A stretch of 64,000 nucleotides of DNA. Source: Escherichia coli (lineage in GTDB: Bacteria > Pseudomonadota > Gammaproteobacteria > Enterobacterales > Enterobacteriaceae). Location of the stretch: assembly GCF_030384885.1 (NCBI RefSeq), contig NZ_CP128613.1; one strand, written 5' to 3'. Below are positions 1 through 64,000 of this stretch, in pieces. Positions within the stretch are counted from its first letter, which is position 1; each line of letters begins with the position of its first letter. The position numbers and the translations under genes were made by a program. Below the pieces are notes generated by a model. It was given only the letters and a program-made list of their open reading frames with translations. It did no database searches and had not been told where the DNA came from.

Positions 1-39
1 GATACAGTAATATTAGGGTGGGATGCCAGTCTCAATAAT

Positions 40-783
40 ATGGATGGTCCGACAAAACAAGAATTTGAAGAGATGTTGGAACCAGAAGGTTTAGATTTGA
101 ATAATTATCTCACCGACTCTTGCACACCTGTCAGGAAGGTTACAATTTCCCCGATGCTGGTTGAAAGAAACGTTCACGCCGAACCAAGTTGGAAGGAAGT
201 ATCTCTTACGGACCCCCGCATCACAGAGAACAGCATGCTGCAAAAATTTCTGTCTGATTATATGGAAAAAATTAATCCTGGAGTTCACGAATTAAACGCA
301 AGATTGAGATTACAATATATAGATGGGGATTTATTTGCACAAATATATGAATCAATTAGCTATGATGAGTTACTTCAAAATATCCAAAGCAATAGTTTTG
401 ATCTTCCGAGCGAAGATGAATGGGAATATTTATGTGGCGGTGGTTCCAGGACACTCTGGCGCTGGGGGAATAATTTCGACTATCAAATGAAAATCCCATT
501 TATTACTTCAGAAGAACCAACAACCTGGGATATAGAATGGCCTAATCAGTTTGGGTTGCAGATTGCATTTGATCCCTATCTTCAGGAAATTATTAATGAT
601 AAAGATATTCTTCTGAAAGGTGGCGATGGTGGGTGCAATCTCTGCGGAGGTGCTAATGTTGTATTAGGATTCTTGCCTGTGGCAACTTATTACAAAGGAT
701 ATAATAAACATACGGACGAATTAGAATATATGGATGACATTGGAGACAATTATACTTCTTATCGCAGAATAATTCGTTTATGA
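40..783 (+). CDS. hypothetical protein with FGE-sulfatase-like (SUMF1/EgtB/PvdO-type) domain
   Basis: 247-aa ORF; motifs SEDEWEYLCGGG, WRWGNN and PNQFGLQ resemble the conserved core of formylglycine-generating-enzyme-family domains; sits in AT-rich DNA. Confidence 0.45.
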   Translation: MDGPTKQEFEEMLEPEGLDLNNYLTDSCTPVRKVTISPMLVERNVHAEPSWKEVSLTDPRITENSMLQKFLSDYMEKINPGVHELNARLRLQYIDGDLFAQIYESISYDELLQNIQSNSFDLPSEDEWEYLCGGGSRTLWRWGNNFDYQMKIPFITSEEPTTWDIEWPNQFGLQIAFDPYLQEIINDKDILLKGGDGGCNLCGGANVVLGFLPVATYYKGYNKHTDELEYMDDIGDNYTSYRRIIRL

Positions 784-834
784 GTAAAAATTATATTTCA
801 GGACAAGAAGTTATGCTCGAGTCAAGCTAATGAA

Positions 835-2346
835 TTGCTTAACGCAAGGAATAAAAACGTATTGATGAACACTGGGAATTTCGAGTCGATACAAATCATG
901 ATCGCCGCGCAAGAGTGGCGTAGCCTGCCGCTGCATCTGCGTTTGTATCAGGCTTTTCGTCAGTTGGTGATTTCTGGCGCGTTGTCTGATGGCGCAAAAC
1001 TGCCGTCCGCTCGCGCACTGGCCCAGCAACTGCACCTTTCCAGAGATACCATCGAAAATGCCTATTCCCAGCTCCACCGCGACGGTTTTATGGCTCGCAG
1101 GCAGGGGGCCGGGAGTTTCGCCAGCCGCCAGGGGATACCGCATATTCAGGGCCAGCATGCGCAACCACCCTCGCCCGGACAAGTACCGGCTTTAAGCGCT
1201 CGCTGGCAGCCAATTGCCGATCGCGCAGTCTCTTTCGATGCCCGCCAGATGCAGACCTTTACGCTTGGCCTGCCGGAAACGCGAAACTTCCCGCTAAACA
1301 TTTGGCAGAACTTTTCCCGCCAGATCCAACGTGAGCAGGCGCATACGCTGATGTTAAATAGCGATCCGCAGGGCGAGCCACAGCTGCGCCAGCAAATTGC
1401 GCATTACCTTAATTTTGAACGCGGCGCGAAGGTAGATGCCGGGCAGATTGTGATTGTCAGCGGCGCACGGCAGGCGTTCTGGCTGTGCGGGCAACTGCTG
1501 GCAGAGGCCGGACAGTCGGTGGCGATGGAAAATCCGGGCTATCCCGGCGCGCGTCAGGCGTTTTCTGCCGCACAGCTTAATCTTCTTCCCGTTGAAGTGG
1601 ATGACGCCGGGATCCGGGTGGATAAACTGCCGCCCGCGCCGCTGGTTTACGTCACGCCCTCGCACCAGTTTCCTTCCGGTCATTTGCTCACGCTGGCGCG
1701 GCGTCATGCCCTGATTGCCTGGGCGCAGGCGCACAATGCATGGATTATCGAAGACGACTACGACAGCGAATTTCACTACACCAGCGCGCCCGTCGCCTGT
1801 CTGCAAGGGTTAGACTGCGAGCAACGCACCCTGTATGTCGGCACTTTCAGCAAAACGCTCTATCCCGGCCTGCGCATCGGTTATCTGGTGGTGCCGACGT
1901 CGCTGGCTGCGCACTTTGCCGCCGCGCGTAATTTGCTTGATGGCGCAACGCCTGCGTTATCCCAACTAACGCTGGCGCGATTTATCGAGTCCGGTCATTT
2001 TGCCGCCCATATTCGCAACATGCGCAGTATGTACGCAGTGCGACAGGCGAGCCTGGCAGAGGCTATTCATCAACACTTAAGTGAATGGGTCACGCCAGTG
2101 GTGACATCCGGTGGGTTACAAATGCCCTGCTGGCTGCATGAAGGTATTGATGAGCAACAGACGCTAAATGCCGCGCGCCGCGCCGGGTTAAACATCGCCG
2201 GAATGCGCCAGTTCTGGCTGACGCACCCCGCGCCCGCGGGCTGGCTGCTGGGATTTGCCGCCTTTACCCCCTACGAGATTGAACAGGGCGTCAAGCGTCT
2301 GCGGGCTGCATTATGCACTGAAAACGTGCGCCCAGCCGGGTCATAA
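835..2346 (+). CDS. MocR/GntR-family transcriptional regulator with PLP-dependent aminotransferase-like domain
   Basis: 503-aa ORF; N-terminal HTH-like segment (LPSARALAQQLHLSRDTIENAY) followed by an aminotransferase-fold domain with candidate PLP lysine (TFSKTLYPG); true start probably an internal Met near 898. Confidence 0.7.
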   Translation: MLNARNKNVLMNTGNFESIQIMIAAQEWRSLPLHLRLYQAFRQLVISGALSDGAKLPSARALAQQLHLSRDTIENAYSQLHRDGFMARRQGAGSFASRQGIPHIQGQHAQPPSPGQVPALSARWQPIADRAVSFDARQMQTFTLGLPETRNFPLNIWQNFSRQIQREQAHTLMLNSDPQGEPQLRQQIAHYLNFERGAKVDAGQIVIVSGARQAFWLCGQLLAEAGQSVAMENPGYPGARQAFSAAQLNLLPVEVDDAGIRVDKLPPAPLVYVTPSHQFPSGHLLTLARRHALIAWAQAHNAWIIEDDYDSEFHYTSAPVACLQGLDCEQRTLYVGTFSKTLYPGLRIGYLVVPTSLAAHFAAARNLLDGATPALSQLTLARFIESGHFAAHIRNMRSMYAVRQASLAEAIHQHLSEWVTPVVTSGGLQMPCWLHEGIDEQQTLNAARRAGLNIAGMRQFWLTHPAPAGWLLGFAAFTPYEIEQGVKRLRAALCTENVRPAGS

Positions 2347-3397
2347 TCTCATACGGGATGGTGTTGCAGGCAGCGGCAACCTGTTCCAGCGTCTGGCCTG
2401 CGCCAATAAATTCCACCTTATCGCCCGCTGTCGGCGTGACGGCGCTGGCATCGACCATAAAGCTGTCCATACAAACCCGCCCCAATACCGGTAACCGCAC
2501 GCCGCGCCAGCATACGCCCGCCGGAGGACGCATATTTCGCGGAACGCCATCCGCGTAACCCGCGGATATCGTAGCGATACGCAGCGGACGCGTGGCGGTA
2601 ATCGTACTGCCATAGCCAACTGGCGTTCCCGCCGGGACATCCTGCACGCGCAGAATAGTTAGCGTCAGCGTAAAAGCCGGTTTTAGCGGCCTGGAAAACC
2701 ACGGCTGGGCGACGCCAAACAGCGCAATCCCCGGACGGCAGAGATCTTCCCGCCAACCTGGTTGCAAAAACATTCCGCAGGAGTTCGCCAGCGAAAATCG
2801 GCTGCTGGGGAAAACCGTTTTTGCCTGCTGGAATAGCGCGTGTTGCGCCACATTTAACGCATGATCCGGCCTGTCGGCGTTCGCCAGATGGCTGATGATA
2901 TAGTCCGGCGCAGGCCAGTTACGCTCACGAAATATCGCCGCCAGACGCATCAGTTGTTGCGGCATCACGCCCAGCCGCGACATACCGGAATCGAGCTGGA
3001 TCATCACCGCACGCCGCTGCTGGCGCGTTTCCAGTAACGTAAGCCACGCCATCACCTGGTCAATGGAATTGAGCAATGGCGTGATCTGCTGCGCGTAACA
3101 ATACGCCATCGCCTCCGGCATAACCCCATTAAGCACTACCACCATCGCATCAGTGGGCAGGATTTTACGCAGCGCCACGCCCTCCGAAAGCTGTGCCACA
3201 AAAAAGATCCGGCAGTTCGCCGCATACAGGGCGGGCGCAATCGCCTCCGCCCCCAGACCATAGGCATTGGCTTTCAACACCGCGCCACATTGCGCAGGGG
3301 CAACATGGCGCGCCAGCGTGCGATAATTATCGACGATGGCGGCGAGATTGACGCACATAACGCCGCACGCCGCCTGGATTTCAGTAGAAGTCATCAT
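2291..3397 (-). CDS. alanine racemase family protein (PLP-dependent)
   Basis: 368-aa ORF with PLP-lysine motif VLKANAYGLG typical of alanine racemases; start overlaps the stop of the upstream SHMT-like gene. Confidence 0.7.
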   Translation of the reverse strand: MMTSTEIQAACGVMCVNLAAIVDNYRTLARHVAPAQCGAVLKANAYGLGAEAIAPALYAANCRIFFVAQLSEGVALRKILPTDAMVVVLNGVMPEAMAYCYAQQITPLLNSIDQVMAWLTLLETRQQRRAVMIQLDSGMSRLGVMPQQLMRLAAIFRERNWPAPDYIISHLANADRPDHALNVAQHALFQQAKTVFPSSRFSLANSCGMFLQPGWREDLCRPGIALFGVAQPWFSRPLKPAFTLTLTILRVQDVPAGTPVGYGSTITATRPLRIATISAGYADGVPRNMRPPAGVCWRGVRLPVLGRVCMDSFMVDASAVTPTAGDKVEFIGAGQTLEQVAAACNTIPYEIMTRLGARFQCIMQPADA

Positions 3398-4632
3398 TGA
3401 TAAGACAACGGGTAGCGGTTGGTTAGTTGTATTACTTTTTGCTCAATATCGGCGCAAATGCCTGCGATATCTGACGAGTTGATGGCGAAAATGATTTCAC
3501 TTATCCAGTCAGCAATAAGCACAAAATCATCCGCCTTCATCCCACGCGTGGTGCAGGCCGCGCTGCCAATACGGACCCCGGAGGTAATCGACGGCGGCTG
3601 CGGATCGCCCGGCAGGGTGTTTTTATTGACCGTGATCCCCGCCAGTTCGAGAAAGTACTCCACCTGTGCGCCGGTTAACCCCTGCGGGCGCAGGTCGATA
3701 ATCCCCAGATGGCAGTCGGTGCCGCCCGTTAACAGCGTCAGACCGCGCTGCGCCAGTTGCTGGCACATCGCCTGCGCATTGTCGATAACCTACCCGGCGT
3801 AACGTTTAAATTCTGGTTGTAATGCCTCGCCAAGCGCCACCGCTTTCGCCGCGATAACGTGCATCAACGGCCCGCCCTGCAAACCGGGAAAGATGGCGCT
3901 GTCGATTTTTTTCGCAAGCCTGGCGTCATTGGTGAGGATCATGCCGCCGCGCGGCCCGCGCAACGTTTTATGCGTGGTGGTGGTGACCACATCAGCATAC
4001 GCCAGCGGCGAAGGAAAACAGCCGCCCGCCACCAGCCCGGCAAAGTGCGCCATATCCACCAGCAAAATGGCATCAACGGCATCGGCAATGCGGCGAAAAC
4101 GGGCAAAATCATAGTGGCGTGGATAAGCCGATCCTCCGGCAATAATTAACCGTGGGCGCTCGCGTAGCGCGATCATCTCGACCTCATCCATATCAATCAG
4201 GCCACTATGGGCATCGACGCCATAGTGAAAGGCGTTAAACCATTTGCCGGATTGATTGACCGGAGAACCGTGCGTGAGATGCCCGCCGCATTGCAGGCTC
4301 ATGCCAAGAATTTTGTCGCCGGGCTTCAGCAACGCCAGATAGACCGCCTGATTCGCCTGGCTGCCGGAGTGAGGCTGCACATTGACGTAACGCGCGCCAA
4401 AGAGCTGCTGCGCGCGGGTTATCGCCAGCATCTCAACCTCATCAATAAACTTACAGCCGCCGTAATAGCGATGCTGGTAATAACCTTCGGCGTATTTATT
4501 GGTTAACACCGACCCCTGCGCCGCGAGAACGGCGGGGCTTACGAAATTCTCCGAGGCAATCAGTTCCAGCGACTGCTGCTGGCGCTGTTGCTCCTGGTTA
4601 ATCAATGCAAAAAGTGGATCGTTATTTATCAT
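3394..4632 (-). pseudogene. serine hydroxymethyltransferase (GlyA-like) paralog interrupted by an in-frame TAG at 3790-3792
   Basis: ORFs 3790..4698 and 3394..3768 are in the same frame; both halves align to SHMT ([17 protein letters not shown]-lysine motif; GITVNKN); the stop sits where GlyA has a Gln in the YQQQV region. Confidence 0.65.
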
Positions 4633-4864
4633 GCGCTTCCCCCGCAAATTCATCATGCGATGATTTTCGCAGGGAAAACCTCGTCCGCACCCTGCCACTT
4701 TTTAGACTGAGCGCAGACCACCTATGTCGTTTTACTTAAAAGAAGAGGGAAGAAGGCTCCAGGCATCTCCATATGCGATTCTGGTTGGTAATACATCATA
4801 TTCCAGCTGCTCTTATCCGCCTACGTTATTGCATATACGGATAAGGCAGCCTCAATACGTACTT

Positions 4865-6430
4865 TTACTTGATATCTTTCACGCGCATACCGTTGATCTG
4901 TTCATCCGTGATGGTATTACCCGCTTTAAAGTAATCAACCACCGCGTGATAAACGTAATAACCGCCCGTCGTATTGCGCGCTTTACCCTCGGTAAACGCG
5001 GTAAAACCATCTCCACCATCAGCAAGGAAACTCTGAGTGGCAATGTGGTAAACCGTCGCATCTTCAATCGGTTCGCCATTCAGAGTCAGCGAGATAACCC
5101 GCTGACCAACCGGCTTGCTGCTGTCGTACTTCATTTCCAGGCCTTTCGATACCTGTAAAACGCCATTACTTAAACTTGCGCCGTGTTCCATCAAACTGCG
5201 TAATTGTTTACCCGTGAGTTCCATCGTCACCAGTTCGTTGGGGAACGGGAAGGTACTGATGACGCCACCCATCGTAATTGCACCCGCCGGGATCTCATTG
5301 CGGATACCGCCAGAGTTGGTTAACGCCAACTGGGTATTTTTACCCGCCGCTGCCAGCAAAGCGTCCGCCGCCAGATTCCCGAGAGAAGCCGATTCACCAT
5401 AGGCACGTTTCAATTCAACTGGCGATTGCGCCACCGTTTGCTGCACGACTTCATCCAGCTTTTTATTCCAACTATCAATCACCTGTTTTGTTTGCGGATC
5501 GGGCTTCCACTCGTCGGCGTAAAGGGTTTTAAGCTCGAAGTTTTTCACCGTAAAAGTGTGCGGCTTCTCTTTGTAGTCTAGAACCAGTTTACCCACATCA
5601 ATCCCGCCGCTGTCAGTGGAGAGGATTAACGTATTGCCGACTTTAATCGGTTCCGGCGTACCCACATGTGCATGCCCGGTGATCAAAATATCCAGCCCTT
5701 TCACCTGACTTGCCGTCTGAATATCTTTATCCAGTGCGCGGCGCACATCTGTGCCCCCCATACTGGACTGGCGGGCCGGAACACCTTCGTGAATCAGCGC
5801 AACGGTCAAATCAACCTTGCCTTTGAGTTCATCGATATAACGTTGTAGCCATTTAATTTCATCACGCGCCTCAATACCCACTCGCGTTGCCGCAGATACC
5901 GTATCATTAAAGGCAAATACACCGTGCAAACCAATCACGCCAATTTTCACGCCGTCTTTTTCAATGATGGTATAGGGCTTATCCCAGAATGATTTACTGC
6001 TGTTCTGATAAAAAACATTACCCTGCACAATCGGGAATTTTGCCTGACTCAACTGTAATAACGTATTGTCCCAGCCGTGATCAAATTCATGATTACCTAT
6101 AGTGGCCGCATCGAACGGCATGGTATTCATAATATCGATAATCGCCTTGCCTTTAGTCAGGCTGCTAATATACGGCCCGGTAAAATAGTCACCCGCATCA
6201 AAAAACCAGGTCGCTTTGTTTTTAGCTTTTTCTTGTTTAACAAGCGTAGTGATATTTGCCCAGCCGCCAATATCTCGTTTACCGTCAGCAATCCACGGCA
6301 CTTTATAAGGCTCTACATGTGCATGGAGGTCGTTGGTATAAATGATGGTGACATCTTTGGCGCAAGCCCAAAACGGCAGTGTTAATGCGATACCCGCAGC
6401 AAGCATTTTAATTTTCATAAACAATCCCAT
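4865..6430 (-). CDS. secreted bifunctional metallophosphatase / 5'-nucleotidase (UshA family), paralog 1
   Basis: 521-aa ORF; signal-peptide-like N-terminus; metallophosphatase motifs [23 protein letters not shown]; C-terminal 5'-nucleotidase domain. Confidence 0.8.
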
Positions 6431-6477
6431 CCAGTGAGATAAAGGATTGCTACATTACGTTCTGAAAGGCTTTTTTA

Positions 6478-6493
6478 TGTGAGAATACTCACA
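6478..6493. promoter_or_regulatory. perfect consensus CRP-type site TGTGA-N6-TCACA in divergent promoter region
   Basis: sequence TGTGAGAATACTCACA read directly between the divergent nucleotidase gene (4865..6430) and the zinc-ribbon gene (6551..7678). Confidence 0.4.
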
Positions 6494-6550
6494 TCCAGAG
6501 GCGATAACTGTAGGACAAAATCAACGACCTTATGAAATCGTTGGTGATAT

Positions 6551-7678
6551 ATGTCAAATCTGTTTGCGATTAATGTCTGTAAAACGTTCGGTTGTCGAAA
6601 TTTGGGATTGGCCTCATCGGAAGATTACAGTTGGCCAGACTATAAACTGGGTTTTCCGGCACTGCACTGCCAGGCATGCGGAAGTTACCCCCCTTTGTTT
6701 GATGAACAACAATTTCGTGACTGGTTGTCAGTTCACATGACTGCGTGTGCCATAGAAACAGGGCATTTTTGTCCATCATGCTATTGTAAAGAAAAGATTT
6801 TTTATGGCCACAACCCGCAGGGAACACAACGCGTTCAATGCCGTTCATGCAAAAAAGTCTGGACTCCGAAACAGCAGCCAGCAAGAGAAATTACGTATCC
6901 CCAGTCCATTGAAACCGTTCAACTGTTCATGCCCTTTCAAGGAGCCAGCGCAGTACAAAAGCTCTATGTTTTAGTCAGTCTTGACGCCACTCGTGGCAAC
7001 ATCCTTCATCTCTCCACGAATTATACGCAACATCAGACAGGAGACAGTCTGCGGTACAGTTACAGAGGCAATACAGAACCAACTGAGCACCATAGCGATA
7101 TTGCGCAGAGGGTAGATATGCGTGAAGCACAATTCTTGCGCCGGAGCCAGTTCGATGAAATTCAGTATGGCAGTGCTGTGCTCAAGCGCAACGGCAAGGG
7201 AGCCATACTACGCCCGGTTATCACGGCACACGGGCATTTCAGAATACTGAAAATCCGCTTTCCACATGTCAAAACGCATATCATTTCACACGAATGTTTT
7301 CTGAGAGGCGCAATTATTACAGCCTGGGCAGATCAGTTCCGCCAACAACAAGGCGAACTTTGGTTCGTAGAGGAAGAAATCAGCGACCGTAATGCTGATA
7401 TTCCCTGGCATTTTCAGGGAACGACATACCATGGTTGGTGGCAAAATCAGTGGCAACGCTGGGGGCAGGGGAATAACAGCAAGATGGTCTGCCTGCTCAC
7501 AGGAGTCTCCTTAGAAAGGGGCGCAAATGTTTCTCTGGCAACCAGTCGTTGCTTTATCACATGGCTGACAGACCAACACGACTTTACCCAAAGCGCGTTA
7601 TTATCCGCAGGTCGCGTAACGAAAATGCTGACCTCACTGGCGTTAAAATACAATGAATCGCTCACTCCATCTTGTTAG
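6551..7678 (+). CDS. hypothetical protein with N-terminal Cys-rich zinc-ribbon (IS1 InsA-like / transposase-type zinc finger)
   Basis: 375-aa ORF; Cys pattern CPSCYC...QRVQCRSCKKVW resembles InsA-type zinc ribbons; the rest has no motif I recognise. Confidence 0.45.
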   Translation: MSNLFAINVCKTFGCRNLGLASSEDYSWPDYKLGFPALHCQACGSYPPLFDEQQFRDWLSVHMTACAIETGHFCPSCYCKEKIFYGHNPQGTQRVQCRSCKKVWTPKQQPAREITYPQSIETVQLFMPFQGASAVQKLYVLVSLDATRGNILHLSTNYTQHQTGDSLRYSYRGNTEPTEHHSDIAQRVDMREAQFLRRSQFDEIQYGSAVLKRNGKGAILRPVITAHGHFRILKIRFPHVKTHIISHECFLRGAIITAWADQFRQQQGELWFVEEEISDRNADIPWHFQGTTYHGWWQNQWQRWGQGNNSKMVCLLTGVSLERGANVSLATSRCFITWLTDQHDFTQSALLSAGRVTKMLTSLALKYNESLTPSC

Positions 7679-7907
7679 TCAATACACTCGACAAACGACC
7701 ATAAATTAATGGGATCACTATTTCTCATTTAATTAAATATATGAATGTATGACTGAAAAATATAATCACAGTCAATGTTTAATTAATAACATTATTTGTT
7801 ACTAAGATCACATAATACTTTCCTGACCTATGTTTACATAAAAATAAGACACGGTGTTCCTTTTATTTAAATAATTCAACCAATGTAACAACCCCTATCA
7901 AGGAGGG

Positions 7908-9461
7908 ATGATGAGAACTGTATTTACGACTTTATCAGTCATATTCAGCGTGATGTTTTCTCACAGTATACTAGCTCAGGACGTTACTATTTATTATACG
8001 AATGATATTCACGCACATGTCAATCCGGCAAAAATTCCCGCTGTTGATAAGAACAGACTTGTAGGTGGTATGGCTAATATTGCAGGCATCGTTAATGAAG
8101 CGAAGAAAAAAAACAAAGATGTCTTTTTCTTTGATGCAGGCGACTATTTTACCGGTCCGTATATCAGTACCCTGACCAAAGGTGAAGCTATTATTGATAT
8201 CATGAACACCATGCCCTTTGATGCGGTGTCCGTTGGTAATCACGAGTTCGATCACGGCGTGCCCAATATGGTATCTCAGTTATCAAAAGCAAAATTCCCC
8301 ATTCTGCTGGGAAATATTTACTACACCGATACAAATAAACCAGTTTGGGATCATCCGTGGACCATTATCGAAAAAGATGGTTTAAAGATTGGTGTGATTG
8401 GATTGCATGGTGCATTCGCTTTCTATGATACAGTCGCGGCAAAAGCACGTGAAGGCGTAGAAGCCAGAGACGAAATTAAATATTTAAATAAAGCACTTGC
8501 AGAATTAAAAGGTAAAGTCGACATTACCGTTTTGCTAATTCACGAAGGTGTTCCGGCGCGTCAATCAAGCTTTGGTAGTAAAGATGTGGAGCGGCTACTA
8601 CAGGCAGATATTGAGACAGCTAAAAAAGTGAATGGTGTTGATGTCTTAATTACCGGTCACGCACATGTCGGAACACCGCAACCAATAAAAGTTAATAACA
8701 CATTAATTGTATCTACCGATGCATACGGCACCGACATCGGAAAACTTGTGCTTGATTACAATCCGAAAACAAAGAAAATTGATAGTTATAATGGTGAGTT
8801 AATCACCATCTTTGCAGATCAATTTAAACCTGACACCATCGTTCAAAATACTATCGATAAATGGAGCATAAAGCTTAACAAAATAACACAGGAAGTTGTC
8901 GGCCATTCTCCCGTAGTTTTAACACGTGAGTATGGCAGTTCTTCTTCTACCGGTAACCTTATTCTAGATGCAATGATGGAAAAAACACCTGATGCCATTG
9001 CCGGATTTCAAAATAGCGGTGGGATGCGAGCTGATTTTCCTAAAGGTGATATCACACTGGGAGATGTTATTAGCACATTCCCCTTTAATAATGACCTCAT
9101 CGAGATGGATTTGACGGGCCGCGATCTCAAATCATTGATGACGCATGCAACCAATCTAACTAACGGTGTGTTACAGGTTTCAAAAAGCGTTGCGGTTGTC
9201 TATGACAGCAAAAAACCACTCAACCAACGGTTAATCTCTTTCACCATTAACGGCAAACCCGTGGAAGATAATCAAACATATCGTATTGCCACGCACTCCT
9301 TTTGTGCCAGTGGTGGTGACGGTTTTGAAGCATTTTTGAATGGAAAAAATGTGAAGACGATACCGGGAACAACCTCGGCGGAATCTATCATCGATTATTT
9401 CAAAAATCATAAACCTGTCACCCCAGACTTAACTAAACGAGTCATGGACGTCGCCAAATAA
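7908..9461 (+). CDS. secreted bifunctional metallophosphatase / 5'-nucleotidase (UshA family), paralog 2
   Basis: 517-aa ORF; signal peptide; same metallophosphatase motifs as paralog 1 ([23 protein letters not shown]). Confidence 0.8.
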   Translation: MMRTVFTTLSVIFSVMFSHSILAQDVTIYYTNDIHAHVNPAKIPAVDKNRLVGGMANIAGIVNEAKKKNKDVFFFDAGDYFTGPYISTLTKGEAIIDIMNTMPFDAVSVGNHEFDHGVPNMVSQLSKAKFPILLGNIYYTDTNKPVWDHPWTIIEKDGLKIGVIGLHGAFAFYDTVAAKAREGVEARDEIKYLNKALAELKGKVDITVLLIHEGVPARQSSFGSKDVERLLQADIETAKKVNGVDVLITGHAHVGTPQPIKVNNTLIVSTDAYGTDIGKLVLDYNPKTKKIDSYNGELITIFADQFKPDTIVQNTIDKWSIKLNKITQEVVGHSPVVLTREYGSSSSTGNLILDAMMEKTPDAIAGFQNSGGMRADFPKGDITLGDVISTFPFNNDLIEMDLTGRDLKSLMTHATNLTNGVLQVSKSVAVVYDSKKPLNQRLISFTINGKPVEDNQTYRIATHSFCASGGDGFEAFLNGKNVKTIPGTTSAESIIDYFKNHKPVTPDLTKRVMDVAK

Positions 9462-9495
9462 AATATCATTTATCAGTCTATTTATTTAACAAGGA

Positions 9496-11121
9496 ATGCG
9501 AATGAAAACAGTGCAGCGTACTTTACTTGCCGCAACATTGCTGACTATTTTTTCGGTCTCGGTCATGGCGCAGGATGTCACGATTATTTATACAAATGAT
9601 CTTCACGCTCATGTGGATTCTTATAAAGTGCCGTATATCGCAGACGGAAAACGCGACATTGGCGGCTTTGCCAATATATCTACTTTAGTAAAACAAGAGA
9701 AAGCGAAAAATAAAGCCACCTTTTATTTTGATGCTGGAGACTATTTCACCGGCCCTTATATCAGCAGTCTGACAAAGGGCGAAGCAATAATTGACATTAT
9801 GAATACCATGCCTTTTGACGCAGTATCAATCGGTAATCATGAGTTTGACCATGGCTGGGATAATGCCCTGCGACAATTAAGCAAAGCGAATTTTCCTGTT
9901 TTATTGGGCAATGTTTATCATAAAGAGAGTGAAAAACCCTTCTGGAACAAGCCCTACACCATCCTGGAAAAAGATGGCATCAAGATTGGTATTATTGGGC
10001 TACACGGCGTATTTGCATTTAATGATACGGTCTCGGAGCTCTCTCTCCAGGGACTCGATAATGACAATAATAACCGCTTTGATAAATCTTCCGAGACCCT
10101 TAAGAATCAGGGGATTGAAGCACGTGATGAAGTGAAGTATTTGCAGCATTATATCGACGAGTTACGTGATAAGGTTGACCTCACTGTGGCGCTGGTTCAT
10201 GAAGGCGTTCCGGCGCGTCAGTCCAGCATTGGCAATACAGATGTTAGACGCGCTCTTGATAAAGATATTCAAACCGCTAGCAAGGTGAAAGGATTGGATA
10301 TTCTGATTACCGGGCATGCCCACGTCGGAACGCCAGAACCAATCAAAGTCGGCAACACCTTAATCCTTTCGACTGATAGTGGCGGTATCGATATTGGTAA
10401 ATTAGTCCTTGATGTCAACCCTACAGCTCGTACCCATAAAATGAAGAGCTTTGAGCTGAAAACAGTTTATGCCGATGAATGGATACCCGATCCAACGACA
10501 CAAAAAGTTATCAATGGCTGGAATAAAAAACTGGCGGATATTGTACGCCAACCAGTGGGTGAATCATCGATTGCATTAACTCGCGCCTATGGTGAGTCAT
10601 CGCAACTAGGCAACCTGTTTACCGATGCAATGCTTGTCGCTGCTCCGACTGCACAGATTGCATTGATAAACTCCGGCAGCTTACGTGCGGATATAAATGC
10701 AGGCACGATTACCTTTGGCGACATTACCAGTACATTCCCCTTCAAGAATGAACTTACTGAAATGGATCTCAGCGGTAAGGATCTGCGTAACCTACTGGAA
10801 CACGGGGCATCGCTTACCAATGGCATCCTGCAAATGTCAAAAGGCGCAGAAATGCGCTATACCCCGCAGAAACCAGTAGGTCAGCGCATAGTATCTTTTA
10901 AAATTAATGGTGAAGAGATCGTTGATACGAATATTTACCATGTTGCAACAACGACTTTCCTTGCACTGGGGGGCGATGGTTTTCTGGCATTCAAAGAAGG
11001 GAAAAATGTTCAGGTCCGCGCCGGAAAAAACATGTCCGATGTCGTGATCGATTATTTGAAGAAAGGCCACAAGATTACGCCTGCACAGGTAAATGAAATG
11101 CGGGTGGACGTTAGCAAATAA
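9496..11121 (+). CDS. secreted bifunctional metallophosphatase / 5'-nucleotidase (UshA family), paralog 3
   Basis: 541-aa ORF, closely similar to paralog 1 by eye, with a short inserted segment (LQGLDNDNNNRFDKSSETLKNQG). Confidence 0.8.
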   Translation: MRMKTVQRTLLAATLLTIFSVSVMAQDVTIIYTNDLHAHVDSYKVPYIADGKRDIGGFANISTLVKQEKAKNKATFYFDAGDYFTGPYISSLTKGEAIIDIMNTMPFDAVSIGNHEFDHGWDNALRQLSKANFPVLLGNVYHKESEKPFWNKPYTILEKDGIKIGIIGLHGVFAFNDTVSELSLQGLDNDNNNRFDKSSETLKNQGIEARDEVKYLQHYIDELRDKVDLTVALVHEGVPARQSSIGNTDVRRALDKDIQTASKVKGLDILITGHAHVGTPEPIKVGNTLILSTDSGGIDIGKLVLDVNPTARTHKMKSFELKTVYADEWIPDPTTQKVINGWNKKLADIVRQPVGESSIALTRAYGESSQLGNLFTDAMLVAAPTAQIALINSGSLRADINAGTITFGDITSTFPFKNELTEMDLSGKDLRNLLEHGASLTNGILQMSKGAEMRYTPQKPVGQRIVSFKINGEEIVDTNIYHVATTTFLALGGDGFLAFKEGKNVQVRAGKNMSDVVIDYLKKGHKITPAQVNEMRVDVSK

Positions 11122-11135
11122 TAAAAAAATTATAA

Positions 11136-11166
11136 TGCCATTCATTCACTGAATGGCATTATTTTC
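11136..11166 (+). terminator. rho-independent terminator after nucleotidase paralog 3
   Basis: inverted repeat AATGCCATTCA-ttcac-TGAATGGCATT followed by a T-run. Confidence 0.6.
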
Positions 11167-11198
11167 TCTAAATCAACAATAGATAATGAGATATATTT

Positions 11199-12059
11199 AT
11201 GTGTATAAAAAAGCACGGGATAGCTTTATCGATTCTATTAATACCTTGCATTGGAAACGCTCAGAAAATTAAAAGTGAGGAAGGCTGGTTACATCAAAGC
11301 TTGAATGTCATTGGTCGCACAGACTCTCGCTTTGGCCCAAGGCTGACTAACGACCTCTACCCTGAATATACTGTAGCAGGAAGAAAAGACTGGTTTGATT
11401 TTTATGGTTATGTTGATCTACCAAAATTCTTTGGCGTCGGCAGTCACTATGATGTTGGGATCTGGGATGAGGGCTCACCACTATTTACGGAAATAGAACC
11501 TCGGTTTTCCATTGACAAATTGACCGGATTAAATCTTGCGTTCGGCCCTTTTAAAGAATGGTTCATTGCAAACAACTATGTCTATGATATGGGTGACAAC
11601 CAGTCATCCCGGCAAAGTACATGGTATATGGGGCTTGGTACAGATATCGACACGGGTCTACCAATTAAGCTTTCTGCCAATATATACGCCAAGTATCAGT
11701 GGCAAAACTATGGTGCCGCTAATGAAAATGAATGGGACGGATATCGATTCAAAATAAAATATAGCATTCCTCTTACCCATTTATTCGGAGGGCGATTGGT
11801 ATACAATAGTTTTACTAACTTTGATTTTGGATCCGATCTTGCGGACAAATCACACAATAATAAACGAACCAGTAATGCTATTGCTTCAAGCCATATCCTT
11901 TCCCTGCTATATGAACACTGGAAATTTGCATTTACACTACGTTATTTTCACAACGGTGGACAATGGAATGCTGGGGAGAAAGTTAACTTCGGAGATGGTC
12001 CATTTGAATTAAAAAACACAGGATGGGGAACCTATACTACTATTGGTTATCAATTTTAA
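11199..12059 (+). CDS. nucleoside-specific outer-membrane channel, Tsx family (paralog of tsx)
   Basis: 286-aa ORF with signal peptide; long conserved blocks shared with Tsx ([15 protein letters not shown]; [26 protein letters not shown]); ends in aromatic residue typical of beta-barrels. Confidence 0.85.
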
Positions 12060-12240
12060 ATCAGGTGATGTTTTAGATATTTTTACTTAATGCCATTTTG
12101 TAATTGTCATAAATAACTTCACCATTCACACTGTGAATTCATCGCTCAACACAAAAGCCCCCTTATTACCGGGGCACTGACCAAAGGCAAAATGACAATC
12201 AATCACCACCTCCGCAGGAGGTGGTTTAGAGGTGACAACA

Positions 12241-12268
12241 AAAGCTGGCAACTGCCAGCTTTTGTTCA
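12241..12268 (-). terminator. rho-independent terminator downstream of metL
   Basis: palindrome AAAAGCTGGCAACTGCCAGCTTTT followed by a T-run on the minus strand, just after the metL stop. Confidence 0.6.
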
Positions 12269-12275
12269 ATAATCA

Positions 12276-14708
12276 CTACAACAACTGCGCCAGACGGTTA
12301 ATATCCGACTGAATCGCCCCGGCGGTGACGTCGCGCCCTGCGCCTGGCCCACGGATCACCAGCGGGTTGTCGCGATACCAGCGGCTTTCGATGGCAAAGA
12401 CGTTATCGCACGGTAGTAGTGATGCCAGCGGATGGTCTTCTCGCACCGCTTCCACGCCTACTCGCGCTTTGCCGTTAGCATCGAAACGCGCCACGTAGCG
12501 CAACACCAGCCCCATTTCACGGGCCGCTTCCAACCGTTGTACCATCTGCTCATTAAGTTCATCGCCATTTTCAAAGAAATGGTCGATGCTGCCACCTTCG
12601 CAATGGGTTGGCACCAGTGATTCAACACGCACCTGGTCCGGTTCAATGTTGTAACCCGCTTCACGCGCCAGAATCACCAGCTTGCGCATCACATCTTTGC
12701 CGGAGAGGTCATCACGCGGGTCAGGTTCAGTTAAGCCCTGCTGCCACGCCTGATCCACCAGCTCAGTAAACGGCACGCTACCGTCGAATTGCAGGAACAG
12801 CCAGGAGAGCGTGCCGGAGAAGATCCCGCTGATCGACAAAATAGTGTCGCCGCTGTCGATCAGATCGCGCACGGTATGGTTGATCGGCAAACCTGCGCCG
12901 ACGGTGGCGTTGTATAGCCAGTGACGCCCGGTTTTTTCGAACGCGTCGTGGATCTGTCGATATTTATTGCTGTCGCTGGCTCCCGCCAGTTTGTTGGCAC
13001 TGATGACGTGGAAACCGTGGCTGGCGAAATCGAGATACTGATCAGCAAGCTGCTGGCTGGCAGTAACGTCCAGCACCACTAAATCATCATACGGATGGGC
13101 ACGCATCCACAGGAACAGCGACTCTTCATCCTGTTCGACGGCTTCATCATTAAAGAAGGCTAGCGCACGGCTGGCGTCCAGCCCGTCATAGCTCAACAGG
13201 CTGCGACGGCTGTCCACCACGCCTGCCAGCACAAATTCAAAGCCGGTGCGCGCCGAGAGCGTGCTCTGCTCACGGGCGAACAGTTCCAGCCAGCGGGAAC
13301 CGATATTGCCCTTACCGAACAATACCAGGCCGATGCGTTTTTCTGCGCGGAAGACGGACTGATGCAGCCCCTGAATCAGGCTTTCGGTAGGTCCGGTACG
13401 CAGTACTGCCACCAGGCTGATGCCGTCATCGGACTGCCAGGTAAATTCGACCGGCTGGCCTTTCAGTTGCTGCCAGAAGCGGTGGCAATGCAGCGGGTTA
13501 CGGGTGACGCCTGCACCAACCATCGCCACCAGCGCCAGCCCCTGACGCAGGCGCAGTTCGCCAGGTAATCCTGCTTCGTCGAGGATTTTCAGCGCACTAT
13601 CGGCCACTTCCGAGGTGTAGCAAAATTGCAGCAACTGGCGATCGTTATGCACGCCAACCGCCAGTGGGCGCACCTGAGCACGTTTCAGGATTTGGTCGAT
13701 CTCTTTATGCGCCAGTTTGAAATCCTGACTGGCGGGCACCTGAAACTCAATCAAACAGACATCATCGTGGCTGGTGACAATACGCGCGCCAGTACCGGAA
13801 GCCAGCACGCGTTCAATGCGCGTGGAACCTTGATCCGGCGTGTAGCTACAGCGCAGCTGCAGGTCGATTTCACTGCCAGAAACTGGCTGTAAAGTACGGG
13901 CGTGAAGAACGGGGGCCGCCAGACGCGCCAGTTCACTGGCTTCATCAAGACGCAGCAATGGCAGCAGGCAGGCATCTTTCACTTTACGCGGGTCAGCGCT
14001 GTATACCCCGGCGACGTCGCTCCAGATGGTTACGCGGGAAACTCCCGCCAGCGCACCGATTTGTGTCGCGGAATAGTCGGAACCGTTACGCCCCAGCAGC
14101 ACCGTTTCACCGGCGTTGTTACGGCTGATAAACCCGGTCACCACCAGACGTTTGCCCGGATGTTGTACCAGTAGCTGTTGCAGCAACGGGTAAGAAAGCC
14201 CTTCATCAACCTGCGGCTGCGCGGCGCGTTCAGCGCGTAAAAACTCGCGGGCATCAAGCCAGGCCGCAGGCAATCCTTGTTGATTAAGTACCGCAGACAT
14301 CAGGCGCGCCGACCACACTTCACCGTGGCCCACCACTTCCGCATACACCGCATCGTTAATACCGCTGTCGAGCAGCGCCGCCAGGCGTTCCAGATCGCTG
14401 ACAAAAGCGCTAATGAGGCTATCGGCTTCTTCGGCGGGTAGCAGGCCGCTAATCAGATCGCACTGATAGCGACGCAGCGTTTGTTGAACCTGATGCGCAG
14501 AGAGACGATCGGTCTGGCTTAGTTTCAACCAGTTAATCAACTGGTTAGTGGTGCTACCGGCGGCGGAAACCACCATCATATCGTCAGGCTGAGAGTACTC
14601 CGCCATAATGCCCGCGACACGCAAATAACACTTCACATCAGCCAGACTACTGCCACCAAATTTATGCAGTTGACGACCTTTCGCCCCTGCCTGCGCAATC
14701 ACACTCAT
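12276..14708 (-). CDS. metL: bifunctional aspartokinase II / homoserine dehydrogenase II
   Basis: 810-aa ORF recognised as MetL; immediately downstream of metB as in the metBL operon. Confidence 0.95.
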   Translation of the reverse strand: MSVIAQAGAKGRQLHKFGGSSLADVKCYLRVAGIMAEYSQPDDMMVVSAAGSTTNQLINWLKLSQTDRLSAHQVQQTLRRYQCDLISGLLPAEEADSLISAFVSDLERLAALLDSGINDAVYAEVVGHGEVWSARLMSAVLNQQGLPAAWLDAREFLRAERAAQPQVDEGLSYPLLQQLLVQHPGKRLVVTGFISRNNAGETVLLGRNGSDYSATQIGALAGVSRVTIWSDVAGVYSADPRKVKDACLLPLLRLDEASELARLAAPVLHARTLQPVSGSEIDLQLRCSYTPDQGSTRIERVLASGTGARIVTSHDDVCLIEFQVPASQDFKLAHKEIDQILKRAQVRPLAVGVHNDRQLLQFCYTSEVADSALKILDEAGLPGELRLRQGLALVAMVGAGVTRNPLHCHRFWQQLKGQPVEFTWQSDDGISLVAVLRTGPTESLIQGLHQSVFRAEKRIGLVLFGKGNIGSRWLELFAREQSTLSARTGFEFVLAGVVDSRRSLLSYDGLDASRALAFFNDEAVEQDEESLFLWMRAHPYDDLVVLDVTASQQLADQYLDFASHGFHVISANKLAGASDSNKYRQIHDAFEKTGRHWLYNATVGAGLPINHTVRDLIDSGDTILSISGIFSGTLSWLFLQFDGSVPFTELVDQAWQQGLTEPDPRDDLSGKDVMRKLVILAREAGYNIEPDQVRVESLVPTHCEGGSIDHFFENGDELNEQMVQRLEAAREMGLVLRYVARFDANGKARVGVEAVREDHPLASLLPCDNVFAIESRWYRDNPLVIRGPGAGRDVTAGAIQSDINRLAQLL

Positions 14709-14710
14709 TT

Positions 14711-15871
14711 TTACCCCTTGTTTGCAGCCCGGAAGCCATTTTCCAGGTCGGCAATTAAATCTTCGCCATCTTCAATACCGGTGGAGATACGCAGCAGCGT
14801 CTCGGAGATCCCGGCGGCAGCACGCGCTTCTGGTGCCATGCCTGCATGTGTCATGGTTGCGGCGTGAGAGATTAAACTTTCCACTCCCCCTAATGATTCC
14901 GCCAGCGTAAACAACGACAACCCGCCCAGGAAACGACGCAGCGTCTGCTCATCGCCATCCAGTTCAAAACTCAACATTGCGCCAAAGCCTTTTTGCTGGC
15001 GCGCGGCAATTTCATGCCCCTGATTTTCCGGCAGCGACGGGTGATACAGTTTTTTCACTAACGGCTGGGTTTGCAGATATTTCACTATCGCCTGCGCGTT
15101 GCGCTGCGCCAGCTCCATACGCGGCACCAGCGTTCGCAAACCGCGCAGCAACAAATAACTGTCAAACGCGCCGCCCGTCACGCCAATATTGTTTGCCCAC
15201 CAGGCCAGTTCGGTGACAACGTCCGGGTCTTTAGCAATCACCACGCCAGCCACTACATCTGAGTGACCGTTCAGATATTTCGTGCATGAATGCAACACCA
15301 GATCGGCACCTAATGCCAGTGGATTTTGTAATGCCGGGCTTAAGAAGGTGTTATCCACCACGCTCACCGCCCCGACTTCCCTTGCCAGATGGCAGATTTT
15401 CGCAATATCCACGACGCGTAACAATGGATTACTTGGGCTTTCTACCAGTACTAGTTTGGGTTTTTCTGCCAGTGCAGCCTGCAATGCCTGCTCATCTCCT
15501 TGATCAACAAACAGCACGCGATAACAGCCGCGTTTCGCCAGGCTGTCGAACAGGCGATAGCTGCCGCCGTAGCAGTCGTGCGGCGCAACCAGCAAATCGC
15601 CAGGTTTCAAAAAGACGGTCGTTACCAGGTGGATGGCAGACATGCCGGTATTAGTCAGCACTGCACCAGCACCGCCTTCCAGTTCAGCCAGCGCACGCTG
15701 AACCACATCGCGCGTTGGGTTGCCGCGACGCGAGTAATCATGCGCGCGCGGTTCATTAAATCCGGTAAAGTTATAGGTGCTGGAAAGATGGATGGGAGGG
15801 ACAACGCAACCATACTGTTCGTCGTCATTTAACCCGCTACGCACTGCAATGGTGGCCTGTTTACGCGTCAT
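14711..15871 (-). CDS. metB: cystathionine gamma-synthase
   Basis: recognised as MetB (MTRKQATIAVRSGLNDDEQYG...); the track ORF extends further upstream, start moved to the Met matching the 386-aa protein. Confidence 0.95.
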   Translation of the reverse strand: MTRKQATIAVRSGLNDDEQYGCVVPPIHLSSTYNFTGFNEPRAHDYSRRGNPTRDVVQRALAELEGGAGAVLTNTGMSAIHLVTTVFLKPGDLLVAPHDCYGGSYRLFDSLAKRGCYRVLFVDQGDEQALQAALAEKPKLVLVESPSNPLLRVVDIAKICHLAREVGAVSVVDNTFLSPALQNPLALGADLVLHSCTKYLNGHSDVVAGVVIAKDPDVVTELAWWANNIGVTGGAFDSYLLLRGLRTLVPRMELAQRNAQAIVKYLQTQPLVKKLYHPSLPENQGHEIAARQQKGFGAMLSFELDGDEQTLRRFLGGLSLFTLAESLGGVESLISHAATMTHAGMAPEARAAAGISETLLRISTGIEDGEDLIADLENGFRAANKG

Positions 15872-15926
15872 GTGATGAAGTTCCCTGGGCTTGGTCGGTG
15901 AAATGTCAGGCACCAGAGTAAACATT

Positions 15927-15966
15927 GTGTTAATGGACGTCAATACATCTGGACATCTAAACTTCT
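15927..15966. promoter_or_regulatory. tandem met boxes (MetJ operator) in the metJ / metBL divergent control region
   Basis: tandem 8-bp repeats GGACGTCA ATACATCT GGACATCT AAACTTCT, matching the AGACGTCT met-box consensus. Confidence 0.6.
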
Positions 15967-16147
15967 TTGCGTATAGATTGAGCAAATCCCAAATAGCCGT
16001 TAAAATTATATGCATTATCACGCCGACAGGTGCATTACACGATGTCACGGTAACGCCTGTACGGTAAACTATGCGGGTTTACGGTCAGTACCCACATAAA
16101 TTGTGTGGTCTGATCTCAATTTATTGACGAAGAGGATTAAGTATCTC

Positions 16148-16465
16148 ATGGCTGAATGGAGCGGCGAATATATCAGCCCATACGCTGAGCACGGCAAGAA
16201 GAGTGAACAAGTCAAAAAGATTACGGTTTCCATTCCTCTTAAGGTGTTAAAAATCCTCACCGATGAACGCACGCGTCGTCAGGTGAACAACCTGCGTCAC
16301 GCTACCAACAGCGAGCTGCTGTGCGAAGCGTTTCTGCATGCCTTTACCGGGCAACCTCTGCCGGATGATGCCGACCTGCGTAAAGAGCGCAGCGACGAAA
16401 TCCCGGAAGCGGCAAAAGAGATCATGCGTGAGATGGGGATTAACCCGGAAACGTGGGAATACTAA
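16148..16465 (+). CDS. metJ: methionine repressor MetJ
   Basis: recognised as MetJ ([35 protein letters not shown]...); start moved to the Met matching the 105-aa protein. Confidence 0.95.
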
Positions 16466-16524
16466 AGCGGAAAAGAGCGGCGCGGAGTTAACCAGCCGCT
16501 TTTTTCATACATGGACGTTTAACT

Positions 16525-17133
16525 ATGAAATACAGGCTACTGATCCTCAACCTGCTGGTTTCTGTGCCTGCCTTTGCCTGGCAGCCGCAAACTGGCGACA
16601 TCATCTTTCAAATCTCTCGCTCATCGCAAAGTAAAGCGATCCAACTGGCGACCCATTCCGATTACAGCCACACCGGTATGCTGGTGATGCGTAACAAAAA
16701 GCCCTACGTTTTTGAAGCGGTCGGCCCGGTGAAATACACCCCGCTCAAGCAGTGGATCGCCCATGGTGAAAAGGGTAAATACGTTGTTCGCCGCGTTGAA
16801 GGCGGACTGAGTGTTGAACAACAGCAAAAACTGGCGCAAACGGCAAAACGTTATCTCGGAAAACCGTACGATTTCAGCTTCTCATGGAGCGACGATCGCC
16901 AGTACTGTTCGGAAGTGGTGTGGAAGGTTTACCAGAATGCGCTGGGGATGCGCGTGGGTGAACAGCAAAAACTGAAAGAGTTCGATCTCAGCAACCCGCT
17001 GGTTCAGGCGAAGCTCAAAGAACGTTACGGGAAAAATATTCCGCTTGAGGAAACGGTGGTCTCGCCACAAGCCGTTTTCGATGCGCCACAACTCACCACA
17101 GTCGCCAAAGAATGGCCGCTGTTTTCGTGGTAA
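16525..17133 (+). CDS. yiiX: YiiX family protein (putative lipid-binding hydrolase)
   Basis: 202-aa ORF with signal peptide; recognised as YiiX; position next to metJ matches K-12. Confidence 0.85.
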   Translation: MKYRLLILNLLVSVPAFAWQPQTGDIIFQISRSSQSKAIQLATHSDYSHTGMLVMRNKKPYVFEAVGPVKYTPLKQWIAHGEKGKYVVRRVEGGLSVEQQQKLAQTAKRYLGKPYDFSFSWSDDRQYCSEVVWKVYQNALGMRVGEQQKLKEFDLSNPLVQAKLKERYGKNIPLEETVVSPQAVFDAPQLTTVAKEWPLFSW

Positions 17134-17136
17134 TGG

Positions 17137-17250
17137 ATGATGAAAAAAATAATTCCCGCCGTAGTCTGTTTGTTGCTTTGTAGTTGCACGACCTTTCCGC
17201 AAGCTGTCGCTCCGGCAGGGAAAGATTACGAAAGCCCGCTCCCAGCAAGG
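17137..17250 (+). other. lipoprotein-like ORF fragment running into the ISAs1 element
   Basis: ORF 17137..17514 begins MMKKIIPAVVCLLLCSCTT (signal peptide with lipobox-like LCSC) and then overlaps the 3' end of the transposase gene on the opposite strand. Confidence 0.25.
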
Positions 17251-18480
17251 ACTGACGCCAGATACTTTCTGTCCATGGCTGCTTTTCGCATCTTACGTCT
17301 TAACCCTGCCTTGAATACCTTATCATTCGTTAAAATATTAATAGCGATGTGCCGTATCCCTGAAAATAATTCTGCGGCGTTTCCTCTTCGTATTTTGCAG
17401 TCGTCTTCATTCATTACCACGTCCAGACGCCAGTGCAGCTTATTCTCCACGTGCCAGTGGTTTCGGATTGCTGTGGCGAACTTTTCTGCGGTTAAATCAG
17501 CAGAACTGATATAATATCTGACCGTCATTTCTGGCTCTTTCTTTTGTTCTGCTATTATTGACCGAAAGGAGAATGCCACGCATAATTTCTTCAGTCCTTT
17601 CCATTCAAACGTGAAATCAATAAGTTCATCACGGACATCGCAAACAATATGAAGACGGATTTCTTCTCTGCCGTGACTCTTTTCACTCATTGCGTAACTG
17701 TCATGCTCTGGATTATTTAATTCTTTCAGCGGAAATTTTTCCTCGAAGGCTTTATTTAGCCGCCCCTGGTTTCCTTTTACAGCGAATACATAATCACCGC
17801 CCTGTTTTTGTATCTTCTCTGCAATATCTTTCTGGCAACCCATCGCATCAGTTGTGATGATTTTTCCTTTAATATCCAGCATGTTAAGAAGTTCAGGGAT
17901 AGCTGTAATTTCATTGGATTTCTCATCCGTCCTGATCTGTCCGATGACCAGACTGTGCATTGTTGAGAATGCACTAATGACATGAATCGCTCCCCTGCGG
18001 CGACTCTTGTCATAAGAATGCCGGAGTGTTTTTCCATCAATTGCGATGACGTCTTTATCATCTGAAGTATGGCAATCTCGCATCCAGTTAATAAAGCACT
18101 CGTGAAATTTTGAAGGACTGATACAGGATACAACTCTGGCGATGGTATCGTGAACAGGAATACCATTTTCAAAATCACCATATTGTTTTAAAAAATCGCG
18201 ATGTGCTTCCCCAAAATCCTCTATATGTTCCCAGCCTTCTGCACCAGAAATAACGGCGCAAATAGTCAACAGTAGAATATCCGATAATTTATGTTCCACT
18301 TTCCAGGTTTGTCTGTAATCGGGGATAATAGAAATATGTTCCATCAATTTTTTAAGTTCCATTCTTTTCTCCTTAATTATGTAAGGAGTATTTGATCATG
18401 TATAAGCAATAAAAAAACAGCTTCAGGCAATGAGGAATATCTCAATTTTTAAACATAAAATGCGAATTGTTTAGTACAAA
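17140..18480 (-). mobile_element. ISAs1-family insertion sequence (H-repeat element); ends approximate
   Basis: single transposase ORF filling a segment of about 1.3 kb, typical of H-rpt elements; terminal repeats not determined. Confidence 0.6.
17226..18362 (-). CDS. ISAs1-family transposase (H-repeat-associated protein)
   Basis: 378-aa ORF recognised as the H-repeat (H-rpt) protein found in Rhs elements. Confidence 0.85.
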
Positions 18481-18489
18481 AAAGCAGCG

Positions 18490-19100
18490 TTAAGTGAGTA
18501 GGCCACCGGAACCTCCCCGACAGCCTCTCGCAGAACCGTACGTGAAACTCTCGCTTCATACGGCTCCCGTCAGGCAAACGCGCTTCCTGGTCCTGCTTTC
18601 CAGTGGGCAAACAACTCCGGCTTCTCTTTTGACAGCCTTTCCATTAGCTGACACGCCTTCGTCTTTCTATACCGCAGGGTTTTATATTTCTTTCTCGCCC
18701 ACGCAATCAGCGTCAGATTAATATATCTGCATACTTTCTTCATCGCTGATTTGTGGTATCTCGCGTAATAATTCAGCCACCCCAATATTATCGGATTCAG
18801 CCACTTCGCAATATCTTCGAGACTCATCTCCACCCTGCGTCTGATCCACAGTTTCCTGAGTTTTCCAATCATGCCTTCGGGTTTACTCATCTCACTGTAT
18901 CTCACATAGGATCAGATCTCGTCTGATCGTTCCCCCTGCGCTCACTACCATGGCTCTTTACCACAGCAGCCGGGGTTGTTTGGGACCGACTTCCGACAGC
19001 AGATCCCGGTGGGCCTGCCACCATCTCTTCACAAGCTTATGCTTATTACATGCAAAACGTCCCGTTTTGCATCTTTGTGCCTACGGCACACCGTGATCTT
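18490..19100 (-). mobile_element. 5'-truncated group II intron remnant (maturase C-terminus plus RNA domains V and VI)
   Basis: ORF 18570..18905 carries a maturase-like motif (WLNPIILGWLNYYARY); downstream on the same strand, about 18532-18566, is GAGCCGTATGAAGCGAGAGTTTCACGTACGGTTCTG, which folds as a domain-V-like hairpin. Confidence 0.6.
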
Positions 19101-19111
19101 TCCCTGTCGGC

Positions 19112-19320
19112 ATGTTGACCACTGACGAATGGGGTAGTTACGCTAGAGAGTTACCAAAGGAGAAGCATCTGACTGGTAAGATTTTTACTCAGCATATTGA
19201 GCGTAACAATCTGACCCTGAGAACCCGAATCAAACGTCTGGCCCGCAGAACCATCTGTTTCTCGCGTTCTGTAGAACTTCATGAAAAAGTCATCGGTGCT
19301 TTTATCGAAAATATATGTTC
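19112..19320 (+). pseudogene. IS1-family transposase (InsB-like) C-terminal fragment
   Basis: ORF 19112..19426 contains TDEWGSYARELPK...FTQHIERNNLTLRTRIKRLARRTICFSRSVELHEKVIG, similar to the C-terminal part of IS1 InsB; no N-terminal part. Confidence 0.6.
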
Positions 19321-19395
19321 TACTAATTGGAGTCATCACCCTTCTGATGAGCTTTCCTTGGATGATTACCAGACTGAATACATAGCCAAAGATTT

Positions 19396-19719
19396 TTACC
19401 TCATTCTGCTTTTTTTTCTCAAATGACATATATTATATTTTACATCATATTCATAGGCATATGACATTCCCCCGCCCCCCATTATGTCATTGTGGGTTGA
19501 TGTTGGGCTTTCATAAAAAAATACATCTTTTTTTGAACTAGCATTAATTATATTTACTTTATATATTAAAATATTTTCTCCATCTGGAAATATTTTAGCC
19601 ACACAATATAAAGCAGCCAAATCCGAATTACTTAAAAATATATTGTCATCACTCATAACTCCAGCCATTAAATGACTGGAGACTAAAGCAAGGAAATAAC
19701 AACATTGTATTGCCTTCAT
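19396..19719 (-). CDS. putative immunity protein for the adjacent Rhs C-terminal toxin
   Basis: about 107 aa from internal Met (MKAIQCCYFLALVSSHLMAGV...), hydrophobic signal-peptide-like N-terminus; start codon lies 1 nt after the toxin stop with an AAGGGAG RBS; very AT-rich. Confidence 0.5.
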   Translation of the reverse strand: MKAIQCCYFLALVSSHLMAGVMSDDNIFLSNSDLAALYCVAKIFPDGENILIYKVNIINASSKKDVFFYESPTSTHNDIMGGGGMSYAYEYDVKYNICHLRKKSRMR

Positions 19720-19720
19720 T

Positions 19721-20275
19721 TTAATTACTCCCTTGCCTGATAATTGTAACTCCATTCCCTTTAGCTTTGGGATTATATTTTAGATAGGTGTTATTTGGTG
19801 TTCCCAAGTAACTACTGTATTCTTTTTTTCCCATTCCATTCATATAAGAATTCGTTAAATCTTTGCTTGAAAAATTTAGACTATCATAAACATCATTTTC
19901 TTTTGTTACTTTATTTCCTTTATCGTCAGAGTAAAAACCGTGAGTGTGATAATCGCCTACTCTCTCTGAACCTTCAGGGCATTTTATATTTCGCAAGTCT
20001 ACACTATCATTATCATTTGAACTTATCGGATTCATGGGGAAATATTCACCTTGCTTCTTACATATTAGTCCACCATATTCTTTATTCTCGTTAATTGATT
20101 CTCCATTACACATTGCCAATGCAAATATTCCAATATCATCTATATTTTTTGATTTAAATTCATATAATCCTAATGGATCCATGCCATTCACCGGGCTCAG
20201 CGGATATGTATACAGGTTCCATCCCCCCTTCAGCCCAATCGGATCCTGAGTGATATACCGCCCCTGTAACCGTCC
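19721..20275 (-). CDS. Rhs C-terminal tip: end of Rhs core (DPxGL motif) plus variable toxin domain
   Basis: reading frame encodes ...[35 protein letters not shown] followed by about 145 aa of low-GC sequence with conserved Cys/His (GDYHTHG); DPxGL marks the core/toxin boundary in Rhs proteins; no in-frame ATG at the 5' end. Confidence 0.6.
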
Positions 20276-20664
20276 TCACCGGGAAACAGGTGCTCAAAAT
20301 ACAGGCTTCTGCCGCCGTTATCACTGAGTATCAGAGTGTTATCGCGCAGCTGCAAGCGGATATCCGCAGGCATTTTCCAGCCGGGGCCGAGGCTCCCCAC
20401 CGGCGCGGGCGTTTTTGTCCGGTAACTGCTGTAGGTGCGGGAGAGGATGAACGGCAGCGGGCCGGGCAGGGCAAGGTCGGTTTCGCCGGGAAGGACCTTC
20501 GCACCGAGCAGCGGATTGACCGGATGGCCGGACGTCACCCCGCCGGGGCACACCGAACAGGCCACGCCGGTGGGGGCACCAATACGTACCCCGGCAGAAC
20601 CCTGGACAATGGGGCCACCATACTGCGTCATGTCGCCCTGACGCGCCGCCGGTTTTCCGCTCAT
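20230..20664 (-). pseudogene. Rhs N-terminal (PAAR-like) fragment, out of frame with the C-terminal tip
   Basis: 144-aa ORF MSGKPAARQGDMTQYGGPIVQGSAGVRIGAPTGVACSVCPGG... matches the conserved N-terminus of E. coli Rhs proteins for about 125 residues, then terminates. Confidence 0.7.
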
Positions 20665-20786
20665 CGTAAAATCCTTTTAAAATAAATAAGAACCAGAAGC
20701 CTAGCGCCAGTCAACAACAGGAAATGATAATGAGTTAACACCCCGGAATGTTTCAGAATTTATAAAAGGCAAATTACAGGCACAAA

Positions 20787-20815
20787 AAAAGCGCCGTGCG
20801 GCGCTTTTTTCGGAA
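20787..20815 (-). terminator. rho-independent terminator downstream of rpmE
   Basis: hairpin AAAAAAAGCGCCGTGCGGCGCTTTTTT immediately after the rpmE stop. Confidence 0.65.
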
Positions 20816-20823
20816 ATCCGGTC

Positions 20824-21075
<252 letters not shown>

Positions 21076-21079
21076 CTAA

Positions 21080-23437
<2,358 letters not shown>

Positions 23438-23592
23438 TGCGCAAACGATGCGAGGCGGATCGAAAAATTCAATATTCATCACACTTTTCATGAAAATTCT
23501 GTAACCGTTTTCACGCGCTATCTGCTAAAAATGTTGCCGATGTGAAGTAAACATGGAAGTAGTACGCCTGCCGTGCCGGGCGAGGAGTGAGT

Positions 23593-24618
23593 GTGAAAGC
23601 GAAGAAGCAGGAAACTGCCGCGACCATGAAAGACGTTGCCCTGAAGGCAAAAGTCTCTACAGCGACCGTCTCCCGAGCATTAATGAATCCCGATAAAGTC
23701 TCCCAGGCCACCCGTAATCGGGTTGAAAAAGCGGCCCGGGAAGTAGGTTATTTGCCGCAGCCTATGGGGCGCAACGTCAAACGTAATGAATCCCGCACCA
23801 TTCTGGTGATTGTCCCGGATATCTGCGATCCCTTCTTTAGCGAAATTATTCGCGGTATCGAAGTTACGGCGGCAAATCACGGATATCTGGTGCTGATTGG
23901 CGACTGTGCGCATCAAAATCAGCAGGAAAAAACCTTTATCGATTTGATTATCACCAAGCAAATTGATGGCATGTTGCTGCTGGGTTCAAGGCTGCCGTTT
24001 GATGCCAGCATTGAGGAACAGCGTAATCTGCCGCCGATGGTGATGGCGAACGAATTTGCGCCGGAACTGGAGCTGCCTACAGTTCATATCGACAATCTGA
24101 CCGCCGCATTTGATGCAGTAAATTATTTATATGAGCAAGGTCATAAACGGATTGGCTGTATAGCCGGTCCCGAAGAGATGCCGCTGTGTCACTACCGCCT
24201 GCAAGGCTACGTTCAGGCGCTGCGTCGCTGCGGCATTATGGTTGATCCGCAATACATCGCCCGGGGCGACTTCTCCTTTGAAGCCGGAAGCAAAGCGATG
24301 CAACAGCTGCTTGCTCTTCCGCAACCGCCTACTGCTGTCTTCTGCCATAGCGATGTAATGGCGCTCGGCGCACTTTCTCAGGCAAAACGCCAGGGGCTGA
24401 AAGTCCCGGAAGACCTTTCCATAATCGGTTTTGATAACATCGACCTGACGCAATTTTGTGATCCGCCGCTGACAACCATCGCGCAGCCGCGTTACGAAAT
24501 CGGTCGGGAAGCTATGCTGTTATTGCTTGATCAAATGCAGGGGCAACACGTTGGCAGTGGCTCTCGTTTAATGGACTGCGAACTTATCATCCGGGGATCA
24601 ACGCGCGCGTTACCTTAA
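23593..24618 (+). CDS. cytR: LacI-family transcriptional repressor CytR
   Basis: recognised as CytR; probable GTG start giving 341 aa. Confidence 0.9.
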   Translation: MKAKKQETAATMKDVALKAKVSTATVSRALMNPDKVSQATRNRVEKAAREVGYLPQPMGRNVKRNESRTILVIVPDICDPFFSEIIRGIEVTAANHGYLVLIGDCAHQNQQEKTFIDLIITKQIDGMLLLGSRLPFDASIEEQRNLPPMVMANEFAPELELPTVHIDNLTAAFDAVNYLYEQGHKRIGCIAGPEEMPLCHYRLQGYVQALRRCGIMVDPQYIARGDFSFEAGSKAMQQLLALPQPPTAVFCHSDVMALGALSQAKRQGLKVPEDLSIIGFDNIDLTQFCDPPLTTIAQPRYEIGREAMLLLLDQMQGQHVGSGSRLMDCELIIRGSTRALP

Positions 24619-24709
24619 AGTAAACCTTTAAGACTGCCGTGACTGGTCAAAGGCCCGCCGCTTAAGTAACATGGCGGGCTGACGAACGAATAAATACAGC
24701 GAAACGATA

Positions 24710-25657
24710 GTGGCACAACGAGATTATGTACGCCGCAGCCAACCGGCACCTTCGCGGCGAAAAAAAAGCACCTCACGGAAAAAGCAACGAAATCTGCCTG
24801 CGGTTTCTCCCGCAATGGTCGCTATTGCTGCCGCCGTTCTTGTGACCTTTATCGGTGGTCTGTACTTCATTACGCATCACAAGAAAGAAGAGTCCGAGAC
24901 ACTGCAAAGCCAGAAAGTGACCGGAAACGGATTACCACCGAAACCAGAAGAACGCTGGCGCTACATTAAAGAGCTGGAAAGTCGCCAGCCGGGTGTGCGT
25001 GCACCAACAGAACCTTCTGCCGGTGGTGAAGTGAAAACGCCGGAGCAACTGACACCAGAACAACGTCAGCTTCTTGAACAAATGCAGGCTGATATGCGCC
25101 AGCAACCAACGCAACTGGTTGAAGTCCCATGGAATGAACAGACGCCGGAACAGCGTCAGCAAACGCTTCAACGTCAGGCACAACAGCGTCAGATTCAGGC
25201 GGCTCAACAGCAGCAGCGTCAGGCTGAGCAGGCATATCAACAACCGCGTACCGCGCAAGCGCAGCAACCACCGCGCCAGACGCAGCAGACTCGCCAGGCG
25301 GCTCAGCAGCCGTACCAGGATCTCCTGCAAACGCCAGCACACACTGCCGCGGCGCAGCCGAAGTCACAGCAAGTCGCGCCTGTTAGCCGGGCCGCTGACG
25401 CGCCAAAACAGACGGCGGAGAAAAAAGACGAGCGGCGCTGGATGGTACAGTGCGGTTCGTTCCGAGGCGCGGAACAGGCAGAGACGGTACGTGCTCAGCT
25501 GGCGTTCGAAGGCTTTGACTCGAAAATTACCACCAACAATGGCTGGAATCGTGTGGTGATTGGCCCGATTAAAGGGAAAGAAAATGCCGACGGCACCCTG
25601 AATCGCCTGAAGATGGCGGGTCATACAAACTGTATTCGACTCGCTACCGGGGGTTGA
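24710..25657 (+). CDS. ftsN: cell division protein FtsN
   Basis: recognised as FtsN (GTG start; TM segment, Gln-rich linker, C-terminal SPOR domain). Confidence 0.9.
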   Translation: MAQRDYVRRSQPAPSRRKKSTSRKKQRNLPAVSPAMVAIAAAVLVTFIGGLYFITHHKKEESETLQSQKVTGNGLPPKPEERWRYIKELESRQPGVRAPTEPSAGGEVKTPEQLTPEQRQLLEQMQADMRQQPTQLVEVPWNEQTPEQRQQTLQRQAQQRQIQAAQQQQRQAEQAYQQPRTAQAQQPPRQTQQTRQAAQQPYQDLLQTPAHTAAAQPKSQQVAPVSRAADAPKQTAEKKDERRWMVQCGSFRGAEQAETVRAQLAFEGFDSKITTNNGWNRVVIGPIKGKENADGTLNRLKMAGHTNCIRLATGG

Positions 25658-25686
25658 AACCCTCAAAATCCCCCCCATCTATAATT
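25654..25686 (+). promoter_or_regulatory. sigma-32 heat-shock promoter of hslVU
   Basis: TTGAAA -35 and CCCCATCT -10 with 13-bp spacing, matching the sigma-32 consensus, upstream of hslV. Confidence 0.6.
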
Positions 25687-25749
25687 GCATTATGCCCCGT
25701 ACTTTTGTACGGGGTTTGTACTCTGTATTCGTAACCAAGGGGTCAGCTC

Positions 25750-26280
25750 GTGACAACTATAGTAAGCGTACGCCGTAACGGCCATGTGGTCATCGCTGGT
25801 GATGGTCAGGCCACGTTGGGCAATACCGTAATGAAAGGTAACGTGAAAAAGGTCCGCCGTCTGTACAACGACAAAGTCATCGCGGGCTTTGCGGGCGGTA
25901 CTGCGGATGCTTTTACGCTGTTCGAACTGTTTGAACGTAAACTGGAAATGCATCAGGGCCATCTGGTCAAAGCCGCCGTTGAGCTGGCAAAAGACTGGCG
26001 TACCGATCGCATGTTACGCAAACTTGAAGCACTGCTGGCAGTCGCGGATGAAACCGCTTCACTGATCATCACCGGTAACGGTGACGTGGTGCAGCCAGAA
26101 AACGATCTTATTGCTATCGGCTCCGGCGGCCCTTACGCCCAGGCTGCGGCGCGCGCGCTGTTAGAAAACACTGAACTAAGCGCCCGTGAAATTGCTGAAA
26201 AGGCGTTGGATATTGCAGGCGACATTTGCATCTATACCAACCATTTCCACACCATCGAAGAATTAAGCTACAAAGCGTAA
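25750..26280 (+). CDS. hslV: ATP-dependent protease subunit HslV
   Basis: 176-aa ORF recognised as HslV (N-terminal Thr after Met). Confidence 0.95.
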
Positions 26281-26289
26281 GGATCTCCC

Positions 26290-27621
26290 ATGTCTGAAAT
26301 GACCCCACGCGAAATCGTCAGCGAACTGGATAAGCACATCATCGGCCAGGACAACGCCAAGCGTTCCGTGGCGATTGCACTGCGTAACCGCTGGCGTCGC
26401 ATGCAGCTTAACGAAGAGCTGCGCCATGAAGTGACCCCGAAAAATATCCTGATGATCGGCCCGACCGGTGTCGGTAAAACTGAAATCGCTCGTCGTCTGG
26501 CTAAGCTGGCGAATGCGCCGTTCATTAAAGTTGAAGCGACCAAATTCACCGAAGTGGGCTATGTAGGTAAGGAAGTGGATTCTATTATCCGCGATCTGAC
26601 CGATGCCGCCGTGAAAATGGTACGCGTCCAGGCTATTGAGAAAAACCGTTATCGCGCTGAAGAACTGGCAGAAGAACGTATTCTCGACGTGCTGATCCCA
26701 CCGGCTAAAAACAACTGGGGACAGACCGAACAACAGCAGGAACCGTCCGCTGCTCGTCAGGCATTCCGCAAAAAACTGCGTGAAGGCCAGCTCGATGACA
26801 AAGAAATCGAGATCGATCTTGCCGCAGCACCGATGGGCGTTGAAATTATGGCGCCTCCGGGAATGGAAGAGATGACCAGCCAGCTGCAGTCCATGTTCCA
26901 GAACCTGGGTGGTCAGAAACAAAAAGCGCGTAAGCTGAAAATCAAAGACGCCATGAAGCTGCTGATTGAAGAAGAAGCGGCGAAACTGGTGAATCCGGAA
27001 GAGCTGAAGCAAGACGCTATCGACGCCGTTGAACAGCACGGGATCGTGTTTATTGACGAAATCGACAAAATCTGTAAGCGCGGCGAGTCTTCCGGTCCGG
27101 ATGTTTCTCGTGAAGGTGTTCAGCGTGACCTGCTGCCGCTGGTAGAAGGTTGCACCGTTTCCACCAAACACGGGATGGTCAAAACTGACCACATTCTGTT
27201 TATCGCTTCTGGCGCGTTCCAGATTGCGAAACCGTCTGACCTGATCCCGGAACTGCAAGGTCGTCTGCCAATCCGCGTTGAACTGCAGGCACTGACCACC
27301 AGCGACTTCGAGCGTATTCTGACCGAGCCGAATGCCTCTATCACCGTGCAGTACAAAGCACTGATGGCGACTGAAGGCGTAAATATCGAGTTCACCGACT
27401 CCGGTATTAAGCGGATCGCGGAAGCAGCATGGCAGGTGAACGAATCTACCGAAAACATCGGTGCTCGTCGTTTACATACTGTTCTGGAGCGTTTAATGGA
27501 AGAGATTTCCTACGACGCCAGCGATTTAAGCGGTCAAACCATCACTATTGACGCAGATTATGTGAGCAAACATCTGGATGCGTTGGTGGCAGATGAAGAT
27601 CTGAGCCGTTTTATCCTATAA
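26290..27621 (+). CDS. hslU: ATP-dependent protease ATPase subunit HslU
   Basis: 443-aa ORF recognised as HslU (Walker A GPTGVGKT). Confidence 0.95.
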
Positions 27622-27687
27622 TCGCGTTCAATCATTTTCATCATTGTTTGATGGGGCTGAAAGGCCCCATTTTTATTGGCGCGTATT

Positions 27688-28614
27688 ATGACTGAACAAC
27701 AAATTAGCCGAACTCAGGCGTGGCTGGAAAGTTTACGACCTAAAACCCTCCCCCTCGCCTTTGCTGCAATTATCGTCGGGACGGCGCTGGCATGGTGGCA
27801 AGGTCACTTCGATCCGCTGGTCGCCCTGCTGGCACTGATTACCGCCGGACTGCTTCAAATTCTCTCTAACCTCGCTAATGATTACGGCGATGCAGTAAAA
27901 GGCAGCGATAAACCTGACCGCATTGGCCCGCTACGTGGCATGCAAAAAGGGGTCATTACCCAGCAAGAGATGAAACGGGCGCTCATTATTACCGTCGTGC
28001 TCATCTGTCTCTCCGGGCTGGCACTGGTTGCAGTGGCGTGCCATACGCTGGCCGATTTTGTCGGTTTCCTGATTCTTGGCGGGTTGTCGATCATTGCCGC
28101 TATCACCTACACCGTGGGCAATCGTCCTTATGGTTATATCGGTTTGGGTGATATTTCCGTACTGGTTTTCTTTGGCTGGTTAAGCGTCATGGGCAGCTGG
28201 TATTTACAGGCTCATACATTGATTCCGGCACTGATCCTTCCGGCGACCGCATGCGGCCTGCTGGCAACGGCAGTACTGAACATTAATAACCTGCGTGATA
28301 TCAATAGCGACCGCGAAAATGGCAAAAACACGCTGGTAGTGCGCTTAGGTGAAGTGAACGCGCGTCGTTATCATGCCTGCCTGCTGATGGGCTCTCTGGT
28401 GTGTCTGGCGCTGTTTAATCTCTTTTCACTGCATAGCCTGTGGGGCTGGCTGTTCCTGCTGGCGGCACCATTACTGGTGAAGCAAGCCCGTTATGTGATG
28501 CGGGAAATGGACCCGGTGGCGATGCGACCGATGCTGGAACGCACTGTCAAGGGAGCGTTACTGACTAACGTGCTGTTTGTTTTAGGGATATTCCTAAGCC
28601 AGTGGGCAGCATAA
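27688..28614 (+). CDS. menA: 1,4-dihydroxy-2-naphthoate octaprenyltransferase
   Basis: recognised as MenA (polytopic membrane prenyltransferase); start moved to MTEQQ. Confidence 0.9.
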   Translation: MTEQQISRTQAWLESLRPKTLPLAFAAIIVGTALAWWQGHFDPLVALLALITAGLLQILSNLANDYGDAVKGSDKPDRIGPLRGMQKGVITQQEMKRALIITVVLICLSGLALVAVACHTLADFVGFLILGGLSIIAAITYTVGNRPYGYIGLGDISVLVFFGWLSVMGSWYLQAHTLIPALILPATACGLLATAVLNINNLRDINSDRENGKNTLVVRLGEVNARRYHACLLMGSLVCLALFNLFSLHSLWGWLFLLAAPLLVKQARYVMREMDPVAMRPMLERTVKGALLTNVLFVLGIFLSQWAA

Positions 28615-28706
28615 CTGACAAATATCAATTAACAATTGATGATTTTGCCAACAGCCCACATAGCGCGATATACTGAAAATTCTCGCAGCAACTGAATGTT
28701 AAGCCT

Positions 28707-29192
28707 ATGAAATACGATACTTCCGAGCTTTGTGACATCTATCAAGAAGATGTTAACGTCGTGGAACCGCTGTTCTCCAACTTTGGCGGACGGGCGTCGT
28801 TTGGCGGACAAATAATCACGGTAAAATGTTTCGAGGACAACGGGTTGCTGTACGATCTGCTCGAACAGAATGGCCGTGGTCGTGTTCTCGTCGTTGATGG
28901 CGGTGGTTCTGTTCGTCGCGCACTGGTCGATGCTGAGCTGGCGCGTCTGGCAGTACAAAATGAATGGGAAGGCCTGGTCATTTACGGCGCGGTGCGTCAG
29001 GTAGATGACCTGGAAGAGCTGGATATCGGCATCCAGGCGATGGCAGCAATTCCAGTCGGTGCCGCTGGCGAAGGCATTGGCGAAAGCGATGTCCGCGTTA
29101 ATTTTGGCGGCGTCACCTTCTTCTCCGGTGACCATCTTTATGCCGACAATACCGGAATTATTCTTTCAGAAGATCCGCTGGATATTGAATAA
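28707..29192 (+). CDS. rraA: ribonuclease E inhibitor RraA
   Basis: 161-aa ORF recognised as RraA (formerly MenG). Confidence 0.95.
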
Positions 29193-29207
29193 GTACCTGC
29201 CATGCGT

Positions 29208-29238
29208 TAAAAGGGGAATTAAATTCCCCTTTTTTATA
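29208..29238 (+). terminator. rho-independent terminator after rraA
   Basis: hairpin AAAAGGGGAATT-AAATTCCCCTTTTTT. Confidence 0.65.
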
Positions 29239-29450
29239 TGCAAAATATTCATAAAGACTATCATTTGTTTTTATTTAATTCATTTTAAATATCAATAGTT
29301 CACATCTGACAATATAAATTAATTATCGATAAATCATTTCATAAAAATATGCAGCATTAAAAATTAATGCTATATGGTAAATTAACTATTCTGGGAATAG
29401 GGATATGAATCATCGTTAGTAGCGAACGTATTATATAATAAGGGATTGAT

Positions 29451-30167
29451 ATGAGATACGTTATCTTATTAATACTATGGATAATAACTACTTTTCTTAG
29501 TCATCTTCAGCACAGCAACCTACTGTCTGGAGATCCTGGCATGGTTGGCGAGTATATCGGTTCAGTATTTCTGGGGCCGTTGTTACTTCCCGTGCTTGTG
29601 TCAGGTATTCTGTGCGCATTTATTAAAAAAAAACGTAACTTCGCCAGTTTTACTCGCGGGTGCTGTTGGGTATTGGGAATCCTGCTTTTATCCAAAGTCG
29701 GCAATACGTTTCGTATGTTTACCCCGTGGCAATATACCTTTGAGAATGCTGCGATAACCGTGACTATCCCGAACCGACACTGGAATACGGTTTCCATTAG
29801 TACTAATAAAACCATTGATATAAGAAGTGAGGATAATAGCGTCTTCATTTCTGCTTTCCGCCTGCCCGCAGGACGTAGCGCCGATGACCCGCTGGAAGCG
29901 TTAAAGAAGAAGCAGCGAGACAATCTCAAGGATCAATACAATGAGGAAGCCTTCCAGTTTCATGATTGTAATGCCAAACATTTCACCTGTAAGTATCAGG
30001 ATGTGTTGATAAATTTTGATGGTCAGCAGAAAAGAACCATCAGTGTTTATCTTGAAGACACCCCCAGGGCTGTGGGGATCATTGCATTAATGGCGCCAGA
30101 TACGGCAGATAAATATCGCCAACAGGCGATGGAGATTATGCTTTCCGCTAAAAATGCAGTGAAGTAA
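29451..30167 (+). CDS. hypothetical membrane-anchored protein on an AT-rich insert
   Basis: 238-aa ORF; two or three predicted N-terminal TM helices then a soluble domain; no motif I recognise; AT-rich upstream region. Confidence 0.5.
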   Translation: MRYVILLILWIITTFLSHLQHSNLLSGDPGMVGEYIGSVFLGPLLLPVLVSGILCAFIKKKRNFASFTRGCCWVLGILLLSKVGNTFRMFTPWQYTFENAAITVTIPNRHWNTVSISTNKTIDIRSEDNSVFISAFRLPAGRSADDPLEALKKKQRDNLKDQYNEEAFQFHDCNAKHFTCKYQDVLINFDGQQKRTISVYLEDTPRAVGIIALMAPDTADKYRQQAMEIMLSAKNAVK

Positions 30168-30169
30168 AA

Positions 30170-30195
30170 AATAAGGCGCCTTGCGGCGCCTCTGC
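30170..30195 (-). terminator. hairpin terminator between the 238-aa ORF and zapB (T-run on the zapB side)
   Basis: AAGGCGCC-ttgc-GGCGCCT stem with T-run on the minus strand. Confidence 0.55.
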
Positions 30196-30205
30196 GTGGA
30201 AGAGA

Positions 30206-30514
<309 letters not shown>

Positions 30515-30876
30515 TTAATAAATACGAGCGCACTTTAGTTAGCTCCGATTGTATGAAGCCGCGCCATCGCTGTCCAGCGGCACGCCTTGCAGATTACGGT
30601 TTGCCACACTTTTCATCCTTCTCCTGGAGACATAATCCACGCAAATCGAAAATGTTAATAAATTTGTTGCGCGAATGATCTAACAAACATGCATCATGTA
30701 CAATCAGATGGAATAAATGGCGCGATAACGCTCATTTTATGACGAAGCACACACATTTTAAGTTCGATATTTCTCGTTTTTGCTCGTTAACGATAAGTTT
30801 ACAGCATGCCTACAAGCATCGTGGAGGTCCGTGACTTTCACGCATACAACAAACATTAACTCTTCAGGATCCGATT

Positions 30877-33253
<2,377 letters not shown>

Positions 33254-33289
33254 TATCAGGCATCTGAACCAATTGCCTGATACTGATCG

Positions 33290-33376
33290 CCTGATGCGAC
33301 GCTTACGCGTCTTATCAGGCCTACGAGCCGATGCCATTTTGTGTAGGCCGGATAAGGCGTTCACGCCGCATCCGGC
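33290..33376. repeat. REP/BIME element (two inverted REP units) between glpK and glpX
   Basis: GCCTGATGCGACGCTTACGCGTCTTATCAGGCCTAC and GTAGGCCGGATAAGGCGTTCACGCCGCATCCGGCA. Confidence 0.8.
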
Positions 33377-33483
33377 ATGTCGTAGACTCTGAAATCGTGC
33401 GGGGGCAACCCCCGCACACATCAATAATCCCGCCCTTCCCCTGTGCTACACTTCGCGCCATTCCTTACTGCTTAGAGTTTGCT

Positions 33484-34494
33484 ATGAGACGAGAACTTGC
33501 CATCGAATTTTCCCGCGTCACCGAATCTGCGGCGCTGGCTGGCTACAAATGGTTAGGACGCGGCGATAAAAACACCGCGGACGGCGCAGCGGTTAACGCC
33601 ATGCGCATTATGCTCAACCAGGTCAACATTGACGGTACCATCGTCATTGGTGAAGGTGAAATCGACGAAGCACCGATGCTCTACATTGGTGAAAAAGTCG
33701 GTACCGGTCGCGGTGATGCGGTAGATATTGCTGTTGATCCGATTGAAGGCACGCGCATGACGGCGATGGGCCAGGCTAACGCGCTGGCGGTGCTGGCAGT
33801 AGGCGATAAAGGCTGCTTCCTCAACGCGCCAGATATGTATATGGAGAAGCTGATCGTCGGACCGGGAGCCAAAGGCACCATTGATCTGAACCTGCCGCTG
33901 GCGGATAACCTGCGCAATGTTGCGGCGGCGCTCGGCAAACCGTTAAGCGAACTGACGGTAACGATTCTGGCGAAACCACGCCACGATGCCGTTATCGCAG
34001 AAATGCAGCAACTCGGCGTGCGCGTGTTTGCCATTCCGGATGGTGACGTTGCGGCCTCGATTCTCACCTGTATGCCAGACAGCGAAGTTGACGTGCTGTA
34101 TGGCATTGGTGGCGCGCCGGAAGGCGTGGTTTCTGCGGCGGTGATCCGCGCATTAGATGGCGACATGAATGGTCGTCTGCTGGCACGTCATGACGTCAAA
34201 GGCGACAACGAAGAAAATCGCCGCATTGGCGAGCAGGAGCTGGCGCGCTGCAAAGCGATGGGCATCGAAGCGGGTAAAGTGTTGCGTCTGGGCGATATGG
34301 CGCGCAGCGACAACGTCATCTTTTCTGCCACTGGCATCACCAAAGGTGATCTGCTGGAAGGTATTAGCCGCAAAGGCAATATCGCCACCACCGAAACACT
34401 GCTGATCCGCGGTAAATCACGCACCATTCGTCGCATTCAATCCATCCACTATCTGGATCGTAAAGACCCGGAAATGCAGGTGCACATTCTCTGA
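33484..34494 (+). CDS. glpX: fructose-1,6-bisphosphatase class II
   Basis: recognised as GlpX (MRRELAIEFSRVTESAALAGYKWLGRGDKN...); start moved to give 336 aa. Confidence 0.95.
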   Translation: MRRELAIEFSRVTESAALAGYKWLGRGDKNTADGAAVNAMRIMLNQVNIDGTIVIGEGEIDEAPMLYIGEKVGTGRGDAVDIAVDPIEGTRMTAMGQANALAVLAVGDKGCFLNAPDMYMEKLIVGPGAKGTIDLNLPLADNLRNVAAALGKPLSELTVTILAKPRHDAVIAEMQQLGVRVFAIPDGDVAASILTCMPDSEVDVLYGIGGAPEGVVSAAVIRALDGDMNGRLLARHDVKGDNEENRRIGEQELARCKAMGIEAGKVLRLGDMARSDNVIFSATGITKGDLLEGISRKGNIATTETLLIRGKSRTIRRIQSIHYLDRKDPEMQVHIL

Positions 34495-34590
34495 GTGATT
34501 TGATCGATTGAGCCTTCCAGTCCTTCGGGACTGGAATTTTTTTGTTCGGAGAACGAAGATAAGGCAAGTCAATCAAAACAGGAGAAAAAC

Positions 34591-35337
34591 ATGGCTGATT
34601 GGGTAACAGGCAAAGTCACTAAAGTGCAGAACTGGACCGACGCCCTGTTTAGTCTCACCGTTCACGCTCCCGTGCTTCCATTTACTGCCGGGCAATTCAC
34701 CAAACTAGGCCTTGAAATTGACGGCGAACGCGTCCAGCGTGCCTATTCCTACGTTAACTCTCCTGATAATCCCGATCTGGAGTTTTACCTGGTGACCGTC
34801 CCCGATGGCAAATTAAGCCCACGACTGGCGGCACTGAAACCGGGCGATGAAGTGCAGGTGGTTAGCGAAGCAGCTGGCTTCTTTGTGCTGGATGAAGTAC
34901 CAGATTGCGAAACGCTATGGATGCTGGCAACCGGTACAGCGATTGGCCCTTATTTATCAATTCTGCAACTGGGCAAAGATTTAGATCGCTTCAAAAATCT
35001 GGTTCTGGTTCACGCCGCACGTTATGCCGCCGACTTAAGTTATCTGCCACTGATGCAAGAACTGGAAAAACGCTACGAAGGGAAACTGCGCATTCAGACG
35101 GTGGTCAGTCGGGAAACGGCGGCGGGTTCGCTCACCGGGCGAATACCGGCGTTAATTGAAAGTGGTGAACTGGAAAGTGCGGTGGGCTTGCCGATGGATA
35201 AAGAAACCAGCCATGTGATGCTGTGCGGCAATCCACAGATGGTTCGCGATACGCAACAGTTGCTAAAAGAAACCCGGCAGATGACGAAACATTTACGTCG
35301 TCGACCGGGCCATATGACAGCGGAGCATTACTGGTAA
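34591..35337 (+). CDS. fpr: ferredoxin/flavodoxin-NADP+ reductase
   Basis: 248-aa ORF recognised as Fpr. Confidence 0.95.
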   Translation: MADWVTGKVTKVQNWTDALFSLTVHAPVLPFTAGQFTKLGLEIDGERVQRAYSYVNSPDNPDLEFYLVTVPDGKLSPRLAALKPGDEVQVVSEAAGFFVLDEVPDCETLWMLATGTAIGPYLSILQLGKDLDRFKNLVLVHAARYAADLSYLPLMQELEKRYEGKLRIQTVVSRETAAGSLTGRIPALIESGELESAVGLPMDKETSHVMLCGNPQMVRDTQQLLKETRQMTKHLRRRPGHMTAEHYW

Positions 35338-35341
35338 GCGG

Positions 35342-35770
35342 TTACTTATCGATAAACGGCACGATGAGCAGATCCGCTTTCAACTTATTGATCATCCCGC
35401 GGTATGCCGGCATCAAACGGTTGATAAATGAGTGGTGATGACCACAGACAAGGAGGTCGCACTGCTCTTGTTGCATAATATCCAGCAGTGTTTCCGGCAT
35501 TTCCCCACGTTCAATACGCAGTTTTGTCTTCGGCCATTGAATATTTTTCGTCAGTTTATACAGCTTGTTATCCGACTTATTCTTCAACAATTGAAGAATA
35601 TCCTCTGTTGCAGGGAAGTAGATACCCGGATACAACTCGCTTAAGCCATCATCAATATGAATTAACGTCAGGTGAGCGTCATTATGTCTGGCGAGCTCCA
35701 GGGCTTTATTCACCAGTAAGGCATCTTCTTCATTCCCGGAAATTGCCACGCCAATGTGTTTATAAGCCAT
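35342..35770 (-). CDS. uspD: universal stress protein D
   Basis: 142-aa ORF recognised as UspD (YiiT). Confidence 0.9.
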
Positions 35771-35796
35771 GTTTAACTCCTTCTAAAGCAACTCCA

Positions 35797-36096
35797 TCAA
35801 GCTAACGAACGCAGTGATAACTCAAAAATAATCATCTCGGCCTGGCATGAGAAGGTGAAGGCCGCATCAAGTTCAACTTGCCCCTCCAGATCCTTAATCT
35901 TATAGGCCACGCTGGCCCCTTCATCCGCAGAGGATGCAGCGGTGGCAAGCTCTTTCAGTTTAGTCATAAAGGACTCTGCTTCTTCGCGGGTGGCAAAAAA
36001 GCGCGAAAACTTACTGGTACAGTTGTCGTTATCAATCACCGTACCGATATCAATCGCACATCCTTTAGTACTGCATTTATCTACGACATCTTTCAT
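35797..36096 (-). CDS. yiiS: YiiS family protein
   Basis: 99-aa ORF recognised as YiiS; position matches K-12. Confidence 0.85.
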
Positions 36097-36307
36097 AGGG
36101 CACCTCTGTATATTCGCCTCTCTGTCGATTACGACTTAAGAATAATGCGCCGTTAAGGGAAGAACAAACAAGTAATGATCTTATGGATTACCATTTTTTT
36201 TGATATTGCTTAAGGTGAAGAGCTCAGAAGGATTTTCCGGGCATTGTCATTTTCAACGTGGAAATAACAAACCCGGAAAAAAATAGCAGTAAGAGATATA
36301 TTAAAGG

Positions 36308-36748
36308 TTAATTACTTGATTTATTGTCGGCTTTATACTTCACATCCTGAGTATCTTTACCATATTTATTTTCGCCTTGTGTGCCAACAAACGCACCAAG
36401 ATCGATAAACATCATCACCAGAATCAACGTCGGGACAAAACGCCCCACCGCCCATTGCCAGACACCAGGTAAAATCGCCCAGTTACCCGCCAGCAGCATC
36501 CACGCCACAATCATCAGAAATGCCCATGCGCCGGAACGCCCGCGATCATGCAAGCGCTTAACGGTTACTGCCGCTGTTGGCCAAAGCAAGCACACAAGGC
36601 AAAACGCCGCGGTCTGAATATCGAGTAAATTTTTACCCGCCAGTGAGAAAAGCACCAGCATGCCTGCGAACCACAGGCCTATCCAAATCCAGAAATCACG
36701 GCGTCCAATACGCCCTTTAAATGAAAATAACCATTGCTGTATGGTCAT
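36308..36748 (-). CDS. yiiR: inner membrane protein YiiR
   Basis: 146-aa ORF with four predicted TM helices; recognised as YiiR. Confidence 0.85.
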   Translation of the reverse strand: MTIQQWLFSFKGRIGRRDFWIWIGLWFAGMLVLFSLAGKNLLDIQTAAFCLVCLLWPTAAVTVKRLHDRGRSGAWAFLMIVAWMLLAGNWAILPGVWQWAVGRFVPTLILVMMFIDLGAFVGTQGENKYGKDTQDVKYKADNKSSN

Positions 36749-36848
36749 GTAAGTTCCTTGATGGTTGTCTTTTCCAGGATTCTACCCTTTTGACAAGGGC
36801 GACAGATATCGTTTTAATCAGAGCCAGTCATAACAAAAGGTACTGTCA

Positions 36849-37448
36849 ATGAAGCCAGGGTGTACGCTGTTTTTTCTCTTATGTTCTGCATTAACCGTTA
36901 CAACAGCGGCGCATGCACAAACACCAGATACGGCAACGACCGCGCCTTATCTGCTGGCTGGAGCCCCTACTTTCGATCTCTCCATCAGCCAGTTTCGAGA
37001 AGACTTTAACAGCCAGAACCCCAGCCTGCCACTGAACGAATTTCGTGCCATCGACAGCAGTCCCGACAAAGCCAATCTCACTCGTGCTGCAAGTAAAATT
37101 AATGAGAACTTGTATGCTTCTACAGCGCTGGAGCGCGGTACCTTAAAAATCAAAAGCATTCAAATGACCTGGCTACCCATCCAGGGGCCAGAGCAAAAAG
37201 CCGCGAAAGCGAAAGCTCAGGAATACATGGCAGCGGTGATCCGCACACTCACCCCATTAATGACCAAAACACAAAGCCAGAAAAAACTGCAGTCGCTACT
37301 AACGGCGGGGAAAAACAAACGTTATTACACCGAGACCGAAGGTGCACTGCGTTATGTTGTCGCGGACAACGGCGAAAAGGGGCTGACCTTCGCTGTTGAA
37401 CCGATTAAGCTGGCGCTATCTGAATCGCTTGAAGGTTTGAATAAATGA
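36849..37448 (+). CDS. yiiQ: periplasmic protein YiiQ
   Basis: 199-aa ORF with signal peptide; recognised as YiiQ. Confidence 0.85.
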   Translation: MKPGCTLFFLLCSALTVTTAAHAQTPDTATTAPYLLAGAPTFDLSISQFREDFNSQNPSLPLNEFRAIDSSPDKANLTRAASKINENLYASTALERGTLKIKSIQMTWLPIQGPEQKAAKAKAQEYMAAVIRTLTPLMTKTQSQKKLQSLLTAGKNKRYYTETEGALRYVVADNGEKGLTFAVEPIKLALSESLEGLNK

Positions 37449-37555
37449 CAAAAAGCAAAGCCTTTGTGCCGATGAATCTCTATACTGTTTCACAGACCTG
37501 CTGCCCTGCGGGGCGGCCATCTTCCTTTATTCGCTTATAAGCGTGGAGAATTAAA

Positions 37556-38323
37556 ATGCGACATCCTTTAGTGATGGGTAACTGGAAACTGAACGGCAGC
37601 CGCCACATGGTTCACGAGCTGGTTTCTAACCTGCGTAAAGAGCTGGCAGGTGTTGCTGGCTGTGCGGTTGCAATCGCACCACCGGAAATGTACATCGATA
37701 TGGCGAAGCGCGAAGCTGAAGGCAGCCACATCATGCTGGGTGCGCAAAACGTGGACCTGAACCTGTCCGGCGCATTCACCGGTGAAACCTCTGCTGCTAT
37801 GCTGAAAGACATCGGCGCACAGTACATCATCATCGGCCACTCTGAACGTCGTACTTACCACAAAGAGTCTGACGAACTGATCGCGAAAAAATTCGCGGTG
37901 CTGAAAGAGCAGGGTCTGACTCCGGTTCTGTGCATCGGTGAAACCGAAGCTGAAAACGAAGCGGGCAAAACTGAAGAAGTTTGTGCACGTCAGATCGACG
38001 CGGTACTGAAAACTCAGGGTGCTGCAGCATTCGAAGGTGCGGTAATCGCTTACGAACCAGTATGGGCAATCGGTACTGGCAAATCGGCAACTCCGGCGCA
38101 GGCACAGGCTGTTCACAAGTTCATCCGTGACCACATCGCTAAAGTTGACGCTAACATCGCTGAACAAGTGATCATCCAGTACGGCGGCTCTGTAAACGCG
38201 TCTAACGCTGCAGAACTGTTTGCTCAGCCAGACATCGACGGCGCGCTGGTTGGCGGTGCTTCTCTGAAAGCTGACGCTTTCGCAGTGATCGTTAAAGCTG
38301 CAGAAGCGGCTAAACAGGCTTAA
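37556..38323 (+). CDS. tpiA: triosephosphate isomerase
   Basis: 255-aa ORF recognised as TpiA (active-site [15 protein letters not shown]). Confidence 0.97.
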
Positions 38324-38365
38324 GTCTGACAGGTGCCGGATTTCACATCCGGCACTTAACTCGCC

Positions 38366-39121
38366 TCAACGCAAAATCTCACATTGATGATCCTGGATTT
38401 CCTCGGCTGAAGCACGGTTCAGCGTCAGTAGATTTCGTTGTGTCGCCAGCAACACAAACGAATTATCACTCTGCCGCACCATCGCCAGCCCGTAGCTTCC
38501 CATATGTTCCCGCGCCTCAGGCACTTCTTCTGCAAGCATCATAAATGGGCTGCGTTGTACCAGTTCGCTTTCCGTTACCCGACGCGCCAGATATTCATGC
38601 CCGCGCAAGCCACCTGGCAGCGGCAACCAGCGACTGCTGATGTTCGCCAGATTGTTATCCAGCTGTTCGCGCACATCAGGGCGAATACAAGAGATATGAA
38701 TATGAAAATGGTTTTGCGTACGTCCGGTGCGGGAGTTAATCGCTAAAGAAACCGCGCGATCGGGAACCGGCTGGCCGTATTTTTTGCTCATAAAATCACG
38801 CGCCTGCCAGGCCAACCAAAAGAAGTTCGGCGTTGAAGGATCGGTCAACAAAGGACTTTCAGTACCGTTAATACGATACGTTGGCATCAACAGATATTGC
38901 AGTGGGCCATTAAGATCTTTTAAAACCACGTATCCGGCATTAGGTTTGACTTCCGCACATGGCGAAGGATTTTGATTTTGCTGCTGATTGGGCAAACATT
39001 CCTCAAGGACAATCTTACGTAATGTATCCGACTCTTCACCGGTTAATTTCCAGTAACCAATACCGGCAGCCACAACGGCGATAACTATCATCACCAAAAA
39101 AAGAAGACCCGCTTTTTTCAT
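38366..39121 (-). CDS. cdh: CDP-diacylglycerol pyrophosphatase
   Basis: recognised as Cdh ([20 protein letters not shown]...); start moved to give 251 aa. Confidence 0.9.
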
Positions 39122-39227
39122 CTTTTTTTCCCTGTACCTCAAAGAGATGCAAGGGTAACGCAAAATCGTGACAAATAAAAAACCCGGTCGCGAGAAACCA
39201 CCGGGTTTGATAATTATCCTGGGGAAA

Positions 39228-40217
39228 TCAGCGTTTGCTGATCTGATCGAACGTACCGCCGTTAGCAAAATGCTCTTTTTGCGCTTTCGTCCAGCCGCCG
39301 AACTCTTCATCAATGGTGAATAACTTCAATTTTGGAAACGCATTTTCGTACTTTTTCGCTACCTCAGCGTCGCGCGGACGGTAGTAGTTTTTCGCGGCAA
39401 TTTCCTGACCTTCTGGCGAGTAGAGATATTTCAGGTAGGCTTCCGCCACCTCTTTAGTACCTTTTTTCTCAACCACTTTATCGACCACCGACACGGTTGG
39501 CTCTGCGAGGATAGACTCACTCGGCGTGACGATTTCGAATTTATCTTTCCCCAGTTCATTCGCTGCCAGCAGAGCTTCGTTTTCCCAAGCAATCAGTACA
39601 TCGCCAATTCCGCGCTCGACAAAAGTGTTAGTGGAGCCGCGCGCGCCAGAATCCAGAACTTCGACGTTTTTATACAGTGCCCGAACAAAATCCTGCGCTT
39701 TTGCCTGATCGTTGTTGTTGTGGTGCAGCGCGTAGCCCCAGGCAGCCAGGTAGTTCCAGCGCGCGCCACCAGAGCTTTTCGGATTAGGCGTGATCACCGA
39801 AACACCCGGTTTAATCAGATCGTTCCAGTCATGGATCTGCTTCGGATTGCCCTTACGTACCAGGAAAACAATGGTGGAAGTGTACGGTGCGGAGTTATCC
39901 GGCAGACGTTTGATCCACTCTTTATCAATCCGCCCGCGTTCCGCAATTGCGTCCACGTCATAGGCCAGAGCCAGAGTGACAACATCAGCTTCAATACCAT
40001 TGATTACCGACGTCGCTTGTTTGCCTGAACCACCGTGTGACTGACGAATCACCACGTTATCGCCAGTTTGCTGTTTCCAGTGGGCGCTGAATGCCTTGTT
40101 GTACTGTTCGTACAATTCGCGCGTTGGATCATATGAAACGTTAAGAAGCTGAATATCCTTTGCCATAACGCTGGTTGCCGCCAGCAAAAATGTTAACCCT
40201 ACGCCCCACTTGTTCAT
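39228..40217 (-). CDS. sbp: sulfate-binding periplasmic protein
   Basis: 329-aa ORF with signal peptide; recognised as Sbp. Confidence 0.95.
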
Positions 40218-40382
40218 CGCCCGACTCTCTTATGTTGTGTTGTGATGAGCAAAGCGTGCCAGAAGGTTAACCAAACATTAAAGAATAAAAAAAGATTGGC
40301 TATAACTTGCGGGTATATGTTGGGGGATTAAAAAGGCGGAAGAAATCCGCCTCATATTGCTGACAAAGTGCGCTTTGTCCAT

Positions 40383-40481
40383 GCCATATGCGGCGCGAAC
40401 GCCTTACACGGCCTACAAAAGTTTGCAAATTCAATAAATTGCAGAATTCATGTAGGCCTGATAAGCGAAGCGCATCAGGCA
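40383..40481. repeat. REP/BIME element between sbp and pfkA
   Basis: GCCATATGCGGCGCGAACGCCTTACACGGCCTAC and TGTAGGCCTGATAAGCGAAGCGCATCAGGCA. Confidence 0.75.
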
Positions 40482-40536
40482 TTTTTGCTTCTGTCATCGG
40501 TTTCAGGCTAAAGGAATCTGCCTTTTTCCGAAATCA

Positions 40537-41499
40537 TTAATACAGTTTTTTCGCGCAGTCCAGCCAGTCGCCTTTGAACGGACGCTTCATGTTTTCGATA
40601 GCGTCGATGATGTCGTGGTGAACCAGCTGTTCGTTCTGGATACCTACACAACGACCGCCGTAACCTGCCAGCAGCAGTTCAATGGCGTAAGCACCCATAC
40701 GGGAAGCCAGAATACGGTCGTAAGGCACCGGAGAACCACCACGCTGAATGTGGCCCAACACAGTTGCACGGGTTTCACGACCAGTTTCTTTCTCGATGAA
40801 ATGCGCCAGTTCGTCAACATCACACATGTGTTCAGTAATCGCCACGATCGCGTGTTTTTTACCTTTCGCGATACCCGCTTTGATTTCGTTTACCAGGTCT
40901 TCACGGCTGAATTCAACTTCCGGAACTACAACGAATTCACAGCCACCGGCAATGGCCGCAGCCAGGGTCAGATCGCCACAATAACGACCCATCACTTCCA
41001 CCACGGAAATACGCTGGTGAGAAGAAGAGGTGTCACGCAGACGGTCGATCGCTTCTACAACGGTGCTCAGCGCAGTGAAGAAACCGATAGTGTAGTCAGT
41101 GCCTTTGATGTCGTTGTCGATAGTGCCCGGCAGGCCGATGCACGGGAAGCCCATTTCGGTCAGACGCATTGCACCCATGTAGGAACCGTCACCGCCGATA
41201 ACCACCAGCGCGTCGATACCACGTTTTTTCAGGTTTTCGATAGCCACAGCGCGGATGTTCTCGTCGCGGAATTCCGGGAAGCGTGCAGAACCGAGGAACG
41301 TACCGCCACGGTTAATCATGTCAGATACGCTGTAACGGTCTAGCTGTACCATACGGTCTTCATACAGACCCAGATAGCCGTCATAAATACCCATTACTTC
41401 CAGACCTTCTGTCAGCGCAGAACGAACAACCCCGCGAATTGCGGCGTTCATGCCTGGCGCATCACCGCCGCTTGTCAACACACCGATTTTCTTAATCAT
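40537..41499 (-). CDS. pfkA: ATP-dependent 6-phosphofructokinase I
   Basis: recognised as PfkA ([23 protein letters not shown]...); start moved to give 320 aa. Confidence 0.97.
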
Positions 41500-41679
41500 G
41501 ACTACCTCTGAACTTTGGAATGCAAAATGAAATCTGTTGCCGGAAGTCTTCTTGCACATCGAAGTGATCCAACGAATGTGCAAATAGTATAACAATCACT
41601 TCCTGCTGAATTGATTCAGGTCAGGCCAAATGGCGGTATTTTATACACAAAATGCGGGTCTGGCTCTCTTTTATACTGA

Positions 41680-42582
41680 TTATGAAAGCATAGACCGTTT
41701 ACCCTCCCTGGGTACGACGGAACAGGGGTCCTGATGGATAATCACATCCGATCCCGGAAAACGCCGTAAAATAGCCTGCTCTACCTGATCCGCCACCATA
41801 TGTGCCTGAACCAAAGGCAGAGAGTCTTCCATTTCCAAATGAATCTGAATAAAGCGGGTCGGCCCTGACTGCCGCGTGCGAAGATCGTGAGCGCCGCTAA
41901 CACCCGGCCAGGAAGTCACGATATCAATAATTTCTTGCCGTTCCTCATCAGGTAATGCGCGATCCAGTAATGACTGTACCGCCTCATATCCCATGCGTAA
42001 CGCGCTATATAAAATATAGATGCCGATTCCCAATGCAAACAGAGCATCGGCGCGATGCCAGCCGTACCAGGACAACCCCAGCGCCAGCAGAATTGCGCCG
42101 TTCATCATAACATCAGACTGGTAATGTAGCATATCAGCCCGCACCGCCTGGCTTTGCGTCCGGCGCACCACCCACCGCTGAAATGAGACAAGGATAATCG
42201 TACAAATTAGCGCCACAATTGTTACGATAACCCCGACGCCTGGATCTGTCATCGGTGTTGGAGATACCAGATGTTGAATACCCGTCAAAAACAGGAATAG
42301 TGCCGAACCGGAGATAAACATACTTTGCGCCAGCGCCGCGAGGGACTCAGCTTTACCGTGACCAAACGAGTGATTATCGTCGGCAGGTTGCAGGGAATAT
42401 CGCACCACCAGTAAATTCGTCAACGACGCGCCGATATCCACCAGCGAATCCACCAGCGCGGCGAGAATACTCACCGACCCGGTATACCACCATGCAAAAA
42501 TTTTAATCAGCAATAGCAGCGAAGCCATCGCCGTTGCAGCAATCGCCGCCCGACTGACCAGCCGTCCATAAGATTGATTCAT
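41680..42582 (-). CDS. fieF: cation diffusion facilitator family ferrous-iron/zinc efflux pump FieF
   Basis: recognised as FieF (YiiP); start moved to MNQSYGR. Confidence 0.9.
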
Positions 42583-42663
42583 AAATACTCCCGCTATCAA
42601 CTGACGGTAGTATAACGGAAGCAAATCATCTGCAATGCATTAAGCAGTAGGCAAATTGAGGAT

Positions 42664-42727
42664 AAAAAAAACCCCCACATCATGTGGGGGAAGACAGGGA
42701 TGGTGTCTATGGCAAGGAAAACAGGGT
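42664..42727 (-). ncRNA. cpxQ: CpxQ small RNA (processed 3' UTR of cpxP mRNA)
   Basis: segment after the cpxP stop ends in the terminator hairpin CCCCCACATGATGTGGGGG plus U-run; matches my recollection of CpxQ. Confidence 0.55.
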
Positions 42728-42730
42728 TTA

Positions 42731-43231
42731 CTACTGGGAACGTGAGTTGCTACTACTCAATAGCTTCAACGATGAACTTTTTTGCCATTGCGTCACGTCG
42801 CGCAACTGCTCCATTCGTTGTTGATGTTTCTCGTTTAAAACCGCTTGCTGCTCCGGCGTTAACAGGCGATACATTTGGTTGCGGACTTTTGCCATCTCAA
42901 CCTGACGAGCAATTTGCTCATTCGCCATTTTTTCTGCCTGTGCGCGCACAGCGTTTTCATCAAAATTTTCTGCGGTGACAAGGCGATGCATTGTCTCCAG
43001 TTCGCTAACATTAACAGGCGGCTGTTCGTGCCGGGCCTGTTGCATAAGATCTCGCATCTGCTGACGCTGATGTTCGGTTAAACTTATGCCGTCGAACATA
43101 TGGCTCTGCGTACTGCGCTGCGTAAGTTCTTCACCCGGATGCCAGTTATCGCCTGAACCGACTTCAGCAGCGTGGCTTAATGAACTGACTGCCAGCGTTG
43201 AGGCCATGACGGCAGCGGTAACTATGCGCAT
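42731..43231 (-). CDS. cpxP: periplasmic stress adaptor CpxP
   Basis: recognised as CpxP with signal peptide; start moved to second Met. Confidence 0.9.
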
Positions 43232-43310
43232 CATTTGCTCCCAAAATCTTTCTGTCGCGATTCAACGATAGAGAGTTTACGATTCAGGCTGCAAACATGC
43301 GTCAGGGGGT

Positions 43311-43325
43311 GTAAAACAACGTAAA
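43311..43325. promoter_or_regulatory. CpxR box (GTAAA-N5-GTAAA) in the cpxP / cpxRA divergent control region
   Basis: GTAAAACAACGTAAAG between cpxP and cpxR. Confidence 0.65.
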
Positions 43326-43380
43326 GTCATGGATTAGCGACGTCTGATGACGTAATTTCTGCCTCGGAGGTATTTAAACA

Positions 43381-44079
43381 ATGAATAAAATCCTGTTAGT
43401 TGATGATGACCGAGAGCTGACTTCCCTGTTAAAGGAGCTGCTCGAGATGGAAGGCTTCAACGTGATTGTTGCCCACGATGGGGAGCAGGCGCTTGATCTT
43501 CTGGACGACAGCATTGATTTACTTTTGCTTGATGTCATGATGCCGAAGAAAAATGGTATCGACACATTAAAAGCACTTCGCCAGACACACCAGACGCCTG
43601 TCATTATGTTGACGGCGCGCGGCAGTGAACTTGATCGCGTTCTCGGCCTTGAGCTGGGCGCAGATGACTATCTCCCGAAACCGTTTAATGATCGTGAGCT
43701 GGTGGCACGTATTCGCGCGATCCTGCGCCGTTCGCACTGGAGCGAGCAACAGCAAAACAACGACAACGGTTCACCGACACTGGAAGTTGATGCCTTAGTG
43801 CTGAATCCAGGCCGTCAGGAAGCCAGCTTCGACGGGCAAACGCTGGAGTTAACCGGCACTGAGTTTACCCTGCTCTATTTGCTGGCACAGCATCTGGGTC
43901 AGGTGGTTTCCCGTGAGCATTTAAGCCAGGAAGTGCTGGGCAAACGCCTGACGCCTTTCGACCGCGCTATCGATATGCACATTTCCAACCTGCGTCGTAA
44001 ACTGCCGGATCGTAAAGATGGTCACCCGTGGTTTAAAACCTTGCGTGGTCGCGGCTATCTGATGGTTTCTGCTTCATGA
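43381..44079 (+). CDS. cpxR: two-component response regulator CpxR (OmpR family)
   Basis: 232-aa ORF recognised as CpxR. Confidence 0.97.
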   Translation: MNKILLVDDDRELTSLLKELLEMEGFNVIVAHDGEQALDLLDDSIDLLLLDVMMPKKNGIDTLKALRQTHQTPVIMLTARGSELDRVLGLELGADDYLPKPFNDRELVARIRAILRRSHWSEQQQNNDNGSPTLEVDALVLNPGRQEASFDGQTLELTGTEFTLLYLLAQHLGQVVSREHLSQEVLGKRLTPFDRAIDMHISNLRRKLPDRKDGHPWFKTLRGRGYLMVSAS

Positions 44080-45449
44080 TAGGCAGCTTAACCGCGCGCA
44101 TCTTCGCCATCTTCTGGCTGACGCTGGCGCTGGTGTTGATGTTGGTTTTGATGTTACCCAAGCTCGATTCACGCCAGATGACCGAGCTTCTGGATAGCGA
44201 ACAGCGTCAGGGGCTGATGATTGAGCAGCATGTCGAAGCGGAACTGGCGAACGATCCGCCCAACGATTTAATGTGGTGGCGGCGTCTGTTCCGGGCGATT
44301 GATAAGTGGGCACCGCCAGGACAGCGTTTGTTATTGGTGACCACCGAGGGCCGCGTGATCGGCGCTGAACGCAGCGAAATGCAGATCATTCGTAACTTTA
44401 TTGGTCAGGCCGATAACGCCGATCATCCGCAGAAGAAAAAGTATGGCCGCGTGGAACTGGTCGGTCCGTTCTCAGTGCGTGATGGCGAAGATAATTACCA
44501 ACTTTATCTGATTCGTCCGGCCAGCAGTTCTCAATCCGATTTCATTAACTTACTGTTTGACCGCCCGCTATTACTGCTGATTGTCACCATGCTGGTCAGT
44601 ACGCCGCTGCTGTTGTGGTTGGCCTGGAGTCTGGCAAAACCGGCGCGTAAGCTGAAAAACGCGGCCGATGAAGTTGCCCAGGGAAACTTACGCCAGCACC
44701 CGGAACTTGAAGCGGGGCCACAGGAATTCCTTGCCGCTGGTGCCAGTTTTAACCAGATGGTCACCGCACTGGAACGTATGATGACCTCCCAGCAGCGCCT
44801 GCTTTCTGATATCTCTCACGAACTGCGCACGCCACTGACGCGCCTGCAACTGGGTACGGCGTTATTGCGCCGTCGTAGTGGTGAAAGCAAGGAACTGGAG
44901 CGTATTGAAACCGAAGCCCAGCGTCTGGACAGCATGATCAACGACCTGTTGGTGATGTCACGTAATCAGCAGAAAAACGCGCTGGTGAGCGAGACATTGA
45001 AAGCTAACCAGTTGTGGGGTGAAGTGCTGGATAACGCGGCGTTCGAAGCGGAACAAATGGGCAAGTCGTTTACGGTTAACTTCCCGCCTGGGCCGTGGCC
45101 TCTGTATGGCAACCCGAACGCTCTGGAAAGTGCGCTGGAAAACATTGTTCGTAATGCTCTGCGTTATTCCCATACGAAGATTGAGGTGGGCTTTGCGGTA
45201 GATAAAGATGGTATCACCATTACGGTGGACGACGATGGTCCTGGCGTTAGCCCGGAAGATCGCGAGCAGATTTTCCGTCCGTTCTATCGCACCGATGAAG
45301 CGCGCGATCGTGAATCTGGCGGTACAGGTCTTGGGCTGGCGATTGTCGAAACCGCCATCCAGCAGCATCGTGGCTGGGTTAAAGCGGAAGACAGCCCGCT
45401 GGGTGGTTTACGACTGGTGATTTGGCTGCCGCTGTATAAGCGGAGTTAA
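44076..45449 (+). CDS. cpxA: envelope-stress sensor histidine kinase CpxA
   Basis: 457-aa ORF recognised as CpxA (H-box SHELRTPLT; ATPase G-boxes); 4-bp overlap with cpxR. Confidence 0.97.
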   Translation: MIGSLTARIFAIFWLTLALVLMLVLMLPKLDSRQMTELLDSEQRQGLMIEQHVEAELANDPPNDLMWWRRLFRAIDKWAPPGQRLLLVTTEGRVIGAERSEMQIIRNFIGQADNADHPQKKKYGRVELVGPFSVRDGEDNYQLYLIRPASSSQSDFINLLFDRPLLLLIVTMLVSTPLLLWLAWSLAKPARKLKNAADEVAQGNLRQHPELEAGPQEFLAAGASFNQMVTALERMMTSQQRLLSDISHELRTPLTRLQLGTALLRRRSGESKELERIETEAQRLDSMINDLLVMSRNQQKNALVSETLKANQLWGEVLDNAAFEAEQMGKSFTVNFPPGPWPLYGNPNALESALENIVRNALRYSHTKIEVGFAVDKDGITITVDDDGPGVSPEDREQIFRPFYRTDEARDRESGGTGLGLAIVETAIQQHRGWVKAEDSPLGGLRLVIWLPLYKRS

Positions 45450-45459
45450 ACTCCGCATT

Positions 45460-45544
<85 letters not shown>

Positions 45545-45554
45545 TCTCCGGGGG

Positions 45555-46229
45555 TTATTTTCCCCACAACCGCCGTGAAAAATCTTCGATTTTGCCGCTC
45601 AGTCGGCGCTTCTGCATCGTTCGCGTCCAGCTTTTCGATAACCCGGCAGCGGAGAGTAAACGGTGATACTGCTCGTCATCAAACGGCATATGCCATGCGA
45701 TGGCAGCAGCCTCCTGCACGGTCAAATCGCTGACACGGGAAACCAACTCCAGCGGCGCATCAGCAGATACCAACCCTGGCGCAATCACGCTATACAACCA
45801 TCCCACTTTACCCGTGTTTTGCATCAACTGCGCTATATCGCTGATATCAAAATGGTAATTGAGTTTATAGCAAGGGGAGCGTGGCTGGCTGACCTGAATT
45901 AATGCCTCTCCCCAGCGGAAAATATCGCCAATATAAACATTACTTTCCGTCAGACCGTCGGTTGAGAGATTTTCGCCAAACGCAGGCGCAACAAACAACT
46001 CCGCCTGTTCAGGAAATTCCCGCGCCCAGTAGAGATAATGTTCGCGAGGATAATGACACAGCGCCCTGTCTGGCCCACCGTGAACGACTTTCTCTGCCTG
46101 CTCGTCACCTTCCAGCCCCAGCTCTGTAAGCATCAATTCGCCATCAACCTGGATTTTGGCAATTGCGCTGGGTTTGCCTTCGGGATAAGCCTGAATCTTG
46201 CCCGTGTATACATCAACCGGATATCGCAT
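45555..46229 (-). CDS. yiiM: MOSC-domain protein YiiM
   Basis: recognised as YiiM (MRYPVDVYTGKIQAYPEGKPSAIAK...); start moved to internal Met. Confidence 0.85.
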   Translation of the reverse strand: MRYPVDVYTGKIQAYPEGKPSAIAKIQVDGELMLTELGLEGDEQAEKVVHGGPDRALCHYPREHYLYWAREFPEQAELFVAPAFGENLSTDGLTESNVYIGDIFRWGEALIQVSQPRSPCYKLNYHFDISDIAQLMQNTGKVGWLYSVIAPGLVSADAPLELVSRVSDLTVQEAAAIAWHMPFDDEQYHRLLSAAGLSKSWTRTMQKRRLSGKIEDFSRRLWGK

Positions 46230-46377
46230 CTGTTCCCTCTCCACGAGAAATTTCCCCATTAGACCATATTTATTTTATGTCAGGCGTGCTGTTTTCGCGG
46301 TATGTATCCAGGCAGGAGCTCAATCGCAAACCGGACGAACGTTAGTTCATCCGGCTGTGGGGATTAAGGAAGCAGGT

Positions 46378-47361
46378 TTATTTTACCGTGCCTAAAATTT
46401 CGATTTTCGCCACTCTGGCTTTGACTTTACGTGACCAGATAGAGGTAAGGATTGGCACCAGAATCGAAGTCACAATGACCGCCGTCGCGACCAGCGAAGT
46501 TGCTGCCGGAGCCATCGGTTTCAACGCAGGCACCATTTCTGCAATCAGCACAGGTGTCGCTACCGCCGCCCCTGCGGAACTGGAAGCGGCAATTCCGGCA
46601 GTGCCATCGCCACCGCCAATCAATTTATCGGCGATAATCAACGGAATACCGGTCACGATAATTACTGCCACACCCAACAGGATCCCCAGCAAACCTGTCT
46701 GGGCAATTACAGTCAAATCAATGGTATTGCCCAGCGCGAAGGCAAAGAATGGAATCAGCGTCTGCACCGCTTTGCTGAAAAATTCTCGTAATTCAGGGTC
46801 AAGGTTCCCAAGGGCAAAGCCCACCAGGAACGGTAACACTGCGCCGACGAAAACATGCGGTTCAAACGAGGCAATCCCGGCAGTGCCCAGGATAATCATC
46901 GTCATGAGCGGCCCGGACTCCAATGACATCAACACAAATGCCCCAGCTTCTTCTTTCGTACCGTACTGCTGCATGATGGAAGCGTAAAGTCCGCCGTTGG
47001 TCATATCCATCGCCGCCACCAGCGCCAGCGTTGAAAGTCCGGCAAAGAATCCAACTTCAACACCATGTTCCGGAATAATGCGCGAGGCAATTGCCGCAAC
47101 CACCCACGCGACGGCAATTTTTGTTACCACCAGCGTACCGGATTTACGCAATACCGTTCCCGTCGCGCTTAATTTTATTGACGCCCCCATGCAAAAAAAC
47201 CACACCGCCAGAATGGGCACCGTACCGGTAATCATCCCGTTGGTGAATGATCCAAAATATTTCCCCGCCCCCGGCGAGAAGGTGTGGCACAGTGCGCCAA
47301 GGAATAGCGGGACGAGCATCATCCCCCCCGGGATTTTTTCAATCGAGCGTTTTATCTGCAT
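46378..47361 (-). CDS. kdgT: 2-keto-3-deoxygluconate permease
   Basis: recognised as KdgT (polytopic membrane protein); start moved to MQIKRSIEK. Confidence 0.9.
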
Positions 47362-47620
47362 TTCCATCACCTGTCGGCATATTTTTAAGGGCTGATGCGT
47401 AATTCCTCAACGGAGCATCAGTGTTGATGAAAACGAAGATAGACATTCATTTAATCAATAAAAGTGATCAAAACCACATCAATTGAAACACTGTTTTATT
47501 TTTATCGGATCATTGTTTTTATTTTGAAATTGATCACAAAAAAACCACCGCCGTTGGCGATGGTTCATTTTTTAAGCTGATATGCGGCGTAAACGCCTCA
47601 TTGCAGCAGGCGGCAAATGA

Positions 47621-48241
47621 TTATTTTTTCGCCGCGAAACGTGCCGCTGCTTCGTCCCAGTTCACCACGTTCCAGAACTCTTTGATGTAGTCAGGACGGC
47701 GGTTCTGGAATTTCAGGTAGTAAGCATGTTCCCACACATCCAGGCCCAGAATCGGGAAGCCGGAAGCGCCAGAAATAGCTTCACCCATCAGCGGGGAGTC
47801 CTGGTTAGCAGTAGAAACCACCGCCAGTTTATCGCCTTTCAGCACCAGCCATGCCCAGCCGGAACCAAAGCGGGAAGCTGCCGCTTTCTCAAATTCTGCT
47901 TTGAAGTTATCAACGGAGCCGAAGTCACGTTCGATAGCCGCTTTCAGGTCACCCTGTAAGGTGGTGCCTTTTTTCAAACCTTTCCAGAACAGGCTGTGGT
48001 TAGCGTGACCGCCAGCGTTGTTGCGCAGTACGGTTTTCTTGTCTGCTGGCAGCTGGTCCAGTTTGGTGATCAGCTCTTCAACCGGCAGGTTGGCAAATTC
48101 TGGCAGGCTTTCCAGCGCCGCGTTGGCGTTGTTGACGTAGGTCTGATGGTGTTTGGTGTGGTGGATTTCCATGGTCTGCTTATCGAAGTGCGGTTCCAGG
48201 GCATCGTAAGCATACGGCAGGGATGGCAGGGTATAGCTCAT
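47621..48241 (-). CDS. sodA: manganese superoxide dismutase
   Basis: recognised as SodA; start moved to [18 protein letters not shown]. Confidence 0.97.
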
Positions 48242-48299
48242 ATTCATCTCCAGTATTGTCGGGCGGCCGATTGTTAATGCCGCGTAAGCAGTTGGTTCA

Positions 48300-48335
48300 T
48301 TATAGTTAATTAAATGATATTGAAAATGATTATCA
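48300..48335 (-). promoter_or_regulatory. Fur-box-like operator in the sodA promoter region
   Basis: GATAATCATTTTCAATATCATTTAATTAACTATAATGAACC (reverse strand) contains GATAAT/ATCATT repeats resembling the Fur consensus plus a TATAAT -10. Confidence 0.5.
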
Positions 48336-48525
48336 ATGCCGTACTTTTCGTAAGGGTATGGTTTTGCAGGAAAATGCCCGAGATGTGAAGCAAATCACCC
48401 ACTTAATGCCGTGATTGCCAGTAAATCGACAACGGCGGCAACAGGCGAAAGGTTAATCGACAGCACGATTTTTACACTCATCTCGTCGGAGATGTGACGC
48501 GACGAAAAATGATGAGGATAAGAAG

Positions 48526-49560
48526 ATGAGTAACGCGATTACGATGGGGATATTTTGGCATTTGATCGGCGCGGCCAGTGCAGCCTGTTTTTACGCGCCG
48601 TTCAAAAAAGTAAAGAAATGGTCATGGGAAACCATGTGGTCAGTCGGTGGGATTGTTTCGTGGATTATTCTGCCGTGGGCCATCAGCGCCCTGTTACTAC
48701 CGAATTTCTGGGCGTATTACAGCTCGTTTAGTCTCTCTACGCTGCTGCCTGTTTTTCTGTTCGGCGCTATGTGGGGGATCGGTAATATCAACTACGGCCT
48801 GACCATGCGTTATCTCGGCATGTCGATGGGAATTGGCATCGCCATTGGCATTACGTTGATTGTCGGTACGCTGATGACGCCAATTATCAACGGCAATTTC
48901 GATGTTCTGATTAATACCGAAGGCGGACGCATGACGTTGCTCGGCGTTCTGGTGGCGCTGATTGGCGTAGGGATTGTAACTCGCGCCGGGCAGTTGAAAG
49001 AGCGCAAGATGGGCATAAAAGCCGAAGAGTTCAACCTGAAAAAAGGGCTGGTGCTGGCGGTGATGTGCGGCATTTTCTCTGCCGGGATGTCCTTTGCGAT
49101 GAACGCCGCAAAACCGATGCATGAAGCAGCTGCCGCACTGGGCGTCGATCCACTGTATGTCGCTCTGCCAAGCTATGTTGTCATCATGGGAGGCGGCGCG
49201 ATCATCAACCTCGGTTTCTGCTTCATTCGTCTGGCAAAAGTGAAGGATTTGTCGCTAAAAGCCGACTTTTCGCTGGCAAAACCGCTGATCATTCACAACG
49301 TGTTACTCTCGGCACTGGGCGGTTTGATGTGGTATCTGCAATTCTTTTTCTATGCCTGGGGCCACGCCCGCATTCCGGCGCAGTATGACTACATCAGCTG
49401 GATGCTGCATATGAGCTTCTATGTATTGTGCGGCGGTATCGTCGGGCTGGTGCTGAAAGAGTGGAACAATGCAGGTCGCCGTCCGGTAACGGTGTTGAGC
49501 CTCGGCTGTGTGGTGATTATTGTCGCCGCCAACATCGTCGGCATGGGCATGGCGAATTAA
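48526..49560 (+). CDS. rhaT: L-rhamnose-proton symporter
   Basis: 344-aa polytopic membrane ORF recognised as RhaT. Confidence 0.95.
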
Positions 49561-50495
49561 TCTTTCTGCGAATTGAGATGACGCCACTGGCTGGGCGTCA
49601 TCCCGGCTTCCCGGGTAAACACCACCGAAAAATAGTTACTATCTTCAAAGCCACATTCGGTTGAAATATCACTGATTAACAGGCGGCTATGCTGGAGAAG
49701 ATATTGCGCATGACACACTCTGACCTGCCGCAGATATTGATTGATGGTCATTCCAGTCTGCTGGCGAAATTGCTGACGCAAAACGCGCTCACTGCACGAT
49801 GCCTCATCACAAAATTCATCCAGCGCAAAGGGACTTTTCAGGCTGGCCGCCAGCCGGGTAATCAGCTTATCCAGCAACGTTTCGCTGGATGTTGGCGGCA
49901 ACGAATCACTGGTGTAACGATGGCGATTCAGCAACATCACCAACTGCCCGAACAGCAACTCTGCCATTTCGTTAGCAAACGGCACATGCTGACTACTTTC
50001 ATGCTCAAGCTGACCGATAACCTGCCGCGCCTGTGCCATCCCCATGCTACCTAAGCGCCAGTGTGGTTGCCCTGCGCTGGCGCTAAATCCCGGAATCGCC
50101 CCCTGCCAGTCAAGATTCAGCTTCAGCCGCTCCGGGCAATAAATAATATTCTGCAAAACCAGATCGTTAACGGAAGCGTAGGAGTGTTTATCGTCAGCAT
50201 GAATGTAAAAGAGATCGCCACGGGTAATGCGATAAGGGCGATCGTTGAGCACATGCAGACCATTACCGCGCCAGACAATCACCAGCTCACAAAAATCATG
50301 TGTATGTTCGGCAAAGACATCTTGCGGATAACGGTCAGCCACAGCGACTGCCTGCTGGTCGCTGGCAAAAAAATCATCTTTGAGAAGTTTTAACTGATGC
50401 GCCACCGTGGCTACCTCGGCCAGAGAACGAAGTTGATTATTCGCAATATGGCGAACAAATACGTTGAGAAGATTCGCGTTATTGCAGAAAGCCAT
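49557..50495 (-). CDS. rhaR: AraC-family transcriptional activator RhaR
   Basis: recognised as RhaR (cupin N-domain plus AraC HTH); start uncertain (312-aa and 282-aa forms both plausible). Confidence 0.85.
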
Positions 50496-51315
50496 CCCGT
50501 CCCTGGCGAATATCACGCGGTGACCAGTTAAACTCTCGGCGAAAAAGCGTCGAAAAGTGGTTACTGTCACTAAATCCGCAGCGATAGGCGATGTCAGTAA
50601 CGCTGGCCTCGCTGTGGCGTAGCAGATGTCGGGCTTTCATCAGTCGCAGGCGGTTCAGGTAACGCTGAGGCGTCAGTCCCGTTTTCTGCTTAAGCTGTCG
50701 ATGTAGCGTACGCAGCGAAAGAGAAAATTGATCCGCCACGGCATCCCAATTTACCTCATCGGCAAAATGGTCCTCCAGCCAGGCCAGAAGCAAGTTGAGA
50801 CGTGATGCGCTGTTTTCCAGGTTCTCCTGCAAACTGCTTTTACGCAGCAAGAGCAGTAATTGCATAAACAAGATCTCGCGACTGGCGGTCGAGGGTAAAT
50901 CATTTTCCCCTTCCTGCTGTTCCATCTGTGCAACCAGCTGTCGCACCTGCTGCAACACGCTGTGGTTAACGCGCCAGTGAGACGGATACTGCCCATCCTG
51001 CTCTTGTGGCAGCAACTGATTCAGCCCGGCGAGAAACTGAAATCGATCCGGCGAGCGATACAGTACATTGGTCAGACACAGATTATCGGTATGTTCATAC
51101 AGATGCCGATCATGATCGCGTACGAAACAGACAGTCCCACCGGTGATGGTATAGGGCTGCCCATTAAACACATGAATACCCGTGCCATGTTCGACAATCA
51201 CAATTTCATGAAAATCATGATGATGTTCAGGATAATCCGCCTGCGGGAGCCGGGGTTCTATCGCCACGGACGCGTTACCAGACGGAAAAAAATCCACACT
51301 ATGTAATACGGTCAT
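50479..51315 (-). CDS. rhaS: AraC-family transcriptional activator RhaS
   Basis: 278-aa ORF recognised as RhaS; overlaps rhaR start as in the rhaSR operon. Confidence 0.95.
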
Positions 51316-54328
<3,013 letters not shown>

Positions 54329-54332
54329 ACAC

Positions 54333-54367
54333 TGCCGGATGCGGCGCGAGCGCCTTATCCGGCCTAC
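54333..54367. repeat. REP element between rhaA and rhaD
   Basis: TGCCGGATGCGGCGCGAGCGCCTTATCCGGCCTAC. Confidence 0.75.
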
Positions 54368-54410
54368 GGGTCGTGCATCCGACAACACCGAATTTACAGG
54401 AACACAGAAC

Positions 54411-55235
54411 ATGCAAAACATTACCCAGTCCTGGTTTGTCCAGGGAATGATCAAAGCCACCACCGACGCCTGGCTGAAAGGCTGGGACGAGCGCAACGGC
54501 GGCAACCTGACGCTGCGCCTGGATGACGCCGATATCGCGCCTTATCACGACAACTTCCATGCACAACCGCGCTATATCCCGCTCAGCCAGCCCATGCCTT
54601 TACTGGCAAATACACCGTTTATTGTCACCGGCTCCGGCAAATTCTTTCGTAACATCCAGCTTGATCCTGCGGCTAACTTAGGCGTCGTAAAAGTCGACAG
54701 CGACGGCGCGGGCTACCACATTCTCTGGGGGCTAACTCACGAAGCCGTTCCAACCTCTGAACTTCCGGCTCACTTCCTTTCCCACTGCGAGCGCATTAAA
54801 GCCACCAACGGTAAAGATCGGGTGATCATGCACTGCCACGCCACCAACCTGATCGCCCTTACCTACGTACTGGAAAACGACACCGCGCTCTTCACTCGCC
54901 AGCTTTGGGAAGGCAGCACCGAGTGTCTGGTAGTGTTCCCGGATGGCGTCGGCATTTTGCCGTGGATGGTGCCCGGCACGGACGAAATCGGCCAGGCGAC
55001 CGCACAGGAAATGCAAAAACATTCGCTGGTGTTGTGGCCCTTCCACGGCGTCTTCGGCAGCGGTCCGACACTGGATGAAACATTCGGTTTAATCGACACC
55101 GCAGAAAAATCAGCACAAGTATTAGTGAAGGTTTATTCGATGGGCGGCATGAAACAGACCATCAGTCGTGAAGAGCTGATAGCACTCGGCCAGCGTTTCG
55201 GCGTTACACCACTAGCCAGTGCGCTGGCGCTGTAA
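54411..55235 (+). CDS. rhaD: rhamnulose-1-phosphate aldolase
   Basis: recognised as RhaD ([24 protein letters not shown]...); start moved to give 274 aa. Confidence 0.95.
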
Positions 55236-55244
55236 GGAGCAAAC

Positions 55245-55559
55245 ATGATCCGCAAAGCCTTTGTCATGCAGGTTAACCCCGACGCCCACGAAGAGTATCA
55301 GCGTCGGCATAATCCAATCTGGCCGGAACTGGAAGCAGTGTTGAAATCTCACGGTGCGCATAACTACGCCATTTACCTTGACAAAGCGCGTAATCTGCTG
55401 TTTGCCACGGTAGAGATTGAATCTGAAGAACGGTGGAATGCGGTAGCCAGTACTGATGTTTGCCAACGTTGGTGGAAGTATATGACCGACGTTATGCCAG
55501 CTAACCCGGATAACAGCCCAGTCAGTAGCGAGCTGCAAGAAGTGTTTTACCTGCCTTAA
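55245..55559 (+). CDS. rhaM: L-rhamnose mutarotase
   Basis: 104-aa ORF recognised as RhaM (YiiL). Confidence 0.95.
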
Positions 55560-55872
55560 TTGCCCAATGTGCCGGAAACGCCTCCGGCACAATACTTTTA
55601 ATTTCTACTTAAAAAAATAAACATATTGCACCTTCAATGAGTATATCCAGGCAAGTTATATTTCCCCGATACATTATGAGCAAATCACAAAAATAATGAA
55701 TAACTCATTAATGATTCATGTCGTTTATTTAAATAACCATTATTTGCATTACTCCGCAAACCTGACCTTTCCCTCTATCTCAAATTGTCATCGTTTGCCG
55801 ACATATCGACTCTCATCACTTAGTCGCTCCACCATTACAATGGGTTAAAATATATTTTATGGAGTTCGATTA

Positions 55873-56421
55873 ATGGCTGCTCTTACTGCAAGCTGTATTG
55901 CCTTGAATATTCAGGGCAATAGCGATTATTCCATTCTGAGACAGCTGGCTACAATAGCATGTCAAAATGGTTTCATTACCGATTCTCATACGTTTCTGCA
56001 GACCCTACTGCGACGCGAAAAAATGCACTCCACAGGATTTGGTTCTGGCATTGCCGTACCACACGGTAAAAGAGCCTGCGTTAAACTACCCTTCGTGTTA
56101 TTCGCCCGCAAAGCACAGGCCATTAACTGGAAAGCCAGCGACGGCTAAGGCGAAAACCTGATTGTTAATCGTCTCGCCATCCCACATGGCTGGAGCGAAC
56201 AGGAACGCCGTTTTCGTGGATTTTTTATTACCCTCGCCCAACCGCTCGAGGTGAATAACGAAGTCATTAACCATGTGTTGATCGCCTGTGCCGCCGCTGA
56301 TGCGCGCCACGAGTTGAAAATATTCAGCTCTCTGGCAAGCGTACTATGTACGTATCCGGCGGAGACTATTGCCGGGCTAACGGGATATGAAGGGTGTATA
56401 GCGTTACTTCGTCAGGAGTGA
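55873..56421 (+). pseudogene. frvA: frvA-like PTS EIIA (fructose-type) remnant with in-frame TAA at 56146-56148
   Basis: first 91 codons contain the EIIA phospho-His motif GSGIAVPHGK; after the stop the same frame stays open to about 56421 with a second IPHG-like motif; expected neighbours frvB/frvX/frvR not found before yiiG. Confidence 0.5.
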
Positions 56422-56458
56422 ATGATGTCGGATCCACGTTTGACACGGCTTAACGACG

Positions 56459-56494
56459 TGTAGGTCGGATAAAGCGTTTACGCCGCATCCGACC
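56459..56494. repeat. REP element upstream of the yiiG 3' end
   Basis: GTAGGTCGGATAAAGCGTTTACGCCGCATCCGACC. Confidence 0.75.
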
Positions 56495-56522
56495 TTGTAT
56501 TTCTCAGCAAAAATAAAAACGT

Positions 56523-57578
56523 TTAACGCAGGCGATTATAATCATCGACCATTTCGTTGTACTCACGTAATGCTCTCGGGAAAGAGTCGTCGACCATCCA
56601 ACTTGTGTTTGCATCCTGAAGTTGCTCTTTATCCCAGTCAGAATACGGAACTTTATCTCTGACGCGGCGAACATATTTTTTAGCCTCGAGTTGATACTGG
56701 TCTGCCGAATTAATGAACGAGAAATTCATACCGCCTTTATCCGCTTCTTTGGCCTGCGCCACCAGCGTTTCCAGTTCAGAGACTTTCTTCATTGCCGCAT
56801 CAACATCAAACTTCTCTTGCGAAATCAGGTTATTAATTTGTTTCGCTGAAATCATGACTGCCAGGGAGTAGTAGTGGAATGTTTTTCCTTCTGTTTCTTC
56901 AATATTTTTCAGTTCCGCAAGCTGACGCTTATCGTTAATTTCCTGAATCGCCGCATGATAAGATTCTGCTACAGGTTCAAAGGCTTCAAGATTTTTTAAG
57001 AATGTCTGGTGCAGCGTTTTCCCTTTCGCAAACGCATCGTCTTTATAATTTTCCTGGGTGTAATATTTATCCATTTCGTTAATGGTATTACCCAACGCCA
57101 CGGCAGCATCAATATAACTCACCGCCACGCCATCAATAGGTTGCAGCGCAGGCGTTAACGCCACAGCACTTTTTACGCCTTTTTCACACTCAGCGAGGTT
57201 GGATTCACTAATACCGTAGATACCATAAACAGTACGCTCTTCACCGGTAGGGCCCTGTTTAAAATCTTTCAGCCAGTCAGCATAACGCGCCAGACTGCTC
57301 TGTACAGGGATCTGTAACTTGTTGTAGCACTTGATATAGACATCCATTTTTTCGTCGAAAACCGCTTGTTCATCGACCACCGGTTGAGCAGGCGTTTCAG
57401 GTTTAACTTCTGCTTTTGCAACGGGAGCTTCAGCAGGTTTCGCTTCAGGAGCTGGTGCGGCAGGTTGACTATTGGCAGGCGGGGGCGTTTCTGTTTCGGA
57501 TTTTTTATCGTCACAACCCGTGAGACCGAGGGCCATTATGGCGACTATAATAGCGGAAGATAATAAATTCCTTTTCAT
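56523..57578 (-). CDS. yiiG: lipoprotein YiiG
   Basis: 351-aa ORF with lipoprotein signal (LTGCDDKK) and Pro/Ala-rich linker; recognised as YiiG. Confidence 0.85.
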   Translation of the reverse strand: MKRNLLSSAIIVAIMALGLTGCDDKKSETETPPPANSQPAAPAPEAKPAEAPVAKAEVKPETPAQPVVDEQAVFDEKMDVYIKCYNKLQIPVQSSLARYADWLKDFKQGPTGEERTVYGIYGISESNLAECEKGVKSAVALTPALQPIDGVAVSYIDAAVALGNTINEMDKYYTQENYKDDAFAKGKTLHQTFLKNLEAFEPVAESYHAAIQEINDKRQLAELKNIEETEGKTFHYYSLAVMISAKQINNLISQEKFDVDAAMKKVSELETLVAQAKEADKGGMNFSFINSADQYQLEAKKYVRRVRDKVPYSDWDKEQLQDANTSWMVDDSFPRALREYNEMVDDYNRLR

Positions 57579-57788
57579 TTAATTGCCTTATAAATAGATA
57601 AATAAGAGTGTGAATATAATAAATGAAAAAAGAAAATGTCACTACACGCGTTTTGTTTATAAATAAATCGATAATATTCATAAAATGAATAAGTCCTGTA
57701 ATTTAATTTCTAAATCACAGGACTTATTTTAACTAACGGCACAACCTTTGCGGGAGGGAGTGTCATGTCCCCCACCATTAATCATGCA

Positions 57789-60095
57789 CTACATCCCGTA
57801 GCGTTCGGCAATAGTGGCATGTTTCTCTTCATTCGCCCCGGCTTCTTTGGCGAGACGCCACCAGCACAACGGATGTTCCCAGTCAGCGGTCAATTCGTGC
57901 AAGGTCTTATCGATATCACCTTTAGAAATTGAACGCGGCGCACTGATAACAAAGTAGAATGCGGGAAGTGGCTGCGCATCTTCACCCTGATGACTGTCCG
58001 TTAACGTATAGTCGTCATTACTGTTGCTCCAGTAGTACCAGTTTCGTTCACGGAGCGCCTCACGGAAAGTATTAAACTCTTCTTCACCAGGCATGACACC
58101 TTCGCAGAACCAGGACTCGCCGTATTCGGTCGGGATAATGGTGTTCAGGCACCCATAAAGCGGAGTGAAATTCTTCCGTTCTTCCTCATCCTCTGGTTGG
58201 GTGTTCAATATTTCTGCATCGAATACCACAACTTCATCAACATGTTGCGGATAATCGGTCCGGTAAGTTGGCTCAATGATCCTTGCTGTTACCGGCCCAA
58301 TACGTTGAGCATAGTAATAGCGGTATTCATAATTTTCCCGGAAGCGGATGTTTAACAGCCCCCATTTTTCGTCAATAAAACCTTCGCCTTCCGTGAGCTC
58401 GATTTCCAGTTCAGCAGCAATAGCACGAACCAAATCCCATTGTTGCAGGATGCTGGCGGTCGCCATGATATCCCACTGGAGATTGCGAATATCTTCTTCA
58501 CGGCTAATCATCAGTTGCTGCAATTGTTGTAAATAATCCAGCTGTCGATCCCAGGCTTCCTGTTTTTGTGCTGCCCAAGAGCACATGCGATAAACGCCAA
58601 CCCACTCACGCCCTTTTTCGTGTTGCAGCAACTGTTGCCCAATCGACTCCAGTTCACTCCAGTCTTCCTGTTGGTTGAGCACTCGCGCACGGAACCACAA
58701 GGCCATATGTAGCAGCCCCGCCTGTTCATACTGCTTCGCCAGGTGCTCAATGGTTTGCAGATCGTCACGGTGGAGCAATAAATCCAACAGATCGAAGCAA
58801 AGACCATTATCTTCCTGGATGTGGCTTTCGACGTAGCGTTGCAGAAGTTCAATCGACTCATCAATCGCATTACAGGCGTTTAACGCATTGACCAGTTTGC
58901 CCAGCAATTCCGCATCATCTGGCGCGTTCAGGTAAGCGCGGCGGAATGTTTCGACGTCTTTTTCTGGATCTGGTTGCGTTTCTTCATCGCTATTTTCAGG
59001 TACTTCTACAACCGGACGAGCAAGCAACTCTGCTTCTTTGGCGGCGATTTTTTCACTCAGTTCGAGAAACTCACGATCAACCCCCAGTAACACGCGTAAT
59101 TTTGGCATGTGTCGCTGGGCCAGTTTCATCGCTATTTTGGCAACCCAGACGGATTCACGCTCCAGCGCCAGGGTAATTTGCAGTTTCGCCAGATCAACCA
59201 CTTTGCGGTGCGCTCCGGCCTGCGAGCGGTGCTCCAGCATTTTTTGGATGATGCGCGCCAGTTGCCAGTTGTTTCTTTGTGGATGACGGGGAAGTAACAC
59301 AGTAATGATTTTCAGCCATGACCCCCATGAATGGGGAGTCAGATCTGACCAACGCGGTAATTCCTCCCAGACTTCTTCGTCCTGCCCGCATAACGCCATG
59401 ATGTACAGTTTTTTGAGGTGATTACTAATGCGGTCGCGGCCCCAGTAATCATTGGCTTCTGTCAGCTCATCAATCAGTATGCGTGCTTCATCATAACGCT
59501 GAAGTTCAATCAGAATATCGGCACGAGTATAAAGTAATGCATCAATATCATCTTCCCCGGCTGCTTTAACTGCGTCGATTTGTCGATCCAGATAAGCCAA
59601 TGCCTCCTCTATTCTTTTGGAATCTATCAGTGCACTGGCATATTCAGTGGACAAACACTGAAAACAGCTCCAGGTCGGATCAATCCGCGCGATGGTTTCT
59701 TCACATACCGCCATACGTTCATTCGCCCAGCCAGGTGCATCAATATTTTCGTAGCAGGCGGATAAATCCTGGGTAACGCAGATAGATTGTGGGCAATCTT
59801 TTGTCTCTTCCCGGTGCGCTTTTTCAAACAGCGCCACTACGTCAGGCAGTACTTTTTCACCTTCTTCGCGGTTAGTCAGGCGATGGCGCATTTCCCAGTG
59901 ACCAATAAAAATCTCCAGCCACGGATTTTTTGCCACCTGGGTAAGTGCTTTTACTTCAGGTAACAGCGAATCGCACTTTTCCATTTGCAGGTGCATAACG
60001 CCTTCCGAATAATCATCGATAAGTTGCGGAATATATTCCTGCCCGGCATCGCGTAACTCCTTAGTATATTTGTGATACCACTCCCATATATCCAT
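57789..60095 (-). CDS. hypothetical 768-aa helical protein, translationally coupled partner of the Hsp90-like ATPase
   Basis: large acidic, predicted mostly alpha-helical protein with no motif I recognise; ATG lies 1 nt after the upstream stop with an AAGGAA RBS inside the upstream gene. Confidence 0.6.
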   Translation of the reverse strand: MDIWEWYHKYTKELRDAGQEYIPQLIDDYSEGVMHLQMEKCDSLLPEVKALTQVAKNPWLEIFIGHWEMRHRLTNREEGEKVLPDVVALFEKAHREETKDCPQSICVTQDLSACYENIDAPGWANERMAVCEETIARIDPTWSCFQCLSTEYASALIDSKRIEEALAYLDRQIDAVKAAGEDDIDALLYTRADILIELQRYDEARILIDELTEANDYWGRDRISNHLKKLYIMALCGQDEEVWEELPRWSDLTPHSWGSWLKIITVLLPRHPQRNNWQLARIIQKMLEHRSQAGAHRKVVDLAKLQITLALERESVWVAKIAMKLAQRHMPKLRVLLGVDREFLELSEKIAAKEAELLARPVVEVPENSDEETQPDPEKDVETFRRAYLNAPDDAELLGKLVNALNACNAIDESIELLQRYVESHIQEDNGLCFDLLDLLLHRDDLQTIEHLAKQYEQAGLLHMALWFRARVLNQQEDWSELESIGQQLLQHEKGREWVGVYRMCSWAAQKQEAWDRQLDYLQQLQQLMISREEDIRNLQWDIMATASILQQWDLVRAIAAELEIELTEGEGFIDEKWGLLNIRFRENYEYRYYYAQRIGPVTARIIEPTYRTDYPQHVDEVVVFDAEILNTQPEDEEERKNFTPLYGCLNTIIPTEYGESWFCEGVMPGEEEFNTFREALRERNWYYWSNSNDDYTLTDSHQGEDAQPLPAFYFVISAPRSISKGDIDKTLHELTADWEHPLCWWRLAKEAGANEEKHATIAERYGM

Positions 60096-60096
60096 T

Positions 60097-61932
60097 TTAT
60101 TTTCCTTGATTAATTAAGACAGGAATAACCTGAGTAAAATCTTCCAGTGCCTGATGTAAATCCCACTGCTGTTCTTTATTACCACTGGAGCACAAAATCA
60201 CTTTCAGCGATTTTAATAACCGTAATGCTGCCGCTGGCTGTTGATGGTGTTGTAATGCCGTCACCAGTTGCATGACACAGGGGTTATTAAGATTGATATA
60301 CAGACTTGAAGTTTTAGTCTTTTGGATTTGCGAGGTAAATTGCCGCGCCAGCATTAACGCTGCGGTGCTGATGCGTTTATCTGCGTCATCCTGTTCGAGA
60401 ATTTGTTTTAATTCTGCTTCGCGGTCTGGCGTGACCACGAGCGGTAAAACCGCTGGTTCGAAGCGGGAGATAATTAATTGCTCGCCGTCGCAAAGATGCT
60501 CTTCCAGATAAGCAACCTGCTCTTCAGGTAATTCTGCCAGGCTGAACAACTGCTCATTACCCGTTTGCGTACCGACTTCGATAATCCGGCAGTGATATAA
60601 CAGCGCCCAACGACGTAAAAATGGCACCACCGCATAACGATCGCCACGGGCTACGGGCCGTTGCAGAATATGAAACAACATCTCTTCAAAACCGCCGTCG
60701 CGGCTTAACAGAATATGAATGCTGTTATTAACGCGTAAATCCTTCGCCAGCAACGCCCCTTTTGACGTTGGCACCTGCAAGCGATCTTTGAGCAAATCAA
60801 ACAGACGGTCATCACATAATGCCGCACCGAGCAACGCTTCGTTGTGGCGCATTAATACACGCCGCCAGATTTCTGGCTGATTTTGTGCGAGATCGGACAA
60901 ACCAGAAATCAGCGCCTCTTTTAACGCCTCCTGCACCGCAACCCAGGTTTCGTCCCGCTGGAGATCTTCCCGGCTCGCCGTAGGCGTTAGTTTCGATGAC
61001 TCAATCACGCCGCCAATAAATCCGGCCCAGGGAGGTAACAACTCACGCGCTTCATCATCCAGTAACATACCGCGCAAAAACAGCGACAGGTTGCGGTTAT
61101 CGCTGGTGCCGTAGGTTGCGCCATCCTGAATCCATAAAATCCCGACCGCATCGCTCATACCCGCTGGCACCACCGGAATGGTGCAAATCGGTTCAAAGGA
61201 GGATTCAAACTGGGCGGCAAAGGCGAGATTTTTACGCTGCACCAGCGCGCGGTGTATGGTTACGCCTTCGGGGGCAACTTCACGCCACGGTGGTTGAAGT
61301 TTATTTACCGGCTCGCTGGCATCGCCGACATAGACCGGTTCGTGCAGCAATATGCAGTAGCGGGAAAGAACGCGGTTCAGCAGATTATTACTCGCCAGAT
61401 GGCTGTACTCTTCTTTGAGCGTCAGAATCACCTGCGTTCCCGGCGCCGAGGACTGATGCGGCGTAACGGTATATTTTTGCCCGTCGGTAGAGTGGTATTT
61501 CCAGCTCTGATCCGGCGTTTGCCAGGATGTGGTCAACACCGTGACCTCTTTCGCCAACACAAAGGCCGACAAAAAACCGAGGCCGAACATACCAATTAAA
61601 CCGGTGTTGTCATCCTGCTGGCGCAACATTCGGGTATAACCCACGCCCACTGTCGCCAGGAAGCCGTGAATTTCGCTTTCTGTCAGACCCGCACCGGTAT
61701 CGGTAATGGTGATGGTGGACTTCGCCACGTCTGCCACTACACGAATTTGGTTATCCTTTGGCGCATCGGGCTGCTCAATCCTGCGGCGAACGATCGCATC
61801 ATGGCCGTTCTGCACCAGCTCGCGCACGGCAACTACGGGAGTGGAGTAAAGATGCTTACTGAGCACCTCAATTAAACCGTTTAAATTAACTTCTGTAGAA
61901 TATGAACTGCCAGGTAACTGTAATGTACTCAT
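60097..61932 (-). CDS. Hsp90/HtpG-like GHKL (Bergerat-fold) ATPase family protein
   Basis: 611-aa ORF; GHKL motifs ELVQNGHDA (E-x3-N-x2-D), ITDTGAGLT (DxGxG), GMFGLGFLSAF (GxxGxG), in the order and spacing seen in HtpG; not the canonical htpG. Confidence 0.7.
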   Translation of the reverse strand: MSTLQLPGSSYSTEVNLNGLIEVLSKHLYSTPVVAVRELVQNGHDAIVRRRIEQPDAPKDNQIRVVADVAKSTITITDTGAGLTESEIHGFLATVGVGYTRMLRQQDDNTGLIGMFGLGFLSAFVLAKEVTVLTTSWQTPDQSWKYHSTDGQKYTVTPHQSSAPGTQVILTLKEEYSHLASNNLLNRVLSRYCILLHEPVYVGDASEPVNKLQPPWREVAPEGVTIHRALVQRKNLAFAAQFESSFEPICTIPVVPAGMSDAVGILWIQDGATYGTSDNRNLSLFLRGMLLDDEARELLPPWAGFIGGVIESSKLTPTASREDLQRDETWVAVQEALKEALISGLSDLAQNQPEIWRRVLMRHNEALLGAALCDDRLFDLLKDRLQVPTSKGALLAKDLRVNNSIHILLSRDGGFEEMLFHILQRPVARGDRYAVVPFLRRWALLYHCRIIEVGTQTGNEQLFSLAELPEEQVAYLEEHLCDGEQLIISRFEPAVLPLVVTPDREAELKQILEQDDADKRISTAALMLARQFTSQIQKTKTSSLYINLNNPCVMQLVTALQHHQQPAAALRLLKSLKVILCSSGNKEQQWDLHQALEDFTQVIPVLINQGK

Positions 61933-62207
61933 TTTTCAATACTCATAATCCATCACCTACTATTGAAAATACATTGCTGTTTTTTACAACCGGTGCAAGG
62001 TTTGTTATTTGCATTCACTCATCGGAAACATTTATTTATTGACGCGATGATTAAAACAAAATGTCTTATATAAATAATGATTAATTCTTAAAGGATTAAT
62101 GCGACTGGAGTATATCGATATAAACTGGAATTAACGAGATAATTTCTTGTGGTGAAATTATTATTTAAATGCTGAATAATATATTGAGGATTATTTAATA
62201 GAAAAAT

Positions 62208-62236
62208 AAAACCGCAATCCAGAATCAGAATTGCGG
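62208..62236 (-). terminator. rho-independent terminator downstream of fdhD
   Basis: hairpin ACCGCAATCC...AATTGCGGT with T-run on the minus strand after the fdhD stop. Confidence 0.55.
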
Positions 62237-62243
62237 TATTTCT

Positions 62244-63080
62244 TTAATTATGAATCAAACGCTGCGGATGGGTATAAACCGTTGCCCGACCCGGCTTACA
62301 AAAGCCCACCAGCGTCAAATTACAGCGCTCAGCCACTTCTACGGCAAGCGTGGTCGCGGCAGACACCGCAAACAAAATTTCTACGCCGCACATCGCTGAC
62401 TTTTGCACCATTTCATAACTGGCACGACTGGAAACCAGCACCGCACCTTGATGCCAGCTTTCCCCTTCTTGTGACCGGCGGCCTAACAGTTTATCCAGCG
62501 CCACATGGCGACCCACGTCTTCATGCCCGCCTACCAGTTCGCCAGATGGCAACATCCAGGCAGCGGCGTGAGTACAACCAGTCAGTTGCCCCACTGGCTG
62601 GAAATCATTGAGATGGCGTAATGCATCATCCAGTTTGTTGAGATCAAATGTCTGAGTGAACGGCAGCGGCTGCACCGGTTTACCGATGTCATTAAGTTGC
62701 TCCACGCCGCACACGCCACATCCCGTACGTCCCGCCAGTGCCCGACGACGCTCCTTCAACCCCATAAAGCGGCGGCTGGAAAGCTCAATTTGCACTTCCA
62801 GACCATTACAGGAAGGAACGACATCCATGCCAAAGATATCGCGCGGACTTTCGATAATCCCCTCGGAAAGCGAAAAACCGAGCGCAAAGTATTCAAGGTC
62901 TTTGGGCGACGCCATCATCACCACATGCGAAATGCCGTTGTAGACCAGCGCAACGGGAACCTCTTCCGCCACCTCATCTAACCGTGGGTGTTGTAAATCG
63001 TCACGCCGCCATAACTCAATTTGACGAACACCTGTGACATTTGTCACATTTTTGATTTCTTTTTGCTGTGTTTTTTTCAC
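62244..63080 (-). CDS. fdhD: formate dehydrogenase accessory sulfurtransferase FdhD
   Basis: 278-aa ORF recognised as FdhD. Confidence 0.95.
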
Positions 63081-63273
63081 TTTCTATTAACCGGATAAGA
63101 ACACACACACCAACATTATGGTATTCTGTTACAAACCCTTCCTGGATGGAGGGAAATTGAGCCAATTCTGGACCTTTGCGGCCCCTTCCGCAAAGAAAAA
63201 TAACTCCCACTCCCTGCACACGCAGCAAGCGAATGTAAATGGGACGTGACAATGTCGAAACAAGGAGCAATCC

Positions 63274-64000
63274 ATGCAGGTCAGCAGAAGGCAGTTCTTT
63301 AAGATCTGCGCTGGCGGTATGGCAGGCACCACGGCAGCGGCACTGGGTTTTGCACCCAGCGTAGCACTCGCGGAAACCCGGCAGTATAAACTGCTGCGCA
63401 CCCGCGAAACCCGTAATACCTGCACCTATTGTTCCGTAGGCTGTGGGCTGTTGATGTACAGCCTCGGTGACGGAGCAAAAAACGCCAAAGCATCTATCTT
63501 CCATATCGAAGGTGACCCGGATCACCCGGTCAACCGCGGTGCACTTTGTCCGAAAGGCGCTGGCCTGGTGGATTTCATCCACTCCGAAAGCCGTCTGAAG
63601 TTCCCGGAATACCGTGCCCCTGGTTCTGATAAATGGCAGCAAATCAGTTGGGAAGAAGCGTTTGATCGCATCGCCAAATTGATGAAAGAAGACCGCGATG
63701 CTAACTACATTGCGCAAAACGCCGAAGGCGTGACTGTTAACCGCTGGCTCTCCACCGGAATGCTGTGTGCTTCCGCGTCGAGTAACGAAACCGGCTATTT
63801 AACGCAAAAATTCTCCCGCGCGCTGGGTATGCTCGCGGTCGACAACCAGGCGCGTGTCTGACACGGACCAACGGTAGCAAGTCTTGCTCCAACATTTGGT
63901 CGCGGTGCGATGACCAACCACTGGGTCGACATCAAGAACGCCAACCTCGTCGTGGTGATGGGCGGTAACGCCGCTGAAGCTCACCCGGTCGGGTTCCGCT
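63274..64000 (+). CDS. fdoG: formate dehydrogenase-O major subunit (selenocysteine-containing), 5' part; continues past window end
   Basis: Tat signal (RRQFFK); track ORF stops at TGA 63859-63861 but the frame continues as HGPTVASLAPTFGRGAMTNHWVDIKN..., matching FdoG with Sec at codon 196. Confidence 0.9.

Follow-up and report, generated by a model that had tools for sequence, protein, structure and literature searches.

The gene at the left edge of the 64,000-nucleotide stretch of Escherichia coli chromosomal DNA analysed here (the window) encodes a 324-residue protein whose formylglycine-generating enzyme (FGE)-type, C-type-lectin-like fold we regard as secure. In our judgement there is about an even chance that this protein is an orphan: a cytoplasmic, immunity-type (counter-toxin) module that makes use of that fold. 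We describe below the fold, the purifying selection acting on the gene, the mosaic insert that carries it and the genomic context of its clostridial relatives, and we infer from these a protective function, exerted by one of two possible modes.

The original prediction had placed an open reading frame at 40-783 and had called its product short. A frame running from ATG to stop on the plus strand is present in the window at exactly these positions, but it is the 3' part of a longer, 975-nt gene:

1..783, plus strand: FGE-fold gene, the 3' 261 codons of 324 plus stop (WP_000281214.1; evidence from homologues and dN/dS)
40..783, plus strand: the open reading frame first predicted, whose ATG is the internal Met78 of the full protein

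The true start codon lies 192 nt 5' of window base 1 and the frame is open from base 1 onward; since the ATG at 40 is an internal methionine, the apparent shortness is an artefact of the window edge, which cuts the gene. The gene is annotated in strain 2013C-4282 as a CDS of 975 nt and 324 aa (WP_000281214.1, "hypothetical protein") at 19809-20783 of our locus L001, window positions being L001 positions minus 20000, and over 1-783 the two sequences differ once, the window having G308 in place of A (K to R). A GAGGAA Shine-Dalgarno sequence stands 9 nt 5' of the true ATG. In a promoter and terminator scan, promoter-like sites upstream of the gene were no commoner than in shuffled sequence and no terminator was found. 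With a pI of 4.46, a maximum Kyte-Doolittle(19) value of 1.31, an N-terminal hydropathy of ~0 and no signal peptide or membrane segment anywhere in its 324 residues, the product is predicted to be a soluble, acidic, cytoplasmic, single-domain protein.

On its upstream side the gene adjoins metF, which is divergently transcribed. The 159 nt nearest metF match K-12, and 190 nt of the K-12 metL-metF spacer have been swapped for 12,661 nt ending exactly at the metL stop codon, with the FGE-fold gene (module A) as the first gene of the insert. A partner gene had been suspected just out of view upstream; what lies there is the metF promoter and metF itself, and because this neighbour is a core gene, a sulfatase or toxin partner on that side is ruled out. 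Downstream, the insert and its far boundary contain the following:

784..864: junction of modules A and B, where GC climbs; homology to E. albertii stops ~7 nt before the stop codon of the FGE-fold gene
865..4698: module B, ~59% GC, in 3 of 5426 complete E. coli genomes
865-2346, plus strand: MocR/PdxR-like regulator (module B)
2291-3397, minus strand: alanine racemase (module B)
3394-4698, minus strand: SHMT-like gene with an internal stop (module B)
4865..12059: module C, 38-50% GC, in 660 of 5426 complete genomes, e.g. SMS-3-5; it contains a 5'-nucleotidase (minus strand), a 375-aa Cys-rich 'cytoplasmic protein', two further 5'-nucleotidases and a Tsx-like channel
12276, minus strand: metL begins

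The GC content is 0.36-0.41 over positions 1-900, 0.46 in 751-1050 and 0.60 from 901 on, and the FGE-fold gene itself has 36.5% GC and 30.8% GC3, the corresponding values being 52/59% for metF and 58/63% for metL. A GC scan of 1-12200 places the composition change that had been foreseen near 800 at the junction 784..864, with ~60% GC from ~900, and divides this part of the window into three composition blocks of ~37%, ~59% and 38-50% GC; the contrast and the GC jump between an AT-rich gene and its surroundings thus stand as first described, while the single GC-rich cluster does not. Over positions 1-1200 the window matches 2013C-4282 at 99.9% identity and RMDEC465 at 98.8%, and this stretch is missing from the other 5424 complete E. 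coli genomes, module A being found in 2 of 5426. In E. albertii module A alone lies between metF and metL, with the same left junction; E. coli GF4-3 carries module B (MocR-alr-SHMT) behind a PTS/MalI pair and without module A; and the 660 genomes have only the 5'-nucleotidase/Tsx block. Where at least two separately acquired blocks had been proposed there are three, and the metF-metL insert is a mosaic of separately acquired modules with three different histories. No direct or inverted repeats flanking the FGE-fold gene were found. Within E. coli the importance of the gene is local rather than general, as a rare accessory marker of a metF-metL recombination hot spot.

The extreme rarity of the gene in E. 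coli, its AT-rich foreign composition, the ordinary frequency of promoter-like sites upstream and the existence of frameshifted copies in Listeria and in Superficieibacter electus, where the copy also adjoins metF, might all be taken as marks of a decaying passenger gene without current function in E. coli. We consider this very improbable, in that the reading frame is whole in both E. coli and E. albertii despite a dS of 1.28 between the two orthologues, all family-invariant residues are kept, and the Shine-Dalgarno sequence is in place. The dN/dS of the same comparison is 0.069, and the gene is therefore under purifying selection; with 360 homologues besides, it is evidently a real gene, far beyond a chance reading frame. 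Its dS is ~3 times that of metF (0.50) and metL (0.39), so the alleles of the FGE-fold gene are older, or faster evolving, than the genes that flank them.

The original prediction of an FGE-like protein with the core motifs of that family is borne out in the open reading frame, which holds SEDEWEYLCGGGS and has EDEWEY at nt 412-429 and WRWGN at nt 457-471. The stretches of the gene that bear on the fold and on a possible active site are these:

352..480, plus strand: the sole stretch aligned by sequence profiles to FGE-family proteins (residues ~182-224), which holds LPSEDEWEYLCGGG and WRWGN
541..558, plus strand: PNQFGL motif (P245-L250), where human FGE has PNGYGL, with N246 98% kept
616..651, plus strand: KGGDGGCNLCGG (K270-G281), resembling the FGE active-site stretch KGGSYMC...C at the motif level only

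Taking as the core motifs of the superfamily a (F/V)VxVPGG start, LPTExEWEY, WGN, PNxxGL and (K/R)GG, we find EFVVVPGD, LPSEDEWEY, RWGN, PNQFGL and KGG all present and near-invariant in the family. Against the E. coli protein alone PF03781 gives 20.7-21.2 bits (E ~3e-4) over residues 184-226 only, just below the gathering cutoff of 23.3, and a single-sequence phmmer search of the PDB has ToxD as its best chain (E = 0.004). The profile match that had been proposed as a check was in this respect missed by the E. coli protein and obtained for its family: 31 of 35 members match PF03781 at E<=0.01 (best 9.6e-7), and the family profile finds ToxD, human FGE and other FGE-family chains in the PDB at 5e-6 to 9e-6. 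In three dimensions the fold is that of the FGE-sulfatase superfamily (PF03781), the comparison giving figures of 12.0 to CalU17 and PvdO, 11.8 to SUMF2 and 11.5 to TvpA, with alignments of 163-183 residues at ~3 Å. An assignment that is marginal for the protein alone is thus carried by its relatives, the family profile and the fold match together, which give an FGE-type, C-type-lectin-like fold for ~180 of the 324 residues; the remainder consists of a 55-residue N-terminal extension and a ~100-residue insert spanning roughly residues 75 to 180.

The homologues, counted at E<=1e-3, are mostly full length (320-330 aa) and 36-85% identical, and 280 clusters at E<=1e-30 were recovered when 1.84 billion representative proteins were searched with a profile. 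Relatives occur in 184 of 100,044 species (one genome per species), distributed over Firmicutes, Bacteroidota, Fusobacteria, Spirochaetes and Proteobacteria, the main hosts being gut Clostridia, Fusobacterium, Paenibacillus, Cohnella, Brevibacillus, Chitinophaga and a few enterobacteria, with strict anaerobes (Oscillospiraceae, Faecalibacterium, Fusobacterium) among them. This family of ~320-330 aa is distinct and uncharacterised, and lies within a known fold superfamily. A search for phage carriage gave no phage match, and one for plasmid carriage gave five matches, only one of them near full-length family level; PADLOC reported no defence-system match. PHROGs returned only a weak 'kinase' family match, and the region responsible was again the 45-residue FGE motif.

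When 35 diverse members are aligned, 28 columns prove invariant across phyla, and in 167 near-full-length family domains E260 is conserved at 100%, D273 at 99%, N246 at 98%, C279 at 95%, C209 at 92% and C276 at 62%. The residue of human FGE chain 2afy_X that pairs with Cys209 (nt 433-435) is at position 150, which is Cys235 if residue 86 is the first of the chain; Cys235 of human FGE is a structural disulfide cysteine. After the KGG strand the family reads D273-G-G-C276-x-x-C279, and human FGE, in a register confirmed on PDB chains, reads KGGSYM-C336-x4-C341-x4-C346. The apparent correspondence of KGGDGGC with human KGGSYMC(336) is one of motif level only, with no statistical alignment behind it: a profile of the C-terminal third matched no FGE-family chain in the PDB, and with hhalign the only part of the human FGE C-terminus to align was PNxxGL, at 1% probability.

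The FGE fold with its core motifs, together with two cysteines after the KGG strand, is what a genuine FGE maturing a sulfatase encoded elsewhere would have, a function the original prediction had implied. We hold it to be extremely improbable. Compared with SUMF1/FGE (PDB 1Y1E, 6MUJ, 5NXL), the protein scores below the Pfam threshold, only ~45 residues align by sequence and the catalytic region cannot be aligned, and the cysteines are spaced CxxC, with a poorly conserved first Cys, instead of the Cx4C of human C336/C341, which binds Cu(I). No sulfatase gene is present in the E. coli or the E. albertii locus, and no sulfatase family is among the 25 most frequent families of either set of relatives' neighbours (260 proteins). 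FGE requires O2, while the family is found in strict anaerobes. Membership of the EgtB/OvoA/SenA-type synthases was likewise rejected: no DinB domain was found in the protein, in which Pfam sees only the FGE-sulfatase stretch; the N-terminal extension has 55 residues; and no histidine is conserved, H27, H123, H160 and H301 all lying outside the conserved columns. Without a DinB domain and a conserved His there is no EgtB-type iron site, and the protein is probably neither an FGE nor an EgtB-type enzyme.

The main rival to an immunity-type module is a free-standing member of the FGE/EgtB/PvdO superfamily, an enzyme dependent on a thiol or a metal that would act on a peptide or small-molecule substrate and have no part in inter-bacterial conflict; we regard this as possible but doubtful. 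Some relatives are named 'SUMF1/EgtB/PvdO family nonheme iron enzyme' by NCBI, and the strong conservation (92-100%) of E260, D273, N246, C279 and C209, the motif-level register of KGGDGGC with the human enzyme, the low dN/dS and the ordinary neighbours of many copies all argue for it, but the lack of an EgtB-type iron site and of C276 in more than a third of the members argues the other way, as does a C-terminal third with no detectable sequence relation to solved FGE-family enzymes; nor is there the conserved operon partner that is usual for pathway enzymes. The E. coli and Firmicutes copies are ~40% identical and share near-invariant polar and Cys residues, a degree of conservation that exceeds that of typical toxin-binding immunity proteins and hints at catalysis or ligand binding; it would be no less expected of a catalytic or ligand-binding site than of a surface for binding.

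Non-catalytic scaffolds of the FGE fold are also known, among them PorK/GldK of the T9SS ring, PvdO, SUMF2, the DGR protein TvpA and the FGE-like sensors of STAND/Avs proteins. PorK, PvdO, TvpA and SUMF2 act outside the cytoplasm, in the periplasm, at the cell surface or in the ER. The E. coli protein differs from these scaffolds in having no signal peptide and no T9SS, pyoverdine or DGR context. A role as a DGR variable protein was ruled out, no template/variable repeat (TR/VR) pair being found and the C-terminus being conserved, not variable. FGE-like domains have further been described as the sensor domains of defence STAND proteins (bioRxiv 10.64898/2026.01.04.697583).

The association with immunity comes from the neighbours and fusions of the relatives. 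At 75 loci, with ORFs called crudely, the two nearest genes on either side gave 260 proteins in two sets of 132 and 128, for each of which the 25 most frequent families were listed. The raw counts of neighbours within ±2 genes include:

Tpt1/KptA, 10 neighbours
Imm-NTF2, 7 neighbours
SUFU, 6 neighbours
DUF6966, 6 neighbours
NADAR, 5 neighbours
SUKH-1, 3 neighbours

The SUFU matches sit in polyproteins of 1050-1676 aa with the composition TPR+SUFU+DUF7832+DUF4253. Immunity-type modules lie within ±3 genes at 37 of the 75 loci. This context rests mostly on related, non-independent loci of gut Clostridia, because what surrounds the copies in E. coli, E. albertii, Paenibacillus, Cohnella and Chitinophaga is unrelated or of housekeeping type; arrays on one strand that include known immunity families are accordingly seen at the level of the family only, and not at the E. 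coli locus. At one metagenomic locus (L016) a fusion protein is followed directly by an Imm-NTF2 gene, and at another a DUF6966 gene and a fusion of the FGE-fold module with DUF4261 lie beside a serine recombinase. The FGE-fold module is found fused to DUF4241, DUF4261, DUF1963/YwqG, DUF6966, DUF5713 and TPR, and both it and its partner domains turn up at 80-97% identity in different settings, now as genes of their own, now joined in varied order, the shuffled cassettes including segments common to the TPR+SUFU polyproteins. Such shuffling would fit autonomous cassettes strung together like beads on a string.

Several observations, among them the dependence on related clostridial loci, the strong conservation described above and the empty PADLOC result, count against the immunity reading. 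No toxin family is among the 25 most frequent families of either neighbour set (260 proteins), and no cognate toxin was found adjoining family members; and the direct fusion partners are DUFs whose function has not been demonstrated, a literature search on DUF4241 having found nothing. One of these fusions belongs to a type already described, since proteins of the YwqG family are sporadically fused N-terminally to a domain of C-type-lectin fold (Burroughs & Aravind 2014, PMC4275035). Our P0164, a YwqG/DUF1963 (TYPP) protein with an FGE-fold module at residues 129-273 of 778, is such a fusion; PMC4275035 reads the arrangement only as protein-protein interaction, and the family studied here is neither defined nor named there.

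The closest known parallel to the clostridial loci is polyimmunity. Imm-NTF2, SuFu, SUKH and LRR are immunity families, and toxin-free arrays and fusions of such families define polyimmunity loci and proteins (Zhang et al. 2012, PMC3482391). The relatives described here resemble them in standing in same-strand arrays with no listed toxin family, in having Imm-NTF2, SuFu, SUKH-1 and LRR neighbours, and in forming fusions of variable order with other modules. They differ in having no known cognate toxin and in that the FGE fold is not among the ~90 immunity families recognised there (neither 'FGE' nor 'C-type lectin' occurs in the text of PMC3482391). The neighbours and fusions of the relatives suggest, indirectly, an association with polyimmunity that would be new. 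The E. coli copy departs further from these loci in lying outside any such array.

In another form of immunity the protein would be of the Tsi3 type and bind directly a T6SS effector of the Tse3 kind. The presence of a T6SS in E. albertii and in many E. coli would be in keeping with this; that most relatives come from Firmicutes and Fusobacteria, which are not known to have a T6SS, would not. That FGE-fold proteins serve as T6SS immunity proteins has been described for Tsi3, whose homologues are reported from Proteobacteria, with a T6SS in 98% of hosts (bioRxiv 10.1101/2021.05.21.445229). The likeness is considerable: both are cases of an FGE fold outside sulfatase maturation, encoded by a patchily distributed accessory gene, apparently lacking the canonical FGE catalytic apparatus and proposed to protect against a toxin, and Tsi3 homologues are often encoded in variable copies. 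We nonetheless think a Tsi3-type role quite improbable. The tsi3 genes, as a rule in tandem arrays, belong to vgrG-tse3-tsi3 modules of Proteobacteria that have a T6SS, whereas in E. coli and E. albertii the gene has metF and metL or the MocR-like gene beside it and no vgrG, tse3 or DUF4123 gene nearby, and VgrG, DUF4123 and PAAR are absent from the 25 most frequent neighbour families listed for the relatives. The family of the E. coli protein is mostly one of Firmicutes, Fusobacteria and Bacteroidota, is solitary in Escherichia, and is set apart from Tsi3 by features as well as by context, namely the N-terminal extension, the large insert and the conserved Cys/Asp/Glu constellation.

Returning to the reading we prefer, that of an orphan immunity-type module, the FGE-fold family would be one more module of the polyimmunity repertoire, and its E. 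coli copy would shield the cytoplasm from a toxin delivered by competitors. Expression of this copy would be from a promoter of its own in the AT-rich 190 nt upstream, divergent from metF. Protection might be achieved by direct binding of the toxin, as by the FGE-fold protein Tsi3, or the damage might be reversed by means of a putative site around the conserved residues E204/E206, N246, E260, D273, C209 and C279. A stronger version of the second route would put the FGE fold to a new catalytic use: a cytoplasmic Cys/Asp/Glu-based enzyme, possibly metal-dependent, would reverse a toxin-made modification of RNA or protein, working beside Tpt1, NADAR and a Pnkp-like RNA ligase, and would have spread horizontally from gut anaerobes into Escherichia; we think this unlikely. 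Should the protein confer immunity as an enzyme, on the pattern of the neighbouring NADAR and Tpt1, the immunity and the enzyme readings would merge.

The FGE fold has so far been known in immunity only from the T6SS protein Tsi3 of Proteobacteria. If the preferred reading is true, the fold would join the immunity repertoire of Gram-positive and anaerobic gut bacteria, a protein annotated as 'hypothetical' or as a 'nonheme iron enzyme' would gain a testable function, and the family would offer a handle on DUF4241, DUF4261, DUF6966, DUF1963, DUF7832 and DUF4253, with which it is co-shuffled.

Between metF and metL, the 3' part of the island that also carries the FGE-fold gene is made up of a five-gene block, which is found at the same site in 660 of the 5426 complete E. 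coli genomes compared, SMS-3-5 among them. It contains three 5'-nucleotidase/metallophosphatase paralogues, a Tsx-like nucleoside channel and a Cys-rich protein, and by this gene content looks like a nucleotide-scavenging module. The features of the island concerned here are the following.

3394-4698, minus strand, SHMT-like gene in the GC-rich block
4865-12059, five-gene block between metF and metL
6551-7678, "cytoplasmic protein" of 375 aa, rich in Cys and carrying CxxC pairs

An internal stop breaks the SHMT-like gene into two ORFs, one of 124 aa and one of 302 aa. E. coli strains 2013C-4282 and GF4-3 are annotated with this defect too, and the copy in strain RMDEC465 is intact. Beyond the island, the last 164 nt of metL (12277-12440) are only 92% identical to K-12, and for this stretch E. 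albertii stands at 94%. Because the identity to K-12 falls below that of E. albertii, the sequence suggests that the metL 3' end may be a recombination tract brought in along with the island.

Other features of the window are:

about 17,200-25,200, insert between yiiX and rpmE
about 34,070-34,696, 208-aa hypothetical protein WP_123057342.1, annotated between rraA and zapB

The first carries an RHS core protein accompanied by dsORF-f3, together with the remnant of an IS1, a group II intron reverse transcriptase and an ISAs1 transposase. It is missing from RMDEC465, a strain that does have the metF-metL island. On the 3' side of rhaM (about 60,400-60,950), all that is left of the frv PTS operon is a pair of short pseudogene fragments.

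Among relatives of the FGE-fold gene, two copies are frameshifted (coordinates here and below are those of each locus):

L034 6001-6974, Superficieibacter electus, frameshift near residues 184-189
L018 6001-6959, Listeria costaricensis, frameshift near residues 230-239

The Superficieibacter copy also adjoins metF, and the metF-proximal position is therefore common to three enterobacterial lineages. In gut Clostridia (loci L039-L096), cassettes are shuffled at 80-97% identity, either in fusion with the FGE-fold module or as separate adjoining genes. One is a module of 221 aa, and another corresponds to the N-terminal 490 aa of an 810-aa DUF7738+DUF6892 protein; the others are a DUF4241 module and parts of TPR+SUFU+DUF7832+DUF4253 polyproteins. 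Examples are:

L071 3533-11728
L065 4450-8636
L043 4431-6960

Family members are also repeatedly adjoined by RNA-repair-type enzymes, with Tpt1/KptA at 10 loci and NADAR at 11, and with the 2-thiouracil desulfurase TudS and a Pnkp-like kinase-phosphatase-RNA ligase also among them. Examples are:

L036 143-3355, Fusobacterium sp. oral taxon 370
L066 6971-7537, Tpt1 gene

The theme of these neighbouring enzymes is the reversal of nucleic-acid damage.

Follow-up and report, generated by a model that had tools for sequence, protein, structure and literature searches.

The closest described relatives of the locus reported here belong to the "PdxR (Proteobacteria)" regulog, which was predicted by Suvorova and Rodionov (2016) and lists BB0707 of Bordetella bronchiseptica with BenE and GlyA (PMC5320631). 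According to that survey, characterized PdxR proteins activate their targets at low PLP, and apo-PdxR favors direct repeats (PMC5320631). The Gram-positive PdxR proteins of Corynebacterium, Listeria, Streptococcus, and Bacillus clausii are activators of pdxST or pdxKU. A pairing of an SHMT-family gene with a D-amino-acid enzyme in one operon occurs in the TRIS degradation cluster, which also contains the THF-recycling genes folD and purU and a transporter and has no MocR gene (PMC10848231).

The locus described here is a trio of genes for a MocR-type regulator, an SHMT paralogue, and an alanine racemase paralogue, found in a 64-kb stretch of Escherichia coli DNA (the window). It resembles the PdxR (Proteobacteria) regulog in its MocR protein (46 to 47% identical), its glyA-family SHMT target, and its direct-repeat operator, and it shares with BB0707 a regulator that converges on the target operon. 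It differs in having a full-length Alr where the regulog has benE, yggS, or pdxK, in the overlapping 3' ends of regulator and operon, and in being enterobacterial, accessory, and often inactivated. With Gram-positive PdxR it has in common the MocR architecture, an NCBIfam PdxR score above the curated cutoff, and a direct-repeat operator near the promoter of a PLP-related target, but it has no pdxST or pdxK target, and its regulator and operon converge instead of diverging. The two enzymes have the same catalytic residues as E. coli GlyA and Alr/DadX and are predicted to convert serine to glycine plus methylene-THF and L-alanine to D-alanine. However, the SHMT is only ∼55% identical to GlyA, and the best matches of the racemase are Alr proteins of the alphaproteobacterial type (∼50%). 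Unlike the housekeeping genes, the pair appears to be cotranscribed under a dedicated MocR and is accessory rather than core. In contrast to the TRIS cluster, the locus has a B6-related regulatory setting and an SHMT that appears canonical throughout.

Organization of the locus

RefSeq annotation was taken from the identical record NZ_CP027579.1 (E. coli 2013C-4282), where the trio occupies the metF-metL variable spot, with metF on one side and a 5'-nucleotidase gene on the other. The features, in coordinates of the window, were as follows.

865..2346, plus strand: MocR-type regulator gene (mocR), 493 amino acids, from the open reading frame list and the RefSeq CDS
2291..2346, both strands: convergent 3' overlap of mocR and alr
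2291..3397, minus strand: alanine racemase paralogue gene (alr), 368 amino acids, from the open reading frame and RefSeq annotation; intact in 2013C-4282
3394..3397, minus strand: overlap of SHMT stop and alr start, ATGA, read from the sequence
3394..4632, minus strand: SHMT paralogue gene, 412 codons; a pseudogene in 2013C-4282 (RefSeq flag "internal stop")
3790..3792, minus strand: amber TAG in place of Gln281 (CAG) of SHMT, from codon comparison across copies
4636..4668, minus strand: inferred SHMT core promoter and leader, read from the sequence and conserved across lineages
4643..4636, minus strand: inferred Shine-Dalgarno sequence GGGGGAAG, preceding the ATG at 4632
4668..4663, minus strand: inferred -10-like GAAAAT; a poor -35 overlaps operator box 2
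4690..4720, minus strand: predicted MocR operator of two direct repeats, at the start of conservation in the upstream alignment
4720..4713, minus strand: operator box 1, TGGTCTGC, direct repeat
4697..4690, minus strand: operator box 2, TGGCAGGG, starting 23 bp from the start of box 1

This layout bears out the sequence-only reading in its description of a regulator converging on a two-gene minus-strand operon, of an overlapping stop and start between the SHMT and racemase genes, of a regulator/racemase 3' overlap of ∼56 bp (exactly 56 bp), and of an amber codon, which was located at SHMT codon 281 (CAG to TAG). The three family assignments were also right, with NCBIfam scores far beyond chance. 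The boundaries given, 835 to 4698, hold as limits of open reading frames and not as gene ends: position 835 corresponds to the first TTG in the regulator frame, for which the conserved ATG lies at 865, and 4698 delimits the longest possible SHMT frame, for which the start preceded by a Shine-Dalgarno sequence and used in other strains lies at 4632. The ATGA overlap suggests that SHMT and alr form a translationally coupled two-gene operon. The mocR/alr overlap was retained at 56 bp in Salmonella and L095 and at 83 bp in a lineage adjoining an integrative element (ICE), and a terminator scan between the two 3' ends gave nothing above background.

The trio had been described as a GC-rich block in sharp contrast to its left-hand neighbor. 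The contrast exists because the left-hand gene is anomalously AT rich (0.365 GC), but the block lies close to nearby core genes: GC was 0.56 to 0.59 and GC3 0.64 to 0.66 for the trio, compared with 0.56 to 0.58 and 0.60 to 0.63 for katG, metL, and other core neighbors. GC content is weak evidence for a foreign origin.

The two enzymes

The SHMT paralogue scored 610.9 bits against the NCBIfam SHMT model (cutoff, 335) and was ∼62% identical to solved SHMTs; its identity to plasmid-borne SHMTs was flat, at 58 to 64%, and of no discriminating value. When the functional positions of E. coli GlyA were mapped onto the paralogue, all 27 were identical; the GlyA reference sequence agrees with PDB 1dfo in its length (417) and its K229. 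The conserved PLP, THF, and substrate residues were, in E. coli numbering, K229, Y55, E57, Y64/65, H126, D200, T226, H228, R235, P258, N347, R363, and R372. Clade-specific changes at otherwise invariant columns were peripheral only, for example, P60Y and A123C. The amber mutation removes the C-terminal third of the protein, including N338, R354, and R363. Codon 281 was CAG in every other copy examined (RMDEC465, GF4-3, Salmonella, and L095), and the reading frame was intact in RMDEC465, Salmonella, and L095. Truncation of SHMT thus leaves 2013C-4282 with no intact member of the trio other than the regulator and racemase genes.

The racemase, which Salmonella records call "alanine racemase 3," scored 234.1 bits against the TIGR00492 alr model (cutoff, 168), and its orthologues contain the two Alr domains PF01168 and PF00842. 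The nearest solved structure was Bartonella henselae Alr (3kw3). Of 80 columns with at least 95% conservation, 72 are kept, including K42, Y262, R141, and R221; both the PLP lysine and the catalytic tyrosine are thereby retained. Identities as catabolic DadX (156.6 bits; model cutoff, 600) and as serine racemase VanT (182.8 bits with the VanT-G model; cutoff, 460) were rejected. Tyr349 is retained within IPYE, at the position that is Asn in VanT. Because all of the catalytic residues checked are kept in both proteins, the two enzymes look like isozymes rather than carriers of new chemistry.

The regulator and its relatives

[quoted passage not shown] MocR-type NCBIfam matches cover its full length, and orthologues 82 to 98% identical carry PF00392 and PF00155. 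Its sequence contains the motif TFSKTLYPGLRIGY, the Lys of which is, by the family motif, a candidate for the PLP lysine. The score against the NCBIfam PdxR model NF052282, 428.7 bits, was above the cutoff of 320, but the match is not discriminating, because the rhizopine MocR model (cutoff, 650) gave a score about as high, 424.9 bits. Neither pdxS nor pdxT is annotated within the 28-kb locus, and the adjacent pdxST control characteristic of PdxR sensu stricto is thus absent from it.

Over ∼490 residues, the window MocR shared 46.8% identity with the MocR of Bordetella and 46.4% with that of Mesorhizobium, and it was 45 to 47% identical to those of ten plasmid or chromid loci, near benE, yggS, or pdxK. 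These relatives come from alpha-, beta-, and gammaproteobacteria. The neighbors at ten orthologue loci were benE (8/10), yggS (4/10), GNAT (4/10), SHMT (3/10), and pdxK (2/10). The nearest nonenteric SHMTs were MocR linked too, with a benE-SHMT unit convergent with MocR in Bordetella bronchiseptica and MocR followed by SHMT in Mesorhizobium. These neighborhoods match the PdxR (Proteobacteria) regulog, and sequence comparison indicates that the window MocR is probably orthologous to its BB0707-type regulator. SHMT is a listed member of that regulog, and alr is unlisted; none of the targets in B6 salvage, transport, or homeostasis (pdxK, benE, and COG325/yggS) is present in the window operon. 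Since alr lies beside the regulator orthologue at 0 of the 10 loci and the module has no B6 salvage gene, it is operon structure that suggests a place for alr in the regulon.

The operator and promoter

The upstream alignment, which took in E. coli, Salmonella, L095, and the ICE lineage, yielded an operator pattern of TGGTCTGC followed 23 bp further by TGGnnGGG. The pattern occurs once in the 64-kb window, upstream of SHMT. Thirteen target promoters in 10 lineages carry it, against 2.7 chance matches expected in the full 394 kb scanned. The same boxes at the same spacing precede MocR-linked targets in Bordetella, Mesorhizobium, Gemmobacter (3 sites), Ensifer, Phytobacter (2 sites), and Azospirillum. 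At mocR, the alignment of the same four lineages revealed neither a conserved upstream region nor an operator of its own. A promoter scan found no consensus sigma-70 promoter for the SHMT operon, which would fit dependence on an activator.

Distribution, transfer, and decay

That the cluster is not core was apparent from its absence in 5,423 of 5,426 complete E. coli genomes, K-12-type strains included. In each of the three carriers, one enzyme gene is interrupted by an amber mutation, and no two carriers share the same one; four independent amber mutations were found among Escherichia copies. An intact trio was present at the same locus in S. enterica and also in an Escherichia contig, the SHMT of which corresponds to E. 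fergusonii records; in a further lineage, the same trio adjoins the backbone of an SPI-7-type ICE. The trio moves as a unit, and its architecture is constant across the two or more genomic contexts in which it occurs. Between E. coli and Salmonella, it shows roughly half the synonymous divergence seen in the flanking genes; together with the ICE-adjacent lineage, this is better evidence of lateral movement than GC.

Across lineages diverged to a dS of ∼0.5 to 1.1, dN/dS was 0.09 to 0.13 for mocR, 0.07 to 0.09 for SHMT, and 0.18 to 0.24 for alr; the wider ranges obtained for the individual genes were 0.08 to 0.16, 0.07 to 0.13, and 0.15 to 0.32, respectively. The module has been under purifying selection. 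The regulator gene was intact in all copies examined. Among the carriers of the module are Salmonella Typhi, Enteritidis, and Dublin as well as E. fergusonii, and intact copies in Salmonella and E. fergusonii number in the hundreds; Salmonella also has many truncated, frameshifted, or deleted alleles. The suggestion that the pathway is decaying thus applies to E. coli, where all three carriers have distinct nonsense mutations and the module is rare and nonfunctional, and not to the module as a whole, with its long-term dN/dS of 0.07 to 0.24. Recurrent inactivation in E. coli and Salmonella shows that the module is dispensable in many settings.

Discussion

The account that we consider on balance probable is that the trio is a self-contained accessory module, in which a PLP-sensing MocR of the PdxR (Proteobacteria) type controls an operon of an additional canonical SHMT and an additional Alr. 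It is best read as a variant of a PLP-responsive regulon to which alanine racemase has been added; this is preferred over substrate-specific catabolism because the regulator orthologues adjoin B6 genes and glyA paralogues and share the operator. The regulator would bind both predicted boxes, which overlap the weak -35, and activate the SHMT-alr operon. By analogy with characterized PdxR, whose apo form prefers direct repeats, activation would occur when PLP is scarce; both PLP as the effector and the direction of control are assigned purely from this analogy. Induction would then boost the two B6-dependent reactions that yield cell wall D-alanine and one-carbon units, neither of which can be scavenged, and the physiological role is possibly that of a backup under B6 limitation. 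In Streptococcus faecalis, the B6 requirement could be replaced by D-alanine (Snell 1945, as cited in PMC10851380). A speculative extension, which we regard as rather unlikely, is a cofactor-priority response for B6, comparable to the paralogue switches by which metals are spared. In this scheme, a MocR that senses PLP would induce dedicated isozymes, perhaps of higher affinity, for B6-dependent reactions with products that the cell is unable to import. These products are D-alanine and one-carbon units here, and ArgD/DapC-type and BioF-type enzymes may be the counterparts in sister regulons. Antisense feedback might be added by the conserved 3' overlap of the operon with mocR.

The same regulon could operate with the opposite logic, being induced by excess free PLP so that abundant PLP-binding enzymes soak up or buffer the cofactor, a reactive aldehyde. 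The sign of regulation is not fixed by sequence, and sister regulons hold the PLP homeostasis protein YggS. However, sister operons also carry the salvage and uptake genes pdxK and benE, whose induction at excess PLP makes little sense, and with the low-PLP activation described above for characterized PdxR proteins (PMC5320631), we consider this version unlikely. About as improbable is a substrate-specific pathway, in which the SHMT-like enzyme would cleave an α-substituted or β-hydroxy amino acid, for example, α-methyl-L-serine to D-alanine and methylene-THF (EC 2.1.2.7), the racemase would convert D- to L-alanine, and MocR would sense the substrate. Such chemistry is known for SHMT-family enzymes, the methylserine hydroxymethyltransferase/D-serine dehydratase operon of the TRIS cluster offers a precedent (PMC10848231; PMC7782822), and the tight ATGA coupling suggests linked steps. 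Against it, there are no substitutions at known SHMT catalytic or substrate positions, the module has neither a transporter nor a THF-recycling gene, and in other taxa SHMT is paired with MocR without a racemase and with B6-related genes instead. The earlier proposal that the pair serves the metabolism of a D- or β-hydroxy amino acid is accordingly not favored, the canonical residues being kept and the orthologues adjoining benE, yggS, pdxK, and glyA paralogues.

Lower still in probability is a role as spare enzymes resistant to damage or antimetabolites, which would replace GlyA and Alr when these are hit by 2-aminoacrylate or cycloserine-type inhibitors. SHMT and alanine racemase are both sensitive to cycloserine. 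In Salmonella, GlyA and Alr/DadX are targets of 2-aminoacrylate damage in vivo (PMC12172467), and RidA-family genes are recurrent in MocR regulons (PMC5320631), but the module has no RidA or efflux gene and no sequence feature pointing to resistance, and its regulog context favors B6 supply over damage. That the trio is a functionless, horizontally acquired passenger eroding everywhere is highly improbable. The four Escherichia amber mutations and the many defective Salmonella alleles would agree with erosion, but dN/dS is far below 1 at the divergence sampled, architecture and operator are conserved, and intact copies number in the hundreds.

For E. coli itself, the significance of the trio is minor, as a rare accessory unit of the metF-metL hotspot that is being lost through independent amber mutations. 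If the reading as a PLP-responsive module is true, no other member of this large and so far purely predicted regulog would be as accessible to experiment as the trio, given its compact operator, two easily assayed enzymes, and presence in Salmonella and E. fergusonii. The trio would extend that regulog to the supply of D-alanine for the cell wall and would allow one to ask whether bacteria prioritize particular PLP enzymes under B6 limitation.

Gene content and enzyme families

The gene calls of the sequence-only reading (a MocR regulator, an alanine racemase homolog, and a serine hydroxymethyltransferase [SHMT] homolog) were borne out by NCBIfam, which placed all three proteins firmly in their own families, and by solved-structure searches, in which the SHMT shared ~62% identity with several SHMTs of known structure and the closest structure to the racemase was Bartonella Alr 3kw3. 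The outer ends proposed in that reading, 835 and 4698, were found to be those of maximal open reading frames (ORFs), whereas the conserved starts lie at 865 and 4632.

Genes of the trio in the window (ORF and direct sequence check)
865..2346, plus strand, MocR-type regulator (mocR)
2291..3397, minus strand, alanine racemase gene (alr)
3394..4632, minus strand, SHMT gene

The 3' ends of mocR and alr overlap by 56 bp, and the SHMT stop overlaps the racemase start within ATGA. The trio lies in a variable spot between metF and metBL.

Both enzymes appeared canonical. When the window SHMT was mapped onto E. coli GlyA, all 27 positions examined (PLP, THF, substrate, and catalytic) were conserved; the GlyA sequence used for the map agreed with PDB 1dfo in length and at K229. 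Clade-specific changes at otherwise invariant columns were only peripheral, e.g., P60Y in the EGYPGKRYY loop and A123C. The racemase retained 72 of the 80 columns that are ≥95% conserved among 107 homologues, its conserved residues including the PLP lysine K42, the catalytic tyrosine Y262, R141, and R221. Tyr349, presumably the site that separates alanine from serine racemases, was also retained, and the protein scored below the NCBIfam cutoffs of the DadX and VanT models. Its nearest relatives outside the trio were alphaproteobacterial-type Alr proteins at ~50% identity, and no SHMT or MocR neighbors were found beside these homologues. A tblastn search of plasmids with the SHMT, aimed at verified alpha-methylserine hydroxymethyltransferases (mSHMTs), gave flat identities and was uninformative on mSHMT kinship.

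The regulator and its predicted operator

The window MocR matched the NCBIfam "PdxR" model above cutoff, with a score no better than that for the rhizopine MocR model, and the name alone is therefore of little weight. Outside the enteric clade, the nearest SHMTs were 64 to 65% identical, and two of them were also MocR linked. In Bordetella bronchiseptica, benE-SHMT is convergent with MocR, and in Mesorhizobium, MocR is followed by SHMT; these MocR proteins are 46 to 47% identical to that of the window. Further orthologues at 45 to 47% identity were identified by tblastn on plasmids and chromids. At ten MocR orthologue loci, the neighbors were benE (8), yggS (4), GNAT (4), SHMT (3), glutamine amidotransferase (3), pdxK (2), and an ArgD-like aminotransferase (2), with no alr. 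This set corresponds to the "PdxR (Proteobacteria)" regulog of Suvorova and Rodionov (2016), a prediction that groups BB0707 with BenE and GlyA and, in Pectobacterium, ECA0408 with RimI, COG325, and GlyA (PMC5320631). A literature search yielded no experimental work on the proteobacterial PdxR group and nothing specific on the Salmonella "alanine racemase 3" or on a MocR-SHMT-Alr cluster.

On the Shinella zoogloeoides Teo12 plasmid p1_Teo12 (locus L104, 4671-9723), the gene order is benE <- MocR -> SHMT -> yggS. The single-domain fold-type-III PLP protein YggS thus occupies the place where the enteric module has a fold-type-III alanine racemase, which may be a coincidence or a hint of related roles in the regulon.

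The SHMT upstream regions of E. coli, Salmonella, an E. fergusonii-type Escherichia contig with an intact trio (L095), and a more distant lineage in which the trio lies beside an integrative element (the ICE-adjacent lineage) were aligned. Similarity started abruptly at a direct repeat, TGGTCTGC, followed 23 bp on by TGG(C)(A/G)GGG after an A-run.

Predicted MocR operator in the window
4720..4713, minus strand, box 1
4697..4690, minus strand, box 2

Both boxes were found in the same register upstream of benE-SHMT in Bordetella, SHMT in Mesorhizobium, benE in Ensifer, an amidotransferase gene in Azospirillum, and, at three separate promoters, benE, yggS, and GNAT in Gemmobacter; upstream of GNAT in Phytobacter they occurred in two overlapping registers. 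The two-box pattern was present at 13 sites at expected promoters, compared with 2.7 chance matches expected anywhere in the 394 kb scanned. The mocR upstream region was unconserved between lineages and contained no boxes. Box 2 overlaps a poor -35 element, with a -10-like GAAAAT 17 bp downstream of it, and a consensus scan for promoters and terminators gave nothing above shuffled background. The lack of a detectable consensus promoter would fit an activator-dependent SHMT promoter. An Rfam scan of 600..5100 (E ≤ 1) gave no match, indicating no riboswitch in the leader.

Distribution, decay, and selection

The suggestion that the cluster is accessory and possibly decaying was upheld: only 3 of 5,426 complete E. 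coli genomes carried the trio, each with a different nonsense mutation. A fourth mutation was found in an Escherichia contig with a split racemase (L096).

Inactivating mutations in Escherichia copies of the trio
2013C-4282 (NZ_CP027579.1, same sequence as the window), SHMT Q281, CAG>TAG, window 3790..3792
GF4-3, SHMT Q20, CAG>TAG, window 4573..4575
RMDEC465, Alr Y349, TAT>TAG, window 2351..2353
Escherichia contig L096, Alr Q114, CAG>TAG, L096:11575-11577

Codon 281 of SHMT is CAG in every copy other than that of the window. All four independent mutations are amber, three of them CAG>TAG, and mocR is intact in all four copies. Neither the amber bias (P ~0.06 to 0.10 for 4/4 TAG, given codon content) nor the 0/4 count in mocR (P ~0.1) was significant. 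At the three CAG>TAG codons, a glutamine-inserting amber suppressor would restore wild-type reading. In L096 (Logan SRR15695300), the 5'-nucleotidase, LysR, and racemase genes are all split within one 21-kb stretch, which suggests a lineage in wider gene decay or a lower-quality assembly.

In Salmonella enterica, intact trios occupy the same locus, with protein records from serovars Typhi, Enteritidis, Dublin, and others in which the racemase is named "alanine racemase 3"; another intact trio lies on a contig with an SHMT identical to E. fergusonii records. Truncated, frameshifted, or internally deleted alleles are also numerous in Salmonella. In the ICE-adjacent lineage, the three genes have the same arrangement (SHMT, Alr, and MocR 86, 74, and 82% identical to the window) and adjoin an SPI-7-type ICE backbone, without met genes nearby. 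Long-term dN/dS was low (SHMT, 0.07 to 0.09; Alr, 0.18 to 0.24; MocR, 0.09 to 0.13), which argues that the module has been useful over the long term and that the knockouts are recent, at the tips of the tree.

A scan of 100,044 species-representative genomes with the window racemase gave no match closer than 50% identity and no new trio contexts. Although the Salmonella and ICE-adjacent racemases contain the pattern CMDSFMVD, no representative genome had a >50% match, so the trio is accessory even in its carrier species. One metagenome contig (P0140/L107; 2,531 bp, ENA ERZ808041, low coverage), with a 72% SHMT beside a 97% Alr and an rpiB-like gene, was probably a chimeric assembly and was left unused.

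Transfer, composition, and neighboring genes

Synonymous divergence between E. coli and Salmonella was 0.44 to 0.52 for the trio and 0.9 to 1.4 for the flanking metF, metL, katG, and 5'-nucleotidase genes. Being about half that of the flanks, it indicates that the trio moved between E. coli and Salmonella after the genera split. The insertion site is nevertheless the same in both genera (window 840..4745 versus the Salmonella locus L005), and the homology extends from ~25 nt before the ATG of mocR to operator box 1. The module may have been placed with this precision twice or exchanged without its flanks.

The reported GC contrast with the left neighbor was real, with that gene at 0.365 and the trio at 0.56 to 0.59. 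GC content is a weak sign of foreign origin, since the trio resembles local core genes; the AT-rich left gene, rather than the trio, is the compositional outlier of the region. This gene, between metF and mocR (window 1..783; in full, L001:11110-12084 of the window strain's locus), encodes 324 aa with GC3 0.31 and matched nothing in NCBIfam or PADLOC. Copies occur in 2013C-4282, RMDEC465, L095, and L096; GF4-3 and Salmonella lack it. In GF4-3, from guinea fowl, the interval from metF to mocR contains a PTS EIIC gene and a malI-like gene; the trio-flanking core genes of this strain differ from those of 2013C-4282 at dS 0.16 to 0.35, high within one species, and the strain may represent a divergent Escherichia lineage.

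The remainder of the metF-metL insert (window 4865..12059) encodes three paralogous metallophosphatases/5'-nucleotidases, a Tsx-like nucleoside channel, and a 375-aa "cytoplasmic protein," and it looks like a nucleoside-scavenging islet. The first nucleotidase gene occurs in ~708/5,426 genomes, independently of the trio, and in most E. coli retaining it, metF adjoins it directly. The 375-aa protein gene (6551..7678), whose position next to the nucleotidase gene is conserved across E. coli, Salmonella, and E. fergusonii-type contigs, gave a weak match to the N-terminal zinc-finger part of IS1 transposase (E = 4e-4, 20 bits, far below cutoff). NCBIfam and PADLOC scans gave no assignment for the flanking hypothetical genes. 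An imperfect inverted repeat, CTGCCTTATCCG ... CGGATAAGAGCAG (4795..4850, minus strand), closely follows the stop codon of the 5'-nucleotidase gene; it resembles a REP-type element or terminator and is absent from Salmonella.

Interpretation

In the favored reading, the trio is an enterobacterial variant of the PdxR (Proteobacteria) regulon, a kind of regulon known only by prediction. The target operon would add an extra SHMT and alanine racemase. Characterized PdxR proteins prefer direct repeats in the apo form and activate (PMC5320631); by analogy, the apo regulator would activate the operon. This enzyme pair may have been favored in that D-alanine and one-carbon units would not be scavengeable; according to a citation of Snell 1945 in PMC10851380, D-alanine alone replaces the B6 requirement of Streptococcus faecalis.

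The enzymes could instead form a PLP sink induced by excess cofactor, or serve as spares against 2-aminoacrylate or antimetabolite damage (PMC12172467). They may also form a dedicated pathway, e.g., from alpha-methylserine to D-alanine, for which both the chemistry and an operon precedent exist (PMC10848231, PMC7782822). All three have weaker support than the PdxR regulon variant, given the canonical enzymes and the B6-related regulatory context. On the same grounds, the D- or beta-hydroxy amino acid pathway proposed in the sequence-only reading is not favored.

In E. coli, the trio is rare and is being lost; in Salmonella and E. fergusonii, it provides tractable access to an uncharacterized class of PLP-linked regulators.

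Follow-up and report, generated by a model that had tools for sequence, protein, structure and literature searches.

The question raised by this locus is whether an in-frame amber codon inside an otherwise well-preserved gene for a serine hydroxymethyltransferase (SHMT) is real and, if it is, whether the enzyme has been lost or is still produced by some less usual route. The gene lies in a window of 64,000 nucleotides of Escherichia coli DNA (the whole stretch that was analysed, to which all coordinates refer), and a preliminary description had presented it as a GlyA-like paralog that was either recently inactivated or dependent on an amber suppressor. Judging from sequence comparison, the stop would very probably be a clonally inherited loss-of-function nonsense mutation in a dispensable accessory SHMT paralog of an Escherichia cryptic clade I lineage. 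The paralog is a spare, horizontally acquired copy, and its amber codon is a case of ordinary gene decay already known in public annotation, where RefSeq/PGAP labels the gene as "pseudo, internal stop".

At the level of the reading frame, both the list of open reading frames and the raw sequence show that the minus-strand ORFs 4698..3790 and 3768..3394 share one frame. As had been claimed, they are separated by a TAG (3790..3792, minus strand) followed by seven sense codons (V I D N A Q A) that lead to the ATG at 3768, and translation across the TAG yields a single continuous SHMT-like sequence. The amber occupies codon 281, equivalent to Gln290 of E. coli GlyA, and divides the two-domain frame into ORFs of 280 and 124 residues. 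The gene is shorter than the earlier bound at GTG 4698 implied. ATG 4632 is preceded at a spacing of 5 by a strong Shine-Dalgarno sequence (gggggaag, 4636..4643, minus strand; anti-Shine-Dalgarno duplex of -8.6 kcal/mol) and is therefore taken as the true start, the competing GTG 4698 and ATG 4656 reaching only -2.2 and +0.1 kcal/mol. The resulting gene ("SHMT 2"; 3394..4632, minus strand) comprises 412 codons, which is the form annotated in Salmonella.

The family assignment of this gene is based on NCBIfam NF000586, its orthologs and PGAP. With Gln restored at codon 281, the protein scores 611 bits against the NF000586 cutoff of 335, its residues 7-409 covering profile positions 4-403 of 404, and both fragments carry Pfam PF00464. 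The same residues align with 15-415 of E. coli GlyA (PDB 1DFO; b2551), a fold-type I PLP enzyme of the same family. The statement that the two halves align with SHMT without length change is correct in the vicinity of the stop; over its whole extent, the alignment with GlyA includes three small indels. Identity to GlyA over the full length is 54%, lower than the 63-65% found with alpha- and beta-proteobacterial SHMTs, and the paralog has YYQH where GlyA has YPGK (positions 59-62). The PLP lysine K222 (GlyA K229) lies in an intact TTTTHKTL motif, and the read-through translation keeps the equivalents of GlyA Y55, E57, Y65, H126, D200, H203, T226, H228, K229, R235, N347, R363 and R372. In agreement with the earlier view of an otherwise intact gene, no second stop and no frameshift accompanies the TAG, and the overlap of the SHMT stop with the start of the downstream alanine racemase gene (ATGA, 3397..3394) is preserved.

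Since the window represents one assembly and the stop requires no more than the substitution of one base, the true codon might be CAG and the gene intact, a sequencing or assembly error. This is exceedingly unlikely in the light of how widely the lesion recurs. The exact 280-residue product was found on at least 271 contigs (409 index blocks) in unrelated assemblies from NCBI, ENA, JGI and Logan that come from different projects and sequencing platforms, and the exact 124-residue fragment on 307 contigs, the TW10509 protein EGB69356.1 being one instance. All six independent assemblies sampled carry TAG at codon 281 and not the CAG that would have spoken for an error, and a repaired Q281 allele was not found in a collection of 15 billion proteins. 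The region shows no sign of other spurious pseudogenes either, the only additional one in 50 kb being an IS1 remnant. Sequencing error was thus rejected on the basis of the exact-product look-ups and the six independent loci, which speak for a real and heritable lesion.

The origin of the stop is indicated by the orthologs. The DNA of both other gene-carrying Escherichia genomes, GF4-3 and RMDEC465, has CAG at codon 281, a sense codon one mutation away from TAG, which supports the single CAG to TAG change originally proposed. In the multiple alignment, the position is Gln in E. coli GlyA, as the preliminary description had stated, and also in Escherichia fergusonii and Salmonella. The closest intact relatives, the "SHMT 2" of E. 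fergusonii (CAQ91260.1) and the SHMT of the Salmonella enterica metL-metF island, show 93-98% amino-acid identity to the paralog; unlike it, they are full length and have Gln at the amber position, so the natural protein does not end at codon 280. These comparisons also bear on whether the UAG might be a conserved functional stop, used for regulated readthrough or for a non-standard amino acid. Such programmed recoding would find support solely in the fact that a gene intact elsewhere contains an in-frame stop. Its likelihood is vanishingly small, and it was rejected on the ortholog alignment, since the stop is not conserved and TAG occupies codon 281 in the amber lineage only. Enterobacteria are not known to possess pyrrolysine machinery.

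A real stop could still be silent if a supE-like suppressor tRNA read through it and the full-length enzyme continued to be made. The replaced codon is one for Gln, so a glnV(CUA) allele would restore the wild-type protein exactly, and the remainder of the gene is unblemished. Natural isolates, however, rarely carry amber suppressors, which would read through many genuine UAG stops, and the stop is followed by a G (UAG-G), a context not known to be leaky. The matter was examined in the host chromosome of E. coli 2013C-4282 (NZ_CP027579.1; a 5.03-Mb genome of Escherichia cryptic clade I) by locating the tRNA cluster metT-leuW-glnUW-metU-glnVX by map walking and then reading the anticodons. The glnV gene, which had been singled out for inspection, and glnX both have the wild-type anticodon CTG, and the four tRNA-Gln genes of the cluster (glnU, glnW, glnV and glnX) are all wild type, two with TTG and two with CTG. 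No tRNA gene is present in the window. The cluster thus has no supE suppressor, and supE suppression was discarded on its wild-type anticodons; the proposed dependence on an amber suppressor is left unsupported, and continued production of the full-length enzyme by this route is very unlikely.

Translation is expected to end after residue 280, giving a product that keeps the PLP-binding large domain with its PLP lysine and loses the C-terminal small domain. The missing domain holds the equivalents of Arg363 and Asn347, which we take to be substrate-carboxylate and folate contacts in SHMT, and the 280-residue fragment should therefore be catalytically dead. The residual 124-codon ORF (3394..3768, minus strand) corresponds to this small domain, starts at Met289 (GlyA Met298) and includes the Arg363, Arg372 and Asn347 equivalents. 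It could be argued that ribosomes reinitiate at ATG 3768, 21 nt past the UAG, and that fragments 1-280 and 289-412 reassemble into a functional split enzyme while the coupling to the racemase gene (alr) is kept. An in-frame ATG only seven codons after the stop and the persistence of an intact 124-residue ORF and alr in hundreds of assemblies are consistent with this, but ATG 3768 has no usable Shine-Dalgarno sequence: its duplex of -2.6 kcal/mol at a spacing of 1 is weaker than the background mean of -3.15, and this calculation argues against a second piece with an initiation signal of its own. Moreover, Met289 is ancestral, conserved as GlyA Met298, and so predates the stop; the interdomain linking region would be short of eight residues; and the split is unique to the amber lineage, other lineages breaking the gene at unrelated sites in a pattern of decay. 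A functional split gene is accordingly highly improbable. It is just as doubtful that the SHMT reassembles from two pieces and that continued selection, instead of youth, accounts for the intact 124-residue ORF, alr and MocR gene in hundreds of genomes of clade I. Conservation is uninformative in a lineage this young.

The age of the lesion can be approached from the changes that surround it. Across three Escherichia lineages the gene has a dN/dS of 0.07 at a dS of 0.118, and in a polarised count the private branch of the amber lineage carries, besides the amber, five synonymous changes and one nonsynonymous change (P410S). This low ratio and the single other private amino-acid change support the recent inactivation suggested at the outset, where recent has to be understood as fixed in a lineage over hundreds of assemblies and not as a one-off event. 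Among six amber assemblies, 14 sites vary in 6.8 kb and one of the 14 falls inside the pseudogene; the lack of an excess of changes relative to its neighbours fits a young lesion and is also compatible with residual function, the counts being too small to discriminate. Independent lesions occur elsewhere: GF4-3 has an amber at codon 20, a frameshift is found on at least 1000 contigs of Paratyphi A/Sendai, and further frameshifts affect some Typhi and other S. enterica. Deamination at a Dcm hot spot was considered for both C-to-T ambers and set aside, since inspection by eye places neither of them in CCWGG.

The pseudogene belongs to a small module on an island between metL and metF. Downstream, an intact alanine racemase gene ("alanine racemase 3"; 2291..3397, minus strand) scores 234 bits against the TIGR00492 cutoff of 168, with 3kw3 as its best solved relative (294 bits). 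A serine racemase was rejected by NCBIfam ranking only, VanT giving 183 bits, far under its cutoff of 460, where the Alr model passes. A convergent gene for a MocR/PdxR-like PLP-dependent transcription factor with a GntR helix-turn-helix and an aminotransferase-like domain (865..2346, plus strand; 429 bits with NF052282, whose cutoff is 320) shares 56 bp with the 3' end of alr. The convergent arrangement is also seen in Salmonella, in an 87% relative and in Bordetella-type relatives, and a MocR gene adjoins SHMT in the window, Salmonella, the 87% relative, Bordetella, Mesorhizobium and a metagenome contig. Upstream of SHMT and on the same strand, the island carries a 5'-nucleotidase/metallophosphatase gene (4865..6418, minus strand), which is present in Salmonella and absent from the module of the 87% relative; it is context only, outside the conserved SHMT-Alr-MocR core. 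The Salmonella island has the same neighbours (5'-nucleotidase, SHMT, overlapping Alr and convergent MocR) at the same chromosomal site.

The stop may affect more than the SHMT itself. The racemase start lacks its own Shine-Dalgarno sequence (+1.2 kcal/mol) and shares bases with the stop codon of SHMT, so the racemase is probably down-regulated too by the amber. At the same time, racemase and regulator are intact and identical across hundreds of assemblies, the exact racemase protein being found on 450 contigs, which could reflect the youth of the lesion or continued use.

Several known systems help to place the module. GlyA-family paralogs in MocR-type regulons and the co-occurrence of BenE and GlyA were described by Suvorova & Rodionov 2016 (PMC5320631). 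Like those paralogs, the SHMT studied here adjoins a MocR/PdxR-like regulator, and its relatives of 64% identity are arranged as a BenE transporter, SHMT and convergent MocR; in enterics, by contrast, the partner is an alanine racemase and not BenE. A second comparison is offered by alpha-methylserine hydroxymethyltransferase (mSHMT; EC 2.1.2.7), an SHMT-family enzyme with a D-amino-acid product that acts in the TRIS/2-hydroxymethylserine pathway and is encoded beside a D-serine dehydratase (PMC10848231). Both SHMTs would thus stand beside an enzyme that processes D-amino acids, a D-serine dehydratase there and an alanine racemase here, a likeness in operon logic only, and the cofactor-recycling genes FolD and PurU of the mSHMT cluster are absent from this locus. 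The most plausible chemistry for the module, still speculative, would be cleavage of a substrate of the serine or alpha-alkylserine type, the D- and L-alanine thus formed being interconverted by the racemase. A literature search returned no published characterisation of the enteric SHMT-Alr-MocR module or note of its pseudogene, and no biochemical or experimental characterisation of the SHMT paralog or its intact orthologs. As to the mode of decay, the lesion resembles the lineage-fixed pseudogenes of host-adapted enterics such as S. Paratyphi A and Typhi, in that an accessory metabolic gene, intact in other respects, carries one disabling point mutation that is inherited clonally, whereas the host here is an Escherichia clade I strain that is stx1-positive (2013C-4282; PMC10100065).

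Taken together, the most probable course of events would start from a three-gene module, in which a GlyA-family SHMT paralog is joined by an alanine racemase coupled to it in translation and by a regulator of the MocR type in convergent orientation. One C-to-T transition would have changed Gln281 (CAG) to amber (TAG) in the clade I lineage of 2013C-4282, to be passed on by clonal inheritance from then on. Termination 393 nt upstream of the racemase start would be expected to lower translation of the racemase, given that its start lies on the stop codon of SHMT with no separate ribosome-binding site, and the module may in this way have been effectively silenced. Such a loss would be tolerable because the host retains an intact canonical housekeeping glyA. 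The distribution of the two genes differs widely: of 5426 complete E. coli genomes, 5425 have glyA and three have the SHMT paralog. In contrast to GlyA, the paralog is a second, accessory copy that lies in a rare island and is interrupted by an amber.

In itself, this lesion is of little importance, as it represents a textbook point-mutation pseudogene, labelled as such in RefSeq and backed up by glyA. The change of codon 281 from CAG to TAG could nevertheless serve as a lineage marker for much of Escherichia cryptic clade I. The independent breakage of the SHMT-Alr-MocR module in several Escherichia and Salmonella lineages suggests that its substrate is irrelevant in some niches. Finally, the module, with its MocR-linked SHMT paralog and the third alanine racemase coupled to it, constitutes a reasonable target for characterisation by means of the intact copies of E. 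fergusonii and Salmonella.

At the sequence level, the serine hydroxymethyltransferase (SHMT) paralog of the window is a single GlyA-family gene interrupted once. According to the ORF list and raw sequence, the minus-strand ORFs 4698..3790 and 3768..3394 share one frame; seven sense codons (V-I-D-N-A-Q-A) separate the TAG at 3792..3790 from ATG 3768 (-), and read-through translation gives one continuous SHMT-like protein with a single internal stop, in agreement with the two in-frame halves proposed in the preliminary description. When Gln is restored, the paralog reaches 611 bits against the NCBIfam model NF000586 (cutoff 335), and its residues 7-409 align with 15-415 of E. coli SHMT 1DFO. 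It is 54% identical to GlyA overall and differs from it by three small indels. A multiple alignment and residue map of the paralog against K-12 GlyA and close orthologs place the stop in a column occupied by Gln290 in GlyA and by Gln in every close ortholog, the position to which it had been assigned. The features described as intact are indeed so: the PLP lysine K222 (GlyA K229), embedded in TTTTHKTL, is kept together with the other canonical residues, and the SHMT stop codon shares the ATGA at 3397..3394 (-) with the start of the alanine racemase gene downstream. The start codon has to be moved, however, from the GTG 4698 first chosen. Neither this codon nor ATG 4653, the start selected by PGAP, has a Shine-Dalgarno in the SD calculation, and the only strong one (gggggaag, 4643..4636; -8.6 kcal/mol, spacing 5) leads to ATG 4632, in agreement with the 412-aa annotation of Salmonella. 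Numbering from this ATG gives 412 codons, with the amber at codon 281.

The chromosome of E. coli 2013C-4282 (NZ_CP027579.1), an stx1-positive strain of Escherichia cryptic clade I (PMC10100065), matches the window at 100% identity. RefSeq/PGAP labels the gene there as 'serine hydroxymethyltransferase, pseudo, internal stop', and the host's own glyA is intact (4890481-4891734). The paralog is found in 3 of 5426 complete E. coli genomes, against 5425 of 5426 for housekeeping glyA, and it is therefore a rare accessory gene. A sequencing error is ruled out as the origin of the stop. The exact 280-aa truncated product (P0122) occurs on 271 contigs (409 index blocks) in assemblies of NCBI, ENA, JGI and Logan, TAG was present at codon 281 in 6/6 independent assemblies fetched as DNA, and a 'repaired' Q281 allele, queried with either start form, is absent from a collection of 15 billion sequences. 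Those six assemblies are not copies of one genome, since 14 sites out of 6843 vary among them. The fragment downstream of the stop (124 aa) is likewise recorded on 307 contigs, among them as protein EGB69356.1, whose neighbour EGB69357.1 carries the label E. coli TW10509. Nor is the assembly error-prone, because an IS1 remnant is the only other pseudogene flag in the 50 kb around the gene.

The ancestral codon was read by aligning the three Escherichia copies as nucleotides (the window, E. coli GF4-3 and E. coli RMDEC465). Both other copies carry CAG at the position of the window's TAG, which directly confirms the single CAG to TAG transition that had been put forward. The GF4-3 copy (NZ_CP053258.1, 9169-10407) is also flagged as a pseudogene, due to a separate amber at codon 20 (CAGCAGCAG to CAGCAGTAG, again CAG to TAG), so that two of the three complete Escherichia genomes with the paralog have it broken by different C-to-T ambers. 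The RMDEC465 copy (9118-10353) is the sole one annotated as intact among complete E. coli genomes. It has been suggested that the gene might instead depend on an amber suppressor. This alternative is not supported by the metT-leuW-glnU-glnW-metU-glnV-glnX cluster of the host chromosome, where ARAGORN assigns the anticodon TTG to glnU and glnW and CTG to glnV and glnX, with no supE-type allele among these four genes.

Regarding the age of the lesion, the three Escherichia copies give pairwise dN/dS values of 0.07-0.09 at a dS of ~0.12, indicating strong purifying selection through almost all of their divergence. When private changes are polarised with Salmonella as outgroup, the window lineage shows five synonymous changes and a single nonsynonymous one (P410S) besides the amber, with no further stops or frameshifts in the window gene. 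Recent inactivation, as first proposed, is thus borne out: the loss is recent relative to the history of the gene, yet fixed in a lineage of hundreds of assemblies. The RMDEC465 copy carries five private nonsynonymous changes (Y98H, Q295L, G303D, S348L and Q412*) against five synonymous, a hint that selection is relaxed in that lineage too. A dS of ~0.12 seems high for within-E. coli comparisons and may come from separate acquisitions or deep clade structure.

Judging from the sequence, translation should end after residue 280. The 1-280 fragment keeps the PLP-binding large domain, including the equivalents of K229, D200, H203, H228 and R235, and lacks the C-terminal small domain with those of GlyA Asn347, Arg363 and Arg372. 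In SHMT, Arg363 binds the carboxylate of the substrate, and folate binding draws in part on the C-terminal domain; on this general knowledge, no activity is expected of the fragment. The in-frame ATG 3768 encodes a conserved Met that is ancestral (GlyA Met298). The C-terminal piece is unlikely to be expressed on its own, because this codon lacks a usable Shine-Dalgarno (-2.6 kcal/mol at spacing 1, weaker than the background mean of -3.15). A functional two-piece enzyme produced by termination-reinitiation is considered highly improbable. The racemase gene ('alanine racemase 3', 2291-3397 (-)) has no Shine-Dalgarno at its ATG 3397 either (+1.2 kcal/mol), and its translation probably depends on ribosomes finishing the SHMT frame. 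The amber, 393 nt upstream, would then lower racemase expression and so silence the operon. The exact racemase protein is nonetheless present on 450 contigs.

Salmonella enterica and E. fergusonii have intact orthologs (93-98% identity), called 'SHMT 2' in the latter. At the same metL-metF site, the Salmonella island contains, in order, a cytoplasmic protein, a 5'-nucleotidase, SHMT, an overlapping Alr and a convergent MocR. An 87% relative has only SHMT, Alr and convergent MocR, adjoining ParA, DnaB and DUF2857 genes, and these three genes therefore constitute a conserved, mobile-looking unit. In the window, the gene for the MocR-type regulator (+) converges on the racemase gene (-) with a 56-bp 3' overlap (2291-2346), an arrangement also seen in Salmonella and the 87% relative. 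Among relatives of ~64% identity, MocR and SHMT are a conserved pair with a variable third gene: Bordetella bronchiseptica and a metagenome contig have BenE, SHMT and convergent MocR, with the BenE-family transporter in the racemase's place, and Mesorhizobium has MocR followed by SHMT. These relatives match the co-occurrence of BenE transporters and GlyA-family enzymes described, with function unknown, in MocR regulons (PMC5320631). The racemase scores 234 bits against an alr equivalog cutoff of 168, its best solved relative being 3kw3 (294 bits), far above E. coli Alr (~141 bits), and SHMTs of alpha- and beta-proteobacteria are nearer to the SHMT paralog than GlyA is; a horizontal origin is likely on these affinities. 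A literature search found no experimental work on the SHMT-Alr-MocR module. As a precedent, mSHMT, encoded beside a D-serine dehydratase, acts in TRIS and 2-hydroxymethylserine catabolism (PMC10848231), an SHMT-type enzyme making a D-amino acid next to the gene of a D-amino-acid enzyme. An analogous role for the module might be to cleave an alpha-alkylserine into D-alanine, with the racemase then producing L-alanine, a speculative and rather doubtful assignment.

The remainder of the island comprises three metallophosphatase/5'-nucleotidase paralogs (4865-6418 (-), 7911-9461 (+) and 9502-11121 (+)), a Tsx-like nucleoside channel (11199-12059) and a 375-aa 'cytoplasmic protein' (6551-7678 (+)) with a cysteine-rich N-terminus (several CxxC-like pairs) and no NCBIfam match. 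The last is kept beside the 5'-nucleotidase in Salmonella (374 aa), and the GF4-3 island lacks two of the three nucleotidases and the Tsx gene. Farther along, between yiiX and rpmE, a cluster of mobile or selfish elements (17226-25193) contains an ISAs1 transposase, the ltrA reverse transcriptase of a group II intron, an IS1 remnant, and an RHS core protein followed by an ORF.

In Salmonella, too, the ortholog is commonly truncated. A frameshifted 221-aa SHMT product is present on at least 1000 contigs of Paratyphi A and Sendai, 255-aa products (P0123 and P0135) occur on 10 contigs in Typhi and on 51 in other S. enterica, and another form has a 30-residue in-frame deletion. Both 255-aa products change frame at LAKK|IDSA to give LAKKSTAP; the shift is seen in the Salmonella protein sequences, and the window counterpart of this site is an A7 run at ~3903-3909 (-), in GCGAAAAAAATCGAC. 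It marks either a hot spot of slippage or a homopolymer sequencing error that recurs. In one Salmonella locus (Logan SRR28267817, 12287-13767), MocR is split into 181-aa and 315-aa ORFs beside intact SHMT-Alr, and there the regulator, not the enzyme, appears to be broken. The amber-bearing gene is an ordinary, lineage-fixed nonsense pseudogene, already flagged in public annotation, and the pattern is that of repeated, site-independent decay of a dispensable module, not that of a conserved recoding signal.

Follow-up and report, generated by a model that had tools for sequence, protein, structure and literature searches.

What does a Cys-rich protein of 375 aa do in the company of three predicted secreted 5'-nucleotidase paralogs and a second Tsx? 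These five genes occupy the metF-metL interval (4865-12059) of the window, by which we mean the whole 64,000 nt stretch of Escherichia coli contig NZ_CP128613.1 that was analysed. The Cys-rich protein is here called ZnR. A previous sequence-only reading had listed one divergent and two tandem nucleotidases; their order and coordinates agree with the ORFs, and all five ORFs of the cluster were located where that reading had placed them (Table 1). An Rfam scan of 4500-12400 gave no match at E<=0.1. For the hairpin that separates nt3 from tsx2, possible roles are intra-operon attenuation or the processing or stabilisation of mRNA.

Table 1. Features of the metF-metL interval, with positions counted from the first nucleotide of the window.
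Feature	Position	Strand	Remarks
nt1	4865-6430, PGAP start 6418 (4865..6418, 517 aa)	minus	predicted secreted 5'-nucleotidase
nt1/ZnR divergent control region	6419..6550	none	alignment of 27 loci
conserved block TTACGTTCTGAAAG	6455-6468		within nt1/ZnR control region
predicted CRP site TGTGAGAATACTCACA	6478-6493		perfect consensus; within nt1/ZnR control region
inverted repeat CAACGA-N10-TCGTTG	6522-6543		abuts ZnR ribosome-binding site
ZnR ('cytoplasmic protein')	6551-7678	plus	375 aa; two 4-Cys zinc ribbons and RNase H-like fold
AT-rich stretch upstream of nt2	7679..7907	plus	GC ~0.36
nt2	7908-9461, PGAP start 7911	plus	predicted secreted 5'-nucleotidase, 56% identical to nt1
nt3	9496-11121, PGAP start 9502	plus	predicted secreted 5'-nucleotidase, 65% identical to nt1
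hairpin between nt3 and tsx2	11132..11162	plus	13-bp stem; pattern match only
tsx2	11199-12059	plus	second Tsx-family outer-membrane channel

All three nucleotidases matched NCBIfam models of the 5'-nucleotidase/UshA/YfkN type (E 1e-44 to 1e-58). With the UshA equivalog model PRK09558 (NCBIfam) nt1, nt2 and nt3 scored 152, 165 and 156 bits, below the cut-off of 600; they form a separate subfamily and are not UshA orthologs, and a survey of ushA-like genes does not treat this subfamily (PMC10454023). Full-length alignments to 5'-nucleotidase structures, Pfam searches on orthologs and the NCBIfam matches give each protein an N-terminal Metallophos (calcineurin-like) domain and a C-terminal 5_nucleotid_C domain. 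The catalytic residues, on which the earlier functional reading depended, are intact: the metallophosphoesterase dimetal/catalytic motifs D-x-H, G-D, G-N-H-E-x-D, H and G-H-x-H and the C-domain substrate motifs N-S-G-G-x-R, F-P-F and G-G-D-G-F are invariant in nt1, nt2 and nt3 and align with their counterparts in 2Z1A and CD73. Pairwise identity among the paralogs is 54-65%, and nt3 carries a 23-residue Asn/Asp-rich insertion.

Over residues 23-521 nt1 is ~98% identical to 3IVD_A (1111 bits), and nt2 matches a 3IVD chain with E 3.5e-190, while UshA structures were matched by the nucleotidases only at E ~1e-30. The 'Nucleotidase' entries 3IVD and 3IVE we take to be structural-genomics models of E. 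coli CFT073 c4898 with uridine/cytidine bound, and judged on the alignment nt1 is the ortholog of this crystallised protein. Literature searches on c4898 and 3IVD found no relevant publication or biochemical characterisation. By inspection, the N-termini of nt1-3 are SPase I-like, basic at the start and then hydrophobic in the core, with A-x-A before (A/Q)(K)DVTI, from which we infer a periplasmic location. The possibility that nt1 is a lipoprotein was considered and rejected, since the Cys preceding the cleavage site is not conserved (it is Ser in Citrobacter). The dN/dS of nt1 (0.02-0.06) indicates purifying selection.

Tsx is a nucleoside-specific outer-membrane channel and the receptor for phage T6 and colicin K. 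Membership of tsx2 in this family is clear, as the sequence-only reading had it (492 bits with the NCBIfam Tsx model, cut-off 311; E 1.3e-114 with PDB 1TLW over residues 28-286), but 'highly similar' overstates a moderate 64-65% identity to E. coli Tsx. The canonical tsx is also encoded elsewhere in the same strain. The T6 receptor determinants of Tsx are the segment 198-207, N249 and N254 (PMC6499177). In tsx2 N249 is retained, residues 202-206 are deleted, positions 198, 200 and 207 are substituted and N254 is replaced by Pro, and as predicted from these changes tsx2 is without the T6 receptor determinants. They weaken the earlier suggestion that a second tsx copy could affect phage sensitivity; the altered loop suggests a predicted nucleoside channel escaping T6-type phages.

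With these parts at hand, nt1-3 would act in the periplasm and dephosphorylate nucleotides that have passed the outer membrane, tsx2 would increase outer-membrane permeability to nucleosides and possibly related compounds, and the released nucleosides would enter by the cell's own inner-membrane carriers. Periplasmic nucleosides enter the cell through inner-membrane carriers of the NupC/NupG type, not through Tsx. Dephosphorylation of nucleotides followed by uptake through the porin, as previously suggested, thus muddled the topology: with Tsx in the outer membrane and the enzymes in the periplasm, the porin acts before or in parallel to hydrolysis. Scavenging itself is the natural reading of the gene set, and we regard this role of the enzymes and the channel, taken alone, as very probable. 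Others have independently put it forward for this locus, named 'GR 31 (metL..metF)' in APEC BEN2908 and other ExPEC, where a coordinated nucleotide-degradation and nucleoside-transport system was inferred in silico from four metabolic ORFs (PMC12928451, 2026). The enzymes and the channel are already known, being annotated by PGAP, with the nt1 ortholog crystallised and the scavenging reading published. As a gene set the cluster is ordinary, and the new element is ZnR, its transposase-derived partner.

According to PGAP annotation the cluster is present in 658 of 5,426 complete E. coli genomes (12%), and ZnR is also found in such common species as K. pneumoniae, in Citrobacter, and in about one in three E. 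coli (a third). The expected absence from K-12 was confirmed: metF and metL lie ~350 bp apart there, and we found no cluster remnants in that strain, whose intergenic region shares just the 162-171 bp nearest metF. The remaining K-12 metF-metL sequence, which contains a REP-like palindrome, is specific to K-12. The nt1/ZnR pair, with a GC (0.48) close to the genome average, is located at metF-metL also in Citrobacter, Klebsiella, Kluyvera, Kosakonia and further genera; because of this shared site and near-average GC the pair looks ancestral in Enterobacteriaceae and lost in K-12. The nt2-nt3-tsx2 block, of lower GC (0.40-0.44), looks like an add-on. The label 'island' given to the whole cluster hence suits this block but not the apparently ancestral pair.

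The scan of the genome collection covered the closer ZnR subfamily and gave 36 ZnR loci, 23 at metF-metL and 13 without metF or metL within reach, one of which is the truncated L027. A divergent nt1 ortholog adjoins ZnR in all 35 informative species-representative loci. The module occupies several unrelated chromosomal sites and is found twice in some genomes. A ZnR homolog of 29% identity in Vibrio taketomensis is likewise paired with an nt1 homolog. Among the distant homologs, which are 26-29% identical, three stand divergently next to nucleoside or nucleotide genes, namely nupC and PNP in one case, deoB-like, PNP and nupG-like genes in another, and a porin, an AphA-like phosphatase and a class II cyclic-nucleotide phosphodiesterase beside the Salmonella relative. 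No nucleoside genes were found near the distant family members P0163 and P0194.

Ten of the 14 Cys of ZnR fall within residues 1-100, where two zinc ribbons are formed by C10/C15/C40/C43 and C74/C77/C97/C100, the second being InsA-like. The C-terminal domain has the RNase H-like fold of DDE transposases and integrases. As a single protein ZnR matches the InsA-type zinc ribbon weakly (Pfam E 0.043; NCBIfam E 4e-4), and 8 of 52 family members match it at E<=1e-3; the family profile of zinc ribbon and HTH aligned to IS1 InsA with 97% probability (hhalign). This hhalign match spanned zinc ribbon and HTH only, and a residue-level alignment of the C-terminal domain with IS1 InsB was not obtained. 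The sole PHROGs match was a weak one to a zinc-ribbon 'transposase', and some family members carry the database name 'IS1 family transposase'. The description 'zinc-ribbon protein' in the sequence-only reading was correct as to the Cys-rich ribbons, but it under-read a protein that is transposase-derived and tightly coupled to nt1.

Against the IS1 transposase model (cut-off 100 bits) ZnR scored 20.4 bits and other family members 21-38. In the alignment of 52 family sequences, Asp is found in none of the columns that are invariant or nearly so, and only H247-E248 is kept; it should be noted that the DDE triad is judged to be lost on family-wide conservation and secondary-structure register, not on structural superposition, and that the closer subfamily retains D145, D202 and E248. 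Conserved residues of the C-terminal domain are R198, H229, H247-E248, W297 and W301. The HTH segment is kept in distant family members but deleted in the window ZnR and its enterobacterial (E. coli/Klebsiella/Citrobacter) relatives, so that DNA binding in this subfamily would depend on the zinc ribbons. ZnR is under purifying selection (dN/dS 0.10-0.24) and lies at a single place in each of 1,844 E. coli genomes, and besides two CRP-like palindromes no terminal inverted repeats were found flanking it.

The nt1/ZnR intergenic region is highly conserved across genera, and in 27 aligned loci both AAATCGTTGGT and a TCACA half-site are invariant. The predicted CRP site is likewise conserved across genera, with its centre 65-67 bp from each of the nt1 and ZnR start codons, and the equivalent regions of distant ZnR homologs have CRP-like sites too. 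The window as a whole contains 7 CRP-like sites with at most one mismatch, against 1.8 expected. Upstream of nt2 there is a CRP-like site with one mismatch (7797-7812), at an awkward distance from the only promoter-like match (7846-7875). The promoter regions of the cluster contain no Pho box with <=3 mismatches, and a search for an operator common to the nt1/ZnR region and the region upstream of nt2 gave nothing convincing. Instead of an operator, the conserved repeat beside the ZnR start may be a signal for translation. A hairpin sequestering the ribosome-binding site upstream of ZnR was also considered, and proved unsupported: the fold z-score was -0.75, and in the 27 loci the 5' arm varies without compensation in the invariant 3' arm.

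We suggest that the core of the cluster would be an old Enterobacteriaceae unit of nt1 divergent to ZnR, with nt2-nt3-tsx2 added later, and that ZnR would be a domesticated, catalytically inactive IS1-like transposase acting as a module-specific transcription factor. Its proposed target is the conserved DNA between nt1 and ZnR, with CAACGA-N10-TCGTTG as a possible binding site, and it would work there alongside CRP-cAMP at 6478-6493. For the regulatory role of ZnR alone we see roughly an even chance, and the whole statement, that this is a catabolite-controlled nucleotide/nucleoside-scavenging module with ZnR as its regulator, is in our judgement evenly balanced. Further we speculate, with a confidence falling just short of that balance, that the ZnR family, a gammaproteobacterial one known from Enterobacterales and Vibrionales, consists of domesticated IS1-like DDE transposases exapted as transcription factors of scavenging operons (5'-nucleotidase/Tsx, nupC-PNP, deoB-PNP-nupG and porin-phosphatase-phosphodiesterase), and that their dead RNase H-like domain may have become a ligand-sensing or oligomerisation module.

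ZnR might instead be a relic or still active IS1-like transposase with nt1 (± nt2, nt3 and tsx2) as cargo, the linkage resulting from co-mobility. The transposase fold, the retention of D145, D202 and E248 in the closer subfamily, the IS1 names in databases and the occurrence of the module at several unrelated chromosomal sites, twice in some genomes, all speak for this. We consider it quite unlikely nevertheless, as the family reaches only 20-38 of the 100 bits set by the IS1 model and has no conserved Asp, ZnR is single-copy in the 1,844 E. coli genomes and flanked by no terminal inverted repeats, its metF-metL position is stable in many genera, the gene is under purifying selection, and the nucleoside operons beside distant members are of other kinds and have no cargo in common with this one. 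InsA of IS1 is a DNA-binding autorepressor, and descent from such a repressor module argues against ZnR being a cytoplasmic nucleoside/nucleotide-binding or nucleic-acid-processing protein that serves the pathway by another route, for instance a sensor or enzyme on an RNase H-like scaffold, instead of a DNA-binding regulator. The lost HTH of the window subfamily would agree with such a protein, and R198, H229, H247-E248, W297 and W301 could form a ligand pocket; divergent genes around a highly conserved shared intergenic region are however the classic regulator-target layout, no catalytic acidic triad is conserved, and we find this alternative unlikely.

The function of the enzymes can be questioned as well. 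Periplasmic 5'-nucleotidases such as UshA release Pi, and the Salmonella ZnR relative adjoins an acid phosphatase and a phosphodiesterase, both of which would suit a cluster for Pho-regulon-like organophosphate scavenging that supplies phosphate and does not serve carbon/nucleoside catabolism. This seems distinctly improbable to us: neither promoter region has a Pho-box-like sequence at the <=3 mismatch threshold, a perfect and conserved predicted CRP site is present instead, and other ZnR relatives have genes of nucleoside phosphorylases and carriers as neighbours, a sign that it is the nucleoside moiety that is used. Enzymes of the same superfamily (CD73, NadN and Gram-positive ecto-nucleotidases) degrade signalling or immune nucleotides, nt1-3 have matches to these families, and the full cluster is found in many ExPEC/APEC strains; the paralogs could on such grounds degrade host signalling/immune nucleotides (extracellular ATP/adenosine, cyclic dinucleotides, NAD) or phage nucleotides as a virulence or defence trait. 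Signalling or phage-related substrates had been put forward in the sequence-only reading, but the idea is unsupported and we hold it to be very doubtful, since PADLOC defence models matched none of the five proteins, the enzymes are predicted to be periplasmic and not surface-anchored, the nt1/ZnR core is widespread in non-pathogenic Enterobacteriaceae and the regulatory signature is catabolic (CRP).

The main interest of the locus is ZnR, an intact and conserved transposase-derived protein with a specific and ancient genomic link to nucleotide/nucleoside catabolism. If ZnR is a regulator, the module would be a tractable bacterial example of a transposase domesticated into a transcription factor and would define a new regulon for using extracellular products of nucleic-acid breakdown in the gut, and two database labels, 'cytoplasmic protein' and 'IS1 family transposase', would be corrected. 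The wider exaptation, if true, would be among very few cases of a bacterial DDE transposase turned host regulator.

Compared with known systems, the cluster has the same four metabolic ORFs as GR 31 and received the same reading there; what is tabulated and discussed on GR 31 metabolism is confined to these four and omits ZnR, and cross-genus synteny and the regulatory region are not addressed in the available part of that text (PMC12928451). With UshA and the wider 5'-nucleotidase family (2Z1A of T. thermophilus, human CD73, NadN and the C-terminal half of YfkN) nt1-3 share the two-domain architecture, the metal-binding and catalytic motifs and a predicted signal peptide, but with 152-165 bits they are distinct from UshA. 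While nt1 corresponds to 3IVD/3IVE, nt2 and nt3 are 54-65% identical paralogs without a structure of their own. The tsx2 protein is homologous to Tsx (1TLW/1TLY/1TLZ) over the full length, with barrel and core conserved, but it is an extra copy in which the surface segment 198-207 is five residues shorter and N254 is Pro. ZnR resembles IS1 InsA/InsAB' in its InsA-type 4-Cys zinc ribbon, followed by an HTH in most family members, and in the DDE-transposase fold of its C-terminal domain; it differs in a further zinc ribbon at the N-terminus, scores well short of the IS1 model cut-off, a family without conserved Asp, the HTH deletion in the window subfamily, and a stable, single-copy position without terminal repeats. 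In E. coli the nucleoside catabolic regulon under CRP/CytR control (tsx, deo, udp, cdd, nupC and nupG) has gene functions related to those of the cluster, and the nt1/ZnR promoter region resembles it in its predicted consensus CRP site, whereas the nt1/ZnR module has its own, unrelated candidate regulator.

The interval 4865-12059 holds the five genes that the sequence-only reading had placed there, and both its gene content and its coordinates were correct; the limits are exactly the stop codon of one gene and the stop of another. To the right the cluster is followed by metL, metB and metJ, while metF lies to the left, outside the window start. Between metF and nt1 there is an additional high-GC module particular to this strain (1-4700), with a GC content of 0.55-0.60 across approximately 1000-4500 and 0.39 in the first 1 kb; the module is missing from L017, the locus of a typical long-form strain. 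Further to the right, an ISAs1-family transposase gene (17226-18362) adjoins yiiX, and near it a fragment at 19112-19327 is identical to the C-terminal part of the IS1H transposase, together indicating more rearrangement immediately right of the met genes.

Genes of the cluster and of the module between metF and nt1 (positions in the window)
Feature	Position	Strand	Remark
nt1 (5'-nucleotidase)	4865-6430	minus	PGAP start 6418
ZnR (Cys-rich protein)	6551-7678	plus	375 aa
nt2 (5'-nucleotidase)	7908-9461	plus	
nt3 (5'-nucleotidase)	9496-11121	plus	
tsx2 (second Tsx-family channel)	11199-12059	plus	
Hypothetical protein, metF-nt1 module	40-783		weak PHROG 'kinase' match
MocR-type PLP-dependent regulator, metF-nt1 module	865-2346		
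Alanine racemase, metF-nt1 module	2291-3397	minus	
Serine hydroxymethyltransferase pseudogene, metF-nt1 module	3394-4653	minus	internal stop

We confirmed that the cluster is absent from K-12, where the metF-metL gap is approximately 350 bp, contains none of these genes and has only the metF-adjacent 162-171 bp in common with the window. The nt1/ZnR pair was detected in 1,838 of 5,426 complete E. coli genomes (34%), and a subset of 658 (12% of all) carries the full five-gene set, always at the metF-metL locus; the remaining genomes, K-12 and O157:H7 among them, have neither. Two of the 1,844 nt1/ZnR matches fall on plasmid-class records (e.g. NZ_CP170376.1, 169 kb), which could be a mis-assigned chromosomal fragment or genuine module transfer. 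The pair also occupies the metF-metL gap in Citrobacter freundii and K. pneumoniae, and a scan that took a single genome for each species gave 36 loci, 23 of them at metF-metL, in Escherichia, Citrobacter, Pseudocitrobacter, Klebsiella, Kosakonia, Phytobacter, Superficieibacter, Kluyvera and Salmonella (S. enterica subsp. arizonae). At the other 13 metF/metL were not within reach, and six of these have extra nucleotidase and/or tsx genes in varying order. Two modules per genome were seen in E. coli SCPM-O-B-8794 (L023 and L029), Escherichia sp. MOD1-EC7003 (L022 and L047) and Citrobacter sp. wls619 (L037 and L051), with one copy at metF-metL and the other elsewhere with extra nucleotidase and tsx genes.

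Between E. coli and Klebsiella/Citrobacter, nt1 and MetL are conserved to a similar degree (87-90% and 91-94% amino-acid identity, respectively), and the dN/dS of nt1 is 0.02-0.06. The GC content is 0.48 for nt1 and ZnR and 0.40-0.44 for nt2, nt3 and tsx2. We read the nt1/ZnR pair as an old Enterobacteriaceae locus lost from many E. coli lineages, and nt2-nt3-tsx2 as an addition of later date. The description of the cluster as an island is thus half right, holding for the later, lower-GC nt2-nt3-tsx2 but not for the old pair, which sits at metF-metL across genera.

All three nucleotidases matched every 5'-nucleotidase-type NCBIfam model at E-values of 1e-44 to 1e-58, and scored 152-165 bits on the UshA model, far under its cut-off of 600 bits. 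The closest solved structures are 3IVD/3IVE, named 'Nucleotidase', followed by the T. thermophilus 5'-nucleotidase, CD73, UshA and NadN. The nt1 protein is approximately 98% identical to 3IVD, which we take to be CFT073 c4898 in a structure with uridine and cytidine. Pairwise identity among the paralogs is 54-65%, and nt3 has a 23-residue insertion; the metallophosphoesterase motifs NDxHxH, DAGD, GNHEFD, IHEG and GHAH and the C-domain motifs NSGGxR, FPF and GGDGF are invariant across the three. Their N-termini are signal-peptide-like and end in A-x-A. A lipoprotein nature of nt1 was ruled out, as the Cys preceding the cleavage site is replaced by Ser in Citrobacter.

The tsx2 product scores 492 bits on the Tsx model (cut-off 311 bits) and is 64-65% identical to the crystallised E. 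coli Tsx. The canonical tsx is present in the same strain, as in 5,423 of the 5,426 genomes, hence tsx2 is a true second copy. Tsx residues 198-207, N249 and N254 are important for T6 reception (PMC6499177). The tsx2 product lacks residues 202-206, carries substitutions at three flanking positions and has Pro in place of N254; these changes weaken the earlier speculation that a second copy might affect phage sensitivity, and judged from the alignment a role as T6-type receptor seems unlikely. A hairpin with a 13-bp stem (11132-11162) sits in the 77 bp that separate nt3 from tsx2; its symmetry gives a terminator-like score on both strands, and it may set the nt3:tsx2 expression ratio.

In the proposed working of the module, general porins would admit nucleotides to the periplasm, where nt1, nt2 and nt3, presumably with different substrate preferences, would dephosphorylate them; tsx2 would add outer-membrane nucleoside capacity at low concentration, and the cell's own inner-membrane carriers would import the nucleosides. 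The scavenging role suggested earlier is functionally reasonable, but it had placed the porin after hydrolysis, an order at odds with cell-envelope topology. Expression of the cluster is probably catabolite-repressed; searches for a defence link, known RNAs or phosphate control of the cluster found none. This functional reading is already annotated and published: the region is 'GR 31 metL..metF' of APEC BEN2908, with the same in-silico interpretation of the four metabolic ORFs, and ZnR is outside the metabolic table and the GR 31 discussion of that paper (PMC12928451). The part worth pursuing is ZnR, transposase-derived and probably a regulatory partner of nt1, for which no characterisation was found in the literature and databases searched.

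Every one of the 35 informative species loci has a divergent nt1 ortholog some 130-145 bp upstream of ZnR, the 36th being cut by a contig end, and the same pairing is found in Vibrio taketomensis with ZnR at 29% identity. Distant members (26-29% identity) have one of three other gene sets as their divergent neighbours: a NupC-type carrier with a purine/uridine phosphorylase; a phosphopentomutase-like enzyme with a phosphorylase and a NupG-like symporter; or, in Salmonella, a porin with an AphA-like acid phosphatase and a class II cyclic-nucleotide phosphodiesterase. Nucleoside-type neighbours of these kinds are missing around two members from the most distant branch. In Salmonella serovar Give (L008, 6014-7000) the gap between porin and ZnR homolog is nearly 1 kb with no called gene and may hold a decayed one; as an IS3-type transposase is 3 kb off, this version may be on a mobile or accessory segment.

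The nt1/ZnR intergenic region is strikingly conserved over 27 aligned loci, with a block TTACGTTCTGAAAG, a predicted CRP site and a CAACGA-N10-TCGTTG repeat whose AAATCGTTGGT part is invariant. The predicted CRP site matches TGTGA-N6-TCACA perfectly in E. coli and Citrobacter, its right half-site is invariant, and its centre is 65-67 bp from the nt1 and ZnR start codons alike; CRP-like sites appear again in the equivalent regions of distant homologs. No Pho box was found in the intergenic region. Another perfect CRP consensus at 63033-63048 (TGTGACATTTGTCACA) is unrelated to the cluster.

IS1 InsA is a DNA-binding autorepressor. Along with the synteny and the conserved intergenic region, this role points to ZnR as a domesticated transposase that would regulate nucleotide/nucleoside scavenging genes together with CRP. 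A real difficulty for a regulatory ZnR is the loss of the helix-turn-helix (HTH), a segment deleted in the ZnR of the window and its enterobacterial relatives.

Sequence searches with ZnR gave only a weak match to the InsA/IS1 zinc ribbon, and a search of solved structures found no relative. The family is small (123 representatives at 50% clustering), with the database names 'cytoplasmic protein', 'IS1 family transposase' and 'IS1/IS1595 zinc-binding domain protein'. Its profile matches IS1 InsA (zinc ribbon and HTH) at 97% probability, and the AlphaFold2 model built from 52 family members has very high confidence (pLDDT 93.7, pTM 0.93). The residues kept across the family are the eight zinc-ribbon Cys, R198, P222, H229, H247-E248, W297 and W301. 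ZnR is under purifying selection yet fast-evolving (dN/dS 0.10-0.24): the E. coli alleles of the window and of L002 (6701-7831) share 72% amino-acid identity with dS of approximately 1.9, against 98.5% and 0.15 for the adjacent nt1, which points to either long-separated allelic lineages or a recombination event that broke in or close to the intergenic region. ZnR clearly descends from an IS1 transposase. It differs from one in that the family has no invariant or near-invariant Asp, the gene is single-copy and there are no terminal inverted repeats at ZnR; these differences, with the purifying selection, therefore set it apart from the IS1 transposases themselves.

Follow-up and report, generated by a model that had tools for sequence, protein, structure and literature searches.

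The oppositely oriented nucleotidase genes P1 and P3 of Escherichia coli 2013C-4282 are very probably anciently diverged paralogues, and their inverted geometry reflects the layout of transcription units rather than a recombination device. They belong to an island in the accessory region flanked by metF and metL, which lies in the 64,000-nt stretch of DNA that was analysed (the window). The same island has been published under the name GR31 (metL..metF) in APEC BEN2908 and other ExPEC strains, with a content of one Tsx homologue and three ORFs with UshA domains (1554, 1551 and 1620 bp) and a proposed role in nucleoside processing and transport (PMC12928451). In its passages on GR31 that paper provides annotation only, tabulating the Tsx and the three nucleotidase ORFs, and does not mention the zinc-ribbon gene, the CRP site, the short and long haplotypes or the age of the paralogues (PMC12928451). 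Strain 2013C-4282 differs from the GR31 description in having an additional module on the left, which is rare (3 of 5426 genomes). The island is already known and its P1/P3 arrangement is ordinary, since P1 and P3 are ancient, well-diverged copies between which neither flipping nor sequence exchange is seen.

The inverted pair of nucleotidase genes noticed in a preliminary description of this DNA is real. The ORFs at positions 4865–6430 (minus strand) and 9496–11121 (plus strand) both code for proteins with Metallophos and 5_nucleotid_C domains, and they enclose the zinc-ribbon gene and a second paralogue. P1, predicted to be an exported two-domain enzyme of the 5'-nucleotidase family, spans positions 4865–6418 when the RefSeq start (MKIKML at 6418) is taken in place of the mechanical ORF reaching 6430. 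The divergent gene ZnR (6551–7678, plus strand) codes for a protein of 375 residues labelled "cytoplasmic protein", which combines two Cys4 zinc ribbons with an RNase H-like core. On the same strand lie P2 (7911–9461, start at 7908 or 7911), the most divergent of the three paralogues, P3 (9502–11121, from the RefSeq start), and a gene for a second Tsx-type nucleoside channel (11199–12059), paralogous to the chromosomal tsx. Between P3 and tsx there is a palindromic hairpin (11132–11162) whose stem measures 13 bp; it is flanked by T-runs and is terminator-like on both strands.

Homology between P1 and P3 is not in doubt because their similarity is far beyond chance (E=0). Their protein identity, initially put at roughly 80%, is 66% by BLASTP (78% positives), while the codon alignment yields 66.6% nucleotide identity, only 40% at third positions, and dS is saturated. 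The corresponding protein identities are 58% for P1 and P2 and 54% for P2 and P3. A repeat finder detects P1 and P3 as two pairs of inverted repeats, 5895–6355 versus 9574–10034 (461 nt, 75%) and 5577–5879 versus 10110–10412 (303 nt, 76%), whose 60-nt offset corresponds to an insertion in P3. This insertion, ELSLQGLDNDNNNRFDKSSE (positions 10036–10095, plus strand; 20 residues, 181–200 of P3), is the extra Asn/Asp-rich stretch previously reported. It is conserved in 6/6 P3-clade sequences and absent from all others. P3 residues 178–202 have a pLDDT of ~32 in the AF2 model, and the insert, a conserved signature of the P3 clade, is modelled as a disordered loop.

The earlier proposal of an old duplication is borne out more strongly than it was worded. 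P1, P2 and P3 form three separate old clades in a neighbour-joining tree, and each has orthologues at 86–98% identity in other genera (87–98% for P1, 86–88% for P3), which are closer than P1 and P3 are to each other. The P1 orthologues at 87–98% are located between metL and metF; those of the P3 clade at 86–88% are found in Enterobacter, Citrobacter and E. albertii. At least nine genera have the P1+ZnR pair between metL and metF, and the order metL-ZnR-P1-metF is found in Citrobacter, Kosakonia, Phytobacter, Kluyvera, S. arizonae, Superficieibacter, Pseudocitrobacter and E. whittamii. In E. coli the region has three main states: empty, a short haplotype with P1+ZnR, and a long haplotype with P1+ZnR+P2-P3-tsx. 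The long form is found in ExPEC/APEC lineages (the island of APEC O18 is 94.6% identical), and of the E. coli genomes with P1+ZnR about one in three also carries P2-P3-tsx. The E. coli ZnR allele differs according to whether P2-P3-tsx is present.

This distribution is consistent with an island composed of two units. The first would be the divergent pair P1 and ZnR, transcribed away from a predicted CRP site located between them; many enterobacterial genera have this pair in the metL-metF gap, where it is probably ancestral. The second would be P2-P3-tsx, whose position downstream of ZnR and association with a distinct ZnR allele indicate that its most likely origin is block addition, not duplication in place. 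As P1+ZnR stands alone at metL-metF elsewhere and P2-P3-tsx would be an added block, the inverted geometry is best read as that of two transcription units.

An ancient duplication in place at metL-metF, with the P1+ZnR-only states of E. coli and of other genera as deletion derivatives, is unlikely. The three paralogue types, Tsx and ZnR do occur together in single clusters of Enterobacter, Citrobacter, E. albertii and one Escherichia genome, which argues that the set as such is old. However, ZnR+P1 is alone at metL-metF in every sampled genus other than that of E. coli, while the multi-paralogue clusters sit elsewhere (one of them between kdsA and chaA) and differ in both the order and the orientation of their genes, ZnR(-) P1(+) P2(+) Tsx(+) P3(+). 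Between the short and long haplotypes P1 retains 93.5% nucleotide identity and the adjacent ZnR merely 72%, with a break near the ZnR start that fits a replaced block. The GC content of P2 (41%) and P3 (44%) is also below that of P1 (48%).

ZnR itself has transposase-like features. Its second zinc ribbon aligns with the ribbon of IS1 InsA (hhalign probability 91.7%, E=7.7e-7), the match to IS1 ending after the ribbon, and 16 of 23 ZnR family members match the InsA-type model PF03811 (best E=4e-8; E=0.69 for the ZnR of the window alone). The core is RNase H-like, as in DDE enzymes, with an integrase/transposase-like fold, and some databases name relatives "IS1 family transposase" or "transposase-like". 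It is nevertheless very improbable that ZnR is an active IS1-like transposase and that the region is, or recently was, a mobile element bounded by inverted genes. No DDE catalytic triad is conserved in the family-wide alignment, E248 being the only nearly invariant acidic residue. The invariant positions are six Cys, Y26, G149, R198, P222, H229 and W301, and a helix-turn-helix-like linker between ribbon and core, usual in the family, is absent from the ZnR subtype of the window. ZnR scores 20 bits on the NCBIfam IS1 model (cut-off 100), is under purifying selection (dN/dS 0.1–0.23) and is present without P3 in ~1200 E. coli genomes. The several copies and variable location expected of a mobile gene were not found: ZnR has one copy at one place per E. 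coli genome, and its position between metL and P1 is syntenic in at least nine genera. The neighbourhood of nucleotide/nucleoside genes is a further difference from IS1 InsA/InsAB'. ZnR is apparently transposase-derived and catalytically inactive.

The preliminary description also raised the possibility that the inverted copies support inversion or gene conversion, for which no support was obtained. The idea that P1 and P3 serve as homologous-recombination arms that flip the 3-kb segment with ZnR and P2 between two genomic states has next to no probability, although their inverted orientation and their homology over ~1.5 kb are real. The arms are just 66–76% identical and their longest run of identical DNA measures 17 nt, compared with a mean of 16.6 when codon columns are shuffled (P=0.49). 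RecA-dependent recombination in E. coli needs ~25 bp of perfect identity, more than this run offers, and mismatch repair strongly suppresses exchange at such a level of divergence. Exchange inside the coding regions would yield P1/P3 chimaeras, and none is seen. A match was obtained in 1844 complete E. coli genomes, each with a single collinear place and no second place on the opposite strand. Of these, 658 carry the full island, with 80% or more of the query aligned collinearly, and the inverted order is found in 0 of the 658 long-form assemblies, a survey of assemblies in which rare within-population inversions would not appear. No Ser/Tyr recombinase domain is found in any ORF of the island. 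A flipping segment is thus effectively refuted at the assembly level. The fimS, Hin/Gin-type and shufflon systems also have a segment bracketed by inverted homologous sequence, but their repeats are short and near-identical, a recombinase is dedicated to them and both orientations are found, whereas the island combines divergent coding arms with a single orientation and no recombinase.

Gene conversion (concerted evolution) between P1 and P3 is extremely improbable: some 120-nt windows do reach 77–78% nucleotide identity, but they correspond to catalytic motifs conserved in all family members and show the same similarity with P1 from genomes without P3, identical runs are distributed as in shuffled codon columns, each copy clusters in the tree with its orthologues from other genera and not with its genomic neighbour, and sliding windows, the permutation test and tree topology revealed no conversion tracts. 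The similarity to P3 is 0.667 for P1 alleles from P3-less genomes versus 0.660 for P1 adjoining P3. From these comparisons P1 and P3 can be regarded as too diverged for recombination and as evolving independently.

P1, P2 and P3 look functional as enzymes. All three have PF00149 and PF02872 (5_nucleotid_C; E=4e-40, 2e-36 and 6e-37, respectively), and their three-way alignment shows invariance of the metallophosphatase motifs NDxHAH, DAGD, GNHEFD, HEG and GHAH and of the C-domain motifs NSGG.R, FPF.N and GGDGF. This is the organization of the two-domain 5'-nucleotidase superfamily (UshA/CD73 type), with an N-terminal calcineurin-like metallophosphatase domain (DxH, GD, GNH[ED], H, GHxH) and a C-terminal substrate-binding domain. 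The dN/dS of the nucleotidases is 0.03–0.12 (0.03 for P1). Their amino termini are signal-peptide-like by layout, being basic, then hydrophobic, then ending in A-x-A (ACA/KD, ILA/QD, VMA/QD), and the 3IVD construct begins at P1 residue 19–20. The fold of P1 is known experimentally given its ~98% identity over residues 19–517 to the PDB entries 3IVD/3IVE ("Nucleotidase"), whereas P2 and P3 are without a solved close relative. These entries are structural-genomics structures of c4898 from E. coli CFT073, in complex with uridine or cytidine; a full-text literature search found no paper mentioning them. E. coli UshA is a periplasmic UDP-sugar hydrolase/5'-nucleotidase. The three proteins resemble it in their two-domain architecture, their metal and substrate motifs, their predicted export and their logical pairing with an outer-membrane nucleoside channel, as for UshA and Tsx. 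They are however not UshA orthologues, scoring 152, 165 and 156 bits on the equivalog model of UshA proper (NCBIfam NF007109, cut-off 600), and they form a cluster of three copies that has a Tsx and a Zn-ribbon gene to itself.

Halfway along the intergenic region that separates the divergent P1 and ZnR, the sequence TGTGAGAATACTCACA (6478–6493) matches the consensus TGTGA-N6-TCACA with 0 mismatches, at a suitable distance upstream for a predicted cAMP-CRP-dependent promoter. In ~30 loci from many genera, as well as in paralogous ZnR-nucleotidase pairs, the CRP half-sites are retained at this position and the spacer between them varies. The palindrome could be the target of a factor other than CRP. 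A CRP-like site with one mismatch, TGTTACTAAGATCACA (7797–7812), lies in an AT-rich region upstream of P2 and is identical in APEC O18. Just 5' of the ZnR start codon, the motif CAAAATCAACGACC..AAATCGTTGGTG (6516–6546, plus strand) is conserved across genera; it shows no covariation as an RNA hairpin and has no Rfam match.

The Tsx protein of the island is identified by PF03502 (Channel_Tsx, E=4.9e-70) and by NCBIfam PRK15106 (492 bits, cut-off 311). Homology and gene context suggest that the island likely functions in catabolite-controlled periplasmic nucleotide dephosphorylation with a Tsx-type channel. Under control of cAMP-CRP, the three periplasmic enzymes would dephosphorylate external nucleotides, the channel would pass nucleosides or nucleotides across the outer membrane, and the products would enter the usual uptake systems for nucleosides and phosphate. 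Note that related clusters in other genera carry arylsulfotransferase, sulfatase and radical-SAM genes too, the presence of which implies that the true substrates may be other than plain nucleotides.

Relatives of ZnR are divergent from nucleotidases in ~30 enterobacterial loci, divergent from operons coding a NupC/NupG-type transporter and a nucleoside phosphorylase (with or without a phosphopentomutase-like gene), and, in Vibrio and Plesiomonas, located immediately 3' of nucleotidase genes. As they adjoin nucleotidase or nucleoside-catabolism genes, ZnR is possibly a domesticated transposase that acts as a regulator. We tentatively propose, at somewhat less than even odds, that it represents an uncharacterised domesticated transposase family dedicated to nucleotide/nucleoside scavenging loci of Enterobacterales and Vibrionaceae, whose members are most plausibly specific regulators. 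For the island itself, ZnR is the likeliest candidate for a dedicated regulator.

The P1/P3 pair matters little in itself, being two old paralogues stably arranged within an accessory region already described, and is neither a switch nor a rearrangement hotspot. The conserved predicted CRP site provides a directly testable model of the regulation of the region. Of greater interest is the transposase-like gene located between P1 and P3, as yet unstudied, which, if ZnR is truly a regulator, would offer a clear example from bacteria of a transposase domesticated to control a pathway.

The inverted nucleotidase pair P1/P3 is located between metF and metL, in a gap that is free of genes in K-12-like strains. 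The gene order annotated in RefSeq starts, next to metF, with a left-hand module (40-4698) that codes for a hypothetical protein, a MocR/PdxR-like regulator and an alanine racemase and includes a serine hydroxymethyltransferase pseudogene. It is followed by P1 (4865-6418, minus strand) and then, all on the plus strand, by the zinc-ribbon gene ZnR, annotated as "cytoplasmic protein" (6551-7678), the nucleotidases P2 (7911-9461) and P3 (9502-11121) and a Tsx channel (11199-12059), to the right of which metL is found. The left-hand module is rare (3 of 5426 complete E. coli genomes) and its pseudogene carries an internal stop. The palindrome in the P3-tsx gap (11132-11162; 13-bp stem, T-runs on both sides) may be a bidirectional terminator or attenuator separating tsx from P2-P3. 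At E<=1, no Rfam family matched 4500-12400. Elsewhere in the window, an ISAs1-family transposase and a group II intron reverse transcriptase (ltrA) adjoin yiiX at ~17226-19892, where the GC content dips to 0.40. The window matches the chromosome of E. coli 2013C-4282 (NZ_CP027579.1) at 100% identity. The arrangement of P1 and P3 is an ordinary one in an island that is already described: the island is published as GR31 (metL..metF) of APEC BEN2908 and is common to other ExPEC strains, with a suggested role in nucleoside processing and transport (PMC12928451).

P1, P2 and P3 each feature Metallophos and 5_nucleotid_C domains, within which the metal-ligand and nucleotide-binding motifs are invariant among the three proteins. 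All are under purifying selection (dN/dS 0.03-0.12) and have amino termini that resemble signal peptides. They are no orthologues of UshA, whose cut-off of 600 bits is well above their scores of 152-165. The PDB entries 3IVD/3IVE, named "Nucleotidase", are ~98% identical to P1; a literature search for c4898, 3IVD or 3IVE yielded no relevant paper. The porin of the island scores above the Tsx subfamily cut-off. In the chicken isolate E. coli EC17CM2 (comparison locus L082, 3561-5887) P2 is split by an IS1 insertion, and is thus dispensable at least there.

The homology and inverted orientation of P1 and P3 noted in the preliminary description are borne out, while its protein identity of roughly 80% was overstated: the two proteins share 66% identity and 78% positives. 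Identity is 58% for P1-P2 and 54% for P2-P3. The P1/P3 codon alignment has 66.6% nucleotide identity (40% at third positions), and a repeat finder delimits inverted repeats of 461 nt (75%) and 303 nt (76%) in the amino-terminal halves, offset from each other by a 60-nt insertion in P3. The extra Asn/Asp-rich stretch attributed to P3 is real and comprises 20 residues, ELSLQGLDNDNNNRFDKSSE, coded by 10036-10095. It is a clade signature and not slippage, since all six P3-clade sequences conserve it and all others, the sister subclade among them, lack it. The AlphaFold model of P3, elsewhere confident (mean 84.7), places it in a low-confidence loop (residues 178-202, pLDDT ~32).

P1 orthologues that are 87-98% identical occur in Citrobacter, Enterobacter, Kluyvera, Kosakonia, Phytobacter, Pluralibacter, Salmonella enterica subsp. 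arizonae and others, and P3 orthologues (86-88%) in Enterobacter asburiae, Citrobacter sp., E. albertii and one Escherichia genome. These values are far above the 66% that separates P1 from P3, and dS between the paralogues is saturated. The P1/P3 split therefore predates these genera, in agreement with the old duplication proposed earlier.

The paralogues probably did not arise at the present metL-metF site. Only a divergent ZnR-P1 pair occupies the gap in Citrobacter, Kosakonia, Phytobacter, Kluyvera, S. arizonae, Superficieibacter, Pseudocitrobacter and E. whittamii. Clusters with all three paralogue types found elsewhere have the layout ZnR(-) P1(+) P2(+) [P2] Tsx(+) P3(+); one of them, from an Escherichia genome, is flanked by kdsA and chaA and has P1 and P3 in direct instead of inverted orientation. 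The 5426 complete E. coli genomes display three main states of the gap: empty (~3580), a short form with P1 and ZnR (~1190) and a long form with P1, ZnR and P2-P3-tsx (658, counted at no less than 80% collinear coverage of an 8.3-kb query). The states were compared using 4851-12275 of the window and the loci L002, L003 and L004 of other genomes. Comparison of P1 from the short form with P1 from the long form gives 93.5% identity in DNA and 98% in protein (dN/dS 0.03); from the start of ZnR onward identity falls to ~75%, and it is 72% over ZnR itself. The short-form ZnR overlaps the 3' end of metL by 37 nt, the ZnR of APEC O18 is a mosaic of both ZnR types, and GC content is 41% in P2 and 44% in P3 versus 48% in P1. 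In the simplest reading, a block composed of the long-form ZnR allele, P2, P3 and tsx would have replaced ZnR through recombination. A sharp junction of the P2-P3-tsx block was looked for, and its boundaries were found to be blurred by divergence.

Recombination between P1 and P3 themselves, as inversion or gene conversion supported by their inverted homology, had also been considered and is unsupported, run-length, independence, phylogeny and population tests being all negative. The longest identical run in the P1/P3 alignment is 17 nt, versus a mean of 16.6 nt in shuffled codon columns, and is reached in 49% of the shuffles, so that no conversion tract is detected. By what is established of RecA-dependent exchange in E. 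coli, 17 identical bases at ~34% divergence would be too few. The P1 of the window shows no P3-like excess (similarity to P3 of 0.660, versus 0.667 for P1 alleles from genomes without P3), and this equality holds in every 120-nt window among E. coli alleles. In a neighbour-joining tree P1, P2 and P3 each cluster with their orthologues from other genera and not with one another. The second, opposite-strand place expected from inversion was absent from the 1844 of 5426 complete genomes that match the query, each of them in one place. A composite transposon, with ZnR flanked by inverted genes, was considered as a rival reading and rejected.

The P1/ZnR intergenic region carries a perfect CRP consensus, TGTGAGAATACTCACA (6478-6493), approximately equidistant from both start codons. 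Its half-sites are position-conserved, with a 6-nt spacer free to vary, in ~30 loci from many genera, and paralogous ZnR-nucleotidase pairs show the same conservation. A CRP-like site with one mismatch, identical in APEC O18, is found upstream of P2 (7797-7812). These predicted sites fit catabolite control, as is typical of genes for nucleoside utilisation. Note that a second perfect consensus, TGTGACATTTGTCACA, lies elsewhere in the window (63033-63048). A strongly conserved motif, CAAAATCAACGACC..AAATCGTTGGTG (6516-6546), abuts the ZnR start codon and is possibly a protein-binding site. An RNA hairpin at 6522-6543 was rejected (alignment fold of -1.08 kcal/mol): no pair covaries and the 3' arm is invariant with a drifting 5' arm, hence this is a conserved sequence motif and not a supported structure. 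A promoter scan was uninformative because sigma-70-like sites were fewer than in shuffled sequence.

ZnR has two Cys4 ribbons, the second of InsA type, and no Pfam core domain was detected in it. The Pfam model of the InsA-type ribbon is matched by 16 of 23 relatives (best E 4e-8), and hhalign of the family against IS1 InsAB' gives 91.7% probability with the zinc ribbon alone aligned; a resemblance between the ZnR beta-hairpin and the InsB core that was drawn by eye is unsupported. A profile search of 1.84 billion representatives retrieved 431 relatives, and the family-wide alignment has no conserved DDE triad. They form an unannotated family that combines an InsA-type zinc ribbon with an RNase H-like core devoid of DDE. 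Members from Enterobacterales and Vibrionaceae (L083-L091) neighbour nucleotidases or nucleoside transporter/phosphorylase operons. Readable neighbourhoods of distant members, two other contigs being too short to judge, feature a divergent operon with a NupC-type transporter and a nucleoside phosphorylase, a divergent operon with a phosphopentomutase-like gene, a nucleoside phosphorylase and a NupG-type symporter, or a nucleotidase directly upstream on the same strand (Vibrio sinensis, Vibrio sp., Plesiomonas shigelloides). No ZnR-like neighbour accompanies the nucleotidase homologues of Bacteroidota, SAR86, Acidobacteriota and Paenibacillus.

In S. arizonae (L070, 2611-13294), Citrobacter sp. 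FP75 (L036) and the locus L010 (7030-16911), a ZnR paralogue, tsx and a nucleotidase gene are found with genes for a sulfatase, a radical-SAM/SPASM maturase-like protein and arylsulfotransferases. The composition of these clusters is a hint of sulfated substrates for some family members.

Given its InsA-type ribbon, the lack of a DDE triad, its single-copy, syntenic occurrence and its neighbours, ZnR is best interpreted as a domesticated transposase linked to nucleotide/nucleoside scavenging. It is a probable regulator of this process, with the caveats that the ZnR subtype of the window is devoid of the helical linker present in most members and that a ZnR paralogue of S. arizonae and of a Citrobacter genome, next to a Tsx-nucleotidase pair, has sulfatase, radical-SAM and arylsulfotransferase genes around it. 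The ZnR family and its conserved divergent promoter with predicted CRP control are the by-product of this analysis worth pursuing.

Follow-up and report, generated by a model that had tools for sequence, protein, structure and literature searches.

Organization of the Locus

The sequence analyzed here, referred to as the window, is a 64,000-nucleotide stretch of Escherichia coli DNA, read on one strand and numbered from its first letter. It contains an accessory island, inserted between metF and metL and 100% identical to that of strain 2013C-4282, in which two genes, nuc1 and zrp, diverge from a gap of 132 bp with a CRP-type palindrome nearly at its center (Table 1). Measured from the dyad of the palindrome, the start codon of nuc1 is 67.5 bp away and that of zrp 65.5 bp. 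The original prediction had placed the palindrome between divergent starts at about 6430 and 6551; the divergent gap and the start at 6551 hold, whereas the nucleotidase begins at 6418 according to RefSeq, a start conserved in other species, and the ATG at 6430 is confined to the allele of the window. The N-terminus of nuc1, as read from the sequence, resembles a signal peptide, and the product is predicted to be a periplasmic 5'-nucleotidase.

Table 1. Genes and sequence elements at the nuc1-zrp locus (coordinates in the window)
Feature	Position	Strand	Remarks
Hypothetical gene, MocR-like gene, alanine racemase gene, broken SHMT gene	upstream of nuc1	mixed	
nuc1	4865..6418	-	517-aa 5'-nucleotidase, UshA superfamily (Pfam Metallophos and 5_nucleotid_C; RefSeq)
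Candidate nuc1 -10, TAATGT (family pattern TAAnGT)	6452..6457	-	29-34 nt from the dyad
Conserved block TTACGTTCTGAAAG	6455..6468		lies between the nuc1 -10 and the CRP box; almost no variation among the 33 loci
Putative CRP box TGTGAGAATACTCACA	6478..6493		dyad between 6485 and 6486; 22-bp site at 6475-6496
Candidate zrp -10, CAAAAT	6516..6521	+	31-36 nt from the dyad, no indels in 33/33 loci
Inverted repeat CAACGA-N10-TCGTTG	6522..6546		across the predicted zrp transcription start; candidate operator
zrp	6551..7678	+	375-aa 'cytoplasmic protein'; N-terminal Cys-rich zinc ribbons, C-terminal RNase H-like fold (predicted)
Second CRP-like box TGTTACTAAGATCACA	7797..7812		one mismatch; 106 bp upstream of nuc2
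nuc2	7911-9461	+	
nuc3	9502-11121	+	
tsx-like nucleoside channel gene	11199-12059	+	

The genes nuc2 and nuc3 and the tsx-like gene (7911..12059, plus strand) make up the remainder of the scavenging island. Between about 6 kb and 12 kb, a stretch that takes in most of nuc1 through tsx, G+C amounts to 40-46%, compared with 52-60% in the flanks. The island region is present in 1,844 of 5,426 complete E. coli genomes, about a third, ExPEC and APEC strains included, and occurs in three forms: a minimal nuc1<>zrp pair (strain ZH063), the pair followed by nuc2-nuc3-tsx, and the longer form found in the window. The nuc1<>zrp locus is missing from K-12. The island corresponds to GR31 of a 2026 paper on strain BEN2908, where it is described as carrying three UshA-like nucleotidases and a Tsx homologue; that paper is silent on the regulation of GR31 (PMC12928451). 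None of six site sequences (the box of the window, its reverse complement and four forms from other alleles or species) was found in the literature.

A Perfect CRP Consensus Palindrome in the Divergent Gap

The CRP site motif is a 16-bp core of two-fold symmetry, TGTGA-N6-TCACA (PMC3105977). The palindrome had been read as a perfect match to this motif, and this is confirmed: both core pentamers, TGTGA and TCACA, are matched exactly, and the symmetry extends outward and inward to a 7+4+7 arrangement (ATGTGAG-AATA-CTCACAT). Judged against 100 dinucleotide-preserving shuffles of the window, this is far from a chance event. Exact matches number two in the 64-kb window and 0.10 on average in the shuffles, only 1 of which reaches two, and matches with one mismatch number seven where 1.77 are expected, a count reached in none of the 100 shuffles. 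From the shuffle mean, the chance of a perfect box within a 132-bp region is about 2 in 10,000.

Three one-mismatch matches lie in gaps, namely upstream of kdgT, between sodA and rhaT, and between rhaS and rhaB, the last of which we take to be the published CRP site of rhaBAD. The other perfect box, at 63033-63048, is flanked by fdhD and the gene for the formate dehydrogenase alpha subunit, and fdoG<>fdhD is a CRP target in K-12 as determined by genomic SELEX (Shimada et al., PMC3105977). Since these other matches fall in such gaps, the TGTGA-N6-TCACA pattern tends to mark real regulatory regions in the window.

The position weight matrix scan called for by the original prediction was carried out with a crude CRP matrix built from 18 known sites, in which the box at 6478 scores 11.25 bits and ranks 9 among 63,979 positions. 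This score lies inside the 7.0-17.4 bit range of the correctly aligned training sites and is comparable to those of the rhaT-sodA site (11.2) and the rhaBAD site (13.3) in the same window. The second CRP-like box, upstream of nuc2, scores 14.97 bits and ranks third in the window. It is identical in an E. coli allele of 88% identity (L041), a comparison too close to be informative, and is missing from loci in which nuc2 follows nuc1.

Conservation of the Pentamers across Enterobacteria

Zrp homologues are spread across the Enterobacteriaceae. A scan of one genome per species yielded 37 loci, 33 of which have nuc1 and zrp as divergent neighbors with a spacing of 131-138 bp. All 33 intergenic sequences are distinct, and they cover about 15 enterobacterial genera, with Escherichia, Citrobacter, Klebsiella, Enterobacter, Kluyvera, Phytobacter, Kosakonia, Pluralibacter, Pseudocitrobacter, Silvania, Superficieibacter and a Rahnella-labelled record among those sampled. 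Across genera, amino-acid identity is 87-98% for nuc1 and 48-80% for Zrp. A box aligns with 6478-6493 in 33 of the 33 gaps. Its distance to the zrp start is 64-66 bp, except in Klebsiella, where 6 bp inserted beside the start codon bring it to 72 bp.

Conservation within the box follows the 5-6-5 pattern of the CRP motif. Majority-base identity averages 0.97 over the 10 core columns, 7 of them invariant, 0.62 over the 6 spacer columns and 0.82 over the remaining intergenic region, and when a 5-6-5 mask is slid along the alignment the largest contrast between core and spacer is obtained exactly at 6478. Ten randomly drawn columns equal the conservation of the core in 0.2% of draws (p = 0.002). 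TCACA is present in all 33 gaps; TGTGA is degenerate in one clade, reading TGCGA in Enterobacter, TGTGC or CGTGC in Pluralibacter and Silvania, and TGGGG in the Rahnella-labelled record. Spacers are lineage-specific (GAATAC, GAGTAA, GAGAAA, GTCTGC, GAAAAC, GAGTGT, GAGCAT and others), with a nearly invariant G directly after TGTGA. The contact pentamers are thus under purifying selection among the orthologues, from which the spacer is exempt. Conserved pentamers around a free spacer are the signature of a dimeric protein, which in enterobacteria points to CRP. The intergenic region is well conserved overall, so the box is one of several footprints in it.

Within E. coli, 1,752 genomes carry the 40-bp box segment of the common allele at an identity of at least 80%; 107 of these fall in the 80-90% band, which probably includes the window's own allele. 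In the four E. coli alleles inspected, all differences lie outside the core pentamers. A breakpoint beside the box in strain IH5 was set aside, as that record consists of gene fragments and is probably a misassembly.

Salmonella enterica subsp. arizonae has lost the zrp -10 together with the leader and about 126 codons, through a deletion whose end the alignment places 6-9 bp to the right of the box. A perfect box, TGTGAGAATCCTCACA, the whole nuc1 side and a full-length nuc1 (91% identity) are retained. As weak evidence, this arrangement would suit a box acting on nuc1 without the involvement of Zrp.

It had also been suggested that the island may be wired into catabolite control. This wording calls for a correction. 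The box accompanies the nuc1<>zrp module in Citrobacter, Klebsiella, Enterobacter, Kluyvera, Phytobacter and others, so that the module is likely to have had the box already before its arrival in E. coli.

Candidate Class II Promoters on Both Sides of the Palindrome

A hexamer with some resemblance to a -10 element lies at a fixed distance from the dyad on either side. At the zrp position, CAAAAT is found in most of the 33 loci, CAGAAT in three and TAACAT in one. With a discriminator of 6-7 nt, transcription of zrp is predicted to start at about 6527-6528, which would place the box at -41.5 or -42.5. On the nuc1 side, the T, the A and the final T of the TAAnGT pattern are conserved in nearly all of the 33 loci, and the predicted start at about 6444-6446 would place the box at -40.5 or -41.5, or, depending on discriminator length, at -39.5, the edge of the Class II range. 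Both predicted leaders are about 24-27 nt long. Between the box and either hexamer there is no alignment gap in the 33 loci, and the nuc1 start lies 65-69 bp from the dyad in all 33 short gaps, without indels.

Both candidates were assigned by eye and are weak matches to the -10 consensus (CAAAAT 4/6, TAATGT 3/6), and a sigma-70 consensus scan of 6300-6700 returned no complete promoter, which is what promoters that depend on an activator should show. Activation by CRP occurs from positions of about -40.5 and -60.5 (PMC12825309), and known activating CRP sites peak from -40 at intervals of roughly 10 bp (PMC3105977). Class I positions (-61.5) are excluded since the leader would vanish: the transcription starts would lie 4-6 nt from the start codons, in conflict with the conserved ribosome-binding regions. 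Of the alternative -10 candidates (AGCAAT for nuc1, TAACTG and TAGGAC for zrp), each either lacks good conservation or implies a CRP position of -46.5 or -31.5. The predicted transcription starts are the weakest link of the Class II argument. An upstream ORF of 13 codons from 6532 was also considered and rejected; its frame differs from that of zrp, and the ATG is not conserved.

Recurrence of the Box in Distant zrp-Family Loci

A profile search of 1.84 billion cluster representatives retrieved only 137 Zrp relatives, and genomic context was taken for eight distant groups with 22-42% identity to Zrp. The zrp-family gene diverges from a 5'-nucleotidase gene in L034, L042, L048 and L049, from genes for a NupC-type transporter and a nucleoside phosphorylase in L043 and L044, from those for a DeoB-like mutase, a phosphorylase and a NupG-like symporter in L047, and from those for a porin, a class B acid phosphatase and a class II cyclic-nucleotide phosphodiesterase in L045 and L046. 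In two loci the neighbors run in the same direction as the zrp-family gene, a 5'-nucleotidase gene in L051 and genes for a Tsx channel, a sulfatase and a radical-SAM maturase in L050.

Eight loci (L042, L043, L045 and L047-L051) were scanned whole for CRP-like boxes. All eight have a box with at most one mismatch in a promoter region, and in seven of them it is the sole such box in the 3-11 kb locus. It is located 66-79 bp from the zrp start in L042, L043, L045, L048 and L049, and L034, a 38%-identity paralogue from the species scan, has a CRP-like box 74 bp from its zrp start. In the long gaps of L043 and L045 the box is 70-79 bp from zrp and 376-908 bp from the divergent gene. The perfect box of L047 is not near zrp and lies 69 bp from its divergent partner, a deoB-like gene, and in the same-direction loci the box precedes the first gene of the operon by 69 bp (L050) or 92 bp (L051), with zrp downstream.

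Hexamers resembling a -10 element can be discerned by eye 30-35 nt from the dyad in L042 and L034 (CAATAT in both), L048 (CAGAGT) and L043 (TACTAT), and on the nucleotidase side of L048, a 41%-identity paralogue, GACAAT occupies the position at 29-34 nt. Since boxes and hexamers recur in these distant relatives, the promoter architecture predates the nuc1<>zrp module.

Other Conserved Elements in the Gap

Besides the palindrome, the gap contains two further conserved elements. CTGAAAGG (6462-6469), which overlaps the block at 6455-6468, recurs in inverted orientation as CCCTTTCAG next to the ribosome-binding site of nuc1, an arm that is degenerate in the window (CCATCCAG, 6427-6434). The TTACGTTCTGAAAG block is not conserved in L048. 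On the zrp side, AAATCGTTGGT (6535-6545), which is part of the CAACGA-N10-TCGTTG repeat, is invariant in 33 of 33 loci and thus more strictly kept than the CRP box. Repeats of changed sequence occupy the equivalent position in L042, L048 and L034 (TCGACTGA..TCAGTTGG or TCTGTTGG) and in L043 (CAACT..AGTTG).

As RNA, the CAACGA repeat folds no better than shuffled sequence (z = -1.1), the leaders have no excess stability over shuffled sequence (z from -1.4 to +0.9), and a search of the region against Rfam gave no family above noise (one match, E = 6). If the predicted zrp start holds, the left arm of the repeat is not transcribed. Because of this untranscribed arm, the poor RNA fold and the lack of an Rfam family, a protein operator is a better guess for the repeat than an RNA element. 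The palindrome itself was considered as a terminator or RNA element and rejected, given the Rfam and leader-folding results and the lack of a T-run adjacent to it. It is likely that the remaining conserved blocks bring in a specific regulator in addition to CRP.

Zrp Resembles a Domesticated Transposase

A search with Zrp matched no Pfam family. Zn_ribbon_InsA is matched in 18 of 64 Zrp relatives, and NCBIfam gives a weak match of Zrp to the N-terminus of the IS1 transposase. AlphaFold2 with an alignment of 64 sequences returned a model of Zrp with a pLDDT of 93 and a pTM of 0.93; an earlier model based on 15 sequences had a pLDDT of 36, so that the distant relatives were needed. Sequence searches of the PDB gave compositional zinc-finger matches only. 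Zrp is predicted to combine a zinc ribbon of the InsA type with an RNase H-like fold as in transposases. Inspection of the alignment did not make a canonical DDE triad evident among the conserved residues. IS1 InsA and the DDE transposases and integrases are relatives of Zrp; in contrast to these, zrp is single-copy, keeps the same neighbors across genera and has no terminal repeats that we could see. Zrp therefore looks like a domesticated transposase-like protein rather than a mobile element.

The persistent linkage of zrp to scavenging genes suggests a dedicated regulator, and the same-direction loci, where zrp follows its partners, may be compatible with an enzymatic or other role. Tentatively, the Zrp family could comprise unrecognized transposase-derived proteins that serve gamma-proteobacterial operons for nucleoside and nucleotide scavenging as dedicated regulators or sensors, each expressed from CRP Class II promoters and binding their own CAAC..GTTG repeat, a proposal that we consider possible rather than probable. 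Zrp would then perhaps also bind the CCTTTCAG..CTGAAAGG repeat at nuc1, and Zrp and the common CRP dimer would form a compact two-input divergent switch. The box flags a conserved, unannotated, transposase-like zinc-ribbon family. In almost all loci examined, its members neighbor genes for nucleotidases, Tsx, NupC/NupG, phosphorylases or phosphatases, and a CRP-like box is always close by; the hypothesis of a domesticated-transposase regulator is thereby made directly testable, and Zrp is a more original lead than the box.

Discussion

We propose, with a probability of roughly 0.7, that the palindrome at 6478-6493 is a high-affinity site for a cAMP-CRP dimer that is common to two back-to-back promoters. 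Comparison of the loci supports the assignment to CRP well, through the conserved cores around a free spacer, the fixed spacing to the -10 candidates and the recurrence in distant loci. On this basis we infer occupancy by CRP, the start positions, activation rather than repression, and action on both promoters. That CRP binds the box is very likely; that it acts on the nuc1 and zrp promoters alike has somewhat better than even odds. When glucose is scarce and cAMP rises, CRP would occupy the box and, from about -41.5 on either side, bring RNA polymerase by a Class II mechanism to two weak promoters without a -35 element, the leftward one serving nuc1 and the rightward one zrp. The box at 7797 may act likewise for nuc2-nuc3-tsx. 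The net effect would be to turn on the scavenging of extracellular nucleotides under catabolite derepression, and if confirmed, the metF-metL island would be a case of catabolite-controlled harvesting of such nucleotides. Known CRP targets include the periplasmic nucleotide phosphatase genes cpdB and aphA as well as tsx, udp, cdd, deo, nupC and nupG (PMC3105977). Since nucleoside genes are classic CRP targets, CRP control of the island is useful to establish and not surprising; the box is an unstudied member of a well-known class.

Two polymerases would not easily sit on both Class II promoters at the same time because their footprints would overlap, and by analogy with engineered bidirectional promoters, where CRP activates one direction and blocks the other (PMC12825309), CRP might favor one direction or create competition. 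The box could thus be a genuine CRP site for a single promoter, most likely that of zrp, with nuc1 independent of CRP, or even hindered by it or by the polymerase that it brings to the opposite side. The long gaps of L043 and L045 are in line with this reading, since a distance that is fixed to zrp there ties the box to zrp, as are the one-way action at the engineered promoters and the 3/6 match of the nuc1 -10. However, the nuc1 start and its -10-like hexamer are held at fixed distances from the dyad in 33 gaps, and GACAAT recurs at the nuc1-side position in L048. Furthermore, S. arizonae retains a perfect box and nuc1 after loss of the zrp promoter, and the perfect box of L047 accompanies the deoB-like gene and is not near zrp. 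A site for one promoter only is therefore the less likely arrangement, and we regard it as unlikely.

Other proteins were considered as the main ligand of the palindrome. In any enterobacterium cAMP-CRP would bind such a perfect consensus box, and this argues against a palindrome that is mainly the operator of a non-CRP protein, for which Zrp would be the obvious candidate. The box does co-occur with zrp-family genes across distant loci, Zn_ribbon_InsA is found in Zrp relatives and the fold resembles that of DNA-binding transposases, and the near-invariant G after TGTGA is not required by the CRP consensus. Nevertheless, the conserved bases are exactly the CRP contact pentamers with the spacer left free, the box is still perfect in S. 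arizonae where zrp is truncated, the same-direction loci have it before the first gene of the operon, and the CAAC..GTTG repeat over the zrp transcription start is a better-placed candidate operator, so that a Zrp operator is improbable. For DeoR, the operator is the palindrome TGTTAGAA-TTCTAACA, which the allele of the window matches at 13 of 16 positions in a nucleoside context that fits; this reading is rejected because the spacer varies among the orthologues. The positions of the central AGAA-TTCT read GAGTAA, GTCTGC, GAAAAC or GAGCAT with TGTGA and TCACA fixed, and position 4 is always G and not T. A chance palindrome, expected in about 2 of 10,000 such regions, is hard to reconcile with a box in 33 or more loci, and the probability of chance or of a factor with a similar motif such as DeoR is close to negligible.

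The original prediction had further invoked the joint control by CRP and CytR that is known from nucleoside genes. In a cassette of this type, CytR would be placed next to CRP and repress until cytidine or adenosine is present. The neighbors are indeed nucleoside and nucleotide scavenging genes, tsx, cdd, udp, deo and nupG are CytR targets (PMC3454398), and inhibition by CytR is reported for aphA, which encodes a periplasmic phosphatase (bioRxiv 2023.12.05.570089). A CytR cassette consists of two CRP sites 10-40 bp apart that flank half-operators of the TGCAA/TTGCA type (PMC3454398). At up to two mismatches, the gap in the window has only one CRP box, and it contains none of the CytR half-operators searched for (TGCAA/TTGCA and the octamer GTTGCATT). 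The next matrix match (6543-6558, 10.2 bits), at a distance of 49 bp, covers the start codon of zrp and lacks conservation. Across the 33 orthologous gaps, half-site searches gave 16 scattered single matches in 12 gaps, none of them paired and none in E. coli alleles; the single TTGCA seen in some Citrobacter and Klebsiella gaps is likewise unpaired and not conserved in E. coli. CytR control of this kind thus finds no counterpart in the gap and is very improbable. It had been noted in addition that cytR lies in the same window. This is probably correct, as cytR is annotated about 28 kb from the box in a co-linear record, which has about 4.4 kb that are absent from the window; but cytR is a core gene without positional link to the island, and its presence carries no regulatory information.

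Comparison with Known CRP-Dependent Promoters

The locus shares with deoP2, cddP, udpP, tsxP2 and nupG the theme of nucleoside or nucleotide scavenging under presumed catabolite control, and differs from them in having neither a second CRP site nor CytR half-operators. Unlike the CytR/CRP promoters, the nuc1-zrp locus has its own conserved blocks and its own divergent putative regulator.

At Class II promoters such as galP1 and the synthetic CC(-41.5), as would be the case here, the CRP box lies over the -35 region, the -10 is weak, there is no -35 element and the distance from box to -10 is invariant. In contrast to these, the starts at the present locus are predicted, and two promoters on overlapping DNA would compete for one CRP dimer.

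Among divergent systems, malX-malI is probably the nearest natural case of such a tight back-to-back arrangement, and El-Robh and Busby reportedly made, in 2002, a model study of a single CRP site between divergent promoters. The malI-malXY pair is classed as using different CRP molecules (Shimada et al., PMC3105977), and the use of a single CRP site for both divergent promoters is documented in 11 K-12 pairs (PMC3105977). One such documented pair, rhaT-sodA, sits in the same window as nuc1 and zrp. The K-12 pairs rhaT-sodA, araBAD-araC, xylAB-xylFGHR and glpEGR-glpD (PMC3105977) have, like the locus described here, one CRP box in a short gap between divergent genes, both of which a single dimer plausibly serves; here, by comparison, the box is near-central, at about -41.5 to both sides, and both promoters would be of Class II if the predicted starts hold. 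If confirmed, nuc1<>zrp would thus be a clean natural case of two Class II promoters arranged symmetrically around one CRP dimer.

A Candidate Operator at the Predicted Start of zrp Transcription

The divergent gap between nuc1 (a periplasmic 5'-nucleotidase gene) and zrp (a zinc-ribbon gene) contains, in addition to the perfect CRP box, an inverted repeat CAACGA-N10-TCGTTG on the zrp side. Within the repeat, AAATCGTTGGT is invariant in all of the orthologous gaps (33/33), and in the distant zrp paralogues L034, L042, L043 and L048 an inverted repeat is kept at the equivalent position with an altered sequence (TCGACTGA..TCAGTTGG). The repeat is a candidate operator. On the nuc1 side, the TTACGTTCTGAAAG block forms an 8-bp inverted repeat, CCTTTCAG..CTGAAAGG, with the nuc1 ribosome-binding region (window 6427-6434); the arms are 27 bp apart, and the window's allele has two substituted bases in the left arm.

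Sequence features of the window and paralogous modules
Feature	Window position	Remarks
Serine hydroxymethyltransferase (SHMT) paralogue	3394-4698	Upstream of nuc1; pseudogene with internal stop
Block TTACGTTCTGAAAG	within 6455-6469	Near-invariant; between CRP box and nuc1 -10
Inverted repeat CAACGA-N10-TCGTTG	6522-6546	Across predicted zrp transcription start
Second CRP-like box TGTTACTAAGATCACA	7797-7812	One mismatch; 106 bp upstream of nuc2
CRP box TGTGACATTTGTCACA	63033-63048	Sole other perfect match in window; fdhD-fdoG divergent gap
Paralogous module pairs		L013/L007, L031/L006, L035/L021

Variation around the CRP Box

In Salmonella enterica subsp. arizonae (L036 5922-6010), the zrp promoter and ~126 codons are deleted; the endpoint lies 6-9 bp from the CRP box, and both the box and nuc1 are intact. 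In an Enterobacter clade (L010, L012, L029 and L030), where zrp apparently starts with TTG rather than ATG, the left half-site (aligned with window 6478-6482) reads TGCGA, not TGTGA, and resembles half of the Sxy-dependent CRP-S motif. E. coli IH5 (L052, NZ_CP168949.1 5050205-5056239) has a zrp fragment surrounded by pieces of genes that have nothing to do with one another (casA, acfD, capsid genes and aadA5), which is probably an assembly artefact rather than a genuine breakpoint beside the CRP box.

Organization of the Island and Its Flanks

Two paralogous nuc1-zrp modules occur within one strain in E. coli SCPM-O-B-8794, Escherichia sp. MOD1-EC7003 and Citrobacter sp. wls619, and in the second module type it is nuc1, rather than zrp, that is followed on its own strand by nuc2, tsx and nuc3. 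The SHMT pseudogene shares a segment of 52-60% G+C with an alanine racemase gene and a MocR-like regulator gene, and this segment is missing from the forms of the island that are common in E. coli. The island is identical in the window and strain 2013C-4282 (NZ_CP027579.1); downstream of metJ, the window is ~4.4 kb shorter, as inferred from the rha-site offset, and NZ_CP027579.1 contains, in that region, an ISAs1 transposase together with a group II intron and an RHS element.

Other CRP-like Boxes

The CRP-like box upstream of nuc2 scores 15.0 bits with the position weight matrix (rank 3 in the window) and is followed ~33 bp downstream by a -10-like TACATA, and its conservation was compared across close E. 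coli alleles only. The nuc2-nuc3-tsx genes may have a CRP-dependent promoter of their own. The other perfect box lies in a gap, fdhD-fdoG, that in K-12 is a CRP target by genomic SELEX (PMC3105977).
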